Shown here: positions 1-64,000 of the stretch, one piece after another | How positions within the stretch are numbered: the first letter of the stretch is position 1 | Layout of the letters: every line of letters begins with the position of its first letter | Notes under the pieces: model-generated | What the model was told of the DNA's origin: nothing | What the model saw: the letters and a program-made list of their open reading frames with translations, nothing else | The model's database searches: none | Assembly: GCA_963719225.1 (NCBI GenBank) | Contig: CAVRAY010000002.1 | Coordinates: forward strand, 768,001-832,000 | Length of the DNA: 64,000 nt | Direction: 5' to 3' | Source of the DNA: Thermoanaerobaculia bacterium | GTDB taxonomy: Bacteria > Acidobacteriota > Thermoanaerobaculia > UBA5066 | Position numbers and translations under genes: made by a program

Positions 1-191
1 TCCGGATGGAGGCGCACGAGCGCGGCGCAGTCCTCGCATGCGGCGAGATGCCTGGCGAAGGCCTTGCGTTCGGCGTGCGTGAGATCGCCCGCGGCCCCCC
101 GTGCGAGGACTTCCGAGGACGGGCACTCCGCGTCCGCCGACGTCACGACTGACCGCCAGAGAGCCTCGAGTTCTTCAGGGGGCGGTCCCAT
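1..191 (-). CDS. Zinc-binding (ZAS) anti-sigma factor, N-terminal part (runs off window)
   Basis: My translation from ATG at 191 gives MGPPPEELEALWRS...ECPSSEVLARGAAGDLTHAERKAFARHLAACEDCAALV, with the HxxxCxxC motif. It overlaps the end of the ECF sigma gene. Confidence 0.8.
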   Translation of the reverse strand, partial: MGPPPEELEALWRSVVTSADAECPSSEVLARGAAGDLTHAERKAFARHLAACEDCAALVRLHP

Positions 192-732
192 CGTTCTTGT
201 CCCTCTTGCGGAGCTCGGTCCGCAGGTTATCGAGGCCGCGATACGCGAGGTTGCGCGCCTTCGCGGCGCTCCAGCCCATGATCCGCCCCACCTCGTCGGG
301 CCCGAAGCCGCGCAGGTGAAGCCGGACCGCGGACCTCCTGGGCTCGGGCAGGGAATCGACCGCCCGGCGAAGCGTGGCGGCTCTCTCGCGCCGCAGCGCC
401 TCGGCCTCGGGGCCGGGGTCCTTCGAGGCGTGGATTTTCGGCTCGGCGGCGTCGTCTCCGGACCGTCGCGTCTCCAGCGGTTCCTCCCGGCGGGTTCGGG
501 CCGTCCGGACCGCATCCACGGTCGCGGTGAAGGCCACCCGACAGAGATAGGACGGAGGGTTCGTGATTTCTGTCCCACCTTCGAGCGCTCTCCAGACCCG
601 GATCCGGGCCTCCTGCTCCACGTCGTCCACGAGGACCCCCGCCCGGCCCGGCGCGAGGCGCTCGATGGCGCGCCGCAGGAGGCTTCCGTACTCGTCCAGG
701 AATTCCCGCAGACGCTCGTCGGGTGTCGGCAT
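175..732 (-). CDS. ECF-type RNA polymerase sigma factor
   Basis: 185 aa; region 2 DDVEQEARIRVW, region 4 DSLPEPRRSAVRL...EVGRIMG...ARNLAYRGLDNLR. Confidence 0.9.
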   Translation of the reverse strand: MPTPDERLREFLDEYGSLLRRAIERLAPGRAGVLVDDVEQEARIRVWRALEGGTEITNPPSYLCRVAFTATVDAVRTARTRREEPLETRRSGDDAAEPKIHASKDPGPEAEALRRERAATLRRAVDSLPEPRRSAVRLHLRGFGPDEVGRIMGWSAAKARNLAYRGLDNLRTELRKRDKNDGTAP

Positions 733-745
733 CCCGCCCGCGAGC

Positions 746-2161
746 CTAGTCGGGACTCTTCTCGCCGTCGAGGCCGAGGGCCTTCATCTTGCGGTGGAGC
801 GTCGTGCGGTCGAGGCCGAGGCGCTCGGCCGCACGTGAGACGTTGCCCTTCGTCTCGGCGAGGACGCGCGCGAGGTAGCGCCTCTCGAAACTGTCCCTCG
901 CCTCCGCGAGCGTGAGCGCCCCGGAGACGTCCTCGACCGCCTGCGTCCCGGAGACTGGGCGCGGCGTGCCTTCTTCGCGCGGGAGATCCGCCGCGCGCAC
1001 GCTTGCGCCGGGGGTCATGAGGAGGACGCGCTCGACGAGGTTTCGGAGCTCGCGGACGTTCCCGGGCCAGCGGCGCCTCGCGAGCGCCTCGAGCGCGGCG
1101 GGCTCGAACGTCTTCGCGCGGCGTCCGCGCGTCCGCGCGACGGACCCGGCGAAATGCTTCACGAGGAGCGGAACGTCCTCCGGACGCTCGGCGAGCGCGG
1201 GCACGCGGAGCGGCACGACCGCGAGCCGGAAGTAGAGATCCTCGCGGAACGTTCCCGCGCGGATCATCGCGGGAAGATCGCGGTTCGTCGCCGCCACGAT
1301 CCTCACGTCCGTCGCGACCGTCTTCGTGCCTCCGACGCGCGTGATCTTCCCGTCCTGGATCGCGCGGAGGATCTTCGCCTGCGTGCGGGGCGACATGTCG
1401 CCGATCTCGTCGAGGAAAAGGGTCCCGCCGTCGGCCTGCTCCCATTTGCCCTTGCGGTCCTCGAACGCGCCCGTGAACGAGCCTTTCACGTGGCCGAAGA
1501 GCTCGCTCTCGATGAGCTCCTCGGGAATCGCGGCGCCGTTCACCTCGATGAACGGGCCGGCGGCGCGCGGCGAGGCCCGGTGGAGAGCCCGCGCGACGAG
1601 CTCCTTGCCCGTCCCGCTCTCGCCCGTGATGAGGACGCGGGCGTCCGAGGCGCCCGCGCGCGCGATCTCGGACTTCAGGCCCGTCATCGCGCGGCCCTCT
1701 CCGAGAAGAACCTCTTCCTCGGCGGCGCGCGCGTCGCGGCTTGCGAGCTCGCGCCTCAGGTCGTCGCGCTCGCGCGCGAGCTGGGTCCGCTCGAGCGCCT
1801 TTTCGAGAGTCAGGAGGACGCGTTCGAGCGCGAGAGGCTTCTCGAGGAAGTCGTCCGCGCCGCGCTTGACGGCCGCGACGGCTGTCTCGACGGTCCCGTG
1901 CCCCGAGATCATGAGAATCGGGCCGGAGAAGCCGCCGGCGCGCAGGCGGTCGAGGACGGTCAGGCCGTCCACGTCCGGGAGCCAGACGTCGAGGAAGACG
2001 GCGTCCGGAGGCGTCTCGCCGAGCGCGTGCCGGACGGCCTCCTGACCGAGGCCCGCACCGTCCACCGCATACCCCTCGTCGCCGAGGATCTGGCCGAGCG
2101 TCTGCCTGATCCCGGGCTCGTCGTCGCACACGAGGACGCGTGTCGCGCTCCGGCCGCTCAT
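746..2161 (-). CDS. ntrX: Sigma54-dependent response regulator, NtrX/NtrC family
   Basis: Receiver (VCDDE, LDVWLPD), AAA+ (GESGTGKE, ESELFGHVKGSFTGA, LFLDEIG, WPGNVREL), Fis-type HTH; lies downstream of an ntrY-like kinase. Confidence 0.88.
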   Translation of the reverse strand: MSGRSATRVLVCDDEPGIRQTLGQILGDEGYAVDGAGLGQEAVRHALGETPPDAVFLDVWLPDVDGLTVLDRLRAGGFSGPILMISGHGTVETAVAAVKRGADDFLEKPLALERVLLTLEKALERTQLARERDDLRRELASRDARAAEEEVLLGEGRAMTGLKSEIARAGASDARVLITGESGTGKELVARALHRASPRAAGPFIEVNGAAIPEELIESELFGHVKGSFTGAFEDRKGKWEQADGGTLFLDEIGDMSPRTQAKILRAIQDGKITRVGGTKTVATDVRIVAATNRDLPAMIRAGTFREDLYFRLAVVPLRVPALAERPEDVPLLVKHFAGSVARTRGRRAKTFEPAALEALARRRWPGNVRELRNLVERVLLMTPGASVRAADLPREEGTPRPVSGTQAVEDVSGALTLAEARDSFERRYLARVLAETKGNVSRAAERLGLDRTTLHRKMKALGLDGEKSPD

Positions 2162-2168
2162 GCTTGCT

Positions 2169-4358
2169 TCACGCGGCGGGCCACTCGAGGAGGAATCGGC
2201 ATCCGTGAGGCGCATTCTCCTCTACGCGCACGGTGCCGCCGTGCTCGGCCACGATCCGCGCGACGATCGCGAGGCCGAGCCCGGACCCGCGTCCCTTCGT
2301 CGAATAGTCGGCGTCGAAGATGCGTGCGCGGTCCGCCGGCGCGATTCCGGGCCCGTCGTCCTCGACGCTGAGGACGGCCCGTCCCGCGGCGACCCGCGCG
2401 GCGATGCGCACGTGCCCGCCCTCGCGCGTCGCGGCGACGGCGTTGTCGACGAGGTTGATGAGCGCGCGTCGGAGCTGCGCGGCGTCGGCGTTCGCGAGCG
2501 AGCCGCCGGAGGACTCCTCGGCCGTCACGGCGATCCCCCGCTTGACGCCGTCGTAGAGCTTCGCGACCTGCGCGACGACGGCGCCGAGATCGGTCGGCTC
2601 GAGGACGGCCGCCGGCAGCCGCGCGAACCGTTGGAACGTGTCGACGAGCGCCGCGAGCGCCGTGACTTCCTGGACGATCGTCGTGGCCCCCTCCTCGACG
2701 ACGCGCGGGAGTCCGTCGCCCGAGTCGGGCGACGCCGCGGCGCGGCGGCGCATGCGCTCGGCGGCGAGGCGGATCGGCGTCAGGGGGTTCTTGATCTCGT
2801 GCGCCATGCGGCGCGCGGCCTCCTCCCACGCCGACGCGCGCTCGGCCGCGACGAGGGCCGTCGTGTCCTCGAGCGTCACGATGCAGGGGCCGGCGCGACC
2901 GGTCTCCGGGGAGGGGGCCTGCGCGAGGTGGGCCTCGAGGACGCGGCGGCCGATCTTGAGCGTCTCCTCCCGCGGGCCGGTCCCGCGGGCGCGGTCGAGG
3001 AACTCGCGGAGCGGGGCGAGCGGCTCGGGAGCGAGGAGCTCGTCCACGCGGTCGAAGGTCTCGGGCGCCTCGCGGCCGAGCAGCCGGCGGGCCGTGTCGT
3101 TCAGGAACGCGAGCCGCCCGTCCTCGAAGAAGGCCACGACGCCCGCGTCGAGGCGCTCGAGGATCGACCCGAAGCGGTGTCTCTGCTCGTCGAGCAGACG
3201 GTTCGTCGTCTCGAGCTCCGCGTTCGCCGCGACGAGCTCGGCGCGGCGGCGCCTGAGCTCGGAGGTCATCGCGTTGAAGGCCCGCGAGAGCGCGCCGATC
3301 TCGTCGCCGCCCTCGACCTCGACGAGCGCGTCGAAGTCGCCCGCGCCGACGCGGCGCGCCGACGCCGCGAGCGCCGCGATGGGCCGGGTGACGCGTCGCG
3401 CGAGCAGGAGGCCGACCCAGACGGCGGCGAGCAGGACGAGGAACGCGAGGAGGAGGAAGAGGAGGACCTGGACGGCCTCGAGCGAGGCGCGCTCGGCCCG
3501 CAGCATCGCGTAGGCCGACGTCGCCCGCGAGAGCTGGCGGATCGGCTCGGCGTCGGCGGGCGGCTCGTAGGTCCCGACGATGAGGATCCCGGTCGGGGCC
3601 GCGAAGACCGTGCGCCCGATCTGCCCCCCGTCGCGCGTCGCCTCGATCCGGCGGGACGCGCCGCGCGCCTTCGCGTCCACGATCCATTCGGCCCCGGGGT
3701 CGGTGATTTCCGGCACGGGCCAGCGCGGCGTGCCTACGGCCACGGGCGGGAAACCGGGTCTTCGCCACTCGAGGTAGTCGACGCCGGACTCCTCGCGCGC
3801 CGCCGAGAGGACGGCGACGAGATCCCTGCCGGCAGGGGACGCGAGCCGCGGGAGGAGGCGGTCCGCCGTGCGGCGCTCGAGGGCCGCCGCCCGCGCCCGT
3901 ACGAGGTCCGCGACCTGGCGGCCGGCGCGGATCGTGTTCTCGACGGGCGGCGCGAACCAACGCTCGACGCTCTTCTGGAGGAGGCCCGTCGTCGGGAGGA
4001 TGAGGAGCGAGATCGGGAGGAGCGCGAGCCCGACATACGCCACGACGACGCGCACCCGGAAACGCGAGCCGAAGACGCCGCGCCGCGCCTCGAGGACGAG
4101 CTTGACGCCGTTGCGCACGAGAACGAAGAGGAGCGCGAGGATGAGGACGACGACGATGTAGAAGAGGACGAACAGGAGCACCCGGTTCGTGGCGGCGGCG
4201 GCCGTGAGCTCGCGCGTGCGGAGCACGAGCGCGTAGCCGCCCGCGAGCGCGGCGCCGAACGCGAGCCCGATCGCGAGGAGAATCCGGTTGTCGCGCGTCC
4301 AGCGGTACGGCGGGACGGGCGGGACGGATTCCGTCAGCGGGCGCCGCTCGTCGTCCAT
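2169..4358 (-). CDS. ntrY: NtrY-like membrane sensor histidine kinase (TM, HAMP, PAS, HisKA, HATPase)
   Basis: C-terminal part of ORF 2169..5930 from MDDERR; ARRMAHEIKNPLTPIRL, NLVDNA, DDGPGI, GSGLGL. Confidence 0.88.
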   Translation of the reverse strand: MDDERRPLTESVPPVPPYRWTRDNRILLAIGLAFGAALAGGYALVLRTRELTAAAATNRVLLFVLFYIVVVLILALLFVLVRNGVKLVLEARRGVFGSRFRVRVVVAYVGLALLPISLLILPTTGLLQKSVERWFAPPVENTIRAGRQVADLVRARAAALERRTADRLLPRLASPAGRDLVAVLSAAREESGVDYLEWRRPGFPPVAVGTPRWPVPEITDPGAEWIVDAKARGASRRIEATRDGGQIGRTVFAAPTGILIVGTYEPPADAEPIRQLSRATSAYAMLRAERASLEAVQVLLFLLLAFLVLLAAVWVGLLLARRVTRPIAALAASARRVGAGDFDALVEVEGGDEIGALSRAFNAMTSELRRRRAELVAANAELETTNRLLDEQRHRFGSILERLDAGVVAFFEDGRLAFLNDTARRLLGREAPETFDRVDELLAPEPLAPLREFLDRARGTGPREETLKIGRRVLEAHLAQAPSPETGRAGPCIVTLEDTTALVAAERASAWEEAARRMAHEIKNPLTPIRLAAERMRRRAAASPDSGDGLPRVVEEGATTIVQEVTALAALVDTFQRFARLPAAVLEPTDLGAVVAQVAKLYDGVKRGIAVTAEESSGGSLANADAAQLRRALINLVDNAVAATREGGHVRIAARVAAGRAVLSVEDDGPGIAPADRARIFDADYSTKGRGSGLGLAIVARIVAEHGGTVRVEENAPHGCRFLLEWPAA

Positions 4359-4915
4359 TCGAAGATTCCGGACCGCGCCCAGGCGGTCTCGTCGCTCGTC
4401 GGCACGACCCCGAGGGAGACGCCGCTGCCGTAGCGGCAGCGCAGGCGCACGACGAGCCTCTTGCCGAGGAGGTGGTCCCCCATCGTGAAGACGGGGATGC
4501 CGGGCACCCGCGTGAGGGCTGCCGCTGCTTCGTCCCGGGACGGGAGGATCTGGGTGTCGAGGAGACGCGCGTCGAGACGCCGCTCGACGAGGTAGTCGGA
4601 CGTGTCGGGACGGTAGGTCGCCGTCACGGCGTAGCGCCGCTCGTCCTTGACGGTGTCCCACCAGATGTTCCGGAAGAGGAGAAGCCGGATCGTCCACGTG
4701 ACGGTCGTCGGCAGTCCGGACGCAAGGCGCTGGCGCGCCTGCCCGGGCAGGCCGGGAGCGAGATTCGCCTCGACGTGGAGCTCGCGGCCCGTCACCCAGC
4801 TCGAGACGCCCGGCACGACCGGAGCTTCGGTCTCCGTCTGGGCAGGAGCGGCCGCGCGGAGCGCGAGGAGGGCTCCGATGAGGAGCGACGATCGGCGGTC
4901 CGGGCGCGACGGCAC
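4334..4915 (-). CDS. DUF4390-like exported protein
   Basis: Signal peptide; sits directly upstream of ntrY, the usual position of DUF4390. Confidence 0.65.
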   Translation of the reverse strand: MPSRPDRRSSLLIGALLALRAAAPAQTETEAPVVPGVSSWVTGRELHVEANLAPGLPGQARQRLASGLPTTVTWTIRLLLFRNIWWDTVKDERRYAVTATYRPDTSDYLVERRLDARLLDTQILPSRDEAAAALTRVPGIPVFTMGDHLLGKRLVVRLRCRYGSGVSLGVVPTSDETAWARSGIFEWTTSGAR

Positions 4916-4924
4916 CCCGGAACT

Positions 4925-5797
4925 TTAGCGGTTTGCGTGGAGAGCTGCGGCGTCGCTTCCGCGGCGTGCCGCGAGGGCCTCCTCGCGGAGGCGCGCCGCG
5001 AGGGCGGCGTGCATCGCGTGGCCGGCCTTGTGGGCGACCACGTGGCCCGTGACGGGCCGCCCGACGAGCGCGAGGTCGCCGAGCAGGTCGAGGACCTTGT
5101 GGCGCACGAACTCGTCCGGGAAGCGAAGCGCGCCGTTCTCGACGCGGTCCTCGCCGACGATGATGCAGTTCTCGGCGGAGGCGCCGCGGGCGAGGCCGTG
5201 CTGCTTGAGGTGCTCGTACTCGGAGAGGAACCCGAACGTGCGCGCGGGCGCGACGTGCGTCGCGTACGTCTCGCCCGTGAGGACGACGGTGAGCGACTGG
5301 CGGCCGATCGCGGGGCTCGGGAAGTCGATCGTGTACGTCACGCGAAGGTCGCGCGCGGGCCGGATCTCGAGCTTGCGGCCGCCCGCCGCGGCGACGGACA
5401 CGACGTGCGCGGGCGTGAACGGGTCGCGCAGCGCCGCAAGGGGGGCGAGGCCGGCTTTCGCGAACGCCTCGAGCCACGGCCGGGCGCTTCCGTCGAGGAT
5501 CGGCACCTCCGGCCCGTCGACCTCGACGAGGAGGTTGTCGATCCCGGCCCCGACGACGGCCGAGAGAAGGTGCTCGACCGTGCTCAGGTCGCGCCCGCGC
5601 TCGCCGAGGGTCGTCGCGTGGTCGAACCGGCCAGCGGTCTCGGCAATGGCGGGGACGAAGGCGTCCACGTCCGTGCGCCAGAAGACGATCCCGTGGTCCG
5701 CCCCGGCGGGCCGGAGCACGACGTTCACGTGGCGGCCGCTGTGGAGGCCGATCCCCGAGAGTCGGACCGGCCGGGCAAGCGTCGTCTGTACGAGCAT
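4925..5797 (-). CDS. lpxC: UDP-3-O-acyl-N-acetylglucosamine deacetylase
   Basis: QTTL...GIGLHSG, TVEHLLSA, EVPILDGSA, ARTFGF, DEFVRHKVLDLLGDL, KAGH. Confidence 0.97.
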   Translation of the reverse strand: MLVQTTLARPVRLSGIGLHSGRHVNVVLRPAGADHGIVFWRTDVDAFVPAIAETAGRFDHATTLGERGRDLSTVEHLLSAVVGAGIDNLLVEVDGPEVPILDGSARPWLEAFAKAGLAPLAALRDPFTPAHVVSVAAAGGRKLEIRPARDLRVTYTIDFPSPAIGRQSLTVVLTGETYATHVAPARTFGFLSEYEHLKQHGLARGASAENCIIVGEDRVENGALRFPDEFVRHKVLDLLGDLALVGRPVTGHVVAHKAGHAMHAALAARLREEALAARRGSDAAALHANR

Positions 5798-5809
5798 CGC
5801 GCAAAGGAG

Positions 5810-5825
5810 TGCATGGTGGGTGCCA
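5810..5825 (-). promoter_or_regulatory. Candidate sigma54 -24/-12 promoter for the lpxC-ntrYX operon
   Basis: Minus strand reads TGGCAC-CCACC-ATGCA (GG-N10-GC) immediately upstream of lpxC. Confidence 0.55.
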
Positions 5826-5875
5826 CGCTGAACAGAATGACGAGTCAAGGACTTCCGGGGCTTCGACGCGGCGCA

Positions 5876-5916
5876 GCCTCGGAAGGTGAGGCGAAAATGC
5901 CTCACCATGAGGCGAA
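5876..5916. promoter_or_regulatory. Palindromic/direct-repeat element, candidate enhancer-binding-protein site
   Basis: GGTGAGGC-gaaaat-GCCTCACC inverted repeat (5885-5906); TGCCTCA-cca-TGAGGC (5898-5913); TGAGGCGAA twice, 21 bp apart. Confidence 0.45.
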
Positions 5917-6007
5917 CGCGCAACGGTCATGCGCCCCGCCGATTCGCCTTCCCGGACGTCGTCGCCAACTCCCGACTGCTATTCTCGGATGTCCCCCGGA
6001 GGAACCC

Positions 6008-7741
6008 GTGCTCGCACCCGAGGAAGAAAAGTACTACCAGGACTTCCTCTCCGTGCTCGCCCAGAAGTGGCGGCCGTCGAAGGCGGCGTTCTACACGCTC
6101 GACCCGGGGGGTGCCGTCTTCCGCCTGAAGGCGGCGTTCGGGTTCACCCGCGGAGACCGCCTCGCCGACCGCCTTGGCCGCAACGACCCGCTCGTGAACC
6201 AGATCTACGAGCATCGCGAGCCCACCTTCATCAACAACGTGAACCAGGGTGGGAGGCTCTCGGACGCGATGGTCCAGGCGACGTCGACACGGATGCTCGT
6301 CGCCCCGCTCTACCTCGATGGCCGGATCATGGGCCTCGTCGACGTCCGCGAGAAGGCGGGCCGCGTCGCTTTTTCGCAGGACGACACGCTCGAGATCGCC
6401 GACCTCTTGCGGCACTTCGCGATCGAGATCCGCCGCCTCAACGATGCGATCGCCGGCGGCTCGATCCTCGGCGAGCCGCCTCCCACGATCGAGAGGCCGC
6501 TCGACGGCCCGGGCCCGCCTTCCGCACCCTCTCCGCTCGAGAAGACGTCGGGCTTCACGACCTCCCAGTTCCATACTTCGGGGGTCTACCGGCGCGTCGC
6601 GCCCTCGCCGGTCGCGGCGCCCGAGCAGGCCGAGACGGCCCTGCCTGGTGTCGCGTCGCGGATGATGCGGCTCGTCGAGGAGACGCTCGCGCGGGGCGGA
6701 ACACAGCGCATCGCGGCGCCGCCGGCCGGCACGCTGTCGGCGCGCGAGAGCGAGTTCGTTCAGGTCTACCTTCCGAGCTGCCTGAACTACGACGAGGTCG
6801 AGGTCGCCGCGGTGTCGTCCTTCCTGCCTTCGGGCGGAAGCGTGGCGGTCGCGTCGCGCCGCCCGCTCGACGCGGACGTCGTGCCGGCGCTCCTCGAGAA
6901 CCTCGAGAAGATCTTCGCGAAGACGGCCGTCCCGTTCGGCTTCGCGCACGATCCCGTCGTCCGGGCGCTCGACGCCCCCGGCGAGGGGAGGCCGTTGCGC
7001 CGCGCGGACATCGCCGCGATCCAGTCGTCGGTTCTCGACAGCTCGCCCGAGGGCGTCATCCTGTTCTCGCTCCTCTACCGGCATGGGCCGAATCCCGAAG
7101 CGCGCGAGGCGCTGCGGTCGGCGCACGTCGTCCTGCGCAACGTCCTTGCGGGCGCCCGCGGCGAGACGCGCTTCCGGGAGGCGTATCGCGGGCTCGTGAA
7201 CAAGCTCATCGAGCCCGGCATCCTGAGGCGCACGGCGCTCAAGACGCACTCCTTCAACGTCGGGCGCATGGCCCGCAAGCTCGCCGTGCAGACGGGCGTC
7301 GCGGCGATGGAGGTCGAACAGATCACGGTCGCGGCGATCCTCCACGACATCGGCCTCAGGGAGCTGAACTACGACACGCTCTACGCCAAGCGCACACTCA
7401 CGGACGAGGAGCTGACCCTCCTGAAGACCCACCCGAGGGTCGGGGCGTTCCTCGTCGAGGACATCCCCTGGCCGTACCCGATCGCGCCGCTCATCCGGCA
7501 CCACCACGAGCGCTGGGACGGCGGAGGGTACCCGGACGGCCTGAGGGGCGAGCAGATTCCCCTCGGCTCGCGCATCATCCACCTGTGCGAAGCTTTCGAC
7601 GCGATGACCGCGCCCACGTCCTACCGTGCGGTGCTGTCGGACTACCAGGCGCTCGACATCATCGAATCGAAGGCCGGGACGCAGTTCGACCCCGACCTCG
7701 CGCCGGAATTCAAGCGCATGGTCGAGAGCCCCTCGGACTGA
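6008..7741 (+). CDS. GAF + HD-GYP domain cyclic-dinucleotide phosphodiesterase
   Basis: GTG after GGAGGA; N-terminal GAF (MLVAPLYLDGRIMGLV); HSFNV, LHDIG, HHHERWDGGGYPDGL, IPLGSRII. Confidence 0.85.
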   Translation: MLAPEEEKYYQDFLSVLAQKWRPSKAAFYTLDPGGAVFRLKAAFGFTRGDRLADRLGRNDPLVNQIYEHREPTFINNVNQGGRLSDAMVQATSTRMLVAPLYLDGRIMGLVDVREKAGRVAFSQDDTLEIADLLRHFAIEIRRLNDAIAGGSILGEPPPTIERPLDGPGPPSAPSPLEKTSGFTTSQFHTSGVYRRVAPSPVAAPEQAETALPGVASRMMRLVEETLARGGTQRIAAPPAGTLSARESEFVQVYLPSCLNYDEVEVAAVSSFLPSGGSVAVASRRPLDADVVPALLENLEKIFAKTAVPFGFAHDPVVRALDAPGEGRPLRRADIAAIQSSVLDSSPEGVILFSLLYRHGPNPEAREALRSAHVVLRNVLAGARGETRFREAYRGLVNKLIEPGILRRTALKTHSFNVGRMARKLAVQTGVAAMEVEQITVAAILHDIGLRELNYDTLYAKRTLTDEELTLLKTHPRVGAFLVEDIPWPYPIAPLIRHHHERWDGGGYPDGLRGEQIPLGSRIIHLCEAFDAMTAPTSYRAVLSDYQALDIIESKAGTQFDPDLAPEFKRMVESPSD

Positions 7742-7751
7742 CGGGGCGGCC

Positions 7752-8270
7752 GTGAAGTCGCGGCTCGACCGCGAGGAGCGGAAGAAGGACGCGCGCGCCG
7801 CCGCGAAGAACGCGGGCGTGCGCCCGATCGCGACGAACCGGCGCGCCTTCCACGAGTATTTCATCGAGGAGAAGCTCGAGGCGGGGCTCGCGCTCACGGG
7901 CACCGAGGTGAAGTCCCTGCGCGAGGGAAAGGCGAGCCTGCAGGACGGATACGTCGCCGTCGAGGGCGACGAGGCCTGGCTCTTCAACGTGCACGTGCCG
8001 CCGTACACGGCCGGGAGCTACAACAACGTCGACGCGAAGCGGAAGCGGAAGCTTCTCCTGCACAAGCGCGAGATCCTGCGCCTCGCCTCGAAGATCCAGA
8101 GATCGGGCGCGACGTGCGTCCCGCTCACGATGTACTTCAAGGGGGCGCGCGTGAAGGTCGAGATCGCGCTCGTGACGGGCAAGAAGCTCCACGACAAGCG
8201 CGAGACGATCCGGCGCCGCGAAGCGGACCGCGAGGCGCGCGCGGCGATGAAGGACTCCCGGCGGCGATGA
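7752..8270 (+). CDS. smpB: SsrA-binding protein
   Basis: IATNRRAFHEYFIEEKLEAGLALTGTEVKSLR, RKRKLLLHKREI, GKKLHDKR. Confidence 0.97.
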   Translation: MKSRLDREERKKDARAAAKNAGVRPIATNRRAFHEYFIEEKLEAGLALTGTEVKSLREGKASLQDGYVAVEGDEAWLFNVHVPPYTAGSYNNVDAKRKRKLLLHKREILRLASKIQRSGATCVPLTMYFKGARVKVEIALVTGKKLHDKRETIRRREADREARAAMKDSRRR

Positions 8271-8484
8271 CGGGCGGACCTCGAAGGCCCGGGGAAATTC
8301 GACGCCCGATCGCCTCCGGAACGACCGTTTTTTGACGGACTCGATGCCCGAGGGGCCCTCCAGGCGCGCCATCTGGTGAGTCACATCACCGAAGAGCGTG
8401 GATTTCCGTGGGTCCGTATCACTTCCCGGCGACGATCGAGAGTCGGCATGGGTCCCGCAAAGGGACGGGGGAGCGAGGGGACAC

Positions 8485-10264
8485 ATGGCGATCCATTTCC
8501 GGTGTACGGCTCGAGGTGTCTTCGTGCGAGGGCTCGTCCTTTTCGGGGCGCTTGCCTTCGGCGGGCCTCTCGCGGCCGTGCACACGGAAGAGGCCATCCC
8601 GGCAGGAGCGCCGGGCAAGGTCGTCGACGTCCCCGGCCGCGGTGAGGGGGAGCTCCTGCGCCTCGACGACCGTCTCGTGCCCGCGCTCCTCGCGCTCGCT
8701 CCCGAGGAGGCGGCCGCCGTCGCGGACTGGCCGGTCGCTCCCGGCGTCCGCCGGGCCGTCCGCCTCGTCCGCCACGACGTCTGGGCGCAGGACGCGAAGG
8801 TCTTCCGCGTGGACTCGGGCGTACGCACGGAGATCCCGCGCCCGACCTCTCGTCTTCTTCTGGGGGAGCGACACCGAAGGTGGAGGAAGCCGCGTCCTCG
8901 TCTCGGTGGACGCGCGGACGCGGACGCTGACGGCGCTCGTCCACGGTCCCGACGGCGTGCGCGAGATCGCGCGCGACGCGTCGGACGCCGCGGGCCGGCT
9001 CCTTCTCGCGTCGCCGGCGCGCCCCGACTTCGCGAACGTGACGTGCGGGCAGGAGGACTTCCCCGACACGGCCTGGCTGCCGAACGCTTCGGCGGGTCTC
9101 GCGGGAGCCGGGCGGGGCGCTCTCGTCCTCGGCTCGCTCTACAAGGCCGTCCTCGCGATCGACACGGACACGGAGTACCTTCTGTCGTTCTCCAACAACA
9201 CGACCGCGACGACGAACTACATCGCGACCCTCGTCGCGAACATCAACGTCATGTACGAGCGGGACCTGAACCTGAGGCTCGTCATCGGGACGACGTTCCT
9301 CAGGACGGGCTCGGACCCGTGGACGGTGACGGGCTCTCCGGCCAGTGGGAGCCATCTGAGACAGTTTAGGGACTACTGGAACACGAATTACCCGAAGGCC
9401 GCGTATCCGCGCTCGTTTGCGGCGCTCTTCTCGGGGAAGAGCCCGGGCGGCTATATCTCGGGCGTCGCGTACGTCGCGAGCTCCGTCTGCGGAGGCACGA
9501 GCGACTACAGCTTCAACGAAATCTCCGCGCACGGGAACTGGGTCTGGGGCGACACTCTGATCGTCGGCCACGAGATCGGGCACAACATGGGCTCGCCTCA
9601 TACGCACTGCTATCCTGACCCCGCGCCCGACCGTTGCTACGCCTTGGAGGGCTGCTACTCGGGGCCGACGTCCTGCCCGGCCGCGCAGACGATCAACGGC
9701 ATGACGAACGTGACGGGGACGATCATGAGCTACTGCCACCGTCCAATATCAGCGGCTGTGGCTCGTCGTTGGTCTTCCACCCGACGTCCGTGAGCGCATA
9801 CATCGGCCTCGGCCGCTCACCAAGGGTGCTTCTGCCGGTTGCATCGCGATCGTCGTCCCTCCTCCTCCTCCTCCTCCTCCCGTCTCCGCCGCGACGACGT
9901 TCCACCCGCTCACGCCGTGCCGGCTCCTCGACACGCGCAACCCGACCGGGCCGCTCGGCGGGCCGTCGCTCGGCGCGCGCTCCTGCGCCCGTTCGTCGCA
10001 TCAGGCACGTGCAGTGTCCCGGCCGGCGCCGTCGCGATCTCCGCGAACGTCACGGCCGTGAACCCCGCGGCGACCGGAGACCTCGTCGTCTACCCGAACG
10101 GAATCGCGTCCCCTCCGGCCTCCTCGTCGCTGAGCTTCCGCGCGGGGCGCACGCGCGCGAACAACACGATCGTCTACGTCGCCTCGGACGGCAGCCTCCT
10201 CGTGAAGAACAAGGCCGCCGGCTCCCTCGACCTCCTCATCGACGTCAACGGCTACTACAAGTGA
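8485..10264 (+). CDS. Secreted M12/reprolysin-like metzincin protease with shared C-terminal domain (about 4 apparent frameshifts)
   Basis: Signal peptide; LAIDTDTEY, NVMYERDL, HEIGHNMGSPH, Met-turn TIMSYCH; (CCT)7 poly-Pro linker; C-terminal PCRLLDTR...DVNGYYK. Pieces lie in several frames. Confidence 0.8.
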
Positions 10265-11949
10265 GACCCGGGGTCGGCGCGGCCGCCTTCGTCCTGCTCG
10301 GAGGGCTTGGTGCGGGAACCGCGGCCGCGACGACGTACCTCCCGATCACGGACACCGAGCTCATCCAGCGTTCGGCGGTCGTCGTGCGCGGAACGGTGGC
10401 GGATGCGCGCGTCGAAGAGGGCGCGGCGGGTTTCGTCACCGTCTACCGTTTTCGCGTGGCCGACACGTGGAAGGGGGGCTCGGCGCCCGAGATCGAGATC
10501 CTCGTCCCGGGCGGGACGGACGGAACGCGGGGGACCGCCTTCTGGGGGATGCCGGAGTTCCGGCCGGGAGACGAGGAAGTCCTCTTCCTCAACGCGGGCT
10601 TCGACGGGCGCTTCCGCGTCAGCGAGCTTCTGCTCGGCGCGTTCGAGGTGGTGGAGGACGCGGCCGGCAAGCGATTCGCGATGCGGACTCGCCTCGCGCT
10701 CGGCGACGTCGGCTATGCGCGCTCCGGCCGCGGCAGCGGCGAGACCTCCGACGAAGCCGAGCCCGTGCGTGAGCTCGGTGCCTTCCGCGCCGTCGTGCGC
10801 GCTCCCGCTTCGTTCGCGGCGCGCGCGCAGCTCGTCGAGGCAAGCCGCTCCGTGACCGGGACGCTGCTCCCGCGCGCGCACGGACGGCGCACTCCAAACT
10901 GGGTCCTCATCAATCCGCCGGTTCCGATGCGTTTCAACTGGAGCCCCGGAGGGCAGGCCGCCGCGTCCATCGGGTATACGCCCGGCGGCCAGTCGAATCT
11001 GAGCGACGGCTCCAACGGCGTCTCGCACATCGTGACGGCCGTGAGCTCCTGGTCGGGCGTCTCCGGCGCCGACATTCGCCTCGGGGCGCCGGCGTCCGGC
11101 ACGTCCGGAGTCGCGATCACCGTCAACCTGAACGTGGCGGCCGATCCCTACGGCTCCTGGACGACGCCCCTCTGCGGCGGCGGCGTCCTCGGTGTCGCGA
11201 GCTCGCACTATTCCGGGACGCACGCGTGGGCGGGCGGGACGTGGTACACGGCGGTCTCGGGCGGCGTCTGGATTCGCGCGTACTCGTGCTCGACCGCCGC
11301 GTCCACGTTCGTGAACGTGCTCGCGCACGAGCTCGGGCACGTGATCGGGTTCGGGCATTCCGACCAGGCGGTCGACGCGCGCGACACGGACACCACGAAC
11401 AACTGCCTCGCGACCATGAAGTCCTGTCTCGGCCCGTGCGGCCAGGCCCCGTGCAACAACGTCAACAATCTCCGGTTCCCGTTCGCGCTGGGAGCGGACG
11501 ACGCGGAAGTCGCGAGGTTCGTCTACCAGGCAGCGGGTCCGCCGCCGCCGCCGCCCCCTCCGCCCGTCTCGGCGGCGACGAGCTTCTACCCGCTCACGCC
11601 GTGCCGGGTCCTCGACACGAGGAACGCCGCGGGCCCGCTCGGCGGTCCGTCGTTGAGCGGCGGAAGCCTGCGCTCGTTCGTCGCGACCAGCGCCTGCGGG
11701 GTCCCCGCCGGCGTCGTCGCGATTTCCGCGAACGCGACGGCCGTGAGCCCGGCCGCGACCGGCGACCTCGTCCTCTATCCGAACGGGATCGCGTCGCCCC
11801 CGGCGACCTCGACGCTGAGCTTCCGCGCCGGGCGCACGCGGGCGAACAACACGATCGTCTCCGTCGCCTCGGACGGCAGCTTCCTCGTGAAGAACAACGG
11901 GGGTGGAAGCCTGGACTTCGTCCTCGACGTCAACGGCTACTACAAGTGA
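10261..11949 (+). CDS. Secreted matrixin (M10)-like metalloprotease with N-terminal OB/TIMP-like domain and shared C-terminal domain
   Basis: GTG overlapping upstream TGA; signal peptide; HELGHVIGFGHS, ATM Met-turn, LGADD; poly-Pro; PCRVLDTR...DVNGYYK. Confidence 0.82.
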   Translation: MRPGVGAAAFVLLGGLGAGTAAATTYLPITDTELIQRSAVVVRGTVADARVEEGAAGFVTVYRFRVADTWKGGSAPEIEILVPGGTDGTRGTAFWGMPEFRPGDEEVLFLNAGFDGRFRVSELLLGAFEVVEDAAGKRFAMRTRLALGDVGYARSGRGSGETSDEAEPVRELGAFRAVVRAPASFAARAQLVEASRSVTGTLLPRAHGRRTPNWVLINPPVPMRFNWSPGGQAAASIGYTPGGQSNLSDGSNGVSHIVTAVSSWSGVSGADIRLGAPASGTSGVAITVNLNVAADPYGSWTTPLCGGGVLGVASSHYSGTHAWAGGTWYTAVSGGVWIRAYSCSTAASTFVNVLAHELGHVIGFGHSDQAVDARDTDTTNNCLATMKSCLGPCGQAPCNNVNNLRFPFALGADDAEVARFVYQAAGPPPPPPPPPVSAATSFYPLTPCRVLDTRNAAGPLGGPSLSGGSLRSFVATSACGVPAGVVAISANATAVSPAATGDLVLYPNGIASPPATSTLSFRAGRTRANNTIVSVASDGSFLVKNNGGGSLDFVLDVNGYYK

Positions 11950-13346
11950 GCGCCGGCGCCCGTGCCGCCTTCCTCGGCCTCCTCGCGGCGGCGCTCGCCG
12001 CGCCGCTCGCGGGCCAGCCGGTCGAGGGCGGGCCGCTCCCGGGACCGCTGCCGCTTTTCCCGGCGGACAACTGGTGGAACGTGGACGTGAGCGCCGCGCC
12101 CGTCGACCCGGCGAGCGCGGCGTTCATCGCGTGGATCGGCGCGGCGAAGGGGATGCATCCCGACTTCGGAGGCGACGCCGGAGCCCCCGCGATTTACGGG
12201 ATGCCGTACGCCGTCGTGCCCGGCACGCAGCCGCTCGAGTCCGTGGCCTTCGACTACGCGTCCGAGAGTGATACGGGCGCGCCGGGGAGGCCTGCGGGCT
12301 ATCCGATTCCGGTGGAGGCGAAGACGCAGTCCCACTGGATCGAGGGAGGCTATCCGGGAAACTGCGATTCCGCCCCGAAGACCTCCCCGTGCCGCGGCGA
12401 CAAGCACATGCTCGTCGTGGACGCGGACCGCCGGCTCCTCTTCGAGACGTGGAACACGCGCTGCCTGCCCGCGGGTTCGGCGTCGTGCGCCTGGCGCGCG
12501 GGCTCCGGGGCCGTCTTCTCCCTCGATTCGAACGCGCGGAGGCCCGCGGGCTGGACGAGCGCGGATGCCGCGGGTCTCGCGATCCTCCCCGGGCTCGTCC
12601 GGTACGACGAGGCGTACGGCGCGCAGCCCATCCGCCACGCGTTCCGGTTCACGGTCCGCGACACGAACGGCTACGTCTTCCCGGCCTCGCACGTCGCAGG
12701 CTCGAACGCGAGCGCGCCCCCGATGGGCGCGCGCCTGAGGCTCAAGGCGTCGAAGGACATCTCGGGGTTCACGGCGCCGCTCCAGCGCATCTTCCAGGCG
12801 ATGAAGACGTACGGTCTCATCGTCGCGGACAACGGCTCGGACATGTACGTGCAGGGCACCTACGACGCGCGCTGGGACAACGACGTCCTGAACCCGGCGT
12901 TCGCCGCGATCCACGCGGGCGACTTCGAGGTCGTCCAGCTCGGCTGGCAACCGTCCGCTCCGCCCGTCGCGACGACGTTCCGCGTCGTCGCCCCGTGCCG
13001 CATCCTCGACACGCGTGTTCCCGGGCTGCCGGCGTCCGGGCGCCTCGCCGCGGGAACGCAGAAGTCGTTCGTACTCGCGGGTGCCTGCGGCGTCCCCGCG
13101 GCGGCCGTCGCCCTGTCGGCGAACGTGACCGTCGTCGCGCCCTCCGGCGCGGGCGACGTCGTCGTCTTTCCCGCGGGGACCGGCGCCCCGGGAGCCTCGA
13201 CGGTCAGCTTTCCCGCCGGGCGCACGCGGGCGAACAACGCCCAGATCCTGTTGTCGTCGGACGGCACGGGGCGTGCAACGGTGAGAAACAACGCCGCTGG
13301 CGCGTTCGATCTCGTCATCGACGTCAACGGGTACTACTACGAGTAG
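11946..13346 (+). CDS. Secreted protein of unknown function with shared C-terminal domain
   Basis: GTG overlap; signal peptide; conserved-looking core FPADNWWN...GDKH...TSADAAGL.ILPGLVRYDE...HAFRFT...YGLIVADNGS; PCRILDTR...DVNGYYYE. Confidence 0.8.
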   Translation: MSAGARAAFLGLLAAALAAPLAGQPVEGGPLPGPLPLFPADNWWNVDVSAAPVDPASAAFIAWIGAAKGMHPDFGGDAGAPAIYGMPYAVVPGTQPLESVAFDYASESDTGAPGRPAGYPIPVEAKTQSHWIEGGYPGNCDSAPKTSPCRGDKHMLVVDADRRLLFETWNTRCLPAGSASCAWRAGSGAVFSLDSNARRPAGWTSADAAGLAILPGLVRYDEAYGAQPIRHAFRFTVRDTNGYVFPASHVAGSNASAPPMGARLRLKASKDISGFTAPLQRIFQAMKTYGLIVADNGSDMYVQGTYDARWDNDVLNPAFAAIHAGDFEVVQLGWQPSAPPVATTFRVVAPCRILDTRVPGLPASGRLAAGTQKSFVLAGACGVPAAAVALSANVTVVAPSGAGDVVVFPAGTGAPGASTVSFPAGRTRANNAQILLSSDGTGRATVRNNAAGAFDLVIDVNGYYYE

Positions 13347-13380
13347 CCGCCCGCCCTTTCCCGACGCTAGACTCGATCGG

Positions 13381-14880
13381 GTGCCGTCGAAAAGGAGAGC
13401 GTCGAGAGTCGCGGAGACGGTGGAGGCTCCGGTCCGCGACAACGGGCCCGGGCGGGGCGACCTCGCCGCCGCGCTCGCGCTTGCAGCAATCATCGGATTC
13501 GTCTTCCGCGGCGGGCTCGCGAACGGGCTCGTCGGCGACGACTTCAGCCTCATCAATTACTGCCGGCTGGACGGGCTCGCGGCGGTCCTCCGGGATTTCG
13601 ACCCCGTCCGCGAGGTCTGGTATTACCGCCCGCTCACGAAGATCGTGTTCGGTTTCGCGTACGCGCTCTGGGGAACGGCCCCGTGGCCCTATCACGTCGT
13701 GAGTCTCCTCGCGCATGCCGTCGCGTCGGCGCTCGTCTATTTCGTCGCCCGACGCGCGGGAGCGTCCCCGATCCCGGCCTTCGTGGGAACGCTCCTCTTC
13801 GCCGTTCATTTCCGCAACCACGAGAGCGTGTTCTGGTTCAGCGCGATTTCGTATCCGCTCTCGACGTGCTTCGGGCTCGCGTCCGCGCTCCTGTTCCGGG
13901 CGAGCCTCGAGGAGCCCCGCCGCGGCCTGCTCGCGGGATCGCTCCTCGCATCCTTCGCCGCGATGCTCACGAAGGACACGGCCGCGGTCGTCCCCGTGCT
14001 CGCCGCGCTCTACGGGCTCCTCTTCGCCGGCGGAGGGTTCGCGCGCGCGACGCGCCGCGTCAGGCTCCGGAGCCTCGTGCCCCTCGGCCTCGTGCTGCTC
14101 CTCGGGGTCGCCCTGCAGGCCGTCCCCGTCGAGGGCAGGCCGTTCGCGCGCGGCGGCGCCGCCTTCTCGCCGAAGGGCGCGCACGCCTCGCTCGATTTCG
14201 TCGAGCGCTCCGCCGCGCTCGCGGTGCCCGGCCTCGAGTCCCTCTCCGAGGCGCCGCGGCAGGCGCTGGCGCTGGCCGCCGCGCTGGGCCTCGCCGCTTA
14301 CGCGGTCGTGCGGCGGAGCCGGCTCGCGCTCTTCGGCCTCGCCTGGGTCGTGCTCGCGCACCTCCCGTTCTACGCGTTCGTCCCGCGGATGGGAGACCTC
14401 TACCTGTACCTTCCGCTCGCCGGCGTCGCTCTGATCGCGGTCGACGCGGCGGAGCTCTCCCTGTCGCGCGTCGGGAGCGCGCTTCCGCGCGCTGCGGCCG
14501 CCCTTGCCGTGGGGACGCTCCTCGTCTGGTCCGCCGCGCGCATCGACGCGCAGGCTCTTCGCTGGAGGGCGGCGGGCGACGTCGTCAACGGCGTCGTCTC
14601 GGCCGTGAAGGAGGCCCGCCCGTCTCTCCCGCGCGGCGCGACGCTCGTCCTCGAGGGACTGCCCGACCGCGTCGGCGGCGTCTATGCGTTCAACAACGCC
14701 GTGCCCGCGGTCTTCTGGCTCGCGTATGCGGACCGGACGCTCGACATCGTCCGGCCGGAGCCCGGCGGTGGGCCCGGGGATCCCGCCGCTCCGCATTTCC
14801 TGTACGACGGCGGACGTTTCTACGAGGTCGACGGGCTCGGCCGCCGCCGGCTCCTCCGGCAGTTCGACGAGCCGGACTGA
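13381..14880 (+). CDS. GT-C-fold multi-TM glycosyltransferase (TMTC/PMT-like)
   Basis: TM1 followed by GDD...YYRPL loop, YHVVSLLAH, H.ESVFW, LTKD; about 11 TM segments. Confidence 0.7.
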   Translation: MPSKRRASRVAETVEAPVRDNGPGRGDLAAALALAAIIGFVFRGGLANGLVGDDFSLINYCRLDGLAAVLRDFDPVREVWYYRPLTKIVFGFAYALWGTAPWPYHVVSLLAHAVASALVYFVARRAGASPIPAFVGTLLFAVHFRNHESVFWFSAISYPLSTCFGLASALLFRASLEEPRRGLLAGSLLASFAAMLTKDTAAVVPVLAALYGLLFAGGGFARATRRVRLRSLVPLGLVLLLGVALQAVPVEGRPFARGGAAFSPKGAHASLDFVERSAALAVPGLESLSEAPRQALALAAALGLAAYAVVRRSRLALFGLAWVVLAHLPFYAFVPRMGDLYLYLPLAGVALIAVDAAELSLSRVGSALPRAAAALAVGTLLVWSAARIDAQALRWRAAGDVVNGVVSAVKEARPSLPRGATLVLEGLPDRVGGVYAFNNAVPAVFWLAYADRTLDIVRPEPGGGPGDPAAPHFLYDGGRFYEVDGLGRRRLLRQFDEPD

Positions 14881-14990
14881 AGGCGATGGAAAGAGCGCGC
14901 GGGGATTCGTCACTCCGGGTCGCGGCGGCACGGCCCGTGCTTTTCGGGACGAGGAATACGGGGGCCGGGCCGTGCCCGGGCGATGGAGGC

Positions 14991-16919
14991 ATGAAGACGT
15001 CCAATAAGTGTCGGTTTGCGCTCCTCGCTCTCGCCGCGCTTTGTCCGTGGCAGGCGCGGGTGTCGGAAGCCGCGTGCACGCCCGGAGGGCAGCCCTGTGT
15101 CCCCCCCGGAGCCGCAAAAACGAGTTTCCCTAAGACGGTCCCTGGACCTGGACCGACGAACATGGGAAGCACGCACGGAAAGCCGGTGATCGCGGACCTG
15201 CTGCTCACGCCCGGGCACAAGTCGGTCGTGTTCGGCAACTTCGGCGGCCAGCTCTGGGTCGTGACCACGAACGGCACGACCAGCGCCGGCATCCTCGTGG
15301 ACACGCTGCCCGCGGACGTCTACTCGACGCCGGCGATCGGCGACCTCGACGGCGACGGCCTCCCGGACATCGTCGCGGGCTACGGGTCGCTCTACGACAC
15401 GTCCAAGCCGGGCGGCTTCCGCGCTTACAAGAACCACGGGCCCGGAGCGAACCCCGTCTTCACGCAAATGTGGGATCGCCCCTCGATCGATCGCGCGCCG
15501 CCGACCGGAGTGCTCGACCCCGTCATGTCGAGCCCGGCGATCGGCGACGTGGACGGCGACGGCATCGTGGAGGTCGCCGTCGCGGGACTCGACGAGCGCA
15601 TCCACCTCGTCGACGGCCGCAACGGGAACGAGAAGCCGGGCTGGCCGTATGAGAACCAGGACACGGTCTTCTCGTCGCCCGCGCTCTTCGACCTCGACGG
15701 GGACGGGAAACTCGAGATCATCATCGGAGCGGACGACTTCCAGAACAACGGTGGGCACATCCTTGCCTTGCGCCCCGACAAGACCGAGCTTCCCGGATTC
15801 CCGATCCACACGGACCAGGCGATGTCCAGCTCGCCCGCGATCGGCGACATCGACGGCGACGGGAAGCCGGAGATCGTGATCGGCACCGGACACTTCTTCC
15901 CCGGGCGCGCCCACAAGGTCTACGCCTACCACTGCGACGGCACGCCGTTGCTCGGCTGGCCCGTGAGCGTGGACGGGGAGGTCGTGACGGCACCGGCACT
16001 CGGCGACCTCGACGGCGACGGCATCCCGGACGTCGTCGTCACCGACGACAACTCCGGCCCGAGCGGGACGTACCACGTCTACGCGTTCAAGGGGAACGGC
16101 AATCCGGTCCCGGGCTGGGCCGGCGGGCGCCAGCCGAAGGACTTCTTCGCCCAGTCGCTCGGCGTGGGCGATCCCGTCATCGCGGACATCCTGAACGGAC
16201 CCGAAGCCGAGGTCCTCGTCCCGACGAACGGCGAGATCTGCGTCTTCTCGAACACGGGGGTCCAGCTGACGGACAACGGGAACCATGTCACGGGAACGTT
16301 CACTTTCAACGTCGGTGGAACCGTCGGGGGCGTCGCCGTGGGCGACCTCGACAACAACGGCGCCGCGGTCACCGTCGTCGCGATCTCGGGCACGCCGTTT
16401 TCGGCGTATCCAAATTCGCAGGTCTACGCGTGGAACACGGGGAAGGCCGTGGGCGCCCTGCCATGGCCGCAGTTCCGCCACGACGCCCCGCACAGCGGCG
16501 TCGTGCCCGGGTCCCCAACGTGCACCCCCCGACCCGTCGTCGCAACGAAGTTCCACGCCCTCAATCCCTGCCGCGTCCTCGACACGCGACAACCCGGTTT
16601 TCCGGCGGGTCTCGGAACGCCGGTGCTCGCCGCGAGCGGCGTGAGGGTGTTCACGATCGCGAACGTCTGCGGGATCCCGCCGGGCGCCGTCTCCATCTCG
16701 GCGAACCTCACCGTCACAAACGTCACGGCGGGCGGGGAGCTCGTTGTGTACCCGTCCGATGTCGCCCGGCCGGGCACCTCGTCCCTGAGCTTTCACGCCT
16801 TCAGGACCCGCGCGAACAATGCGATCCTGTACCTCTCGACCGCTTCTATGTTCTCTGTTTTCAACAATTCGGCGGGATCGGTCGATTTCGTACTTGACGT
16901 CAACGGGTACTTCCAATGA
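14991..16919 (+). CDS. Secreted FG-GAP/VCBS-repeat beta-propeller protein with shared C-terminal domain
   Basis: Signal peptide; up to ~8 repeats (some degenerate) of the type SPAIGD(L/V/I)DGDG.P(D/E)IV; WPQFRHD; PCRVLDTR...DVNGYFQ. Confidence 0.85.
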   Translation: MKTSNKCRFALLALAALCPWQARVSEAACTPGGQPCVPPGAAKTSFPKTVPGPGPTNMGSTHGKPVIADLLLTPGHKSVVFGNFGGQLWVVTTNGTTSAGILVDTLPADVYSTPAIGDLDGDGLPDIVAGYGSLYDTSKPGGFRAYKNHGPGANPVFTQMWDRPSIDRAPPTGVLDPVMSSPAIGDVDGDGIVEVAVAGLDERIHLVDGRNGNEKPGWPYENQDTVFSSPALFDLDGDGKLEIIIGADDFQNNGGHILALRPDKTELPGFPIHTDQAMSSSPAIGDIDGDGKPEIVIGTGHFFPGRAHKVYAYHCDGTPLLGWPVSVDGEVVTAPALGDLDGDGIPDVVVTDDNSGPSGTYHVYAFKGNGNPVPGWAGGRQPKDFFAQSLGVGDPVIADILNGPEAEVLVPTNGEICVFSNTGVQLTDNGNHVTGTFTFNVGGTVGGVAVGDLDNNGAAVTVVAISGTPFSAYPNSQVYAWNTGKAVGALPWPQFRHDAPHSGVVPGSPTCTPRPVVATKFHALNPCRVLDTRQPGFPAGLGTPVLAASGVRVFTIANVCGIPPGAVSISANLTVTNVTAGGELVVYPSDVARPGTSSLSFHAFRTRANNAILYLSTASMFSVFNNSAGSVDFVLDVNGYFQ

Positions 16920-17004
16920 GGATGCGTGGGGTACCGTCACTACCGGGTGAAATCGTCGGCACAGAGTCCGCGTCTCATCCATGCAAATTCGCAGGAGGCA
17001 GGTC

Positions 17005-17469
17005 ATGAGTCAGTTCCCGACCAAGAGCGCGCTTTTTATCGCTGCGGGCTTCGTCGTTGCCGGCGCGTTCGCCAATCGGGCGCAGGCGCAGACGGGCCTC
17101 CAGTTCTACGCGGTCACCCCGTGCCGCGCCGCGGACACGCGGACCGGCTTCGGCGGGATCCTTCCTGCCTCGACCTTGCGCAACTTTACGATCAAGACCG
17201 TGTGCGGCGTGCCGGCCACCGCCAAGGCCGTCGCGATCAACGTGACGGTCGTGACGCCGAATGCCGACGGCTTTTTCTTCGTCTGGCCGGCCGGCGGCGC
17301 GGTTCCCCCGGTCTCCACGATCAACTTCAACGCCGGCGAGCCCGCCATCGCGAACGGAGCGATCGTGCCCCTCGCCGTGGGGACCCCGGATCTCTCGGGC
17401 GCGTACGGCACCGCGAGCGGTTCCGGCACGGCGCACGTCGTCCTCGACGTAACCGGCTATTTCCAGTAA
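17005..17469 (+). CDS. Small secreted protein consisting only of the shared domain
   Basis: AGGAGG RBS; signal peptide ending AQA; FYAVTPCRAADTR...CGVP...NVT...INF...ANGAIV...DVTGYFQ. Confidence 0.88.
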   Translation: MSQFPTKSALFIAAGFVVAGAFANRAQAQTGLQFYAVTPCRAADTRTGFGGILPASTLRNFTIKTVCGVPATAKAVAINVTVVTPNADGFFFVWPAGGAVPPVSTINFNAGEPAIANGAIVPLAVGTPDLSGAYGTASGSGTAHVVLDVTGYFQ

Positions 17470-17492
17470 GGCACCGGTCGACCGAGCGGGCT

Positions 17493-17514
17493 CCCGGGGG
17501 CACGGCTCCCCGGG
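17493..17514 (+). other. GC-rich hairpin after the stand-alone domain gene (mRNA stabiliser or attenuator candidate)
   Basis: CCCGGGG...CCCCGGG stem, no U-tract. Confidence 0.35.
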
Positions 17515-17532
17515 CGGCCTGACTCTCTGAGC

Positions 17533-19482
17533 ATGCGAGCCCGGCTGACCGCCGGGCTCTTGCTTTTGGTCTCCCTGGGCGTCCAGGCCGCGCTCCTCTT
17601 CTCGTCCCGGATCCCGTGGAGCTCCGACCAGGCGGTCGTCGGGCTCATGGCGCGCCACATCCTCGAGGGGCGCGGCCATCCCGTCTTCTACTACGGCGCG
17701 ACGTACGCGGGCTCGCTGGAGGCGCACGGCGTCGCCGCCGTTTTTGCCCTCCTCGGGGCGACACGCGCCGCGTATTCGGTCGCGATGGTGCTGCTCGCCC
17801 TCGCGATCGTGGCGGGCGCATCTCACGTCGCGCTAAGGGCGTTCGGGTGGCGCGCCGGGCTCGTCGCTCTCGCATATCTCGCGCTTCCGCCCTTCTTCCT
17901 CCTCTACAAGGCGCTCACGTCGGACGGGGCGTACGACTCCGTGGCCCTCGTCGCGATCGGGCACCTCCTGGCTGCGCTCGCGATCGAGGAGCGCTCCGCG
18001 GCGGGAGGCTCCACACTTCTCGCCTTCGCGGCGCTCGGTCTCGCGGCGGGGCTCGGCCTCTGGGTGACGCCCCTGTGCCTTCCCCTCACCGCGGCCGCCG
18101 TCTTGTGGGTGTGGGTCCGCGGGCTCGCGCGACCCCGATCCCTCCCGCCGTTCGCGGCCGGCGCCGCCCTCGGCGCGCTGCCGTGGATCATCTGGAACGC
18201 GCGGCACGGCTGGGCGAGCCTGCGGGCGGAAGAGGCGGGACACGTCGACCTCGCGGGCCTCCTCGCGAACGCGAAGGGCTTCGTGACCGTTAGTCTTCCG
18301 ATCCTCACGGGCGCCGCCCGCCCGAACCACCTACCCGGCTCGCCTGAGGAGCCGTTCCCGGGCGCGTCCGTCCTCGCGCCGCTCGCGCTTCTTCTCCTCG
18401 TCGCGCCGGTCCTCGGGCGCCTGAGGCGCGACGGGCGGGTCCTGCTCGGCGTCCTCGCCCTGGCCGCGGTCACGGGCGCCGCCCTCCTCTCGCGGCGCGT
18501 CTCTCCGGCCGAGCCGCGCTATTTCATGGCGGCGTACGTGGTCGTGCCCGCCCTCCTCGGGGCCGCCGCGGACTGGTGGCTTGCCACGCGGCGCCGGACG
18601 CTCGCCGCGCTCGCCGCCGGTCTGCTCCTCGTCGTCACGCACGTCGGGGGCTACGCGCGCGCGACCGTCCACGGGCCCGTCGTGGATGACGCCCAGGTCA
18701 CGGGCCCGCTCGACGCCCTCATCGGCGCGCTGCGGCGTCTCGGCGTGCGACGCGTCTGGGCGAGCTACTGGATCTCCTACCGTCTCGCCTTCGAGACCGG
18801 CGAGTCGATCCTCGCGTCGCCTCTCGGGGCCGAGGACGTCGTGCGCATCCCCTCGTACGCGGCCGCCGTGAAGGCGGCGTCCGACGCGGCCGTCGTGACG
18901 CTTCCTCCGCGGACCGCCTGCTTCGCGGGCTGGCTCGACGAGCGCGGCGTGCCCGCGGTCCGCACGACGGCGGGCGCGTTCACGATCTTCTCGTCCCTGC
19001 CCGTTTCCGTTCTCACGACCCTCGACGCCGGCGAGAGCCTTCCACTCCCCGCGAGCGCGGAGCGGGTCGCGTGGCGTCTCCTCGGGGCCTCGCGGGCGGC
19101 GGACGGACGATCACTGACGCTCGACGCCGAGCTTCGCAACACGGGGCCGTGCCTCTTCACGCACGCGGTCTCGATCGCGTCCTCCTCCGCAGCCGCCGGC
19201 GGAGAGTGGTCCGGGGATGCGGACACGCACCAGCCGAACGCGCGCCTCGCGCCGGGCGAGACCGTACGCGTCAGGGTCACGGTGCCGTTGCCCGACGAGA
19301 AGCGCGGCGCCCGCGTTCGCCTTCGGCTCGAGCATCGGGCGACCGGCCTTTTCCCGGGCGATGGAGCCCCGCTCGTCGTCGCGGCGGACGGCGCGGACGT
19401 CAGTCCCGGAAGGCCGGAAGGAGACGGGCCAGGACAGGCCCCGGTAGCAGCCGCCACGGCGCCGCGCGCGGCCGGCCGATGA
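17533..19482 (+). CDS. GT-C (ArnT/PMT-like) membrane glycosyltransferase with C-terminal Ig-like domain
   Basis: SDQAVVGLMARHILEG..PVFYYGATYAGSLEA loop after TM1, many TMs, EPRY, ASYWISYRLAF; C-terminal LRNTG...LAPGETVRVRVTV. Confidence 0.72.
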   Translation: MRARLTAGLLLLVSLGVQAALLFSSRIPWSSDQAVVGLMARHILEGRGHPVFYYGATYAGSLEAHGVAAVFALLGATRAAYSVAMVLLALAIVAGASHVALRAFGWRAGLVALAYLALPPFFLLYKALTSDGAYDSVALVAIGHLLAALAIEERSAAGGSTLLAFAALGLAAGLGLWVTPLCLPLTAAAVLWVWVRGLARPRSLPPFAAGAALGALPWIIWNARHGWASLRAEEAGHVDLAGLLANAKGFVTVSLPILTGAARPNHLPGSPEEPFPGASVLAPLALLLLVAPVLGRLRRDGRVLLGVLALAAVTGAALLSRRVSPAEPRYFMAAYVVVPALLGAAADWWLATRRRTLAALAAGLLLVVTHVGGYARATVHGPVVDDAQVTGPLDALIGALRRLGVRRVWASYWISYRLAFETGESILASPLGAEDVVRIPSYAAAVKAASDAAVVTLPPRTACFAGWLDERGVPAVRTTAGAFTIFSSLPVSVLTTLDAGESLPLPASAERVAWRLLGASRAADGRSLTLDAELRNTGPCLFTHAVSIASSSAAAGGEWSGDADTHQPNARLAPGETVRVRVTVPLPDEKRGARVRLRLEHRATGLFPGDGAPLVVAADGADVSPGRPEGDGPGQAPVAAATAPRAAGR

Positions 19483-21085
19483 GCCTTTCGGGCGCGTAGC
19501 CGTCGGCCCGGATCGTCAACGGCGCGCCCTCGTCCCCGCGCCGTACGAGGCGGTAGCGCCCCTCCAGCGTGTGGAACGCGGCAACGACGAGGTCCTCGTA
19601 GCGCACGACGTGGCCGGGGCACGTCCCGGCGTCGAAGCAGGGCTTCTCGGCGTCCACCCAGCAGCGCAGGCCCTGATCCTCGACCTTGCACCCGCCCGGG
19701 GCCCCGGGCGTCCAGCGATAGGTGTTCATCGCGAGGTCCGGCGTGTCGTCGTAGAGGAGCCGGACCCACGCCCGCATGATGTAGTCCGCCTTCGTCGCGT
19801 GCCACCCGGGGTCCTCCGGCATGAAGAGGACCAGGCTCGCACCGGGTCGCACGGAAGGAACGGCCTCGAGGAGAGACGAGAGCTCGCGGCGGTGGTCCCG
19901 CCACGAGGACAGGTAGTAGTCCTGCCGCTCGACGGACCCCGCCGCACCGAATCCGACGAATACGGCCGCGAGGGCCCAGCCGAAGACGACGAACCGGCTC
20001 CTCACGAGGGCGTCGACCGCGACCCCGAGCCCCGCGGACACGAACACGCGCGACAGGAGGTGTGTCCGGTAGAACGTGTCGGAGAAGTGGACAGACGCGA
20101 AAGCAACGTTCGACGCGGCGCCCATCGCGACCAGGACGCCGAGCGACGCGAGCGCCCGCCAGCCCGCGCCGCCGCGCGGGGACGCGCCGGAGAGGTGCCG
20201 GGCCCGGGCGAAATAAAGGACCAGACAGACGGCCGCGACCGCGATCCAGAGCACGACGGGCACGACGGGGCGGCGGCGTGCCGAACTCCGGCCGATCGAG
20301 GGACCACTGCCACGGCAGGACGTTGTTCAGGAGGAGGATCAGGGCGCGGAACGCGTGCTGGGCGGGCGTCAGGTGCAAGTTCGCCGCCGCGGCATAGCTC
20401 ACCGGACTCAGCATGAATCGCGTGAACGTGACGACGTACGGCAGGATGGCGAGTCCGCTGGCCGCGAAAACGACGAATCGCCGCGGCCACGTGCCCGGCG
20501 CGACGACGAAGAGGATCGGGACGAGGACGAGCGCCGGCGCGGCGACGTCGATCGTGTACACGCTCACAAGGAGGCTCGCGAGCGCGCCCGCGAGGACGAG
20601 GCCGGAACCGCCGTCGAGGAACCGGAGGGTCCCGACGAGGAACAGCACGAGGCCGAGGACGGCGAGGTCGTACTCGGCGGCGACGAGGCTCGTCGTGAGG
20701 AAGTCGCTCGATGCGCAGATCGTGAGCGCACCGGCCGAGAACGCCGCGAGGGGACGGCCGGGGAAAAGCGTCCTCACGAGCGCGGCCGCCGCGACGCCGA
20801 TCCCGAGCCATGTCAGGAGGTGGATCACGTGCAGGGCCTCGACGCGATACCCGGTCAGCTCGGCCAGGAGGGACGGCGCCCCGAGAAGGAGACGCGTCGG
20901 CGCTCCCATCGGATGGACGAGAGCAGCGAGGAGCCCGAGGCGCGCGCGCGTGTCGTGCGCGAGCGCGAGGATGTTCGCGTCGTCCTGCCAGAACCCGCAG
21001 TCGAAGGCGAACAGCCCCTGGACGAGGAGCGTCAAGGCCGCAAAGCCGACGAGGTCCCTCCGCGACGGGTCCGAACCCTTAACAT
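19400..21085 (-). CDS. GT-C-like multi-TM protein (frameshifted, start uncertain)
   Basis: GFWQDD loop after TM1, ~10 TMs across ORFs 18777..21224 and 19400..20263, soluble C-terminal region. Confidence 0.6.
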
Positions 21086-21091
21086 CGGCCC

Positions 21092-21576
21092 GTGACGCCG
21101 TTCCGCCGTGCGACGCTCGCCCTGCTTCCGTTCGCGTTCGTTTCATGCGTGCGTGTTCGCTTCGTTCCGGCGCTGCCGGCCGAGGCATTTTCCGCCCGGC
21201 TCTCGATCGTCTCGTCGCCCGCATCGGTGGCGACGGGCGCGCGTTTCACGGTGCCCGTTCTCGTGGAGAACCGCAGCCGGGTCGCGTGGCCTCGCGCCGC
21301 TGGACGTCCGAGGGCCGAATCCTGTCCGCCTCGTACCACTGGAGGACCGGGGACGGCTCGATGGCCGTCCACGACGGACTGAGGACTCCCCTGAGGACCG
21401 CCCTCGGACCCGGGGAGCAGACCCGCGTTTCCCTGGCGGTCGCGGCTCCCTCCCGGCCGGGCGGCTACGTGCTGGAGGTGGATCTCGTCCAGGAAGGCGT
21501 CGCCTGGTTTTCCGACCACGGATCGCCGGTGGCCCGGGCGGCCGTGCGCGTGGAAGATCACTCCGTCACTCCTTGA
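21092..21576 (+). CDS. Putative lipoprotein with one Ig-like domain (frameshift ~21305)
   Basis: Signal with lipobox-like FVSC; FTVPVLVENRS..W; LSASYHW; LGPGEQ.RV.L; PGGYVLEVDLVQEGVAWFS. Confidence 0.65.
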
Positions 21577-23551
21577 CGAAACCTATCCGGAAGACCTCGA
21601 CGGAGAGCTCCCGAGTGTCGCGGGACCCCGCGAGCACGCCGGCGGGGCGCCACGTGGAGCGCGACGCGAGCACGATGAGGACGGGCGTCTCCCGGTACCG
21701 AGTCCAGAATTCCTCCGGGACGGCGAGGTCGTAGGCGCTCCACGCGGATCCCTCGGGGCGGATCGTGCCGAGACGTTCGGGACTCCCGCCCGCATCGTCC
21801 TCGAGGGAAACGTCGATCACCGGTACGGGCACGGGCGGCCGCGCCGCCGCAAGCGCGTCGACCGGGCACGCGAACTCGACCCTCAGTTTCGGCGCGGCGA
21901 GAACGGCACGGACGACGCCGCGCGTTCCCATCCACCGTGTCGGCTGCGACCACGCGTAAAAGCCGGAGACGACGTCCGCGTCCTGCGCGGAGATCACGAA
22001 GTCCACGATGCCCGGGCGATGGAGATCGCGGATCTCGCCGTTCTCGACGGCGAACCAGGGCGTCTCGCCCGTCGCGCGGGCCCAGGCGTCGAAGACCCGG
22101 TTCAGGATCGAGGCGTCGCGCACACCGACCGGCCCGCGGGCGAGGACGAGACGGGGCGTCGGGCGCCGGTTCGAGATCGTGAGGAGAAAGCGTGTCGAGA
22201 TCCGTCCGTTGTGGATCTCGGGGAAGAAGAGGTTCGTGTCGGGGACCGCGAGCGCGGGCGCGTCGGGCGGAAGAGCGCGTGCCGCGTCCGCGAGCATCCC
22301 CGCGAGACGCGTGAGCGTCGCGAGTCGCTTCTCGTGCGCCGCGTAAACGTCCCAGGACACCCTCGAGAGCATCGCTCGGCGGTGGAGGAGCGTCTCCAGC
22401 CCGAGCGCCGCGAACCCGATCGAGACCAACGCGAGGGCGAGCCGGCGATTCGCGCGGAGCCGCTCGCGGATCGTCGCGACGGCTGCGGCGGCGAGGAGCG
22501 CCGCTGGCATGAGCAGCGGAAAGAAGTAACGGTCCCCGTCGAACAGCTCCTCGTATGGGTAATTCCATCGCGCGACGCCGACGAGCGCGAGGAAGCCGAT
22601 CCCGGCGGGGAGCGTCGCGAGCGCCGCAACGGCGCCGCGGCGCGAGGCCGGCGTCAGGACGGCGAGGAGGACGGCCGCCGCGGCGAGCACGATGAGGACT
22701 CCGAAAGCCGACTCCATCTTCGGGAACCATTCCGTGACGCCGAGCGGACGCACGACGCTCGGCCCGGGGAAGAGGTAACGGAACGGCGCGGCACACGCGA
22801 GGAATGCGAAGCGCTTCAGCGCCGCGATCGGCTCCGTGTGGAGCGCGACCCCGGTGAGGCGCGTGTAGAAAAGGCGCGTCGCGAACAGCGCGAGTCCGGC
22901 GGCTGAGACGAGGAACGCCTCGAGTCCCGAGACGAGCCGTCGGTCTCCGGTGCGCCGCCTCTCGGCGACGGACAGGAAGAACGGAGCGGAGAGGAGGGGC
23001 ACGAGCGAGTTGTCGCAGGCAAGGGCGAACACGCAGCCGGCGGCGGCGAGCAGGCCCGCGCGCCGGCGCCCGAGCGTGTCCGCGTAGACGATCGCGGCGA
23101 GGGCCCCCGTTACGCCCGCGATCCCGATCGGAACGCAGCCGCCGCTCGGGAACCAGAGCCACATCGAGGAGAAGCCGCAGGGCAGGACGTAGAGGACCCC
23201 GGCGGCGAGGCCCGCGACGTCGTCCCTCAGGAGACGGCGGGCCGCGAGCGCGAGGAAGAGCGCCGAGAGAACGTGCGAGGCGAAGACGAGGAGGCGCAGC
23301 GGCGTCGCGTTCGTCCCGAAGAGAGTCGCGCTCGCGGTCAGGAGGAGGCGCAGAACGGGAACGAAGTGCTCTCCCTGCGGCCTGAAGAGGACCGTCCAGA
23401 ACCCCGCCCGGCCCGCCAGGACGTCGGCGGCGTGGTTGAGGTAGTCGATGTCGTCGTAGGCGTACCCGTTCCCGAACGTCGGCCCGTAGAGGAACACTCC
23501 GACCAGCGCGGCCGACGAGAACGCGAGGAGGCCGAACCGGCGGCTCGTCAC
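21566..23551 (-). CDS. GT-C-fold multi-TM glycosyltransferase with periplasmic C-terminal domain
   Basis: GYAYDDIDY...PQGEHFVPVLRL after TM1; DRYFF; C-terminal RWMG...SRDTRELSVEV. Confidence 0.68.
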   Translation of the reverse strand: MTSRRFGLLAFSSAALVGVFLYGPTFGNGYAYDDIDYLNHAADVLAGRAGFWTVLFRPQGEHFVPVLRLLLTASATLFGTNATPLRLLVFASHVLSALFLALAARRLLRDDVAGLAAGVLYVLPCGFSSMWLWFPSGGCVPIGIAGVTGALAAIVYADTLGRRRAGLLAAAGCVFALACDNSLVPLLSAPFFLSVAERRRTGDRRLVSGLEAFLVSAAGLALFATRLFYTRLTGVALHTEPIAALKRFAFLACAAPFRYLFPGPSVVRPLGVTEWFPKMESAFGVLIVLAAAAVLLAVLTPASRRGAVAALATLPAGIGFLALVGVARWNYPYEELFDGDRYFFPLLMPAALLAAAAVATIRERLRANRRLALALVSIGFAALGLETLLHRRAMLSRVSWDVYAAHEKRLATLTRLAGMLADAARALPPDAPALAVPDTNLFFPEIHNGRISTRFLLTISNRRPTPRLVLARGPVGVRDASILNRVFDAWARATGETPWFAVENGEIRDLHRPGIVDFVISAQDADVVSGFYAWSQPTRWMGTRGVVRAVLAAPKLRVEFACPVDALAAARPPVPVPVIDVSLEDDAGGSPERLGTIRPEGSAWSAYDLAVPEEFWTRYRETPVLIVLASRSTWRPAGVLAGSRDTRELSVEVFRIGFVKE

Positions 23552-25314
23552 GTCGGGCTCACGATCCGCACGAGGGCGTTCCGAGGAGACCCGGGAGCGA
23601 CGAGGCCGCTCCGCTCGCCACGCGCGGGCCGGGGCGCGTAGGAGGAGACGTCGAAGGCGGCCACCGCGAGACCGAGGCCGAGGGCGAGCGGAAACGAACG
23701 CAGCGAGATTCGCGCCAGGAGGAGTCCGAGGCACGCCGCCAGCAGAGGGAAGACGAAGAGAAGGGAGCGCGGCGCCGGGCCGGGCCCCGGATCGGCCCCC
23801 GAGGCGACGCAGGACACGAGGGTGAGCGCGCCCGCGAGGCCGAGCGGCGCGAGACCCTGGGCGACGGTGCGGCCGCGCCGGAGCGCTTCCGGGAAGGGGC
23901 GTAACGCGAGGCCGGCGGCGGCGAGGTACAGGGCCGCGAGCGCCAGCGCGGCCGGGCGCCGCCAGGCATCGAACGGCGCGGCGCCGGCCGCCGGGTCGAC
24001 CGCGGCGACGAGTTCAGGGAGCCGGACCGTGGCGAGCCGCTCCAGGGTCACGAAGCGGTCCCCGGAGCGCGCGGCCGGCCCTGTCTCGGTGCCGTGCACG
24101 CCGGTGACGAGCCACGGAGCCGCCCCGAGCGCGAATCCGGCTGCCGCGAACGCGACGGCCCGAACGGCGCCGCGGCCGCCGTGCCGCGGGCGCGCCACGA
24201 GGAGGAAGCCGGGCACGGCGAACGCGAAGGCATCGGCCGAGCTCCAGGCGGCGAGCCCGGCTGCGACGCCGAAAAGAGCCGGCAGCATGGCCGAGCCCTC
24301 GCGTTCGCGCGACTCGGCGGCGACCCAGAGCGCGGCCAGCCCGAGAAGCAGGGCCTCCGGAGGGCCGTCCGGCGGCGAGGTCCCGCGCAGAGGGGACGGC
24401 GAGGGAAACGCGAAGACGAGGAGCGCGAAGCACGCCGCCTGGCGCCCCGCGAGACGCCGGACGAGGAAGAAGAAAACGAGGAGCAAGAGGAGCCACGGGA
24501 GAATCGGCGCCACCGCGGCCGCGCCTCGCGGAACGCTTTCGGACGCGCGAGCGGCGTACGGGGTCGCCCGGAGCGCGACGCCGCCCGCGAGGCCCGCGAG
24601 CGCGAACAGGCTCCACCCGTCCCAGCGCGAGGAGAGGAGCGCGAGGTAGCTCCCGCTCGTCGTGAGGATGTGCATCTTCGAGACGCCGTGAACGCGTACC
24701 GTGAAGCGGATCGGCACCTCGACGATCGTGTGTCCCTTCCGGGTCGCGTTGATGAGGAGTTCCGGCAGGAACGCGAAGTTGTCGTTGCGGAACGCGAGGC
24801 CGCGGAGCACCCCGGCGCGGTAGACGCGGAAGCCCGACGTCTTGTCGCGCGTCTCGAGGTTCCAGAGGAAGCGCATTGCGGCGTTCATCGAGGTGCTCAG
24901 GACCCTCTTCCAGAGCGGGATGCCGATCACGGAGCTCCCGTGAACGAAGCGCGAGCCGACGACGATGTCCGCGCCGGACCTCTCGAGCGCCGCGAGGAGC
25001 TCCGGGATCTCTTCGGGCTGGTGGTTGAGGTCGGCGTCCATCGTGACGACGACGTCCGCGTCGGCGCGGACGGCCGCGAAGCCCCGCCGGAAGGCCGCGC
25101 CGAGACCGGAGGGCTCCGCGCGGTAGAGGACCTTCACGCGGGGAACCTTCCGGGCCACCTCCTCGAGCGCCTCGCGCGTTCCGTCCGTCCCCTCGACGAC
25201 GTAGAGGAGCTCCCAGTCAACGCCGAGGCCGTCGAGCGTCCGCCGGAGCCGCTCCGTCAGCGGGCCCACGTTCCCGCGCTCGTTGTAGGCGGCGATGACG
25301 ACGGAGACCTTCAT
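23548..25314 (-). CDS. DPM1-like polyprenyl-phosphate glycosyltransferase (GT2) fused to a membrane domain
   Basis: VVIAAYNE, GLGAA, TMDADLNHQP, GSRF, DKTSGFRVYR, EVPIRF..R.HG.SK; hydrophobic C-terminal half. Confidence 0.85.
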   Translation of the reverse strand: MKVSVVIAAYNERGNVGPLTERLRRTLDGLGVDWELLYVVEGTDGTREALEEVARKVPRVKVLYRAEPSGLGAAFRRGFAAVRADADVVVTMDADLNHQPEEIPELLAALERSGADIVVGSRFVHGSSVIGIPLWKRVLSTSMNAAMRFLWNLETRDKTSGFRVYRAGVLRGLAFRNDNFAFLPELLINATRKGHTIVEVPIRFTVRVHGVSKMHILTTSGSYLALLSSRWDGWSLFALAGLAGGVALRATPYAARASESVPRGAAAVAPILPWLLLLLVFFFLVRRLAGRQAACFALLVFAFPSPSPLRGTSPPDGPPEALLLGLAALWVAAESREREGSAMLPALFGVAAGLAAWSSADAFAFAVPGFLLVARPRHGGRGAVRAVAFAAAGFALGAAPWLVTGVHGTETGPAARSGDRFVTLERLATVRLPELVAAVDPAAGAAPFDAWRRPAALALAALYLAAAGLALRPFPEALRRGRTVAQGLAPLGLAGALTLVSCVASGADPGPGPAPRSLLFVFPLLAACLGLLLARISLRSFPLALGLGLAVAAFDVSSYAPRPARGERSGLVAPGSPRNALVRIVSPT

Positions 25315-26000
25315 CTCGGCTTGCGGGCGACGACGACGAGGTGGATGAAGAGGTCCCGCGGCCCGAAGGACAGCGTGACGGGCTCGAGTCCCGTCCCCTC
25401 GAGCATCGCGGCCGCGTGCGCGCGCGAGCGGAGCCGGTTGACCTCGTCCGGGAAGAACCGGAACGGCGCGCCGGGCCGCGACCTCAGCGCCTCGACGGGT
25501 GCGAGAACGAGCCTCGAGCTCCCGAATTCCGGCGGCCAGAAGAGGAGCGCGACCCCGCCCGGCCGCAGGACGCGCGCGAACTCGGCAAGCAGGGTGCGGC
25601 CCTCCTCCGGCGCGAAGTGCTCCATGACGCCGAGATTCCAGAGTCCGGCGACGGAGCCGTCCCGGAACGGCAGGCGGAAGAGATCGCCCTGAAGGAGGCC
25701 TCGGAAGACGGGCACGCGGCGCGCGGCCACCACGGCGAGCCGCGAGATGTCCATCGCGACGAGCGTCCGCCCCCGGGGGTCGATCCGCGACGACGACTCG
25801 GCGGTTCCGCAGCCCGCCTCGACGAGGACCCCGTCCTCCGGAAAGTGCGCGTCCGCGAACGCGCGGACGGCGCGGCTCAGGAGCTCCGTGCGGACGAGGG
25901 AGGCGATCCGGCCGAACAGCGAGTTCCGCCCGCTGAGAGCGGCCCAGTGGTCGTTCCAGACGCGCGCGTCGTCGCGCGAGGCGCCGTCAGGTGCGGGCAT
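25311..26000 (-). CDS. Class I SAM-dependent methyltransferase
   Basis: LVEAGCGTA, GDLFRLPF.DGS, GVMEHF, RVLRPGG. Confidence 0.85.
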   Translation of the reverse strand: MPAPDGASRDDARVWNDHWAALSGRNSLFGRIASLVRTELLSRAVRAFADAHFPEDGVLVEAGCGTAESSSRIDPRGRTLVAMDISRLAVVAARRVPVFRGLLQGDLFRLPFRDGSVAGLWNLGVMEHFAPEEGRTLLAEFARVLRPGGVALLFWPPEFGSSRLVLAPVEALRSRPGAPFRFFPDEVNRLRSRAHAAAMLEGTGLEPVTLSFGPRDLFIHLVVVARKPR

Positions 26001-26955
26001 CCGGGCCCTCGGCGCCTCCGCTTCCCCCCGGCACGCGCGCCTCGACGACGTACCGCGGGCGTCGGCGCGTCTCGTCGAGGTTGCGCCACAGGTATTCGCC
26101 GATCATCCCCATGACGAGCAGCTGCGCGCCCGACACGACGAGCAGCACGATCATGAGAGAGGCCCAGCCCTGCACCTTCAAGTCGAAGGCGAAGTGGGCG
26201 AAGACGATGAAAAGCGCGTACAGGAGCCCGGCGACCGAGACGAAAAGGCCGAGGAGAGAGGCCGCCCGGATCGGGACGTACGAGAACGCGACGAACGAGT
26301 CGATGAAATACTTGACCTTGCGGCCGAAGCCCCACATCGACTTCCCGTACCGCGCGTCGCGCGCGAGGCGGCGGAACGGGACGACCGCGGGGTCGAAGCC
26401 GAGCCAGAGGACGAGCCCCATGAGGTAGGCGTTGCTCTCCTGGATCCCGAGGAGGAGGTCTCGCACGGTGCGGTCGACGACGAAGAAGTCGAACCCGCCC
26501 TCCGGCATCGTCGCGATCGCGTACCGGCGGAACAGGCGGTAGAAAATGCTGGCGAGAAACGCGGTCGCGGGTGGGTCGTCGCGCCCCTCGCGCGCCGCGA
26601 GGACGACCCTCTTTCCGCCGCGCCAGAGCGCGAGCATCGCGTCGAGCGTCTCGGGAGGGTCTTGCAGGTCGGCGGAGATCGTCGCGACGGCGTCCCCGTC
26701 CGCTTCCGCGAGCCCCGCGAGAAGCGCCGCGTTCGAGCCGAAGTTGCGCGAGAGCTTCACGGCCGTGACGCGCGGCTCGGTCGCGGCAAGCGCGAGGAGG
26801 ACCGCGAAGGACTCGTCCTTCGAGCCGTCGTCCACGAACACGAACCGGAACGCGTCGAGAGGGTGCCGGCCCGCGAGCGCCTGCAGGCGCGCGAGGAGGT
26901 CGGGCAGGCTCGCGGCGTTGTGGAAGACGGGAACGACGACCGAGATTCTGCTCAT
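25987..26955 (-). CDS. GT2 undecaprenyl-phosphate glycosyltransferase (ArnC/GtrB/YkoT-like)
   Basis: VVVPVFHN, VDDGSKD, LSRNFGS, SADLQDPP, two C-terminal TMs, GEYLWR...RPRY. Confidence 0.9.
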   Translation of the reverse strand: MSRISVVVPVFHNAASLPDLLARLQALAGRHPLDAFRFVFVDDGSKDESFAVLLALAATEPRVTAVKLSRNFGSNAALLAGLAEADGDAVATISADLQDPPETLDAMLALWRGGKRVVLAAREGRDDPPATAFLASIFYRLFRRYAIATMPEGGFDFFVVDRTVRDLLLGIQESNAYLMGLVLWLGFDPAVVPFRRLARDARYGKSMWGFGRKVKYFIDSFVAFSYVPIRAASLLGLFVSVAGLLYALFIVFAHFAFDLKVQGWASLMIVLLVVSGAQLLVMGMIGEYLWRNLDETRRRPRYVVEARVPGGSGGAEGPDART

Positions 26956-27695
26956 GCGAAATGGCGGAGGACGGCCGCCCGGTCCTCCGCCGAGACCTCC
27001 CGGACGGCTCGCGCGGGGATCCCGGCGACGACCGACCAGTCGGGGACGTCGTGCGTGACGACGGCGCCGGCCGCGACGATCGCGCCGACGCCGACCGTGA
27101 TTCCGGCCGCGAGGTTCGCGCCGGTCCCGACGAGGGCGAACCGGCGGATCCGCGGGCCGCGCGCCTCCCATGGGGCGAGACCGAATCGTCGCAGGTAGAC
27201 CTCGTTGTCGTTCACGGTCAGGACGCCGGGACCGATGAAGACGTCCTCCTCGATCTCCATGTTTCCCGTCAGGATCGCGCCGTCGATGACGCGCGTCCGC
27301 GCGCCGATCGTCGTGTCGTACATGACGAGGACGCCGCGCCCGAGGACGACGTCCTCGCCGATGCGGCAGCCTTCGCGCACGGAGGCGAGGTCGCCGACCA
27401 TCGCCCGCGCGCCGAACGTCGACCCGGTGTAGAGAACGGCGTTCGCGCCGACGACGCAGCGCGCGCCGAGAACGAGCGCCCCGGGCGCGGCCGGGACGGG
27501 CCGCGTCGTGTTCCCGGTCGTCATCGGCGGGCGGCCGAGAACGGCGCCGTCGTGGATCGTCGAGCCGTCCCCGACGGACACGTCCGCGTGGATCGTCACG
27601 TGGCGGCCCAGCGAGACCCCGACGCCGAGACGTGCCTCAGGCGAAACCGCGGCGTCGCCGGCCGGCGTCGGGATCGCCTCGGGACGTGTCGTCAT
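26952..27695 (-). CDS. Hexapeptide-repeat (LbH) sugar acyltransferase
   Basis: Hexapeptide repeats, EDVFIGPGV...ND, GAVVTHDVP..SVVAGIPAR. Confidence 0.85.
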   Translation of the reverse strand: MTTRPEAIPTPAGDAAVSPEARLGVGVSLGRHVTIHADVSVGDGSTIHDGAVLGRPPMTTGNTTRPVPAAPGALVLGARCVVGANAVLYTGSTFGARAMVGDLASVREGCRIGEDVVLGRGVLVMYDTTIGARTRVIDGAILTGNMEIEEDVFIGPGVLTVNDNEVYLRRFGLAPWEARGPRIRRFALVGTGANLAAGITVGVGAIVAAGAVVTHDVPDWSVVAGIPARAVREVSAEDRAAVLRHFA

Positions 27696-27706
27696 CGTCG
27701 TCAACC

Positions 27707-28696
27707 CTACCAGTAGTGCGCCTTGTTCACGCGGTAGAACGCGACCGTCCTTTCGAGGCCCTCGCGCAGCGGCGTCCGTGGCTCCCAGCCCAGGATCCGC
27801 CGGATCTTCGAGATATCCGAGTAGAAGTCGCCGGGCTCCTGCGCCTTGCGTTCGGCGGAGAACGGCGCGAACTCCCAGGGCGCGCCGGTCAGGGAGGAGA
27901 GCGTCTGGGCGAGCTCCCGGAACGTCGTCGGCACGTCCACGCCCACGTTCAGGATCTCCGCGCGGGCCGCCTCCGAGGCGGCCGCGAGCAGGATGGCCTC
28001 GACGCAATCGTCGACGAAGAGGAAGTCGCGCCGGATCGTGCCGTCCCCGAACACCTTCATCGGCTCTCCGTCCACCGCGAGCCGGACGAACCAGTTCACG
28101 ACGCCGTACCGGGAGTGCTTCATCTGCGCGCGCGGCCCGTACACGTTCGTGAGCCTGAGGAGCGCGGACGGGATCCCGTGCACGCGGTCGTAGACCTCGA
28201 CGATCTTCTCGGCCGTGAGGTTCGAGATCTCGTAGATCCCGCGCGGGTTCGTCGGCGCGTCCTCAGCGACGGGAAGAGACACCGCGGGCCCGTACTGGCC
28301 GCGCGTACCCGTGTAGACGACCTTCGCCCGAGGGGCGTGGTGCTTGACGGCCTCCATGACGACGGCCGTCCCCTTCACGTTCATGTCGATGTCGGGAAAC
28401 GGGTCCGTGAGCGAGAGGACGTGGTCGACCTGTCCTGCGAGGTGGAAGACGAAATCCTGCCCCGCGACGAGGCCGTTCATCGCGCGCGCGTCGCGGATGT
28501 CGCACGCGTGCACCGCGACGCGGTCGCGCACGGGCTCGAGGTTGAAGGTGTTGCCTCCGTAGCCCGGGATCATCGCGTCCACGATCGTGACGTCGGCGCC
28601 GCTCTCGACGAGCGCGATCGCGAGGCTCGATCCGATGAAGCCCGCGCCGCCCGTGACGAGGGCGCGGGATCCCGCGAAGGACGGCGTGTGAGTCAC
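27707..28696 (-). CDS. NAD-dependent nucleotide-sugar epimerase/dehydratase
   Basis: VTGGAGFIGS, VFHLAG, NVYGPR, GDG...RDFLFVDD, LGWEP. Confidence 0.9.
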   Translation of the reverse strand: MTHTPSFAGSRALVTGGAGFIGSSLAIALVESGADVTIVDAMIPGYGGNTFNLEPVRDRVAVHACDIRDARAMNGLVAGQDFVFHLAGQVDHVLSLTDPFPDIDMNVKGTAVVMEAVKHHAPRAKVVYTGTRGQYGPAVSLPVAEDAPTNPRGIYEISNLTAEKIVEVYDRVHGIPSALLRLTNVYGPRAQMKHSRYGVVNWFVRLAVDGEPMKVFGDGTIRRDFLFVDDCVEAILLAAASEAARAEILNVGVDVPTTFRELAQTLSSLTGAPWEFAPFSAERKAQEPGDFYSDISKIRRILGWEPRTPLREGLERTVAFYRVNKAHYW

Positions 28697-30549
28697 GCGG
28701 CGACCTCGTCCAGCCGCTCCGCGATGCGGCGCGCGGCGTCTCCCCACGTCCATTTCGCGGCCATCTCGGCCGCGGCGCGGCGCCCTTTCGCCGCGGCCTC
28801 GTCGGGATGCTCGGCGACGTGCCGGAACAGGTGGGCGAGGTGCTCGGGATCGGGGTCGGACCATCGGAAGCCCTTGTAGTAGGTCGCACGCGCGTCGGCG
28901 GGCACGACGCCGCGGACGCGGAGCGGATAGGAGATTCCCTCGTGGACGAACTCCGTGTGCGCGCCCCAGTCCGTCGCGATGGACGGCAGGCCGCACGCCA
29001 TCGCCTCCATGAGCGGCATGTCCCACCCCTCGCCGCGGCCGGCCGAGACGTAGCAGTCCGCGGAGCGGTAGAGCGAGCCGAGCTGGTGGTACGGGAACTC
29101 CTTGTTGTGGAGGAACGCGATCCGCCCGCCGTTCGACGACAGGCCGAGCGCCTCGATCTGCGCCTTCACGTTCGTCGTCCTGTTCACGTTGATGACCTTG
29201 CAGAGGAGGACGACGGGATCCTTGCGGCGGAACGTCTGGTTGAAGACCTTCAGGATCATGTCCGCGCGCTTCCTCTCGCCCCATTCGAAGTTCGCGAGGA
29301 AGACGAAGTCGCCGGCGGGATTCCTGACGCCGCGGATCGCCGGGTGGAAGTGGTCGACGTCGACCCCGAGCGGCATCACGCGCACCGGCTTCTTCAGCCC
29401 CGAGGCGAGGAAGCCGTCGCGGTTGAACGCGGACGGGACCCAGACCTCGTCCATCTCGTTGCCCTGCCGCACCCATTCCTTCGGGAAGCCGTCCACCTCG
29501 AGCATCGTGTAGCCGATCCGGGTGCGGCCCTTGTTGCGAAAGAAGACGTCGCCCTGGCCGTAGACGACGGAGACGCGCGGCCGCCGCCCGCTCTTCCGCG
29601 CCGAGACGACGTTCAGGAGGTAGTCGCGCGCGTCCTCGTCCTCGCGGACGGGGAAGGGCGTTCCCGGGCCCGTAGACGTACTCGTACGCGACGCGGATGC
29701 CTTCTGCGTCGCAGCGCGCGCAGGATCTCGCGGCAGCTCATCGCGTATCCGGTCGGGAAGTTCAGGATGGACTGCCACGACAGGTCGCGCCGGTAGCGGG
29801 CCTCGAGCTTTTCCTTCCAGAGACCCCCGAACGTCTTCCGGCTCTTCTGGAAGAGCGACTCGAACGTCTTCGGCGCGTCGGACGTCGATCCGTGCTCGTG
29901 GTGGACGAGCGTCACGGCGCCACAGACGACCGTCCGGAATCCCGCCTCCTTCGCGCGCAGGCAGAAGTCCGTGTCCTCGAAGTACGACTGGAACCGTTCG
30001 GAGAGGCCGCCGATCCGCGCGAGGACCTCGCGCCTGACGTACGCGCACGCGAAGACGATCCCCTCGACGTCGCGCGTCCGCGCGTACTGGTTCACGTCCG
30101 TCTCGAGAGCGCCGATCTGCTGCCCCCACAGCGTGTCCGGGAGCATGTACGTCCCCGCGTGGAGGAGGCGCCCGTCCGGGAGGACGAGCCGGCAGCCGAC
30201 GACGCCCACGTCGGGGGCCCCGTGCGCCGCCTCGCGCAGCGCGTCGAGCCAGCCCGGCTGGTGGATCTCGACGTCGTTGTTCAGAAGCACGACGTCCGCA
30301 TTCGGGCGGCGCCGCGGCGATCCCGGCGTTGTTCCCGCGCACGTAGCCGAGGTTCGTCGCGTTCGTGACGACGCGCACCCACGGGATCTCGCGAAGCCGC
30401 GCGGGCGTCTCGTCCGTCGACCCGTTGTCGACGGCGATGACGTCGGCGTGCGCGAGGTCCGTGTTCGCCTTCAGCGTCTCGAGACAGCGCCGCGTCAGCT
30501 CCCAGCGGTTCCAGCAGAGGACGACGATCGCCGCCCGGCGGGGCGTCAC
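28693..30549 (-). CDS. GT2-GT4 bifunctional glycosyltransferase (frameshifts ~30305 and ~29700)
   Basis: GT2: VLCWN, VDNGSTD, NLGY..GNN.G, LLNND, YFEDTDFC; GT4: DEVWVPS, GEGWDMPLMEAMACGLP. Confidence 0.82.
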   Translation of the reverse strand: MTPRRAAIVVLCWNRWELTRRCLETLKANTDLAHADVIAVDNGSTDETPARLREIPWVRVVTNATNLGYVRGNNAGIAAAPPECGRRASEQRRRDPPAGLARRAARGGARGPRRGRRRLPARPPGRAPPPRGDVHAPGHAVGAADRRSRDGREPVRADARRRGDRLRVRVRQARGPRADRRPLRTVPVVLRGHGLLPAREGGGIPDGRLWRRDARPPRARIDVRRAEDVRVALPEEPEDVRGSLEGKARGPLPARPVVAVHPELPDRIRDELPRDPARAATQKASASRTSTSTGPGTPFPVREDEDARDYLLNVVSARKSGRRPRVSVVYGQGDVFFRNKGRTRIGYTMLEVDGFPKEWVRQGNEMDEVWVPSAFNRDGFLASGLKKPVRVMPLGVDVDHFHPAIRGVRNPAGDFVFLANFEWGERKRADMILKVFNQTFRRKDPVVLLCKVINVNRTTNVKAQIEALGLSSNGGRIAFLHNKEFPYHQLGSLYRSADCYVSAGRGEGWDMPLMEAMACGLPSIATDWGAHTEFVHEGISYPLRVRGVVPADARATYYKGFRWSDPDPEHLAHLFRHVAEHPDEAAAKGRRAAAEMAAKWTWGDAARRIAERLDEVAA

Positions 30550-30813
30550 GCCTTCTCCCGGGGCGGGAGACGCTTCCAGAGGAGCGCCATCTCGGGCGCG
30601 ACGTCCGCCCGCGTCATCTCGATCGTCTCGTGCCAGCCCTCGAGGCGGAAGGGCGCATCGGCGACGCCGTCGCCGCCGCGCGCGAGCGCGAGCGCTGCCT
30701 CGAGAGGCAGCGCCCTCAGCGACGCCGCCTCGCGCGCGGAGAGCTCGCGCACGAGCGCGCGCAGCTCCGCGGCCTCCTTCCGGAGCCTGCTCGAGCTCGG
30801 AGGACTCGCTCAC
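30546..30813 (-). CDS. Small hypothetical protein (probable frameshift)
   Basis: GTGA overlaps with both neighbours inside the operon. Confidence 0.45.
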
Positions 30814-31073
30814 CACTTCCGGCCCACGAGCCCGCGCAGCCACTGGATCGCCCGCCACGGGGCGGACGCCTTCACCGCCGCGACGTAGGCCTCGGCCTCG
30901 TCCGTCCGGTTCTTCAGGGCGACACGGTCCGTCTCCAGCTCCGCGACGCGGTAGGCGAGACGCTGGACCTCGTCCTCGAGCCTGCCGACGGCGGCGAGCG
31001 CCATCTCGCGTTCGTGCCGCGCCCGCTCGACTCGGGCCGACACCCAGTCGTCGTCGGGAACCTGCAGGACCAC
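30810..31073 (-). CDS. Small coiled-coil protein with amphipathic C-terminal helix
   Basis: Heptads LEDEVQRLAYRVAELETDRVALK followed by SAPWRAIQWLR. Confidence 0.6.
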   Translation of the reverse strand: MVLQVPDDDWVSARVERARHEREMALAAVGRLEDEVQRLAYRVAELETDRVALKNRTDEAEAYVAAVKASAPWRAIQWLRGLVGRKW

Positions 31074-31110
31074 CGGTCAAGTATAGGCGGCGGGATGGGC
31101 CGGTTCCCGG

Positions 31111-32204
31111 TCAGCCGCCGAGCGCGCGGAGCCGCTCCTCGATCCGCGCCGCCGTGTGTCCCCACGTCCACTTCGCGGCGGCCTCGGTCGCGGCGGCAGC
31201 GCCCTTCGCCCGGGCCTCCTCGCGGTGCGTGAACACGTGCCGCAGCTTCGCGACGAGGTCGTCCGGGTCCGGGTCGGCCCAGCGGAAGCCCTCGTAGTAC
31301 GGGCACTTCGCGTCGGCGGGCACGAGGCCGCGGACGGCGAGCGGGTAGCCGACGCCCTCGTTCAGGAACTCCGACGGCCCGCTCCACGGCGTCGCGATCG
31401 TCGGCAGGCCGCAGGCCATCGCCTCGAGGATCGGCATCCCCCAGCCTTCGCCGCGCGACGGCAGGACGAACGCGTCCGCGCCCTGATAGAGCGTCGCGAG
31501 CTGGCTCGAGCGGACGTGCGTGTTGTAGAGGAGGGCGACGGGCGGTCCGTCGTTCGGGAGACCGAGCGCCTCGATCTGCGCGGCGACGTCGACGTGCCCG
31601 TCGTGGTTGTTCGCGCGGAGGAGAAGAAGCACGTCTTTCCTTCTCGGGCCCTGAGAAAGCGGCGGCATACGCGCGCAGGAGCACTTCGGGCGCCTTCCGC
31701 TCCCCCCACTCGAAGACGGACAGGAACGTGAAGCGCTCGCTCGCGCGGCGCGCGCCGGCGGCGGGGCGGAAACGCGCGGCGTCGTAGCCGAGGGGAACGA
31801 CGCGGATCGGCTTCGTGACTCCGCTCGCGGCGAACCGCTCCGCCCCCCACTGAGAGGGCGTCCATACCTCGTCCATCGCGTTGCAGGCGTCCGCCCAGGC
31901 GCGCGGAATGCCGTCCACCTCGAGCATCGTGAAGCCGACTTTCGGGCCCGGATGACTCGTGTAGAAGAGGTCCGCCTGCTCGTAGCTCACCTGCGGTGCG
32001 TCCTCGTAAGGAGGCCGCTTCGCGATGGCGTCGAGGACGGGGTCCGAGATGTGGCTGTTCCGGGGCCAGGGCGTCGGGCCGGAACGCGAGGTCCACGCCC
32101 CGCGCGAGGAGAGCGCGGGCGAGCTCCTCCGAGGTGCTCGCGTAGCCGATCGGCAGCCCCCAGCGGGATTGCCAGGTCACGCGAAGCGGGTGCGCGTCCG
32201 TCAA
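31111..32204 (-). CDS. GT4 glycosyltransferase (frameshifted)
   Basis: GYAS, TMLEVDG, DEVWTPS, FLSVFEWGERK, GEGWGMPILEAMACGLP across three frames. Confidence 0.82.
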
Positions 32205-32588
32205 GGGCTGCGCCCGTGCGCGGCTCTCGAGCGTCGCCAGCTTCCTCTCGAGCGCCGCGACGCGCGTCGCGGAGCGCGCGCTGGTCCGCGAGGAGGATGT
32301 CGATCACGTTCGAGACGGCGTGCTGGTATTCGGAAACTTGCCCCCACTGCGGCAGGCCGTACCACCAGAAGATCTTCGTGAGCGCCCGGCGGAAAAGGTT
32401 GATCGCGGGCGCGAAGAACGCCCGCTCGACTCGAGGACGGCCTCGTTGAAGATCTCCGAGTGGAAGCGCAGCGTCCCGAGCGCGCCGGCGAGCTTCGGGC
32501 TGCCGTGGTCGCCCTCGGCGACCTGGCGCGACACGGCCTCGAGCGCGTTTTCCGCGTCGTCGTCCGAGAGAATCCAATAGACGTTCAT
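32201..32588 (-). CDS. Small hypothetical protein with amphipathic helix and coiled coil (frameshifted)
   Basis: MNVYWILSDD... then FRRALTKIFWWY..PQW.Q..EYQ; TTGA overlap with the GT4 gene. Confidence 0.5.
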
Positions 32589-32676
32589 GCGGTCCGTTCC
32601 GCGGGCAGGATCGAGCCCTCGGCCCGCGCGTGTCAAGCGACGCCGCCCACGAACGGACCCGGCTACACTGCCGCCC

Positions 32677-33343
32677 GTGACCCGCAGCGCCTCCGGTCCC
32701 GCCGTCTACGACAGCGAGCGCCAGGGCCTGCTCTTCGTCGAGGAGGCGAAGGCGCTGTGGCGCTACCGCCACCTCGTCGTCCGAGATCGTCGCGCGCGAC
32801 ATCAAGGTCCGTTACAAGCGGTCCGTCCTCGGGATCGCGTGGACGATGCTGAGCCCGCTCCTGAACATGCTCGCGATGACCTGGGTCTTCTCCCTCGTCA
32901 TGCGGGTGAACGTGAAGAACTTCCCCGTCTACTTCCTCACGGGGTCGATCTTCTGGGCGTTCTTCGGCGGGGCGACGAGCCACGCCGCCTCGCTCACGAT
33001 CGACGCGATGGAGATCACGAAGCGCATCTACATCCCGCGCTCGGTCTTCGTCGTGTCCGCCGTCGGCGTCGCGCTCGTGAACCTCGTCCTCTCCCTCGTC
33101 CCGCTCCTTCTCATCATCCTGCTCACGGGCTTTCCCGTGCACGCCTCGTGGCTCTTCACGCCCGTCGCGATCCTGATCGGCGCGCTCTTCACGACCGGCG
33201 TCGGCCTCGTCGTCTTCACGATGGCCTCGCGCTTCGTCGACGTGAAGGAGACGTACCTCGTCCTCGTGCAGGTCTGGTTCTTCGTGACCCCGATCGTCTA
33301 CACGCCGTCCCTCGTCCCGGAGCGGTACCGCTTCATGGTCTGG
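32677..33343 (+). CDS. wzm: ABC-2 polysaccharide export permease, C-terminally truncated at the junction
   Basis: LWRYR.L...RDIKVRYKRSVLGIAW..L.PL, RFVDV, WFFVTPIVY; homology stops after ERYRFMVW. Confidence 0.85.
33334..33343. other. Probable chimeric junction between two genomes
   Basis: CATGGTCTGG is read as M-V-W by wzm (+) and as Q-T-M by the NitT ATPase (-). Both genes break here, and composition and gene style change. Confidence 0.8.
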
Positions 33344-33966
33344 TCGAGCGCGGCGCGGATCTCCAGCAGCTTGTCGCCCAGCAGCATCCGCGTCTGCTCG
33401 TCGAGCGCGCCGAACGGCTCATCGAGCAGCATCATGCGCGGCTCGTAGGCGAGCGTGCGGGCAACCGCGGTGCGCTGGCGCATGCCGCCCGAAAGCGCGG
33501 AGGGGTAGTAGTCCTCGAAGCCTTCCAGCCCGACGAGGCGCACGAAGTGCCGCGCCTGCTCGAGCCGCTCGCGCTTGCCGACTCCCTGCACCTCGAGCGG
33601 AAAGGCGACGTTCTCGAGCGTGGTGCGCCAGGGGAAGATCGATTCCTCCTGGAACACCATGCCGATGTCGCGGTGCGCGCCGTCGACGGGATGGCCATCG
33701 ACCAGGACCCGGCCGGTGAAGCCGTCGATCAGCCCGCCGATGATGCCGAACAAGGTCGACTTGCCGCAGCCGGACGGACCGATCACGGAGACGAACTCGC
33801 CCTCGCGCACCGACAGCGTCACGTTGTCGAGCGCGTGCACCGGCCGCTCGCCCCCGGCACCGTAGACCATCGAGACATCGACGATATCGAGTGCGTTGCG
33901 CGCCGGCGCCGGCTCGAGCGTCCGCGCTTGACCGAGCTGCGTCGGGAGCACAGTCGAGGACGCCAA
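33334..33966 (-). CDS. NitT/TauT-family ABC ATPase, C-terminally truncated
   Basis: GPSGCGKST, LSGGMRQR, LLDEPFGALD; the H-loop (ITH) is missing after DQTM. Confidence 0.88.
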
Positions 33967-33974
33967 ATCTGCCT

Positions 33975-34952
33975 CTAGGGTTTCTTCGGGTCGTAGACGA
34001 ACTGGATCAACTCGTCGAGCTGCGCCTTGGTCAGCGGCTCCTTGATGAACTTGTTGTCGACCGCTTCCTTCATGGTCTGGTCGACGCCGATCAACGCCGT
34101 GATCTCAAGGCCCGCGCGGGGAAAGAAGGGAATCGATTCTTTTGCGTCCTGGAGCGAGATCTTGGCGAACTCTGCGAATGCGGGAGCCGATTCGTCGGGC
34201 TTGTCGTACATCCAGATAAGCGCGTTGTTGAACGCCTTCATGAACCGGCGCGCCACGTCGCGGCGGTTCTTGATCAGATCGGCGTGCGCGGCATGGACAC
34301 GGATGGATTGCTTGTTGAGCTCGGTCAGTTCGGACCCGCGCATCACGATGCGGGCTTCGCCCTTGCGCACGAGATCGAGATTGAACGGCGGCACCGACCA
34401 GCCGACATCGACCTGACCGGTCATGACCTGGGTGCGCGTCGCCGGCAAGCCGCCGGTCGAGACCAGCTTGGCCGGCGGGTTCATGCCTTCGGTCAACTTG
34501 AGCGCGAGCAGATGCGTCGTGGAGCCGGGACGGGAATAGGAGATGGTGTGGCCGGGATAGTCGGCGCGCGACTTGATCGGACTGTCGGCGCGCACGTAGT
34601 GGAACAGCTCGGGCGTGCCGTGGCCCTCCTGGGCGATGACCCGCAGCGGCGCGCCCTTGGCGTAGGCGCCGATCACGCCGAGGAATCCGGTGCTGAACGC
34701 AATGTCGACGGCCTTGGTCGTGATCGTCTGCAGGGTCTCGGCCCCGCCCGAGGTAAAGATGTATTCGACGTCGAGATTCTCCTTTTTGGCGAAACCGCGC
34801 TCGACGGCGAAATAGGCGATCGCCGAGTTCCAGAAGCCGCGCTGCGAAATGGCGATCTTGAGCTTGTCCGCCGCAAAGGCGGGCGCCGTGGCGCCGGCCG
34901 CCACCCCAACCATGAGTGCACAGGCGAAAAGGCGCGAGGTGTTGCGTGTCAT
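33975..34952 (-). CDS. NitT/TauT-family ABC substrate-binding protein
   Basis: Signal peptide, GGAETLQ, SRPGSTTH, GQVD. Confidence 0.85.
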   Translation of the reverse strand: MTRNTSRLFACALMVGVAAGATAPAFAADKLKIAISQRGFWNSAIAYFAVERGFAKKENLDVEYIFTSGGAETLQTITTKAVDIAFSTGFLGVIGAYAKGAPLRVIAQEGHGTPELFHYVRADSPIKSRADYPGHTISYSRPGSTTHLLALKLTEGMNPPAKLVSTGGLPATRTQVMTGQVDVGWSVPPFNLDLVRKGEARIVMRGSELTELNKQSIRVHAAHADLIKNRRDVARRFMKAFNNALIWMYDKPDESAPAFAEFAKISLQDAKESIPFFPRAGLEITALIGVDQTMKEAVDNKFIKEPLTKAQLDELIQFVYDPKKP

Positions 34953-35147
34953 TAGTTTCCCTCCCTCGTGAGAAACGATCGGTCTTTGTTGGTTGACGGG
35001 CGTCTAGGCTCGTCGAACCGTAATGCAAAGCATAGGGGTCGTCCACACCGGTTCTTGCGGCGCAACACCCCCTCGCAGGCACATGCAACCGTTATGCGGC
35101 GAGCGCGCCCGTCGCCGCGATCGATTGCCCCGTCGGCTGCGCCCGGC

Positions 35148-36593
35148 CTAGACGGCGATCTTCACATATTCAAAGTCGCCCGGCTTGTTGTCGATGCCGA
35201 CGCGCGGCGGCGCGATCCAGCTTGCGAACTTGCCGGGCTCGGTGACCGGCTTCATCAGGCTCTGGATGAAGTCGCCGTCGTCCTTGGACGGTAGCCACTT
35301 GTCCTTGACCTTGTTCCACGTGGCCTTGTCGACCAGCTCGCCCGTGGGCGTCGCCTCGATGTCGCGAAACTCGCCGATCTGGCGGTGGAAGGCGACATGT
35401 GGCAGCTCGAACTTGAACGCGACGCCGGTGCGTTCGATGATCTTGTTCCAGCGGTCGACGCCGCGCTGGCAGTCGGCGGTGTAGTCGTCGCGCAGCCGCA
35501 TGTTGATGGCGGTGAGTGCGGGCTCTTCCACCCGTTTGATCTCGCCGTCGACCAGCTTGAGCACCGGATAGGTCGAATGCTCCAGGCGATGGTCGTCCTC
35601 GATCTTGGTTTCCTGGAACCGGCCCTTGAGGCTCGCGTTGAACGCATTGGCGGCGTTGGTCGACACTTCCGATCCGAACAGGTCGAGCGACAGCGTGTAA
35701 TGCAGGTTGAGCTTCTTCTGCATGGTCGGCAGGTCGATGACGCCGAGCGCGCGGATGCGCGCGACATCGTAGGGATCGTCGATGCCGGCTTCTTTCATGG
35801 CCTCGCAGGTGCGCTGCGCGGTGCGGCCCACGCCGGTCTCGCCGACGAACATATGGTGCGCTTCCTCCGTCAGCATGAAGCGGCAGGTGCGCGAGAGCGG
35901 ATCGAAGCCCGATTGCGCGAGGCTTTCAAGCTGCATCTTGCCGTCCCGATCGGTGAAGAAGGTGAACATATGGAACGAGAGCCAGTCGGGGGTCGCCTCG
36001 TTGAAGGCGCCGAGCATGCGCGGCTTGTCGGCTGAGCCAGAGCGGCGTTCCAACAATTCCTGCGCCTCCTCGCGGCCGTCGCGGCCAAAATATTTTTGCA
36101 GGATGTAGACCATGGCCCAGAGATGGCGGCCCTCCTCGACATTGACCTGGAAGACGTTGCGCATGTCGTAGAGCGAGGGCGCGGTCTTGCCGAGATGGCG
36201 CTGCTGCTCGACCGAGGCGGGCTCGGTGTCGCCCTGGATGACCACCAGGCGGCGCAGCATGGCGCGGTATTCACCCGGCACCTCCTGCCAGGCGGGCTGG
36301 CCGTAGTGGTGGCCGAACGGAATCTGCCGCCCCTCCTCCTGCGGCGCCAGCAAGATGCCCCAGCGGTATTCGGGCATCTTGACGTAATCGAATTTGGCCC
36401 AGCCCTTGGGATCGACCGAGACCGCGGTGCGCAGATACACGAGGGAATTCTGAAAGCCGTTTGGCCCCATCTCCATCCACCAGTCGATATAGCCGGGGTG
36501 CCAGCTTTCCAGCGCGCGCAGCACCTGACGGTCCTCGGTGAGGCCGACATTGTTGGGAATCTTCGTCGAGTAATCGACGTTCTGAATATTCAT
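35148..36593 (-). CDS. boxB: Benzoyl-CoA 2,3-epoxidase subunit B
   Basis: KIPNNV.L, QGDTEPASVEQQ, VNVEEGRHLWAM, TEEAHH di-iron motifs, WIAPPRVGI. Confidence 0.96.
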   Translation of the reverse strand: MNIQNVDYSTKIPNNVGLTEDRQVLRALESWHPGYIDWWMEMGPNGFQNSLVYLRTAVSVDPKGWAKFDYVKMPEYRWGILLAPQEEGRQIPFGHHYGQPAWQEVPGEYRAMLRRLVVIQGDTEPASVEQQRHLGKTAPSLYDMRNVFQVNVEEGRHLWAMVYILQKYFGRDGREEAQELLERRSGSADKPRMLGAFNEATPDWLSFHMFTFFTDRDGKMQLESLAQSGFDPLSRTCRFMLTEEAHHMFVGETGVGRTAQRTCEAMKEAGIDDPYDVARIRALGVIDLPTMQKKLNLHYTLSLDLFGSEVSTNAANAFNASLKGRFQETKIEDDHRLEHSTYPVLKLVDGEIKRVEEPALTAINMRLRDDYTADCQRGVDRWNKIIERTGVAFKFELPHVAFHRQIGEFRDIEATPTGELVDKATWNKVKDKWLPSKDDGDFIQSLMKPVTEPGKFASWIAPPRVGIDNKPGDFEYVKIAV

Positions 36594-36647
36594 GGCTGAC
36601 TCCTCATTTCTTCTGCGTCTCTTCTGTCCGCATAGCCGACCAATCCT

Positions 36648-36698
36648 CCGTCACCCTGAGGTGCGAGCCGCGAAGCGGCGAGCCTCGAAGGATGACGG
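36648..36698 (+). repeat. CGTC-type REP-like palindrome, copy 1
   Basis: CCGTCACCCTGAGGTGCGAGCCGCGAAGCGGCGAGCCTCGAAGGATGACGG. Confidence 0.85.
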
Positions 36699-36728
36699 CG
36701 AACCTGACATCGCGTCTGTGGATCAGAT

Positions 36729-37043
36729 TTAGCAGGCTCGCTCAGACTTCGGCCGCCCGGCACGTCGTTTCGCAAGCTGCCGGATAGTGCTCCAATCGCC
36801 CTTGATGAGCGCTTCCTACTTCGCGCGGCTCCAACCTTTGATCTTGCGCTCGACCACGATGGCATCGGTGATGCGATCGAAATGCTCGGACCAAACCAGT
36901 CGGACGGGGCGTCGCGTGAAGGTGTAGCCGGGATAGGCGCCCGCCTCATGTTGCGCGATGCGAGGACCCAAATCGTCGCCTGTCGCGCTTCCGACGTAGT
37001 AGGAATTATCGGAGCATTGGAGCATGTAGACGAAGGCGCCCAT
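36729..37043 (-). pseudogene. Small GIY-YIG nuclease with an in-frame TAG at 36816-36818
   Basis: FVYMLQCSDNSYYVG...RIAQH...YTFTRRPVRLVW.E...ERKIKGWSRAK*EALIKGDW...; the frame continues to TAA at 36729. Confidence 0.85.
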
Positions 37044-37119
37044 CCGAGCCTCCGAACCGCCGGATCGCTAGTATGACTGACGCTCTGGAGTGCTGTTTCC
37101 CAGAGTTCGGTCCTCCGCT

Positions 37120-37230
37120 CCGTCATCCTGAGGTGCGAGCCCGAAGGGCGAGCCTCGAAGGATGACGGCCCGGCTTTGTGCCCGTCATCCTTCGAGGGCC
37201 TCGCTTTGCTCGGCCACCTCAGGATGACGG
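37120..37230. repeat. Inverted doublet of CGTC-type REP palindromes (copies 2 and 3)
   Basis: 37120-37168 CCGTCATCCTGAGG...CTCGAAGGATGACGG, then inverted copy 37182-37230 CCGTCATCCTTCGAGG...CCTCAGGATGACGG, 13 bp apart. Confidence 0.85.
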
Positions 37231-37251
37231 ATCGGGGGGCGGAACGCATCG

Positions 37252-38948
37252 TCACACTCGCCTCGTATCGAACGCCGGCTTCTGGCCGGTGCCGTAACGC
37301 TTGAGCGCGCCCTCCTCGCCGACCGCGTTGGGGCGCTGGAAGATCCAGTTCTGCCACGCGGTCAGCCGGGCGAAGATTTTCGATTCCATCGTTTCCGGTC
37401 CGCCGAAGCGCAGATTGGCTTCGAGCCCGGTGAGCCCGTCGGGCGAGAAGCTCGCGCGCTCCTCGCAGAAAGACGCGCATCTCGTCGTCCCAGTCGATGT
37501 CGTCGAGCGCGAAGGTGACGAGGCCCAGCTACTCGGCGGCTTCGGCATCGAGCGTCTTGCCGATTTCGCCTTGCGCACTTTGTCGAGATCGCCGGGATCG
37601 GCGAGAAACCGGCTCGCGAGCCGCGAGAGCCCGTTCGACATCGGATAGGCGCCGAAATTCGCCTGCGCGAGCGCGAGCGTTGCCGGCGGCTTGTTGTCGC
37701 CCTCGCGGGCGCCGATCAGCATGTAGGAGCGGTCGGTGGCGAACACCAGTTCGGCGAGCGTGCCGGCAAAGCAGGAGCCCGGCTCGATCAGCGCGACCAG
37801 CGAACGCGACGTGAGATCGACGCGCTTGAGCGACGCGCTTCCACAGCTCCCTGATTTCGCGCGCCAGCCAGATGATCCTTGTTGGCGTCGAGGAAGGCAT
37901 CATAGGCCAGCACCTGCGCCGGATCGCCGGACGATTTGAACACGATCGCGGCGGCGTCGAATTCGTTGGCGCGGATGTCGAGGATGGCGTCGTCGAGTTC
38001 GCGCGCGAGCTTGCAGCGGCCAGAACTCCGCGCCTTGCGCCACCATGGCGTCGGCCGATGCGGGCGGCGGCGCCTCCGGTCCGCGCAGCGTGACGGTGGC
38101 GAGCCGCTCGGCGCGCGCAAATTCGACCGACACGGTCTCGTAGTCGACGCCATTTGCCGAGCGCGTGCGCTTGAGCGGCGTCGAGCGCAATGCCTTTGGC
38201 GCCCGTCGGCCGGTTGGATTTCGCCGCGAATTCCTTGGCGCGCTTGGCCACCGTCTCCTCGAACTTCGAGCCGGGCACGACCTCGTCCACCAGCCGCCAG
38301 TCGACCGCGCGCTTGCCCTTGACGCCTTCCTCGGTGGTGCAGAACACGTCGGCGTGGTCGCGCCGCACCTTGCGCTTGTCGGTGACGCGGGTGAGCCCGC
38401 CGGTGCCGGGCAGCACCGCGAGCAGCGGCAGTTCCGGCAGCGACACCGTCGAGGAGCCGTCGTCGACCAGCATGATGTGGTCGGCCGCGAGCGCAAGCTC
38501 GTAGCCGCCGCCCGCCGCCGTGCCGTTGATGACGCAGATGGTCGGGAGGCCCGGAGTACTCGCTGGCATCTTCGATGCCGTTGCGCGTCTCGTTGGTGAA
38601 CTTGCAGAAATTGACCTTGTGGGCATGGCTCGCGCCCGCCAGCATGCGGATATTGGCGCCGGCGCAGAACACCCGCGGCTTGCCCGAGCGCAGCAGGATC
38701 ACCCGCACCTCCGGGTGCTCGAAGCGCAGGCGCTCGATCGCATCGGCAAGCTCGATATCGACGCCGAGATCGTAGGAGTTGAGCTTGAGCTCGTAGCCCT
38801 CGAACAGCGCGCCTTTCTCGTCGACGTCCATGAGGAGCGTCGCGACATCGCCGTCGACCGAGAGCTTCCAATGCCGATAGCGCGACGGATCGGTCTGGAA
38901 ATCGATCCGGCTCTTGCCGTTGCTCAATTTGCGTTCTGCGTCGGCCAT
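37252..38948 (-). CDS. boxC: 2,3-epoxybenzoyl-CoA dihydrolase (frameshifted)
   Basis: IDFQTDPSRYRHWKL, LKLNSYDLGVDIELADA, KVNFCKFTNETRN, VLPGTGGLTR, ETMESKIFARLTAWQNWIFQRPNAVG. Confidence 0.92.
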
Positions 38949-38977
38949 GGTTTCCTCGTCATCCGGCGCGTGCACGC

Positions 38978-39805
38978 TCATTCGGCAGCACGGGCGGCGA
39001 GATCGCCCTCGTGGTGGTCGCGCAACATCCGGTTGGCAAAATCGGCGATCGCCGCCAGCGTCGCCTCCGGCGCCTCCCGATACGGCGCATGCCGCGCATC
39101 CGGGAGCAGCACAACCTCGACCGGGCAGTAGCATTCCTCCTGCGCCACCTCGATCTGCCGCAGCGTGCCGTATTGGTCGTTCTCGCCCTGCACGATCAGG
39201 ATCGGCACGCGGATGTAGCGCAAGCGCTTCGGTGATGTCCCATTTGCGGAAGTCCGGCATCGAGCCAGGGCTCGCACCAATTGTAGAACGCGTTGTCGAC
39301 ATTGGCGTGCGGCGCGCGAGCCGCTCGCGCAGCGGCCCTGCTCTCGAACGCCGCCTTGGCGCGCGCGATCTCGGCGATGCCCATGTCCTCGGTGAAGAAA
39401 TGCGGCGCCATCAGCACGAGCCCGCGCACGCGGTGATCCTGGACGCTGCCCGCATAGATCGCGGCGATCGACGCGCCGTCGCTGTGGCCGACAAGAAGGC
39501 CGCGCCGGAAGCCGATGGCTTCGAGCACGCGCGGCAGCACCTCGCGCGCCTCCTCGTGCATGAACGACACCGTGCGCGGCAGCTTCGGCGGCGACGAGTT
39601 GCCGTAGCCGGCGCGCGAATAGGCGAACACGCCCGGCGCCGGTCGCGGCCGCAAGCTCGTCCGGAAGCTGCCCCAGATGCCGGCATGGCCGAGCCCCTCG
39701 TGCAGCATCACCAGCGTCGGCGCCGCGTCCGGGCGCGGGCCGATCATGCGGTATTCGAGCCGCATGTCGCCGAGATCGAGGAAGCCCTGGTCGGACAAGC
39801 GTCAT
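38978..39805 (-). CDS. Alpha/beta hydrolase of the box cluster (frameshifted)
   Basis: LHEGLG, YSRAGYG, GHSDGASIA, QGENDQYGT, HAPYRE. Confidence 0.85.
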   Translation of the reverse strand: MTLVRPGLPRSRRHAARIPHDRPAPGRGADAGDAARGARPCRHLGQLPDELAAATGAGRVRLFARRLRQLVAAEAAAHGVVHARGGARGAAARARSHRLPARPSCRPQRRRVDRRDLCGQRPGSPRARARADGAAFLHRGHGHRRDRARQGGVREQGRCASGSRAARQCRQRVLQLVRALARCRTSANGTSPKRLRYIRVPILIVQGENDQYGTLRQIEVAQEECYCPVEVVLLPDARHAPYREAPEATLAAIADFANRMLRDHHEGDLAARAAE

Positions 39806-40740
39806 GACCGGTCTCCGCCGCGCATAACGCGCCGCGATCTGCGCCAGCTTCGCAAAGCTCTGCTCGACCGTATCGCCCGACGGTGTCGAGTTCGGCTTCC
39901 GCGCGCGCGTAGTCGGCGCTGCGCGCATCCAGAATGGCGACCAGGTCGGCCATCGCCTCGCGGTTCTGCGCCATCGGACGGAAGTCGCCCTGCTCCATCA
40001 CGCGGCGCCATGTGTTCGTCGGGCCGCGCCTTGATCCAGACCGTATGGGTCCGGCGCAGCAGCAGCGCATAGGTCTCGGCGTTCGACACGATGCCGCCGG
40101 CGGTCGCGATCACAGCGGCTTCATTTTCGGCGATGACGCGTTCGAGGCAGGCCCGCTCGTAGCGGCGAAAGGTCGCAATGCCGGCCATCTCGATCAGGTC
40201 GGGAATGCGCGCGCCATAGTCCTGCTCGACCAGGCGATCGAGTTCGATGAACGGGACAGCCAAGACGGTCAGCGAAGCTGCTGTCCGAGCGTCGACTTTC
40301 CGGCGCCGCGCAGTCCGACCAGCGCGATCCGCCGCGCGCGGTCGGTCGATGGTGGCCTCGGCGGCGCGCGCTTCGATCAGTTCGGCGATCGCCGGCGAGT
40401 TCGGACGGCGGCAGCGCGACCGAGAACATCGAGGATGCGGGTCATCGCGGCCGTGCGGCCGTTGGTGCGCGGCAACAGCTCGACGACCGGAACGTCGAGC
40501 GCCTCGCGCGATCGCCTTGAGCATGATGACGGACGGGATTGCCCTGCCCGCCCTCGATCTGCGCGAGGTAGCGCTCGGAGGCGCCCGAGCCTGCGCAAGC
40601 TGCCGGCGCGTCATGCCGCGCTTGGCGCGGCGCGCAGCCGGACCAGCCGGCCGACCGCGGCCGCGAAGGGATCGGCCGGCGGCCGGTGACGCTGCGCCGT
40701 TGTGCGCGCTCGCGCGCCTTGGATGTCTGGCTTAACGGTG
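39802..40740 (-). CDS. boxR: BoxR/BzdR-type regulator, XRE HTH + shikimate-kinase-like domain (frameshifted, start approximate)
   Basis: MTRRQLAQ, SERYLAQIEGGQGNP, PFIELDR, FRRYERACLE, IATAGGIV, EQGDFRPMA.NREAM. Confidence 0.82.
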
Positions 40741-40772
40741 GGCCTGCTGTCCGACCACGGGAAAGATATTTC

Positions 40773-40826
40773 TGCATCATAATGCAGCACCGATGAAATT
40801 ATACGAATTCACTGCACTATAGTTCA
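40773..40826. promoter_or_regulatory. Candidate BoxR/BzdR operator boxes
   Basis: TGCA-N6-TGCA (40773-40786) and TGCA-N6-TTCA (40813-40826) in an AT-rich gap upstream of boxR. Confidence 0.55.
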
Positions 40827-41847
40827 GGATTCGCAACAGCCGCTGTCAATTCAGCTCGGAATTCGAAAATCCGTGGCCCACAGATCTTCGAGCTTGGCGA
40901 TCGCTGACGGCGGCAGCGGCCCGCCTCCACCGCCGTCGAGCGCCTCTTCGAGCTGCGGAATTGCGAGATCCCGACCACCGCGCGTTGATGTCGCGGTTGC
41001 CGAGCACGAAGCGCAAGGCGGCCTGCGCCGGCGTGCCGTAGGCTGTCGCCGAGACCTGCGCGGATCGCCGGCGGCGCAGCGCATCTCGTTGTCGAGGTCG
41101 GTGCCCGACGGTCATCATGAAGAGGCCGTCCGGCCGGTTCGCGACTCGCCAGAGTGCCGCCGGCCCAGACCCTGATGTTGAGCACGCCCATGTTCTGGCG
41201 GAAGCAGGCCGCGATGACGCCGCAGAAATCCTGGCCCGTCCAGCGCGTGCGGCACGCGCGACCAGGCGGCACTGGGATTGATCGCGATTGTAGTAGACCT
41301 GCGCGCAGTCGAAGCGCCCGCTGTTGATGACTTCGAGGCATGCGCTGGTATCGCCCGCCACCGTGATGCCGGTCGCCGCAACCAGTCCATGCGACTTAAG
41401 GCGGTCGAAGGTATCGGCGACGCCGCCCGGCCGAGCACCTGTTCGCAGCGTGACGCGGCGCGCGGCCGCCCAGCGTCGTGCCGATATGATTGTGCAGTTG
41501 GAACAGCTCGATCTTCGGCAGCCGCAGCCGCGTCAGGCTCGCTTCCAGGCTGCGCAGGATCGCGCTCGGAATTTCGTCCATGTCCTCGGGTTCGAGCCGC
41601 ACCTTGGTGGAGATTTGCGGCCGCGGCGTCAGCGACTCGATGATGCCGGCCGATCGTTTCTTCCGACGCGCCGTTGCCATAGATCGGCGCGGTGTCGATC
41701 CAATTGATGCCGCCCATGACGGCGCGGCGCAGCGCGGCAAGCCGCGTCGGCTTCATCGGCATTGATCAGGATGCCGCCGGTGACGCCACCGCCCAGCACA
41801 AGCTCGGAGATTTCCAAACCGGTCCGGCCCAGTATCGATTTTCGCAT
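40817..41847 (-). CDS. Aldo/keto reductase (heavily frameshifted)
   Basis: LGRTGLEISELVLGG, GINWIDTAPIYGNGASE, ISTKV, SLTRLRL..IELFQLHN, AQAALRFVL. Confidence 0.8.
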
Positions 41848-41968
41848 CGCCTCCCCGGCCCTGCGCGCTTATGCCACGTAAGTCGTGGAAGTGGTCGCGA
41901 GTCGAGGTGTGCAGTCAAGTGGATCGGCCGCTGCGTCCCGGCTCGCCGGGAACCTGACGAAGACGCGG

Positions 41969-43570
41969 CTACCGCAGCCGCTCCGCCCTGAGCATGAAGC
42001 GCTGGATCTTGCCGGTCGCGGTCTTGGGCAACCGCTGCGGAACTCGATCCAGCGCGGATACTTGTAGGGCGCGAGCTTGGCCTTGACGTGATCCTGCAAT
42101 TCGCGCGCGAGCGCTTCGCACGCCTTGTCGGCCGACCTTGAGCACCACGAAGGCCTTCGGCTTGATCAGTTCCTCGTCGTCCGGCCAGGCGATCACCGCG
42201 GCCTCCAGCACCTCGGGATGGCTCGCCAGCGCGCCCTCGACCTCGAACGGCGACACATAGATGCCGCCGACCTTGAGCATGTCGTCGCGCCGGCCGCAGT
42301 AGACGTAGTAGCCGTCTTCGTCCTGCGAGGTATTTGTCGCCCGAGCGCGTCCATTCGCCCAGGAACGTGTCGCGCGATCTTGTCGCGGTTGTTCCAGTAC
42401 ATGATCGCGCTGGTCGGGCCGCGCACCTGCATCTCGCCCATCTCGCCGTGTCTTGGTGATCACGTTGCCGGCGTCGTCGATCAGGCGGATGTCGTAGCCC
42501 GGAACCGGCTTGCCGGTGGTGCCGTATTTCACGTCGCCCGGGTAGTTCGAGATGAAGATGTGCAGCATCTCGGTCGAGCCGATGCCGTCGAGCATGTCGA
42601 CGCCATAGCGTTCCTTCCAGCGCCGGCCGACTTCGGGCGGCAGCGCCTCGCCGGCCGAGATGCACAGCCGCAGCTTGAGCTCCGCGCGCTCCGGCGCCGA
42701 CGGGTTGGCCAGGAACGCCGCATAGAAGGTCGGCACCGCATAGAACACCGTCACCGGATGTTCGCGCAGAATCTTCGCGACGCCGTCGGGCGTCGGACGA
42801 TCCGGCGAGCAGCACGGTCGTGGCGCCGACCGCCAGCGGGAAGGTCAGCGCATTGCCGAGCCCGTAGGCGAAGAACAGCTTGGCGACCGAATAGCAGACG
42901 TCGCTTTCCTCGAGTCCCAGCACGCCGGCGCGCGTAGAGGTCGGCGGTGAGCGGCAGATTGGCGTGGGCGTGCACCGCGCCCTTGGGCCTGCCGGTCGAG
43001 CCCGAGGTGTAGAGCCAGAAGCACATGTCATCGCACGTGGTCGGCGCGGTGTAGGACTCCGCCGGCCGCGCCGGCGATCAGGTCCTCGAAGCCGGCGATG
43101 GCCGTGCGCATTTGCGCCCGAGACGATCACGTGCGCGAGGTCGGGGCTCGCATCGATCAGGTTGGCGAACTTCGCAAACAGCTCCTCCGACACGACCAGA
43201 ACCCGAGCCCGGCTGTCGGCCAGCATGAAGCGGTAGTCGTCCTCGGTCATCAGCGTGTTGACCGGGATCGGCACCACGCCGGTCTTGATCGCGCCCAGGA
43301 AAGCGGTCGGCCAATCGATGGTGTCGAGCAGCGCCAGCAGAATGCGCTCTTCCCGCCGCACGCCGAGCGTGCGCAGCACGCGCCGAAGCGGTCAACCCGG
43401 TCGGCGAGCTGGCCGTAGGTCCAGCTTCCGCGCGGATCGATATAGACCGGCTTGCCGGCGCGCCCGGCCTTGAGATTGCGCTCCAGGATATCGGCCGCAA
43501 AGTTGTAGTCGCGCGGAATGGCGTCGGCAGACGCGCGGCCGGCGAAATCGGCATCCAACACAAGTGTCAT
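41969..43570 (-). CDS. bclA: Benzoate-CoA ligase (frameshifted)
   Basis: FWLYTSGSTGRPKG, AKLFFAYGLGN, SAGEALP, DGIGSTEMLHIF, GRRDDMLKVGG, LPKTATGKIQR; adjacent to box genes. Confidence 0.88.
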
Positions 43571-43715
43571 TCGGCCCTTCCTCCCTGGAACCCATTATGC
43601 GGCCCGCGAAAACGAGCCTCAATTGCCATGGTCGATTATTTTACCCCGGTGCAATGATAGACGCCGCGGATTATGCCCCGAGGTAAAACTCCTCCATTCT
43701 AAGGAGACGAAAGCC

Positions 43716-44347
43716 ATGGACGCGCGGACCACTCTGCATCGCATCGTCGCGCGGCTCACGCCGCATCGCCTCGGGGGAATTGGCACACAGTGGCCGTGCA
43801 GACGAAAAGCCGTGATCGACCGCGACGAGCATGCATCAGTGCTCATTTTCGATGACCGCACCAGCCAGCCGATCGAGCTCGATTTTCGGGGCAGCGCCGA
43901 GGACGTGTTGTCACGATTGGCGGGTGCATCCGACGACCCGATGCCGGCTCCGGCAGTCCGCGCGGGCCGGGCCGCCCCCGCCTCGGCGTGGTGGCGCGCG
44001 AAATCACGCTCCTGCCGCGGCATTGGGACTGGCTCAATCGTCAGCCGGGCGGCGCCTCGGTCGCGCTGCGCAAACTGGTCGACGATGCGCGCCGCACCTA
44101 CAAAGACCGCGACCGCGTGCGCCAATCGCAGGAAGCCGCCTACCGATTCATGGTGGCGATGGCCGGCAACGAGCCCGGCTTCGAGGAAGCAACCCGGGCG
44201 CTGTTCGCGCGACAACAAGAGGCGTTCAACCGGCTGATCGAGCGCTGGCCCGCCGACGTTCGCGATCATGCCAGAAAGCTCGCGGTCCCGGCGCTGGAGC
44301 GCGCTACGAGCGAAACCGACAAAGCACAAACGCCGGACATCGCGTGA
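43716..44347 (+). CDS. DUF2239-family protein (frameshifted)
   Basis: VLIFDD.T...IELDFRG, GVVAREITLLPRHWDWL..QPGGASVALRKLV, AGNEPGFEEATRALFA. Confidence 0.8.
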
Positions 44348-44419
44348 GACCTCCCCTATAATCGCGCCACGCGACAACCAAGCTACAAGCGCGCCGCGAG
44401 CGTGCACGAGGAGGCCCCC

Positions 44420-45723
44420 ATGGACGATATCACGCGCGAGCCGCTGCAAATCCGCGCCGAGGACATCAACCCGCGCTACAACTGGGGCCGCGCGCTGCCG
44501 GCGCTCGGCATCATGGGGGTCGATTTCGAGGAGCGCGTCGATTACCGGCGGCTGCACCGCTATCGCCTCGCGCGCGTCAAGCAGGCGCTGGAAAAATCCG
44601 ATCTCGGCGCGCTGCTGGTGTTCGACGTCAACAACATCCGCTACATCACCTCGACCAAGATCGGCGAGTGGGAACGCGACAAGCTCTGCCGCTGGGCGCT
44701 GCTCACGCGCAACGGCGACCCGATCCTGTGGGACTTCGGCTCCGCCGCCGTGCACCACAAGCTCTATACGCCGTGGCTCAAGCCGGAGAACTGCAAGGCC
44801 GGGCTGATCGGCCTGCGCGGCACGGTCAATCCCGCCGTTCGGGCTGATGGAGCGCCACGCCAAGGAGATCGCCGCGCTGATCAAGGAGGCCGGCGTCGAC
44901 AAGATGCCGGTCGGCGTCGACATCATCGAGCCGCCGATGATGTTCGAGCTGGAGAAGGCCGGGCTCAAGATCGCCGACGGCCAGCAGATCATGCTGGAGG
45001 CGCGCGAGATCAAGTCCGCCGACGAGATCGCGCTGCTCAACCGCGCCGCCGCCATGGTCGACGGCGCCTATCACCTGATCAACGAGCAGCTCAAGCCCGG
45101 CGTGCGCGAGAACGACATCGTCGCCAAGGTCAACAAGTTCCTCTATCACCACGGCTCCGACGACGTCGAGGCGATCAACGCCATTTCGGGCGAGCGCTGC
45201 AATCCGCATCCGCACAACTTCACCGACCGCATGCTGCGCCCGGGCGACCAGGCGTTCTTCGACATCCTGCAGTCGTTCATGGGCTACCGCACCTGCTACT
45301 ACCGCACCTTCAATGTCGGGCGCGCGACGCCGGTGCAGCACGACGCCTACAAGAAGGCGCGCGAGTGGCTCGATCTCGCCATCGACCTGATCAAGCCGGG
45401 CGTCTCCACCGACCGCGTGTGCAGCGTGTGGCCGAAGGCGCCGCGAATTCGGCTTCCCCGACGAGATGAGCGCGTTCGGCCTGCAATTCGGCCACGGGCT
45501 CGGGCTGGCGCTGCACGAGCGGCCGATCATCTCGCGCGTGGTCTCGATCGATCATCCGACCGAGATCAAGGAGGGCATGGTGTTCGCGCTCGAGACCTAT
45601 TGCCCGGCGACCGACGGCTTCTCGGCCGCGCGCATCGAGGAGGAGGTCGTGGTCACCGACAAGGGCTGCCGCGTCATCACGCTGTTCCCGGCCGAGGAAT
45701 TGCCGATCGCGAACCGGTATTGA
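44420..45723 (+). CDS. M24 (Xaa-Pro peptidase/creatinase) family protein (frameshifted)
   Basis: NNIRY, AREIKSADEI, GYRTCYYRTF, GHGLGLALHERP, ALET, RIEEEVVVT. Confidence 0.85.
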
Positions 45724-45783
45724 GTTTATCTTCTCTATCGGGCACCCGGTCCCGGTCATCGACGAAAAGGGCCAATGGGCGCA

Positions 45784-46020
45784 ATGAAGACGCCGTACGT
45801 TCCCAAATACGTCTCGCCGAAGGAAATCGCGCAGAACCGGGCGCGGCTGCGCGCGCGGCTCTATTGGATCGCACTCGCGTTGCCGATTCTGTTCGCGCTG
45901 CTCGCTTTCGGCTACTGCGACCAGGCGCCGGCCTTTCTGCGCGCGATCACGATGACGCTCGATGGCGCGCTCGGCTATCCGATCCTCGCCATCATCAACA
46001 TCAACGCGATCGCGCGTTAG
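45784..46020 (+). CDS. Small membrane protein
   Basis: ORF with a hydrophobic segment; no recognised motif. Confidence 0.5.
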   Translation: MKTPYVPKYVSPKEIAQNRARLRARLYWIALALPILFALLAFGYCDQAPAFLRAITMTLDGALGYPILAIININAIAR

Positions 46021-46054
46021 CGCTCACCTGCTTGCAACGAATTGAGCGAGCGAT

Positions 46055-46137
46055 CCGTTCGTCCCGGCGCAAGCGGGGACCCGGGGCCACAAGTCGATAG
46101 TTGCGACCTGGATTCCTGCTTGTGCAGGAGTGAGTGG
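46055..46137. repeat. Degenerate REP-like inverted pair of a second family
   Basis: TCGTCCCGGCGCAAGCGGGGACCC...CTGGATTCCTGCTTGTGCAGGAGTGAG, resembling alphaproteobacterial intergenic repeats. Confidence 0.55.
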
Positions 46138-46229
46138 ACGAGCGTGCAGCCGAGAACGCAAAGATTTTTCGGCGCCGCCAGGCGAAAAAAGACCGCATTC
46201 ATCCGTATTGTCGTGCTAGCTGACGCGAC

Positions 46230-46265
46230 CGCGAATCAGTGAACTATCGCGAATCAGTGAACTAT
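46230..46265 (+). repeat. Perfect 18-bp tandem duplication
   Basis: CGCGAATCAGTGAACTAT x2. Confidence 0.95.
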
Positions 46266-46281
46266 GAGGGGGCCTCCATCC

Positions 46282-46551
46282 ATGTACGTCGGTATCCGCC
46301 GCTTGGCCGCGCGCCTTGCCATCCTGTTCGGTCTTGCGCTTGTTGTTGTGTTCCTCGGCGCGCAAACCTCCACGCCGGCCGCCGCCTATACGCCGGATCA
46401 ACAGGCGGCGTGCGAGAGCGACGCGATGCGGTTGTGCGGCCAATACGTCCCCGACATACGGAGCATCACCGCCTGCATGCGGCGCAACTGCCGCTTCGCC
46501 AGTGCGCGCTGCCGCGCCGTCATGCACTGCAGCAAGCGCCGGCGACGCTGA
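46282..46551 (+). CDS. Small secreted Cys-rich protein
   Basis: Signal peptide; ACESDAMRLC...ITACM...SARC. Confidence 0.75.
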   Translation: MYVGIRRLAARLAILFGLALVVVFLGAQTSTPAAAYTPDQQAACESDAMRLCGQYVPDIRSITACMRRNCRFASARCRAVMHCSKRRRR

Positions 46552-46624
46552 ACGGCCGCTCCGCTCCTATCTTCTCGGCCGATCGCGTCTGATCCGCGCA
46601 TAAAGCGGACGCTTGCCGCGCGCG

Positions 46625-47851
46625 TCAGATGCGCAGATGCTCCGGGCGCAGGCCCAAGCCGACCACGCGCGCTGGAATGCGTTGCAGCAAGGGGCAGCGG
46701 TTGAGAAGCCGTATCGGCAAGGGCGGCGCCAGCTTCTCCTGGCTCGCCAGTACGCGGCTGAGGATGCGGTTCTGCACTTGCACCTGCAGCCACTGCGTGG
46801 CGCGGGTCGGAAACATGCGCCGGCGCTGCACCGCGGCAAGTTCCTCCGCCCCGACGGCGCCGGCGCGCAAAGGCGCCGCCAGGATATTGGCGGCGGCGAC
46901 CGCGTCCTGGATGGCGAGGTTGATACCGACTCCGCCGACCGGCGACATGGCGTGCGCGGCATCGCCGATGCAGAGCAGGCCGGGCCGGTGCCATTGCCGC
47001 AGGCGGTCGACCGTGACGGTGAGCAGCTTGATGTCGTCCCAGCTTGTCAGCTCCGATACGCGGTCGCGCATCGCCGGCGCGACCGCGACGATGGCGGCGC
47101 GGAACGCGTCGAGGCCCTTCGCCCTCACCTCCTCGTAGCCGCCCTTCGCGATCACGAAGGCGCATTGCCAATAGTCGCCGCGGTCGATCATGATGAAAAT
47201 CCTGCCGGCGGTCATGCGGCCGAGCGGCTCGGCGCCGTCGCTTGGCCGGCGCGACAGCCGCATCCACAGCACGTCGATCGGCGCGCCGAGGTCTTCGACC
47301 GCTAGCCCTGCGCGCTCCCGCACGGTCGAATGGCGCCCGTCGGCGCCGACCACGAGATCGGCTTCGATCGCAAGCGGACCCGCGGGCGAGGTTGCCCGCA
47401 GGCCGGTGACGCGGGAGCCCTCCTCGATCAGGCCGGTCGCTTCCGTCTGCATGCGCAGGTGGAATGCCGGATAGTGCGCACCCTGCCCTGCCAGAAAGTC
47501 GAGGAAATTCCATTGCGGCATCAGCGCGATGAATTTGCAGTGCGTCGGCAAGTGGGTGAAATCGGCGATCCGCACGGAGGTATCGCCGATGAAGCCCGAC
47601 AAATGCCGCGCCTCCTGGTGCGGCAGCTTGAGGAACTGGTCCAGCAGGCCAAGCTCGTGGATCACTTCGAGCGTGGAGGGATGGATGGTGTCGCCGCGGA
47701 AATCGCGCAGGAAATCGGCGTGCTTCTCGAGCACCACGACGTCGATGCCGGCACGCGCCAGCAAGAAGCCGAGCATCATGCCGGCCGGCCCGCCGCCGGC
47801 GATGGCGCAGGTGGTGCGGATCGTCTCAGGGGCGGAATTGGCGGCGTTCAT
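46625..47851 (-). CDS. FAD-dependent monooxygenase/oxidoreductase (FAD_binding_3 type)
   Basis: GGGPAG, DFRGDT, GADGRHS, GDAAHAMSPVGGVGINLAIQDA. Confidence 0.9.
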   Translation of the reverse strand: MNAANSAPETIRTTCAIAGGGPAGMMLGFLLARAGIDVVVLEKHADFLRDFRGDTIHPSTLEVIHELGLLDQFLKLPHQEARHLSGFIGDTSVRIADFTHLPTHCKFIALMPQWNFLDFLAGQGAHYPAFHLRMQTEATGLIEEGSRVTGLRATSPAGPLAIEADLVVGADGRHSTVRERAGLAVEDLGAPIDVLWMRLSRRPSDGAEPLGRMTAGRIFIMIDRGDYWQCAFVIAKGGYEEVRAKGLDAFRAAIVAVAPAMRDRVSELTSWDDIKLLTVTVDRLRQWHRPGLLCIGDAAHAMSPVGGVGINLAIQDAVAAANILAAPLRAGAVGAEELAAVQRRRMFPTRATQWLQVQVQNRILSRVLASQEKLAPPLPIRLLNRCPLLQRIPARVVGLGLRPEHLRI

Positions 47852-47893
47852 GTTGCAACATCCGGCTCAAAAGCACCTGACGAAGGTAGCGTG

Positions 47894-47931
47894 TTAACCC
47901 GGCGGTAACCATGCACCGGGCAAATCTTGCC
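47894..47931 (+). promoter_or_regulatory. CtrA-like box and GGCAA-N3-TTGCC palindrome upstream of flhA
   Basis: TTAA-N7-GTAAC (47894-47909; consensus TTAA-N7-TTAAC); GGCAAATCTTGCC (47919-47931). Confidence 0.55.
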
Positions 47932-48077
47932 GGGGAGGCGTTTCCAACCATTCACGCGGCAAGCGGGGACGGACCTTGGACGCAAGCGCGGTTCCTCTGG
48001 CGCGGGTGAGCGGGCTTACCGCCGCCACGCACAGCTTTCACGCCCACGACCGGGCGAGACGAGGCGCGTCGGCTGAG

Positions 48078-50188
48078 ATGACGGACACCACCGCAGGCGA
48101 GTCGGCCAAGTTCGCGCTTCCCAAGATTGGCGATCTTGGTGCGCTGTTCAAGCGCGGCGACATCGCGCTCGCGATCGGCGTGATGACCATCCTGGTCGTC
48201 CTCATTCTGCCGCTGCCTCCGACCCTGCTCGACATGGCGCTCGCGATCTCGATCATCCTGTCGGTGCTGATCCTGATGACGTCGCTGTTCATCCACACGC
48301 CGCTCGAATTCTCCGCCTTTCCGACCGTGCTGCTCATCGCCACCATGCTGCGGCTCGCGCTCAACCTCGCGTCCACGCGGCTCATCCTCGCGCGCGGGCA
48401 TGAGGGCACGTCGGCGGCCGGCCACGTCATCGAGGCCTTCGGCAATTTCGTGATGGGCGGCAATTTCGTCATCGGCATCATCGTGTTCACGATCCTGGTG
48501 ATCGTGAATTTCGTGGTCATCACCAAAGGCTCGGGCCGCATCGCCGAAGTCGCCGCGCGCTTCCACCTCGACGCCATGCCGGGCAAGCAGATGGCGATCG
48601 ACGCCGACCTCTCGGCCGGCATGATCGACGAGAGCGAGGCGCGCCGCCGCCGCAAGCATCTGGAAGACGAGAGCGGGTTTTTCGGCGCCATGGACGGCGC
48701 CTCCAAGTTCGTGCGCGGCGACGCCATCGCCGGCCTGCTCGTCGTGTTCATCAACATCATCGGCGGCATGATCATCGGCATCGCGCAGCAGGGGCTGACG
48801 TTCGCGGAAGCCGCGCGCACCTATACGCTGCTCACCGTCGGCGACGGACTGGTCACCCAGGTGCCCGCCCTGATCGTCTCCACCGCCGCCGGCCTGCTGG
48901 TATCGAAGGCCGGCATTTCCGGCGCCGCCGACCAGGCGCTGATGCGCCAGCTCTCCGGCTATCCCAAGGCGCTCGGCATGTCGGCGGCCGTCATGGGCGT
49001 AATGGCGCTGCTGCCCGGCATTCCGATGTTGCCGTTCGTGCTGCTCGGCGGCGGCGCCGGCGTCGCTCGCCTACCTGATCGACAAGCGCCAGAAGCGGAA
49101 GATCGTCGCCGAGCGAGAAGCGTGAGGAAGCCGCCAAGGCGCCGCCCGCCGAAGAGCCGATCTCGCACGCGCTCAAGATCGACGACCTCAAGATCGAGCT
49201 CGGCTATGCGCTGCTGCCGCTGGTCAACTCGCCCGACGGCGCTGACCGGCTCACCGAGCAGATCAAGGCATTGCGCCGCTCGCTCGCGGTCGAGATGGGC
49301 TTCGTGATGCCGGCGGTTCGCATCCTCGACAACGTGCAGCTCGAGGCCAACAGCTACGTGATCAAGATCAAGGAAGTGGACGCGGGAACCGGACGCATCT
49401 GGCCCGGCCAGTACATGGTCATGGACCCCGCCGGCCGGCAGGTTACGCTGCCGGGCGTGCATACCAGCGAGCCGACGTTCGGACTGCCTGCGACCTGGAT
49501 CGACATCGCGCTCAAGGAGGAGGCAGCGATCAAGGGCTATACGGTGGTCGATGCCGCGACCGTGCTCTCCACCCATCTCACCGAGCTGATCAAGGCCAAT
49601 GTGTCGGAAATCCTCTCCTACGCGGAGGTGAGCAAGCTGATCAAGGACCTGCCCAAGGAACAGGGCGAGCTGCTCAAGGATATCATGCCGGCGCAGATCA
49701 CCCTGTCCGGCATCCAGCGCGTGCTGCAACTCCTGCTGGCCGAACGGATATCGATTCGCGATCTGGCCACCATCCTCGAAGGCATCGCCGATGCGATCTC
49801 ATTCACGCGCAATCCGGCGATGCTGGCCGAGCACGTACGGGCGCGGCTCGCGCGCCAGATCTGCGCGCAATACACCAGCGCGGCCGGCTATCTGCCGCTG
49901 ATCGCGCTCTCCGCCAAATGGGAACAGGCCTTTGCCGAATCGATCGTCGGCCAGGGCGACGAGCGCGCGCTTGCGATGCAGCCCTCGCGGCTGACCGAGT
50001 TCATCACGCTGGTGCGCGAGCGCTTCGAGGAAGCGGCGCGGCAGGGCGAAGCGCCGGTGCTGGTCACTTCGGGAGGCATCCGGCCGTTCGTGCGCGGCAT
50101 GGTCGAACGCTTCCGGGCCCAGACCGCGGTGATGTCGCAGGCCGAAATCCACCCGCGCGCACGGCTCAAGACGGTCGGGAGCATCTAG
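48078..50188 (+). CDS. flhA: Flagellar export apparatus protein FlhA (frameshifts ~49070-49130)
   Basis: [73 protein letters not shown]. Confidence 0.95.
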
Positions 50189-50341
50189 CGGTTCGGCCCC
50201 CCGGCTCGGTAGGCCCTATCGCTTTGATCTCATTATAGTTTTGCGATCAAGCGCCGCGCGAAACCAGGAGCGCAGCCCATCGGATGGCTCGCGTAACTTA
50301 TTGGAATCACGCTCAATTCAACGCTTCGTGAGGGGCCTTGG

Positions 50342-50366
50342 GGAACTCCCGGCGCAGCGCCACGTT
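50342..50366 (+). promoter_or_regulatory. EcfG/sigmaT general-stress promoter
   Basis: GGAAC-N16-CGTT. Confidence 0.65.
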
Positions 50367-50428
50367 ACCCATGAACCTTTCTCCCAACCCCGGCGACTAA
50401 ATGGGTGAGACCCTGGGGAGGGTGTGCG

Positions 50429-50647
50429 ATGAATAATTCTTCGATTCTGACTGCCGACCGCATGACCCACGTGAAAATCGTGGTGCTGTCGCTGGTATTT
50501 GCGACACTCGTGGCCGGCGTCGGCATTGCCGCGCGTGTCAGCGACGCCAGCATGTTCGGGTTCGCCCGTCACGAGGCCAGCGCTCCGGTGATCAAGGCTG
50601 CCAAGCCGGTCACGGCGTCGAACAGCAGCAAGACCACCATTCGCTGA
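50429..50647 (+). CDS. Small single-TM protein
   Basis: MNNSSILTADRMTHVKIVVLSLV...; GGAGGG RBS; has its own promoter and terminator. Confidence 0.7.
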   Translation: MNNSSILTADRMTHVKIVVLSLVFATLVAGVGIAARVSDASMFGFARHEASAPVIKAAKPVTASNSSKTTIR

Positions 50648-51635
50648 CCGTTTCACCGTTTCCAACTTCAGCTTCAGGCGCGCCTTCGGGCGCGTTTTTT
50701 TGCGCCCGGATCGAGCCTACTCGTTGTAGTCGGACCCGGCGCGGCGGGCGTGGCGGACGCGGCGGCGGACCGGTGTCGATCTTGATGCCGATCACCCGCA
50801 GTGCCTGGATCGGCTGCAATTCAGGCGGCACGTATTCGGGCGCAAACCGCCACGCGGCAACGATCCCGCCCGCAGCGATCAACAGCAGAAGCAGGAGCAC
50901 CGAGAAGGCGCGCCAGCGGCGAAGCCGGCGGCGGAGGGCGGCCTCGCGCTCGTCGCTGACGACCAGCGGTGCGCGTGGAGCGGAGGGAAACGGCGCGGAA
51001 GCGGCGGAGATCGGGGCCGGCTTGCTTGCCGGAGGGGGCACGAGCGACGCCGGGGCAGGCGCCGGGCGGACCGCGGGCGCCTCGGCAGCAGCGGGCGCGG
51101 GCGCCTCGGCAGCAGTGGGCGGAGACGGTTCGTCCGCTCGGGAAATTCTCGAAGAAACAACGGGAGCCGGTGCAGCGACAACGGCCGGAGTTCTGGCGGG
51201 GACCGGGGTCTCGGCCGGTGCCGGGGTCTCGGCGGGGACAGGTGTCGCGGCCGGGACAGGCGTCGCCGCCGCGCTGTCCGCGGCAGCCTCAAGCGCGGCT
51301 GGAGGTTCCGCCTCGGCCGGCGCAGGCAAGGGAGGCCCATCGGCCTTGGGCGGTTCCACGGCTTCGGGCAGTTCAGCCGTCCGCGTCACCGGATTTTGCG
51401 CCACATCCGAAAGCTTGCCCTTGATCCGGTCCCAGATCTCGGCATCCGGGTCGACCGCTTCGACCATCAGGTGCAATTCGCCGAGGCGCCGCTCCCAGAA
51501 CTTCACCTTGATGGCGAAGCCCTCGTCGATTTCGAGCAGCCCTTGCGCCTGCACGAGCTCGTCCTTGGCGAGCGTGCCGAGCACATATTCGGCCGCCAAT
51601 GCCCCCAGTTCGCTGTCGCCTAGGAGCTGAGACAT
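50610..51635 (-). CDS. RskA-like anti-sigma factor with long Pro/Ala-rich linker and TM (true 3' end probably ~50718)
   Basis: LAAEYVLGTL, WERRL, IWDRI; (TPxPAx)n; one TM. Confidence 0.7.
   Translation of the reverse strand: MSQLLGDSELGALAAEYVLGTLAKDELVQAQGLLEIDEGFAIKVKFWERRLGELHLMVEAVDPDAEIWDRIKGKLSDVAQNPVTRTAELPEAVEPPKADGPPLPAPAEAEPPAALEAAADSAAATPVPAATPVPAETPAPAETPVPARTPAVVAAPAPVVSSRISRADEPSPPTAAEAPAPAAAEAPAVRPAPAPASLVPPPASKPAPISAASAPFPSAPRAPLVVSDEREAALRRRLRRWRAFSVLLLLLLIAAGGIVAAWRFAPEYVPPELQPIQALRVIGIKIDTGPPPRPPRPPRRVRLQRVGSIRAQKNAPEGAPEAEVGNGETVSEWWSCCCSTP
50677..50702 (+). terminator. Rho-independent terminator
   Basis: GGCGCGCC-TTCG-GGCGCG followed by a T-run. Confidence 0.8.
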
Positions 51636-52165
51636 TTCTCGATCTCGAACAGGCTGCGCCGCAGCGAAGCGCGTAGAAGATTGACCGGCATGTCGAGCTT
51701 GATGGAGAGCTGCTCGCGCGTGAAGGCGCCGTAATAGGCGAGCAGCAGCATGCGCTGGCGGTCGGGCTCGAGCCGGCCGATACAGGTCAACAGCCGCCGT
51801 AGATCGTCGGTCAGCGCGTGACGGGGCACCACGCCGGGCCCGTCATCCTCCTCCACGATTTCCGACTCGTCGTCGCCCACGCTGGCGCGCGGCTGCCGCG
51901 CCAAGTCGATGGCCCGGCTGCGCGCGATCCCGACAACCCACGCGACCGGGGACGACTGCGCGGGATCGTACTCCCCGGCCCGCTTCCAGACCTGGAGATA
52001 GGCCTGCTCCATCACATCGGCCGCAAGATCGTGCCGCCGCAGGATGCGCAGCACCACGCCATAGACCTTGGCGCAGGTCGCCGCATAAAGGCGCTCGAAG
52101 GCGGCCGCATCGCCCTTGGAGACGGCAGCAAGCAGCCAGGTGATCTCAACCGGCGGCGTCGACAT
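51620..52165 (-). CDS. ECF sigma factor, SigK-like
   Basis: GDAAAFERLY, VWKRA.EYD, IARSRAID, CIGRLEPDRQ..LLLAYYG. Confidence 0.88.
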   Translation of the reverse strand: MSTPPVEITWLLAAVSKGDAAAFERLYAATCAKVYGVVLRILRRHDLAADVMEQAYLQVWKRAGEYDPAQSSPVAWVVGIARSRAIDLARQPRASVGDDESEIVEEDDGPGVVPRHALTDDLRRLLTCIGRLEPDRQRMLLLAYYGAFTREQLSIKLDMPVNLLRASLRRSLFEIEKCLSS

Positions 52166-52546
52166 TATAACTGGACCCAAACCCCGGGCTTGCGTGGCGG
52201 GCTGATTATCCCCGGCTCACCCGTCCTGTCGAGACAGGAATGCCACAAATCGCGCCCTGGCAAGCGCGATCCTGCGCGTTTTTTCCGATTCCGACCGATT
52301 GGCCGGCCGGAGCAACGCTCTGGAATTCCGGCGAGCGGGTGGCTACCGGTTCCGGGCGATGCAGCGGAAGACCGCCACTTTTGATCCACGATGTGCGCCG
52401 CCCGTTCGTCGGTCCGACATTGTTAGCGCCCATTGCCCGCTACATTCTGCCAATTGCCCCCGTGCGGGTCCTCGCGCTATGATTTGCAACCCAGTCAGCC
52501 CCGGAATCAACCGGGGCGACCCGAACTTTCACGGGAGGAACCAACG

Positions 52547-53777
52547 ATGCACGGTCTCGCAAGATTTGCAGCCGTAACGGCTGCGGCAGTACTCGCCCCG
52601 ATCACCGCCCAGGCACAGAACTGCGAGGACCTGATCCTCGGGGCCGCGCTTTCGGCCACCGGCATCTACGCCTCCAACGGCAACAACACCAAGAACGGCT
52701 ACGAATTTGCGGTCAAGAAGATCAACGACGCCGGCGGCGTCAAGATCGGCGGCAAGTGCTATCACCTCAAGATCACCTATTACGACGATGAGTCGACGCC
52801 GGCCCGCGCCGCCCAGCTGGTCGAACGCCTGATCAGCCAGGACAAGGTCAAATTCATGCTCGGCCCGTACAGCTCGCCGCTGACCAAGGCGATCCTGCCC
52901 GTCACCGAAAAGTACAAGACGCCGGTGGTGCAGTCCGAGGCGGCGTCGCGCTCGCTGTTCACCCAGGGCTACAAGTACCACTTCGGCATCGTCGCCACGT
53001 CCGAGAAGTACCTCACGCCGGTCGATCGACATGGCGGCCGAAATGGCCAAGAAGGCCGGCAAGGATCCGTCGGCCAGTCAAGGTCGCGATGATCTATCAG
53101 GACGATTCGTTCTCGCTCGACGTGCGGCAGGGCGTCGTCGACGTGATCAAGAAATACAAGATGAACACGGTCATCGACGACCGCATGCCGAAGGACCTCA
53201 ACGACATCACCACGTTCTTCACCAAAGTGAAGGCGCTCAAGCCCGACGTGCTGATGATCTCCGGCCACGAGAAGGGAGCCGCCACCGCGGCCCGCCAGAT
53301 GGGCGAGCACAAGACCGACGTGCCGCTGATCGGCGTCACCCATTGCGAATCGGCCAAGGTCGGTGTCGGACTTCCCGAAGGTCGCCGAAGGCTTCGTCTG
53401 CCCGACCCAATGGGACGAGACCATGAAGGCGAGCGATCCGCTGTTCGGAAGCGCCGCCAACTACAACAAGGAAATGAAGGCGGCCCACCCCGAATACAGG
53501 GTCGTGCCCTACCAGACGGCGCAGGCCAGCGCGGCGATCTACGTCTGGAAGGATGCGTTCCAGCGGGCGCAGTCGCTCGATCAGGAGAAGGTGCGCGACG
53601 CGCTGACCAAGACCGACCTGCCGACCTTCTATGGCCACATCAAGTTTGCCGCGGATGGCAGCAATCCCGGCAAGGAGATCGTCATGCGGCAGATCCAGGG
53701 CGGCAAATACATGGTCGTGTCGCCGGCCAAGGTCGCGGCCGCGCCGCTGATCTATCCGCGCGACGCGCAACTACTGA
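52547..53777 (+). CDS. livK: Branched-chain amino acid-type ABC substrate-binding protein (frameshifted)
   Basis: LSATG, INDAGGV, YYDDES, LGPYSS, TFYGHIKF. Confidence 0.82.
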
Positions 53778-53904
53778 GCGGATCGAGCGGAAGCGGGCGC
53801 GCGCGGTCTGTCGCCCCGCTTCCGTATTGCATCCAGGCGCCGTCCAATCGCTGCGCGAAGGCGTCGCCCGTTTAGCCCGTTTGCATGAGCCGAGGCGCTC
53901 CGCG

Positions 53905-54820
53905 ATGGACCAGATCATCGGCAACATTTCGGTGCTTGACCGCGGCGCCGATCTTCAACCTCGGCCTGCTGATCGACGGGCTGCTGATCGGCTCGATCTT
54001 TGCGCTCGCCGCCTACGGCCTGGCCCTGGTGTGGGGCGTGATGAACGTCAAGAATCTCGCCCAGGGCGATTTCATCATGACTCGGCGGCTACATCACCTG
54101 GAGCTCGGGCAAGCTCGGCATTCATCCGCTGTTCGGGCGTGCCCGTCGCCATCGTCGTGCTGTGGTGCGTCGGCTGGGTGCTCTACCGCACGGTCATCAG
54201 CAAGGTCATTACCCGCGATCTGTTCACCTCGCTGCTGGCGACCTTCGGCATCGCCATCGTGATCCAGCAGGGGCTCAACCTCGCGTTCGGTCCGGACACC
54301 CAATCGGCGCAGGCCGATCTGCCGACCTGGGATTTCGCCGGCGGGCTCGATCACCGTCACGGCGACCCGCGTCCTCGGCTTCGTGTTTGCCGTCGTTCTC
54401 GCGGTGGCGGTGATCCTGTTCATGAAGAAGAGCCGCATGGGCCAGGCGATCCGCGCGACCGCGCAGGATGCGCGCGCCGCGCGCGTGCTCGGCATCGACA
54501 CCGAGAAGGTCTATTCGTTCACGTTCTGCCTCAATGCGGCGATCTGCGGGGCGGCCGGCGCGCTGGTCGCGGTGGTCTGGAACGTGCAGCCGTTCATGGG
54601 CACGACCTATTCGATCCGCCTGTTCGTCGTCGTGACCGCGGCGGGCTTCGGCAACCTGCCGGGCGTGATCGCGGCGGGCTTCGGGATGGGCGTGTTCGAG
54701 CAGTTCGGCGGCTTCGTGCTCGGCGCGCAATTCCAGCAGGCCCTGATCGTGCTGCTGCTGCTGGTCGTGCTCGCGGTCCGCCAATTGCAGCAACTCCGCG
54801 TGCGGCAGGCCGTGCAATGA
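53905..54820 (+). CDS. livH: LivH-type ABC permease (frameshifted)
   Basis: GSIFALAAYGLALVWGVMNV.NLAQG, GQAIRATAQD...ARVLGI, GFGNLPG. Confidence 0.85.
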
Positions 54821-55910
54821 ACGCCGCGTCGCTGCAACCGCTGACCTTCTGGCTGCTGCTGCTGGCCGGCGTCGCCGCGCCGCTGCTGTTTCCCGACTAC
54901 ACCAATCAGATCGCCGTGCTCTGGCTGATGATCGTGTTCGCCGCGACCTGGGACATCCTGGGCGGGCAGATGGGCTACAACTCGCTCGGCAACATCTTCT
55001 TCTTCGGCGCCGGCATGTACATCTCGGCCGTCGGTCCAGATCGGCCTGTTCTACGACGTGGGCATGTACACGTCGGCGGCCCGCACCACCCACATCGTCT
55101 TCACCAGCCGCAGTATTTCACCGGCTTTGCCGCCGGCGCGGTCGCGGCAGGCATCGGCGTCCGCGGTGCTCGCCATCGTGGTCGGCTGGATCGTGTTCGG
55201 CCTGCGCGGGCCCTATTTCGCCATCGGCACGCTCGGCGTGGCGGTCGCCGGCGCCGAGCTGATCGCCTCCTGGGAATGGGTTGGGGCGGCGAGCGGCATC
55301 TCGCTGCCGGTGTTCCCGGGCGAGCCGGAGACCCAGAAGCTGTTCTTCTACTTCCTGCTGTTCGGTCTGGCGTTCACCCTGCTGCTGTTTCTGCGCTGGC
55401 TCTATTCCACCAATTTCGGCCTCGCCATCAACGCCATCCGCGACGACGAGGAAAAGGCCGAGGCCATGGGCCTGCATACCAGCCGCTACAAGCGCACCGC
55501 CTGGGTGATCTCGGCGTTCTTCCTCGGCATCGCCGGCGCCATCTTCGGCAACATGACCGGCTTCATCGAGCCGCGCGACATCGCCTTCCCGACGACGACG
55601 TTCAACATCTTCATGGTGCTGATGGTGCTGCTCGGCGGCAAGGGCACGTTGTGGGGCCCGGTGGTCGGCGCGGTGGTGTTCCACGTCATCAAGGAGGTGA
55701 CCTGGACCTATTTCCTCGGCTGGCAGTTCGTCACCCTGGGCCTGCTCATCGTCATCATCATCGTCTATTTCCAGCAGGGCATCGTCGGCTGGCTGATGGA
55801 GAAATATCCCGAGCGGTTCGGCATCCAGGTCGCGCCCAAGGACGAAGGAGACAGCGCCGCGCGCGCAGTCAATGCCGGTCTCGCGCCGCATCCCGGAGGG
55901 CGCGGAATGA
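54817..55910 (+). CDS. livM: LivM-type ABC permease (frameshifted)
   Basis: WDILGGQMGYNSLG, LRGPYFAIGT, AIRDDE..AEAMG, LGGKGTLWGP. Confidence 0.85.
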
Positions 55911-56655
55911 GCGACGCGATCATCGAGGTCGAGAATGTGAGCAAGTCGTTCGGCGGCGTGATCGCCAACCGCGGCGTGTCGCTGAGCGTGCCGCGCGGCA
56001 GCATCACCGGACTGATCGGCCCCAACGGCTCGGGCAAGACCACGCTGTTCAATTCCATCGTCGGCTATCACCCGATCGATTCCGGCTCGATCCGCTTCGA
56101 GGGGCGCGAGATTTCCACGACTGCGCGTGCAGGAGATCGCGCGGCTCGGCCTGCTGCGCACGTTCCAGACCACGCGCATCTACGGCAAGATGAACTGCAT
56201 GCAGAACATGCTGATCTCGATCCCGCATCGCAGGGCGGGCTTCTTCGACATGTTCGCGCGCGAGCGCGGCGAGGTGGTGGACCGCGCCGAGCAGCTACTG
56301 GGCTTCGTCGGGCTCTACGAGAAGCGGTTCCTGCGCGCCGGCAGCCTGTCGTTCGGCCAGCAGAAGCTCCTGGAGTTCGCCATGGCGCTGATGAACGAGC
56401 CCACCGTGCTGCTGCTCGACGAGCCGACCGCCGGCATCAATCCAACGCTGATCAACGGCCTGATCGACCGCCTCAAGCGCGCCAACACCGAATTCGGCAT
56501 CACGCTGTTCATCATCGAGCACAACATGCGCGTGATCATGAACATGGCGAGCAAGATCTATTGCCTGGCGCACGGCGAGATGCTGGCGGAGGGCGAGGCC
56601 GGCCGAAATCCAGCGCGATCAGCGCGTCATCGACGCCTATCTGGGAGCGCATTGA
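55907..56655 (+). CDS. livG: LivG-type ABC ATPase (frameshifted)
   Basis: KSFGGV.AN, GPNGSGKTT, RTFQ, LSFGQQKLLE, LLDEPTAG, IIEHNM. Confidence 0.88.
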
Positions 56656-57534
56656 TGCCGGGCTCCGAACGGCCGCACACGCCGGCGGGGAGCGGCTACC
56701 TGGGCGGCGTCGACACCGTCATCTCCGTCGATGAAGTCGCCCGCCAGGCGCTCGCAATCGCGCAGGACGTGAGCGTCGCCGAGCTCGACGCGCTGGCTGG
56801 GACGCGAACCGCATCTGCGCATCGACGACCTCGTCGCCGGCTACGGTCAGATGGAAATCCTGCACGATTTCAGTCTCCGGGTCGGCCGCCGTCAGTCGCT
56901 GTGCCTCATCGGCCCGAACGGCGCCGGCAAGTCGACCGTGCTGCATTCCATTTTCGGTTTCACCAACATCTTTTCCGGAACGATCTCCACCATGCGGGAC
57001 GGCGCACTGATCGACGTGACGCGCCTGTCGTCGAACGAGAAGCTGCGTTCTGCCGGCATCGCCTACATCATGCAGGACAAGTCCGTCTTCCCCGGCATGA
57101 CCGTGGAGGAGAACTTGTGGATGGGCGCCTACCTGATGGAGCACACCGCGGAGGCCAAGCGCGCCGCCGAGAAGGTGTTCGACAAGTATCCGCGTCTGGC
57201 GGCGCGGCGCAAGCACCCGGCCAAGGTGCTCTCCGGCGGCGAGCGCCGTCTGCTCGAAATCAGCCGCGCGCTGGTCATGGACCCGCAGGTGCTGCTGGTG
57301 GATGAGCCCTCGATCGGGCTGGAGCCGCGCTTCATCGACATGGTGTTCGAAATTCTGGGCGACCTTCAGCACAAGGAGGGCAAGACCATCGTGATGGTCG
57401 AGCAGAACGCCAAGAAAGGGCTCGAATTCGCCGATATCGGCTACGTGCTGGTCTCGGGCAAGCTCGCACTTGCCGGCCGCGCCAAGGACCTGCTCGCCGA
57501 CCCGGACGTCGGCCGCCTTTTCCTCGGCGGTTAG
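56655..57534 (+). CDS. livF: LivF-type ABC ATPase with N-terminal extension (frameshifted)
   Basis: AGYG..EIL, GPNGAGKST, LSGGERR, DEPSIGL, VEQNA. Confidence 0.88.
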
Positions 57535-57645
57535 CGCCGCGCCGAGTGATCCGCACTCCGATGCGACACGTTCCGTCCGCGCGCGCTCAGCGACGCGCGG
57601 AGACCACCTGCCGTCATGCATGCCAAGCTGCGCGTGGGCCCGCCA

Positions 57646-57927
57646 TCAATCCCGGCACCCGAGTTCCTCCTCCAATCGCACGATCCGCGCAACGCGCCGG
57701 CGCTCACGGGGACTGAGCGGAACGTCCGCCTGGTTGTCGTATTCGCATCCGGCGTTGCCGAAATGGCGGATCGCGCGCGCCGTCTTGAAGCAATAGCCGG
57801 CCCGCTTGTAGATCGCATTGCGTTCCACCCACAGACCGAAGCAGTTTTGGGCCCGGGCCGCCGGAACGCCGGCTCCCAGAGTGGCCGCGGCCACCACGGC
57901 CGCGGCGGCAATCGTGATCAGGCGCAT
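57646..57927 (-). CDS. Secreted YARHG-domain protein
   Basis: Signal peptide; LWVERNAIYKRAGYCFK...FGN.GC. Confidence 0.8.
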   Translation of the reverse strand: MRLITIAAAAVVAAATLGAGVPAARAQNCFGLWVERNAIYKRAGYCFKTARAIRHFGNAGCEYDNQADVPLSPRERRRVARIVRLEEELGCRD

Positions 57928-58111
57928 TTTTCAGTCCTCCGATTTGGGGCGGGCCCACCCGATAGCGCGGTCATCCGCGAGTGCCTGTCTGGGCTTTCGG
58001 CAGCCCGGCGGGGCGTCCTCGATCTCGTCTATTATCACGAGAAGTCGCCGCCGATGATAGGTGCCGCCAAATGGACTCCTAGCAGCGAAGGCTGTAGTCC
58101 TCCTCGGCGAC

Positions 58112-59112
58112 ATGCCCCGCCTGCCCATCACCATTGCTACCTGGGACTACGACCGGGTGCGGGCCCTGACCGACGGCCGCGTGCAGGTCGAGGGTTGCGA
58201 CGTCAACTACCTCACCATGCCGGTCGAGGAGTGCTTCGAACGGGCCTTCTTCCACGGCGAATTCGAAGTCGCCGAAATCGGCTTCAGCCCGCATCTCATT
58301 GCGCTGTCACGCGGGCACGGCACCTTATGTGGCCGATCCCGGTCTTCCTGTCGCGGATGTTCAGGCATTCGGCCGTCTACATCCGGACCGATCGCGGCAT
58401 CGAGGGGCCTGCCGACTTGCGGGGCAAGCGTATCGGCGTGCCCGAATATCAGATGTCGGCCGTAGTATGGGTTCGCGGATTTCTCAACGACGAGTTCGGC
58501 ATCGCCGCAAAAGACATCAACTGGGTGCAGGCGCGGCCTCGAAACTCCGGGCCGCCGCGACAAGTTTCCGCTCAATCTGCCGGACGGATTTCCGCTCGCT
58601 ATCGCGCAACGGACGGCAGTGCCTGTCGCAAGATGCTGGTGGACGGCGAGCTCGACGGCGGTGATCTCGGCGCGGCAGCCATCATGCTTCGTCAACAAGC
58701 ATCCGAACGTCACCCGGCTGTTTCCCGATTACCGCGCCGCGGAGCGCGAATACTATCACCGTTCGGGGCTGTTCCCGATCATGCACGCGCTCGGCATCCG
58801 CCGCGACGTCTACGACCGGCACCGTGGCTTGCCGCCAGCCTGTACAAGGCCTTCGTGCAGGGCGAAGCGGATCGCCGACGCCGAATTCGTCGAGACGACG
58901 GCGCTGAAGATCGGCCTGCCATGGGTCACGGCGGAGTACGAAGCGACGCGCGGACGCTGATGGGAGAGGATTTCTGGTCATACGGCGTCGCCCCAAATCA
59001 CAGGACGCTGCAGACCATGGCGCGGTATTCTTATGAGCAGGGTCTGGCCGTCCGTCTGTCTGACGGTCGAAGAAATGTTTGCGGAAGGCAGTTGAGCGAG
59101 ATCCGGGTCTAG
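58112..59112 (+). CDS. 4,5-dihydroxyphthalate decarboxylase-like / SBP-fold protein (frameshifted)
   Basis: DYDRVRAL.DGRV, EFEVAE, IPVFLSRMFRHS, IGVPEYQM.A.VW.RG, FPIMH, DFWSYG. Confidence 0.8.
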
Positions 59113-59123
59113 CGGAGGATCCG

Positions 59124-60070
59124 ATGACCGTCCAACTGATCTGCTGCTCGCACAGTCCGTTGATGACGACCGACGTCGAGGAATCGCAGCCTGACACGCA
59201 TGCGCAATTTTTCAAAGAGATCGATTCCGCGGCGGCGGCCCTGCACAAATTCGGCCCCGATCTGGTCGTGGTCTTTGGCCCGGACCATTTCAACGGCTTC
59301 TTCTATGAGCTGATGCCGGCGTTCTGCATCGGGACCGCGGCCGAAGGAACTCAAGGACTGGCATCTGGAAAGCGGGCCGCTCCGCGTGCCGCGCGAGCTT
59401 GCGCTTTCGCTGCGTGCGGTTTCTGCAATCGCGCGACTTCGATGTGGCGATATCGCATCAGATGAAGGTCGACCACGGCATCACAATTCCGCTGTTCAAG
59501 CTTACGGGCGCGCTCGAACCGCTACGACGTGCTGCCGGTTTTCATCAATTGCGCCGCCGATCCGCGGCCCTCTTTCCGGCGGGTTCGCGCGTTCGGCGAG
59601 GCTATCGGCGCATTTCTCGCCGACAAGGACATGCGCATCACGATCGTCGGCTCCGGCGGCTTGTCGCACGATCCGCCGACGCCGCGGCTGGAGCTGAGCC
59701 CGCCGGACGTGGCGCGCCGCTTGATCGTCCGGCAGACGCCGTCCCAGGACGAACTGGATGCTCGCGAAAGTCGCGTCATAAAGGCGGCACGGGATCTCGT
59801 GGTCGGCAAAGGTCCGTGTTTGCCGCCGAGCGAGCAATGGGACCGGGATTTCCTGGCGACGTTTCTCGGCTCCCAGGCACGAGGAGTTCGACCGGATGAC
59901 CGACGCAGAGATCGATCGTGTCGCCGGCTTCGGCGCGCATGAAGTCCGCACCTGGGTCGCGGCGGCGGCCGCCGCCCGCACCATGGGCGAACTTGCGCAC
60001 CGAGCTTCGCTACTACCACCTCGTCCCGGAATGGATCACCGGAATGGGCATCGTCGTCGGCCAGAACTGA
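59124..60070 (+). CDS. mhpB: MhpB-like extradiol dioxygenase, LigB superfamily (frameshifted)
   Basis: CSHSPL, FGPDHFNGFFYELMPAFCIG, VDHG, GSGGLSHDPP, GAHEVRTWVAA. Confidence 0.85.
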
Positions 60071-60111
60071 ACCCGCCAGAACAAGAAAAGCGAACGGGAG
60101 GATTGACGAAG

Positions 60112-60968
60112 ATGGCGGCTCGCGAGCACGTCACCGGCTCGGTCCGCTGTGGCGAGATCGGATCTGTTCTATCGCCGGTTCGGCAGGCCCGGGCGCACGC
60201 CGGTGCTGATCGTGCACGGCCTGTCGTATTTCTCCTACGACTGGATCGAGCCGGCCGCCCGCATCGCCACCGACCGCGAAGTGGTGGCGATGGACATGCG
60301 CGGCTTCGGCAATTCGGACTGCAGCCCGGCGCGCGACTACAAGCTTGATACGCTCAGCGCGGACATGATCTGCCTGCTGGATCATCTCGGCTGGCAGCAG
60401 GCCGTGCTGATGGGGCATTCGTTCGGCGGACGGGTCTGCCTCGCCACCGCCGGCTGGCGGCCCGAGCGCACCGCAGGGCTCGTTCTGCGTCGACTTTGCG
60501 CCCGACATCGCACCGGAAGGCCGACGCCACACCGCCGAGCGCATCGGCCTGCAGCCTGACGTGTTTGCCTCGGTTGACGAGGCGCTGGCCTATCACGGCC
60601 ACACCGACGTGCCGTCCGACTCCCCGCTGCGGCGGCGCTACGAGGCGTTCCTCAGGAAAGTCGACGCGGGCTACGTGCTGCGACGCGATCTCGCGTTCCG
60701 CGACAATTTCAAGAAGGCCCTCGACACCGGGCAGTCGCAGCCGGTGCCGGCATTTCTTTGGCCGATGCTGTCCGAACTCAAGGTCCCGGCCCTGGTCATC
60801 CGGGGCAGCCAATCCGACATGTTCGCTCCCGAGACGCTGCCGAAGGTGCGCGCCGTCAATCCACGCGTCACCGCGATCGAACTTGCCGGCAGCCACGACC
60901 TCGCCGACGACAATCCGGACGGCCTGGTGAAGGCGGTGTGCGGCTTCCTCGCGGCGAACCGGCTATGA
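60112..60968 (+). CDS. Alpha/beta hydrolase (frameshifted)
   Basis: VHG, DMRGFGNSD, GHSFGG, IRGSQSD, GSHD. Confidence 0.82.
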
Positions 60969-61213
60969 TCGAAAAAATCGAAATCGAGCGGTGCACCGGC
61001 TGCGGCATCTGCGATGTCGTCTGTCCGGCCGACGTGATCCACATGGAGCCGGCCCCGGTCGCCGTGGATGTCGCGCGGCCTGCGCGCACGCAGCTGTTGC
61101 CGGTGATCAAGTTCCGCGAGCACTGCATCACCTGCTTCAGCTGCGAGATCTTCTGCCCGGAGCAGATCGTCGACGTGCATCCTTCTGTGAAGAACCGGCC
61201 GCGGCCATGGTGA
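60965..61213 (+). CDS. 2x[4Fe-4S] ferredoxin, AprB-like
   Basis: CTGCGICDVVCPADVI and CITCFSCEIFCP. Confidence 0.88.
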   Translation: MIEKIEIERCTGCGICDVVCPADVIHMEPAPVAVDVARPARTQLLPVIKFREHCITCFSCEIFCPEQIVDVHPSVKNRPRPW

Positions 61214-62951
61214 TCGCCCATGGCAGACTCGACGGCGTCCTGATCGAGACCGACGTGCTGGTAGTCGGCGCCGGCGCCGGCGGCCTCTTCGCCGCGCTCA
61301 GCGCCAAGCGCCACGGCCCGTCCGGCACGCGCGTGACCCTGCGTCGATTCCTGGATGGTCGGGCGCACCGGCCATACCGCCTTTTCCAACGCCTGGATGA
61401 TCGTGGCGCTGCCCGGCGACGACATCGACGGCATACCTGCGAGATCGTCGCTGGCAACGACGGCATCGCCGACCAGATGCTGGTGCGCGCAGTCGCTGAC
61501 GAATTCACACGCGCGCCTGCGCGACTTCGAAGCCATGGGCATGAAGTTCCACCGCGCCGAGGACGGCAGCTATGCGCGCCGGCCGACGCGCGGGTCTCGA
61601 TCTCGCGCGCGTGCATGTATCCCGAAGGCGGCGGGCTCGAATATTGCTGGCGGCTGCGGCTGCGCCCTGGAGAGCGAAGGCGTTCAGCTCCTCGACCGCT
61701 GTTCGTCACCGGCCTGCTGCGCGCCGACGGCGGCCGCATCGATCGGCGCGGTCGGGATTCAACAGCCGCACCGGCGAGTTTCACGTCATCAAGGCGCGCG
61801 TCGACCATCGTCGCCACCAACGCCATCACGTTCCGCTCCGGCTTCGTGCGCGACATCACCGGCACCGGCACGCTGCTCGCCTATCGCGCGGGCGCGGCGC
61901 TGCGCAATGCCGAATTCAGCTACGTGCGGCCGGGCACGCCGAAATTCTATTTCGAGGGCATCACCTTCGCGATCCAGGAGGGCGCGCATTTCATCAACGC
62001 CAAGGGCGAGGCGTTCATGCGCGACTACGAGCCGGACTGGGGCGACGAGGCCGACGTGCCGCGCATCGCCCGTGCGATGGCGATGGAACAGCGAGAAGGG
62101 CAGCGACCGCTCTATCTCGACATGTCGGCGATCCCGGAAGGGCATCCGCGACTATTTCATCAGAGCAAAGTCAAGTGGATGGACTATTTCTTCCGCAAGC
62201 TCGGCGAGCGAAGCGCAAGCACCGACATGTTCGGCAAGACGCCCTATTACGCGCTCAACCAGATGACCAAGATGGGCATCCGCACCGGGCCGGATTGCCG
62301 CTCGGATGTCGCCGGGCCTCTGGCGGCGGGGCTCGCGCAGGCCGGCTGCGCCAACCACTTCGCCGGCTTCCACATCGGCCTGTGCATCGGCAACGGCTGG
62401 ATCGCGGGCGCACAGCGCGATCGAGGACCTCGACCGGCTGCCGCCGCCGCACGCTCGATGCCGGCCAAGTCGCAGCTGCTCTACGAGGAGGCGGTGCAGA
62501 CCGTTGAAACCGGCAGCCGCAGCGGAATCGGACCGCATCCTGCGCGACCTGCAGGCGGTGATGTTCGCCTACGACATCGGCATCCTCAAGAGCGCCGAGC
62601 GGCTCGAACGCGCGCTGCAAAGTGTCGACGCGCTGGAACGGCGAGTTCGCCGATCTGGCCGCGCCGCACACGCACGAGCTGGTGCGTCTCAAGGAGACCG
62701 AGGCGATGCTGCTCGCGGCGCGTTTTATTCTCCAAGCTTCGCTGTTCCGTACCGAGTCGCGGCTCAGTCACTTCCGTGACGATCATCAGCAGCGTGACGA
62801 CGAGAACTGGCTGGTGTGGGTCGACGTTTCGCCGACCGCCGAGGGGCCAAAACTGTCGAAGACCAAAATTCCGACCCCGCTCTGCCCGGTGCTCCCGCGC
62901 CCGGGTCGGCCGACACGGCTGAAGGAGCGGTTCGCGGTCGCCGGCGGCTGA
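61207..62951 (+). CDS. AprA/SdhA/NadB-superfamily flavoprotein (frameshifted)
   Basis: TDVLVVGAGAGG, TGTG..LAYRAGA.L.N.EF, NAKGE.FM..Y, RTESR.SHFR.D....DDENW. Confidence 0.8.
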
Positions 62952-63001
62952 CCCAAAGGCGGCGCGCGCTCCCCCCTGCGCTGTCCATCCGGGAGGACCG
63001 A

Positions 63002-64000
63002 ATGCTGATGACCGGCGAAGAGTATCTCGCGAGCATCCGCGACGGACGCCGCGTCTATATCGGCGGCGAGCCGGTCGAAGACGTGACGACCCATCCGGCA
63101 TTTCGCAACGCGGCGCGCTCGTTCGCCATGATCTACGACCGCAAGCGCGCGCCCGAGAACCGCGACGTGATGACCTGCGAGGAGGACGGTGACACCTTCT
63201 CGACCTATTTCCTGCTGCCGCATACGCGCGAGGACCTGCAACGCCGGTTCGAGACGCATCGGCGCATCGCATCGTGGACCTACGGCCTCATCGGCCGCTC
63301 GCCCGACAATTTCCCGAGCTACGTGAGCGGGCTGGTCATGGACCCGGCGATGTTCGACCGCATCCGCGCGGGCTTCGGCGACAACATCAAGAACTACTAC
63401 CGCCATATGCGAAGAAACGACATCTTCGCCTCGCACACCGTGACCAATCCGCAAGGCTGGCGCCCGGCCAATCCGGCCGACAGCGCAAAGCGCACACCGC
63501 CGACGCTACGGGTGGTCGCTGAGGACGACCGCGGCGTCACCATCAACGGCCTCAAGATGCTCGGCACCGCCTCGGTGTTCTGCCACGAGACCTGGTGCGG
63601 CAACCTGCAGCCGGTCGCGCCCGGGCAGGAGAAGGAATCGATCACCTGCGTCGTGCCGTTGAACGCGCCGGGCGTGAGCATGTGGTCGCGCAAGCCCTAC
63701 GAGCGCTACGCAGTGAGCGAGTTCGACAACCCGCTGGCCGCGCGCTTCGACGAGAGCGACGCGGCCGTGCTGTTCGAGAACGTGAAGGTGCCGTGGGAGC
63801 GCGTGTTCTGCCACGACAACGTCGAGATGACGCGCGCCATCTACATGCTCACGCCCGGCCACGTCATGGCCAACCACCAGGCCAATGTGCGCTTCCTCGA
63901 AAAGCTCAAGCTGATCGTCGGGATCGCAAAAAAACTCGCCGACATGAACAATGTCGGCCACATCCCGGCGGTGCAGTTCACGCTCGGCCGGCTGGCGGCG
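63002..64000 (+). CDS. 4-hydroxyphenylacetate 3-hydroxylase (HpaB/PvcC) family FADH2-dependent monooxygenase, runs off window
   Basis: My translation: MLMTGEEYLASIRDGRRVYIGGEPVEDVTTHPAF...GRSPD...INGLKMLGT...RFDESDA...FENVKVPWERVF. Confidence 0.9.
   Translation, partial: MLMTGEEYLASIRDGRRVYIGGEPVEDVTTHPAFRNAARSFAMIYDRKRAPENRDVMTCEEDGDTFSTYFLLPHTREDLQRRFETHRRIASWTYGLIGRSPDNFPSYVSGLVMDPAMFDRIRAGFGDNIKNYYRHMRRNDIFASHTVTNPQGWRPANPADSAKRTPPTLRVVAEDDRGVTINGLKMLGTASVFCHETWCGNLQPVAPGQEKESITCVVPLNAPGVSMWSRKPYERYAVSEFDNPLAARFDESDAAVLFENVKVPWERVFCHDNVEMTRAIYMLTPGHVMANHQANVRFLEKLKLIVGIAKKLADMNNVGHIPAVQFTLGRLAA

Follow-up and report, generated by a model that had tools for sequence, protein, structure and literature searches.

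A surface-polysaccharide cluster in a Thermoanaerobaculia bacterium (Acidobacteriota) carries five membrane GT-C genes (GT-C1 to GT-C5, the last of them degenerate) beside genes for secreted proteins that have one domain in common. We put roughly even trust in the explanation that we prefer, in which the GT-C enzymes decorate an exported glycan and the shared domain binds the same glycan. To our knowledge, the envelopes of such diderm soil bacteria are almost unstudied, and literature searches returned no description of the shared domain or of the locus.

Layout of the locus

The window is the whole 64,000-nucleotide stretch that was analyzed, from a genome that is 97% complete. Its contig is chimeric and frameshifted, with an apparent assembly junction near ~33340. 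The assembly carries a second copy of the locus, and GT-C content differs between the two copies. The features, numbered by position in the window, are as follows.

8524..10264, plus strand: cargo 1, secreted metallopeptidase of M12 type with the shared domain at its end (Reprolysin_5, E = 1e-17); several frameshifts, four frames against the second-copy ortholog
10261..11949, plus strand: cargo 2, secreted zinc-metallopeptidase-like protein with a proline linker and the shared domain (domain HMM; M10/M12 matches weak and under cut-off)
11946..13346, plus strand: cargo 3, secreted protein with no Pfam family and the shared domain (Pfam, domain HMM)
13381..14880, plus strand: GT-C1, TMTC-like N-terminal half, no TPR (PMT_2, E = 2e-4, below cut-off)
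14991..16919, plus strand: cargo 4, secreted FG-GAP repeat protein with the shared domain (FG-GAP_3, E = 3e-26)
17005..17469, plus strand: stand-alone subunit, a signal peptide and the shared domain alone (8-stranded β-sandwich, AlphaFold pLDDT 96)
17533..19482, plus strand: GT-C2, GT-C(A) transferase (AlphaFold fold match; orthologs pass the PMT_2 cut-off)
19400..21146, minus strand: GT-C3, with QDD in the first loop (hhalign to GT-C1); a single gene broken by a frameshift near 20265
21092..21576, plus strand: small lipoprotein with the same Ig-like domain as the GT-C2 tail (intact orthologs in L002 and L003); frameshift near 21290
21566..23551, minus strand: GT-C4 (YDD, EH, DRY) with a soluble C-terminal domain (hhalign 98.5% to GT-C1, 96.6% to the PMT_2 set)
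23548..25314, minus strand: DPM1-like polyprenyl-phosphate sugar synthase fused to degenerate GT-C5 (GT2, E = 1e-26)
25311..26000, minus strand: SAM methyltransferase (Methyltransf_11, E = 1e-14)
25987..26955, minus strand: GtrB/ArnC/PgfS-like GT2 with two C-terminal TM helices (PgfS 188 bits, ArnC 148 bits; both under the curated cut-offs of 500 and 529 bits)
26952..27695, minus strand: hexapeptide-repeat sugar acyltransferase (Hexapep, E = 6e-21; NeuD/PglB/VioB subfamily 93 bits, under cut-off)
27707..28696, minus strand: NAD-dependent epimerase/dehydratase (Epimerase, E = 2e-49)
28693..30549, minus strand: GT2-GT4 soluble fusion, likely backbone polymerase (frameshifted; kept in L001-L004, L016, and L019)
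30546..32588, minus strand: two small genes, a frameshifted GT4, and one more small gene (with second-copy orthologs; no Pfam match for the small genes), conserved along with the cluster
32689..33340, plus strand: wzm ABC permease (galactan Wzm/RfbD model, E = 4e-11)

GT-C3, GT-C4, and the donor synthases lie on the minus strand, convergent with the cargo operon. Their operon extends beyond 26955 into GT2/GT4 genes and wzm(/wzt), so the locus is an ABC-exporter surface-polysaccharide cluster; it starts outside 13381..26955, with the GT4, the GT2-GT4 fusion, and the divergent wzm, which reach about 33340. The wzm of the window is incomplete, its match ending at residue 218 of 274 at the apparent junction; in the second copy and in relatives (L035, L036, and L016), wzt follows wzm. 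The preliminary description was correct in placing one GT-C gene inside the cargo array (GT-C1, between cargo 3 and the FG-GAP cargo) and one right after the stand-alone gene (GT-C2, starting 64 bases downstream), and the two GT2s, methyltransferase, acyltransferase, and epimerase that it listed all score above their Pfam cut-offs.

GT-C1, GT-C3, GT-C4, GT-C5, and the donor-synthase cassettes are swapped between congeners, and the SAM methyltransferase travels with the DPM1-like gene (L031, L112, L120, L126, and L133). The GT-C battery alone is fairly ordinary here, with dozens of GT-C genes per genome in the group. The 64-kb window has no tRNA or tmRNA, a promoter scan of it found 0 promoters, and its 13 terminator-like sites (7.2 ± 3.5 by chance) are uninformative.

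Family membership of the GT-C enzymes

The acidic loop reported after the first transmembrane helix of four proteins was confirmed, each quoted motif being in place: GDD (13534-13542) and YYRPL (13621-13635) in GT-C1; SDQA (17623-17634), GLMA, and YAGSLE (17704-17721) in GT-C2; WQDD (20979-20990, minus strand) in GT-C3; and YDD (23450-23458) and GEHFVP (23357-23374) in GT-C4. The first-loop aspartate is kept in 83-100% of each family, and hydropathy gives 7 TM-like segments for GT-C1, 9 for GT-C2, 4 + 5 for GT-C3, and 10 for GT-C4. Profile comparison with hhalign joins the four families at about 92-98%, with Wzm and flippase controls at ≤1.1%. The four enzymes belong to the GT-C(A) superfamily, GT-C2 through its predicted fold and GT-C1 and GT-C4 through profile matches; GT-C3 is tied to it through GT-C1 only (97.5% over 425 columns, versus only 30% to the PMT_2 set). 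Searches of solved-structure profiles gave nothing significant with the GT-C2 and GT-C3 alignments and, owing to TPR-bearing relatives, TPR proteins only with that of GT-C1. GT-C3 and GT-C4 represent GT-C families that match no Pfam family, none being found for 11 of their relatives; the Atlas neighbors of GT-C4 are unnamed, or PMT_2 in 12% of members. The GT-C(A) fold or homology, together with the donor synthases, bears out the earlier view that these enzymes are fed by polyprenyl-phosphate-sugar synthases.

The DD..YRPL signature had been read as that of a TMTC-like O-mannosyltransferase. In terms of the TMTC motif set M1-M7 (PMC7801869, Table 4), GT-C1 has M1/M2 (GDD at residues 52-54, YYRP at 81-84), with the SHKS part absent, and it keeps DD, YRP, H..HE, and K, while its EL5 arginine is replaced. 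Features common to GT-C1 and TMTC1-4 are the first-loop DD and YRP and the M4 lysine (KDT in GT-C1). Unlike TMTC1-4, GT-C1 has no RxD (M3), no DW/DUF1736 (M5; no DUF1736 match), no ERxxY arginine (M7, replaced by GDLYLY both in the window and in L109), and no TPR match, TPR being present in its relatives L065, L071, and L073. With these four hallmarks missing, GT-C1 was rejected as a TMTC member.

These results bear on the pathway first proposed, in which all four GT-C enzymes would act stepwise on the domain-bearing proteins, with GT-C1 priming as a TMTC-like O-mannosyltransferase. In this locus and in L109, GT-C1 does lie within the cargo operon; TPR-bearing TMTC-like proteins are among its relatives, and some cargo linkers are Pro/Thr-rich. 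However, the putative priming enzyme is missing the four hallmarks and is itself absent from 10/10 congeners searched and from the second copy, its only ortholog being that of L109; GT-C1 relatives occur in 24 other genomes, of which 19 lack any match to the domain. GT-C3 and GT-C4 are likewise unlinked to the domain elsewhere: among 20 stretches with their loci outside the array, the domain was matched in 1, wzm in 6, and a DPM1-like gene in 8, and GT-C3 is full length in a genome without a domain match (G141; one contig, 98% complete). Because relatives of GT-C1, GT-C3, and GT-C4 are mostly far from the domain or in domain-free genomes, a dedicated four-step pathway is unsupported, and we regard it as highly improbable.

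An 815-aa open reading frame at 18777-21224 was rejected as a single gene, its second half being out of frame. In the alignment of the DPM1-like/GT-C5 fusion, 588 aa in the window face 741 aa in the second copy; GT-C5 is catalytically gutted, having lost its first catalytic loop and periplasmic domain in frame.

GT-C2 and the stand-alone subunit

GT-C2 comprises, besides its membrane segments, a periplasmic α/β domain bearing a YWxxY motif and a C-terminal NBR1-like Ig domain. Its AlphaFold model (overall Z 22-24) matches ALG12 and ArnT (Z 24.2 each), Pmt4 (23.5), and STT3 (23.3), so that its fold relatives include glycan-, lipid-, and protein-acting enzymes; the STT3/AglB match covers the whole model, periplasmic domain included. 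YWxxY is found in 45/45 GT-C2 sequences and, judging from secondary structure, apparently occupies the position of WWDYG, which is found in 0/45. GT-C2 was rejected as an STT3 member, as WWDYG is absent and the STT3 Pfam domain (PF02516) matches elsewhere in the genome and not GT-C2.

The proposed co-occurrence of the GT-C clades with the domain was borne out for GT-C2 but not for GT-C1, GT-C3, and GT-C4. A domain gene lies directly before GT-C2 in 24/38 Thermoanaerobaculia loci and in 0/42 loci elsewhere, and within the fetched flank in 34/38. Within a clade with support of 99 (FastTree, weaker for long branches), each of the two deep subclades has loci with direct adjacency, and the pairing persists at loci that no longer have the cargo array (L127-L132, L171, and L182) and in a different genomic setting. 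A tie between GT-C2 and the stand-alone subunit across distant Thermoanaerobaculia is therefore supported, a rare case of gene order indicating a candidate partner. One distant family has the stand-alone gene, GT-C2, a methyltransferase, a GT2, a TPR protein, wzm, and wzt in one operon. In other phyla, GT-C2 relatives lie beside DPM1/GtrB-like genes in 14/36 loci and beside the domain in 0/36. Counter to glycan decoration, the tight adjacency of the stand-alone gene and GT-C2 looks like that of a substrate-enzyme pair.

Such a pair would follow if GT-C2 were a protein glycosyltransferase or oligosaccharyltransferase acting on the shared domain, the main rival explanation, which we consider possible but doubtful. 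GT-C2 would then move a sugar, or the Wzm/Wzt-exported chain, onto the stand-alone subunit and cargo at the conserved N-x-T or at Ser/Thr, GT-C1, GT-C3, GT-C4, and GT-C5 would vary the glycan, and the locus would parallel S-layer glycosylation clusters, but in a diderm. As the 22 locus proteins include no Wzy_C ligase, the exported chain could be transferred by GT-C2. The adjacency and flank counts, the presence of direct adjacency in both subclades, the full-model STT3/AglB match with YWxxY apparently at the WWDYG place, and the likeness of the distant family's stand-alone-to-wzt operon to slg clusters in the available part of PMC2943079 are all consistent with a protein acceptor. The N-x-T sequon is also near-invariant (226/233 domains) and is intact in 100/103 domains from genomes with GT-C2 versus 103/132 from those without, its Thr showing the largest difference among 28 conserved columns.

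This difference, however, vanishes inside the window's family (79/82 versus 39/42), and 13 of the 29 sequon losses come from one genome, related sequences not being independent. The sequon lies mid-strand in the domain sandwich, D, E, or H often replaces its N in Actinomycetota repeats, and no clean Ser/Thr/Asn column is specific to the stand-alones beside GT-C2 (21 versus 27 sequences). WWDYG is missing throughout, only 9/49 domain-positive genomes have full-length GT-C2, with more than 20 domain copies in some of the other 40, and outside Thermoanaerobaculia the domain had no match in 8/10 genomes that carry GT-C2 relatives. The more specific proposal that GT-C2 is a new class of bacterial protein glycosyltransferase, moving the Wzm/Wzt-exported glycan to the domain N-x-T to give a glycosylated modular coat, is unlikely. 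If true, a trimerizing domain would bring glycosylated forms of the stand-alone subunit and of some thirty secreted enzymes together in that coat, a domain-directed surface display on Thermoanaerobaculia unlike the PglB, PglL, or slg pathways. Whether the GT-C2 acceptor is glycan or protein is decidable with one small expressible protein.

LPS decoration had been named as the alternative to protein glycosylation. With wzm/wzt and the GT2/GT4 genes beyond 26955 taken into account, a decorated surface glycan is the better fit; modification of lipid A is unlikely. The genome does have lpxB, waaA, and lpxC, ArnT ties for the best GT-C2 fold match, and the GtrB-like gene scores on the ArnC model, but among 22 proteins scanned the best scores fall far under the curated cut-offs for ArnT (14.6 versus 567 bits), ArnC (147.5 versus 529), and ArnA (34 versus 777), and lipid A modification was rejected. 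GT-C2 relatives are moreover common in records of Actinomycetota, Chloroflexota, and Dormibacterota, which are generally without LPS. ArnT-like modification of lipid A or the LPS core is thus scarcely plausible.

The shared domain and related systems

Within the assembly, the shared domain tags 32 genes; roughly one-third of the sampled class has it, and in Actinomycetota it is present as triple repeats. In Thermoanaerobaculia it is single-copy and C-terminal. It matches no Pfam or NCBIfam family, hence has no CWB2/SLH sequence membership, and its Atlas neighbors are unnamed. The best structural match of the domain, which forms the 125-residue stand-alone subunit, is the fiber tip of Bdellovibrio Bd2133 (Z 9.8, rmsd 2.7, 107 aligned), a trimer that is likewise C-terminal (PMC10769870); identity is 9%, and most domain carriers have no fiber shaft. 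TNF/C1q-like trimeric heads are comparable along with this tip. A shared fold shows no function. Exactly three tandem copies are present in 4/4 full proteins of two monoderm genomes (G153 and G157), and the domain probably trimerizes. Isopeptide domains, as covered in the available part of PMC12617251, were rejected as unrelated.

The domain may anchor about thirty secreted proteins to the exported polysaccharide. In the portion of PMC4973711 on CWB2/SLH anchoring, one module is likewise common to many secreted enzymes, three tandem CWB2 copies are needed (the number of the shared domain in monoderms), and the genes adjoin the locus for the polymer, binding by the domain here being putative. 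Unlike CWB2/SLH, the shared domain is an all-β sandwich without sequence match and, in Thermoanaerobaculia, single-copy with a separate stand-alone gene. Were it a glycan-reading trimeric anchor, it would provide CWB2/SLH-like display in diderm soil bacteria.

Glycan genes lie near stand-alone genes in 21/33 loci, versus 17/193 background tiles and 1/20 scattered cargo genes; the queries used found none in the other 12/33. The pathways that stand-alone genes adjoin differ (wzm/wzt, Wzx or MurJ-like flippase, PMT_2-GT2 fusions). Co-location only, in which glycan decoration by the GT-C enzymes has no biochemical link to the domain genes and both simply occupy one envelope island beside smpB, would account for the lpxC-HD-smpB-array-glycan block, inherited whole in the window's family. 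It also agrees with the 30 PMT_2 matches in the genome, to which scattered cargo is not close: proximity is not significant at 5 kb (2/19, p 0.24) or 10 kb, and 8/19 lie within 20 kb (p 0.03, uncorrected for three thresholds). Yet in other families and orders stand-alone genes still neighbor glycan clusters, of varying types, and they keep to GT-C2 where the genomic surroundings differ, which makes mere co-location an improbable explanation.

In the preferred explanation, decoration of an exported glycan that the domain binds, the GT2-GT4 fusion and GT4 would build an Und-PP-linked backbone, probably an O-antigen in view of the lipid A genes in this genome. The DPM1-like enzyme and methyltransferase would make one Und-P-monosaccharide, and the GtrB-like enzyme, acyltransferase, and epimerase another. 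From these polyprenyl-phosphate donors the GT-C enzymes probably add side-branch sugars to the exported glycan in the periplasm, the variable ones yielding what may be serotype-like variants; GT-C2 would add an invariant branch or cap, which may be the epitope read by the domain. The domain probably trimerizes and binds glycan, thereby keeping the stand-alone subunit and the cargo proteins at the cell surface, stand-alone subunits presumably completing trimers with single-domain cargo.

The analogy to S-layer glycosylation holds in part. As in the slg clusters of Geobacillus stearothermophilus and Paenibacillus alvei (available part of PMC2943079), a surface-protein gene lies beside wzm/wzt, GT2/GT4, and methyltransferase genes, with a TPR protein in one lineage here. 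The Wzy_C protein transferase (WsaB/WsfB) and initiating WsaP of those clusters are absent among the 22 locus proteins of a cluster whose end is lost at the junction; five Wzy_C matches in the genome are all on the other contig. Further differences are that the host here is diderm and that the small stand-alone subunit is not known to form a lattice.

Among the closest systems is three-component periplasmic O-antigen glycosylation (GtrABC; Klebsiella galactosylation of ABC-exported OPS; Citrobacter GT136), which, in the available part of PMC11127046, resembles the locus in having a polyprenyl-phosphate-sugar synthase and a GT-C enzyme inside a wzm/wzt cluster, an accessory binding domain on the GT-C, and swapping from strain to strain. 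The locus differs in that as many as five GT-Cs accompany two donor cassettes, and in having a synthase fused to a GT-C, GT-C3 and GT-C4 without Pfam family, and interleaved secreted-protein genes; no donor flippase lies among the locus genes, and GtrA (PF04138) has no match in the 97% complete genome. In one GT-C2 relative (L153), a carbohydrate-binding F5/8 module stands in place of the Ig domain, and the O-antigen-decorating GT136 bears a CBM in the same part of PMC11127046. The GT-C2-type Ig domain is also found fused to a methyltransferase (L037).

Identity of the membrane transferases

The motifs that the preliminary description quoted for four multi-spanning membrane proteins are all found at the expected places, and Pfam agrees with its two GT2s, methyltransferase, epimerase and (hexapeptide) acyltransferase. 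The genes are as follows:

13381–14880 (+), GT-C1
17005–17469 (+), stand-alone subunit, a signal peptide followed by the shared domain alone
17533–19482 (+), GT-C2
19400–21146 (−), GT-C3
21092–21576, Ig-like lipoprotein gene
21566–23551 (−), GT-C4
23548–25314 (−), DPM1-like synthase with a fused tail, GT-C5

In terms of direct family matches the four proteins have nearly none; GT-C1 matches PMT_2 at E = 2e-4, under the Pfam cut-off, which GT-C2 orthologs pass. Profile comparison connects GT-C1 with GT-C4 (98.5%), GT-C1 with GT-C3 (97.5% over 425 columns), GT-C2 with GT-C4 (95.8%) and GT-C1 with GT-C2 (92.2%), and control profiles of Wzm and a flippase reach 1.1% at most. Against ten strong PMT_2 genes of this genome, which has 30 PMT_2 matches, GT-C1, GT-C2 and GT-C4 reach 96.9%, 98.1% and 96.6%; GT-C3 reaches only 30.2% and is therefore, as judged from profiles, the least directly assigned of the four. 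The AlphaFold model of GT-C2 (pLDDT 77) has exclusively GT-C enzymes as its top structural matches (ALG12 and ArnT, Z 24.2; Pmt4, 23.5; STT3A, 23.3; AglB, 22.6), and because these matches tie, the predicted fold leaves the acceptor unnamed. GT-C1, likened earlier to TMTC O-mannosyltransferases, retains M1 and the YRP of M2 from the motif table in PMC7801869; M3, M5, the M7 arginine and the TPRs are all missing from the alignment. A sequence check found the WWDYG motif in none of the four GT-C families. Elsewhere in the genome, a weak STT3-family match (G000:C1:432041–432583(−); 25.7 bits, barely over the cut-off) adjoins a PMT_2 gene and a GT2.

The fused fifth GT-C of the DPM1-like gene, GT-C5, is a paralog of GT-C2. 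The fusion has 588 aa in the window versus 741 aa in the second copy of the locus (C2:5–35 kb), having lost in frame the first catalytic loop, a YMPNGYPE stretch and the entire periplasmic domain. Its tail (23548–24620(−)) keeps its membrane helices despite the lost catalytic loops; it is, by its sequence, a predicted pseudoenzyme, which could be a retained anchor, a donor-handling module or a gene in decay.

The surrounding cluster and its assembly

The start of the minus-strand operon lies beyond 13381–26955, the stretch singled out earlier. Its first genes are a GT4, small genes that are conserved, and a GT2-GT4 fusion, and the operon diverges from wzm, which in relatives, as in the second copy, is followed by wzt. 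Because the operon extends to these genes, we assign the locus from gene content as a surface-polysaccharide cluster of the ABC-exporter type that faces the cargo operon, whose secreted products end in the shared domain. The genome has lipid A-related genes (lpxB, waaA, lpxC), and modification of lipid A by the GT-Cs, an activity to be considered for an ArnT-like fold, is very improbable. The five Wzy_C genes all lie away from the locus, which thus differs from slg clusters, where Wzy_C is the transferase in the account given in PMC2943079; GtrA has no match in the genome. Among congeners (same-genus genomes), the GT-C sets vary from genome to genome, as do the donor cassettes (DPM1 with methyltransferase; GtrB with acyltransferase and epimerase).

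The second copy served as the comparison for the window locus. Assembly G000 (completeness 97%, contamination 6%) contains an inverted collinear duplicate of ~200 kb (C2:5000–230000 versus C2:600000–801000; ~60–90% amino-acid identity), and window positions 1–33340 belong to the latter arm. Housekeeping genes are part of this orthologous copy, which includes smpB, lpxC and a pair of two-component genes, so the contig appears to combine two related organisms. Near window position 33340, wzm stops short, an ABC transporter gene on the opposite strand overlaps the broken wzm, unrelated genes follow (among them 35148–36593, which we take to resemble benzoyl-CoA oxygenase BoxB) and G+C falls from 0.71 to about 0.64; another chimeric junction is probable here. 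The window as a whole has 70% G+C, and source-named homologs of its genes are from Acidobacteriota/Thermoanaerobaculia. Real genes were told from shadow ORFs by codon-position analysis, and at least 10 frameshifts in otherwise intact genes (8524–10264, 19400–21576, 28693–32189, 32269–32805) are consistent with long-read indel errors. No tmRNA was found in the 64-kb window; lpxC, an HD-domain gene and smpB (window 4928–8267) lie upstream of the cargo array in many relatives.

The shared domain and its linkage to the GT-C genes

The shared domain occurs 32 times in the assembly and in 49 of 151 class genomes (43 by a single query; both tallies count G004 as one positive). Of 233 distinct copies gathered, 219 end no more than four residues before the stop codon. 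Neither Pfam nor NCBIfam has a family for the domain, and its Atlas neighbours, from Acidobacteriota and Actinomycetota, are all unnamed. The model (pLDDT 96) is an eight-stranded β-sandwich. Structurally it comes closest to the fibre tip of Bd2133 (Z 9.8, rmsd 2.7), which is described as a trimer in PMC10769870; next are XepA, Pgp3, a BclA head and carbohydrate-binding modules with Z near 7, where matches may be generic. Exactly three tandem copies occur in four proteins of one Actinomycetota and one Dormibacterota genome, plus one partial match. The domain is probably a trimeric module. The repeats of the monoderm triple-copy proteins (L234–L236 of G157; G153:C112) lie at either end or make up most of the protein. 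The domain is N-terminal in two genes, G000:C1:2745697–2747126(−), where short fibre-like repeats rich in Val-Thr-Ser follow, and C1:3688405–3690396(−).

Within fetched stretches of up to 20 kb, a glycan gene lies near the stand-alone gene at 21 of 33 loci (21/27 genomes) versus 17 of 193 tiles taken as background and, among scattered cargo genes on the main contig, 1 of 20. This contrast is overstated, since the locus itself supplied the queries and related genomes do not count as independent. Other glycan pathways, by Pfam, lie beside further stand-alone genes. Another family has PMT_2 membrane proteins adjoining the stand-alone gene (L014, L015, L022, L028), three with a C-terminal GT2 fusion.

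The expectation that the GT-C clades accompany the domain holds for GT-C2. Full-length GT-C2 is present in 9/151 genomes, all domain-positive, with a contig-end fragment in one more. Among the best 80 of 105 GT-C2 loci, from 185,579 genomes, a domain gene is directly upstream in 24 of 38 Thermoanaerobaculia-type loci and somewhere in the flank in 34 (of the remaining four, three have short flanks), and beside none of 6 other Acidobacteriota or 36 other-phylum loci. The 38 group together in the tree (clade support 99), and each of its two deep branches includes loci with direct adjacency; a distant-family operon, which lacks neighbouring cargo genes, runs stand-alone, GT-C2, methyltransferase, GT2, TPR protein, wzm, wzt. 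Full-length GT-C2 is missing from 40 of 49 domain-positive genomes, and 8 of 10 outside genomes that have GT-C2 relatives show no domain match. Co-location without a functional link seems improbable.

The expectation fails for GT-C1 relatives and for GT-C3 and GT-C4 away from arrays. GT-C1 has no match in congeners (0/10) and one true ortholog in an array (L109); its distant relatives in 24 other genomes (E 1e-11 to 1e-18) are without the domain in 19. GT-C3 is found in 20/151 genomes, 17 of them domain-positive (one weakly), and the one-contig genome G141 has full-length GT-C3 and no domain match. GT-C4 is found in 8/151 genomes and 0/10 congeners. At 20 of 37 GT-C3/4 places, fetched as those not previously found beside an array, the domain was present at 1, wzm at 6 and a DPM1-like gene at 8. 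The stepwise periplasmic glycosylation of domain-bearing proteins by four GT-Cs, as first proposed, is, with this distribution, quite improbable.

Candidate acceptors and a proposed mechanism

Several clues point to a glycan acceptor: GT-C2 relatives of monoderm phyla are located in polysaccharide clusters, one relative has an F5/8 carbohydrate-binding module where the Ig domain would be, and the Ig domain is also found fused to a methyltransferase. GT-C enzymes with an attached CBM decorate ABC-exported O antigens, according to PMC11127046. The main rival, somewhat unlikely, is that the domain proteins are themselves acceptors of the GT-C2 transferase. Its clue is a single N-x-T in the domain (N 98%, T 88%), which 100 of 103 copies retain in GT-C2 genomes and 103 of 132 in the others, 60 of the copies having been chosen from top-scoring hits; within the window's family the values are 79/82 versus 39/42, and 13 of 29 losses come from a single genome (G028, which holds array L025–L026). 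The sequon lies mid-strand and is frequently broken in Actinomycetota repeats. Glycosylation directed by the domain is improbable.

We propose, at about even confidence, that the GT-Cs branch an exported glycan and that the domain, trimerised via the stand-alone subunit, binds the finished glycan and displays cargo. GT2-GT4 and GT4 would build a lipid-linked backbone for export through Wzm/Wzt, two synthases would each charge polyprenyl phosphate with a single sugar, and in the periplasm branches would be added by the GT-Cs, with GT-C2 constant and GT-C1/3/4/5 as exchangeable cassettes; the stand-alone subunit would then complete domain trimers, leading to glycan binding and cargo display. Beyond gene identity and linkage, we infer every step. 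The model may be likened to CWB2, where three repeats bind PSII, the product of a proposed adjacent locus according to PMC4973711; here a domain trimer would bind the glycan. The logic of GT-C plus synthase is already known; new here are GT-C families that lack an assignment, together with a conserved link to a surface domain that has no name. Our search of openly available papers, and hence a weak one, turned up no account of either the domain or the locus.

Membrane proteins of other clades (L220:4795–6696, L093:9286–11793, L103:11176–13371, L133:2619–4763; one DUF2079) have the same C-terminal NBR1-like Ig domain and lie beside arrays or wzm, three in genomes without full-length GT-C2; they are possible functional substitutes. 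Array L025–L026 (G028:C2:628000–668000) comprises 12 or more genes that bear the domain, along with a TM-plus-TPR protein and two copies of the stand-alone gene, and terminates at a MurJ-like flippase and a Wzy_C gene.
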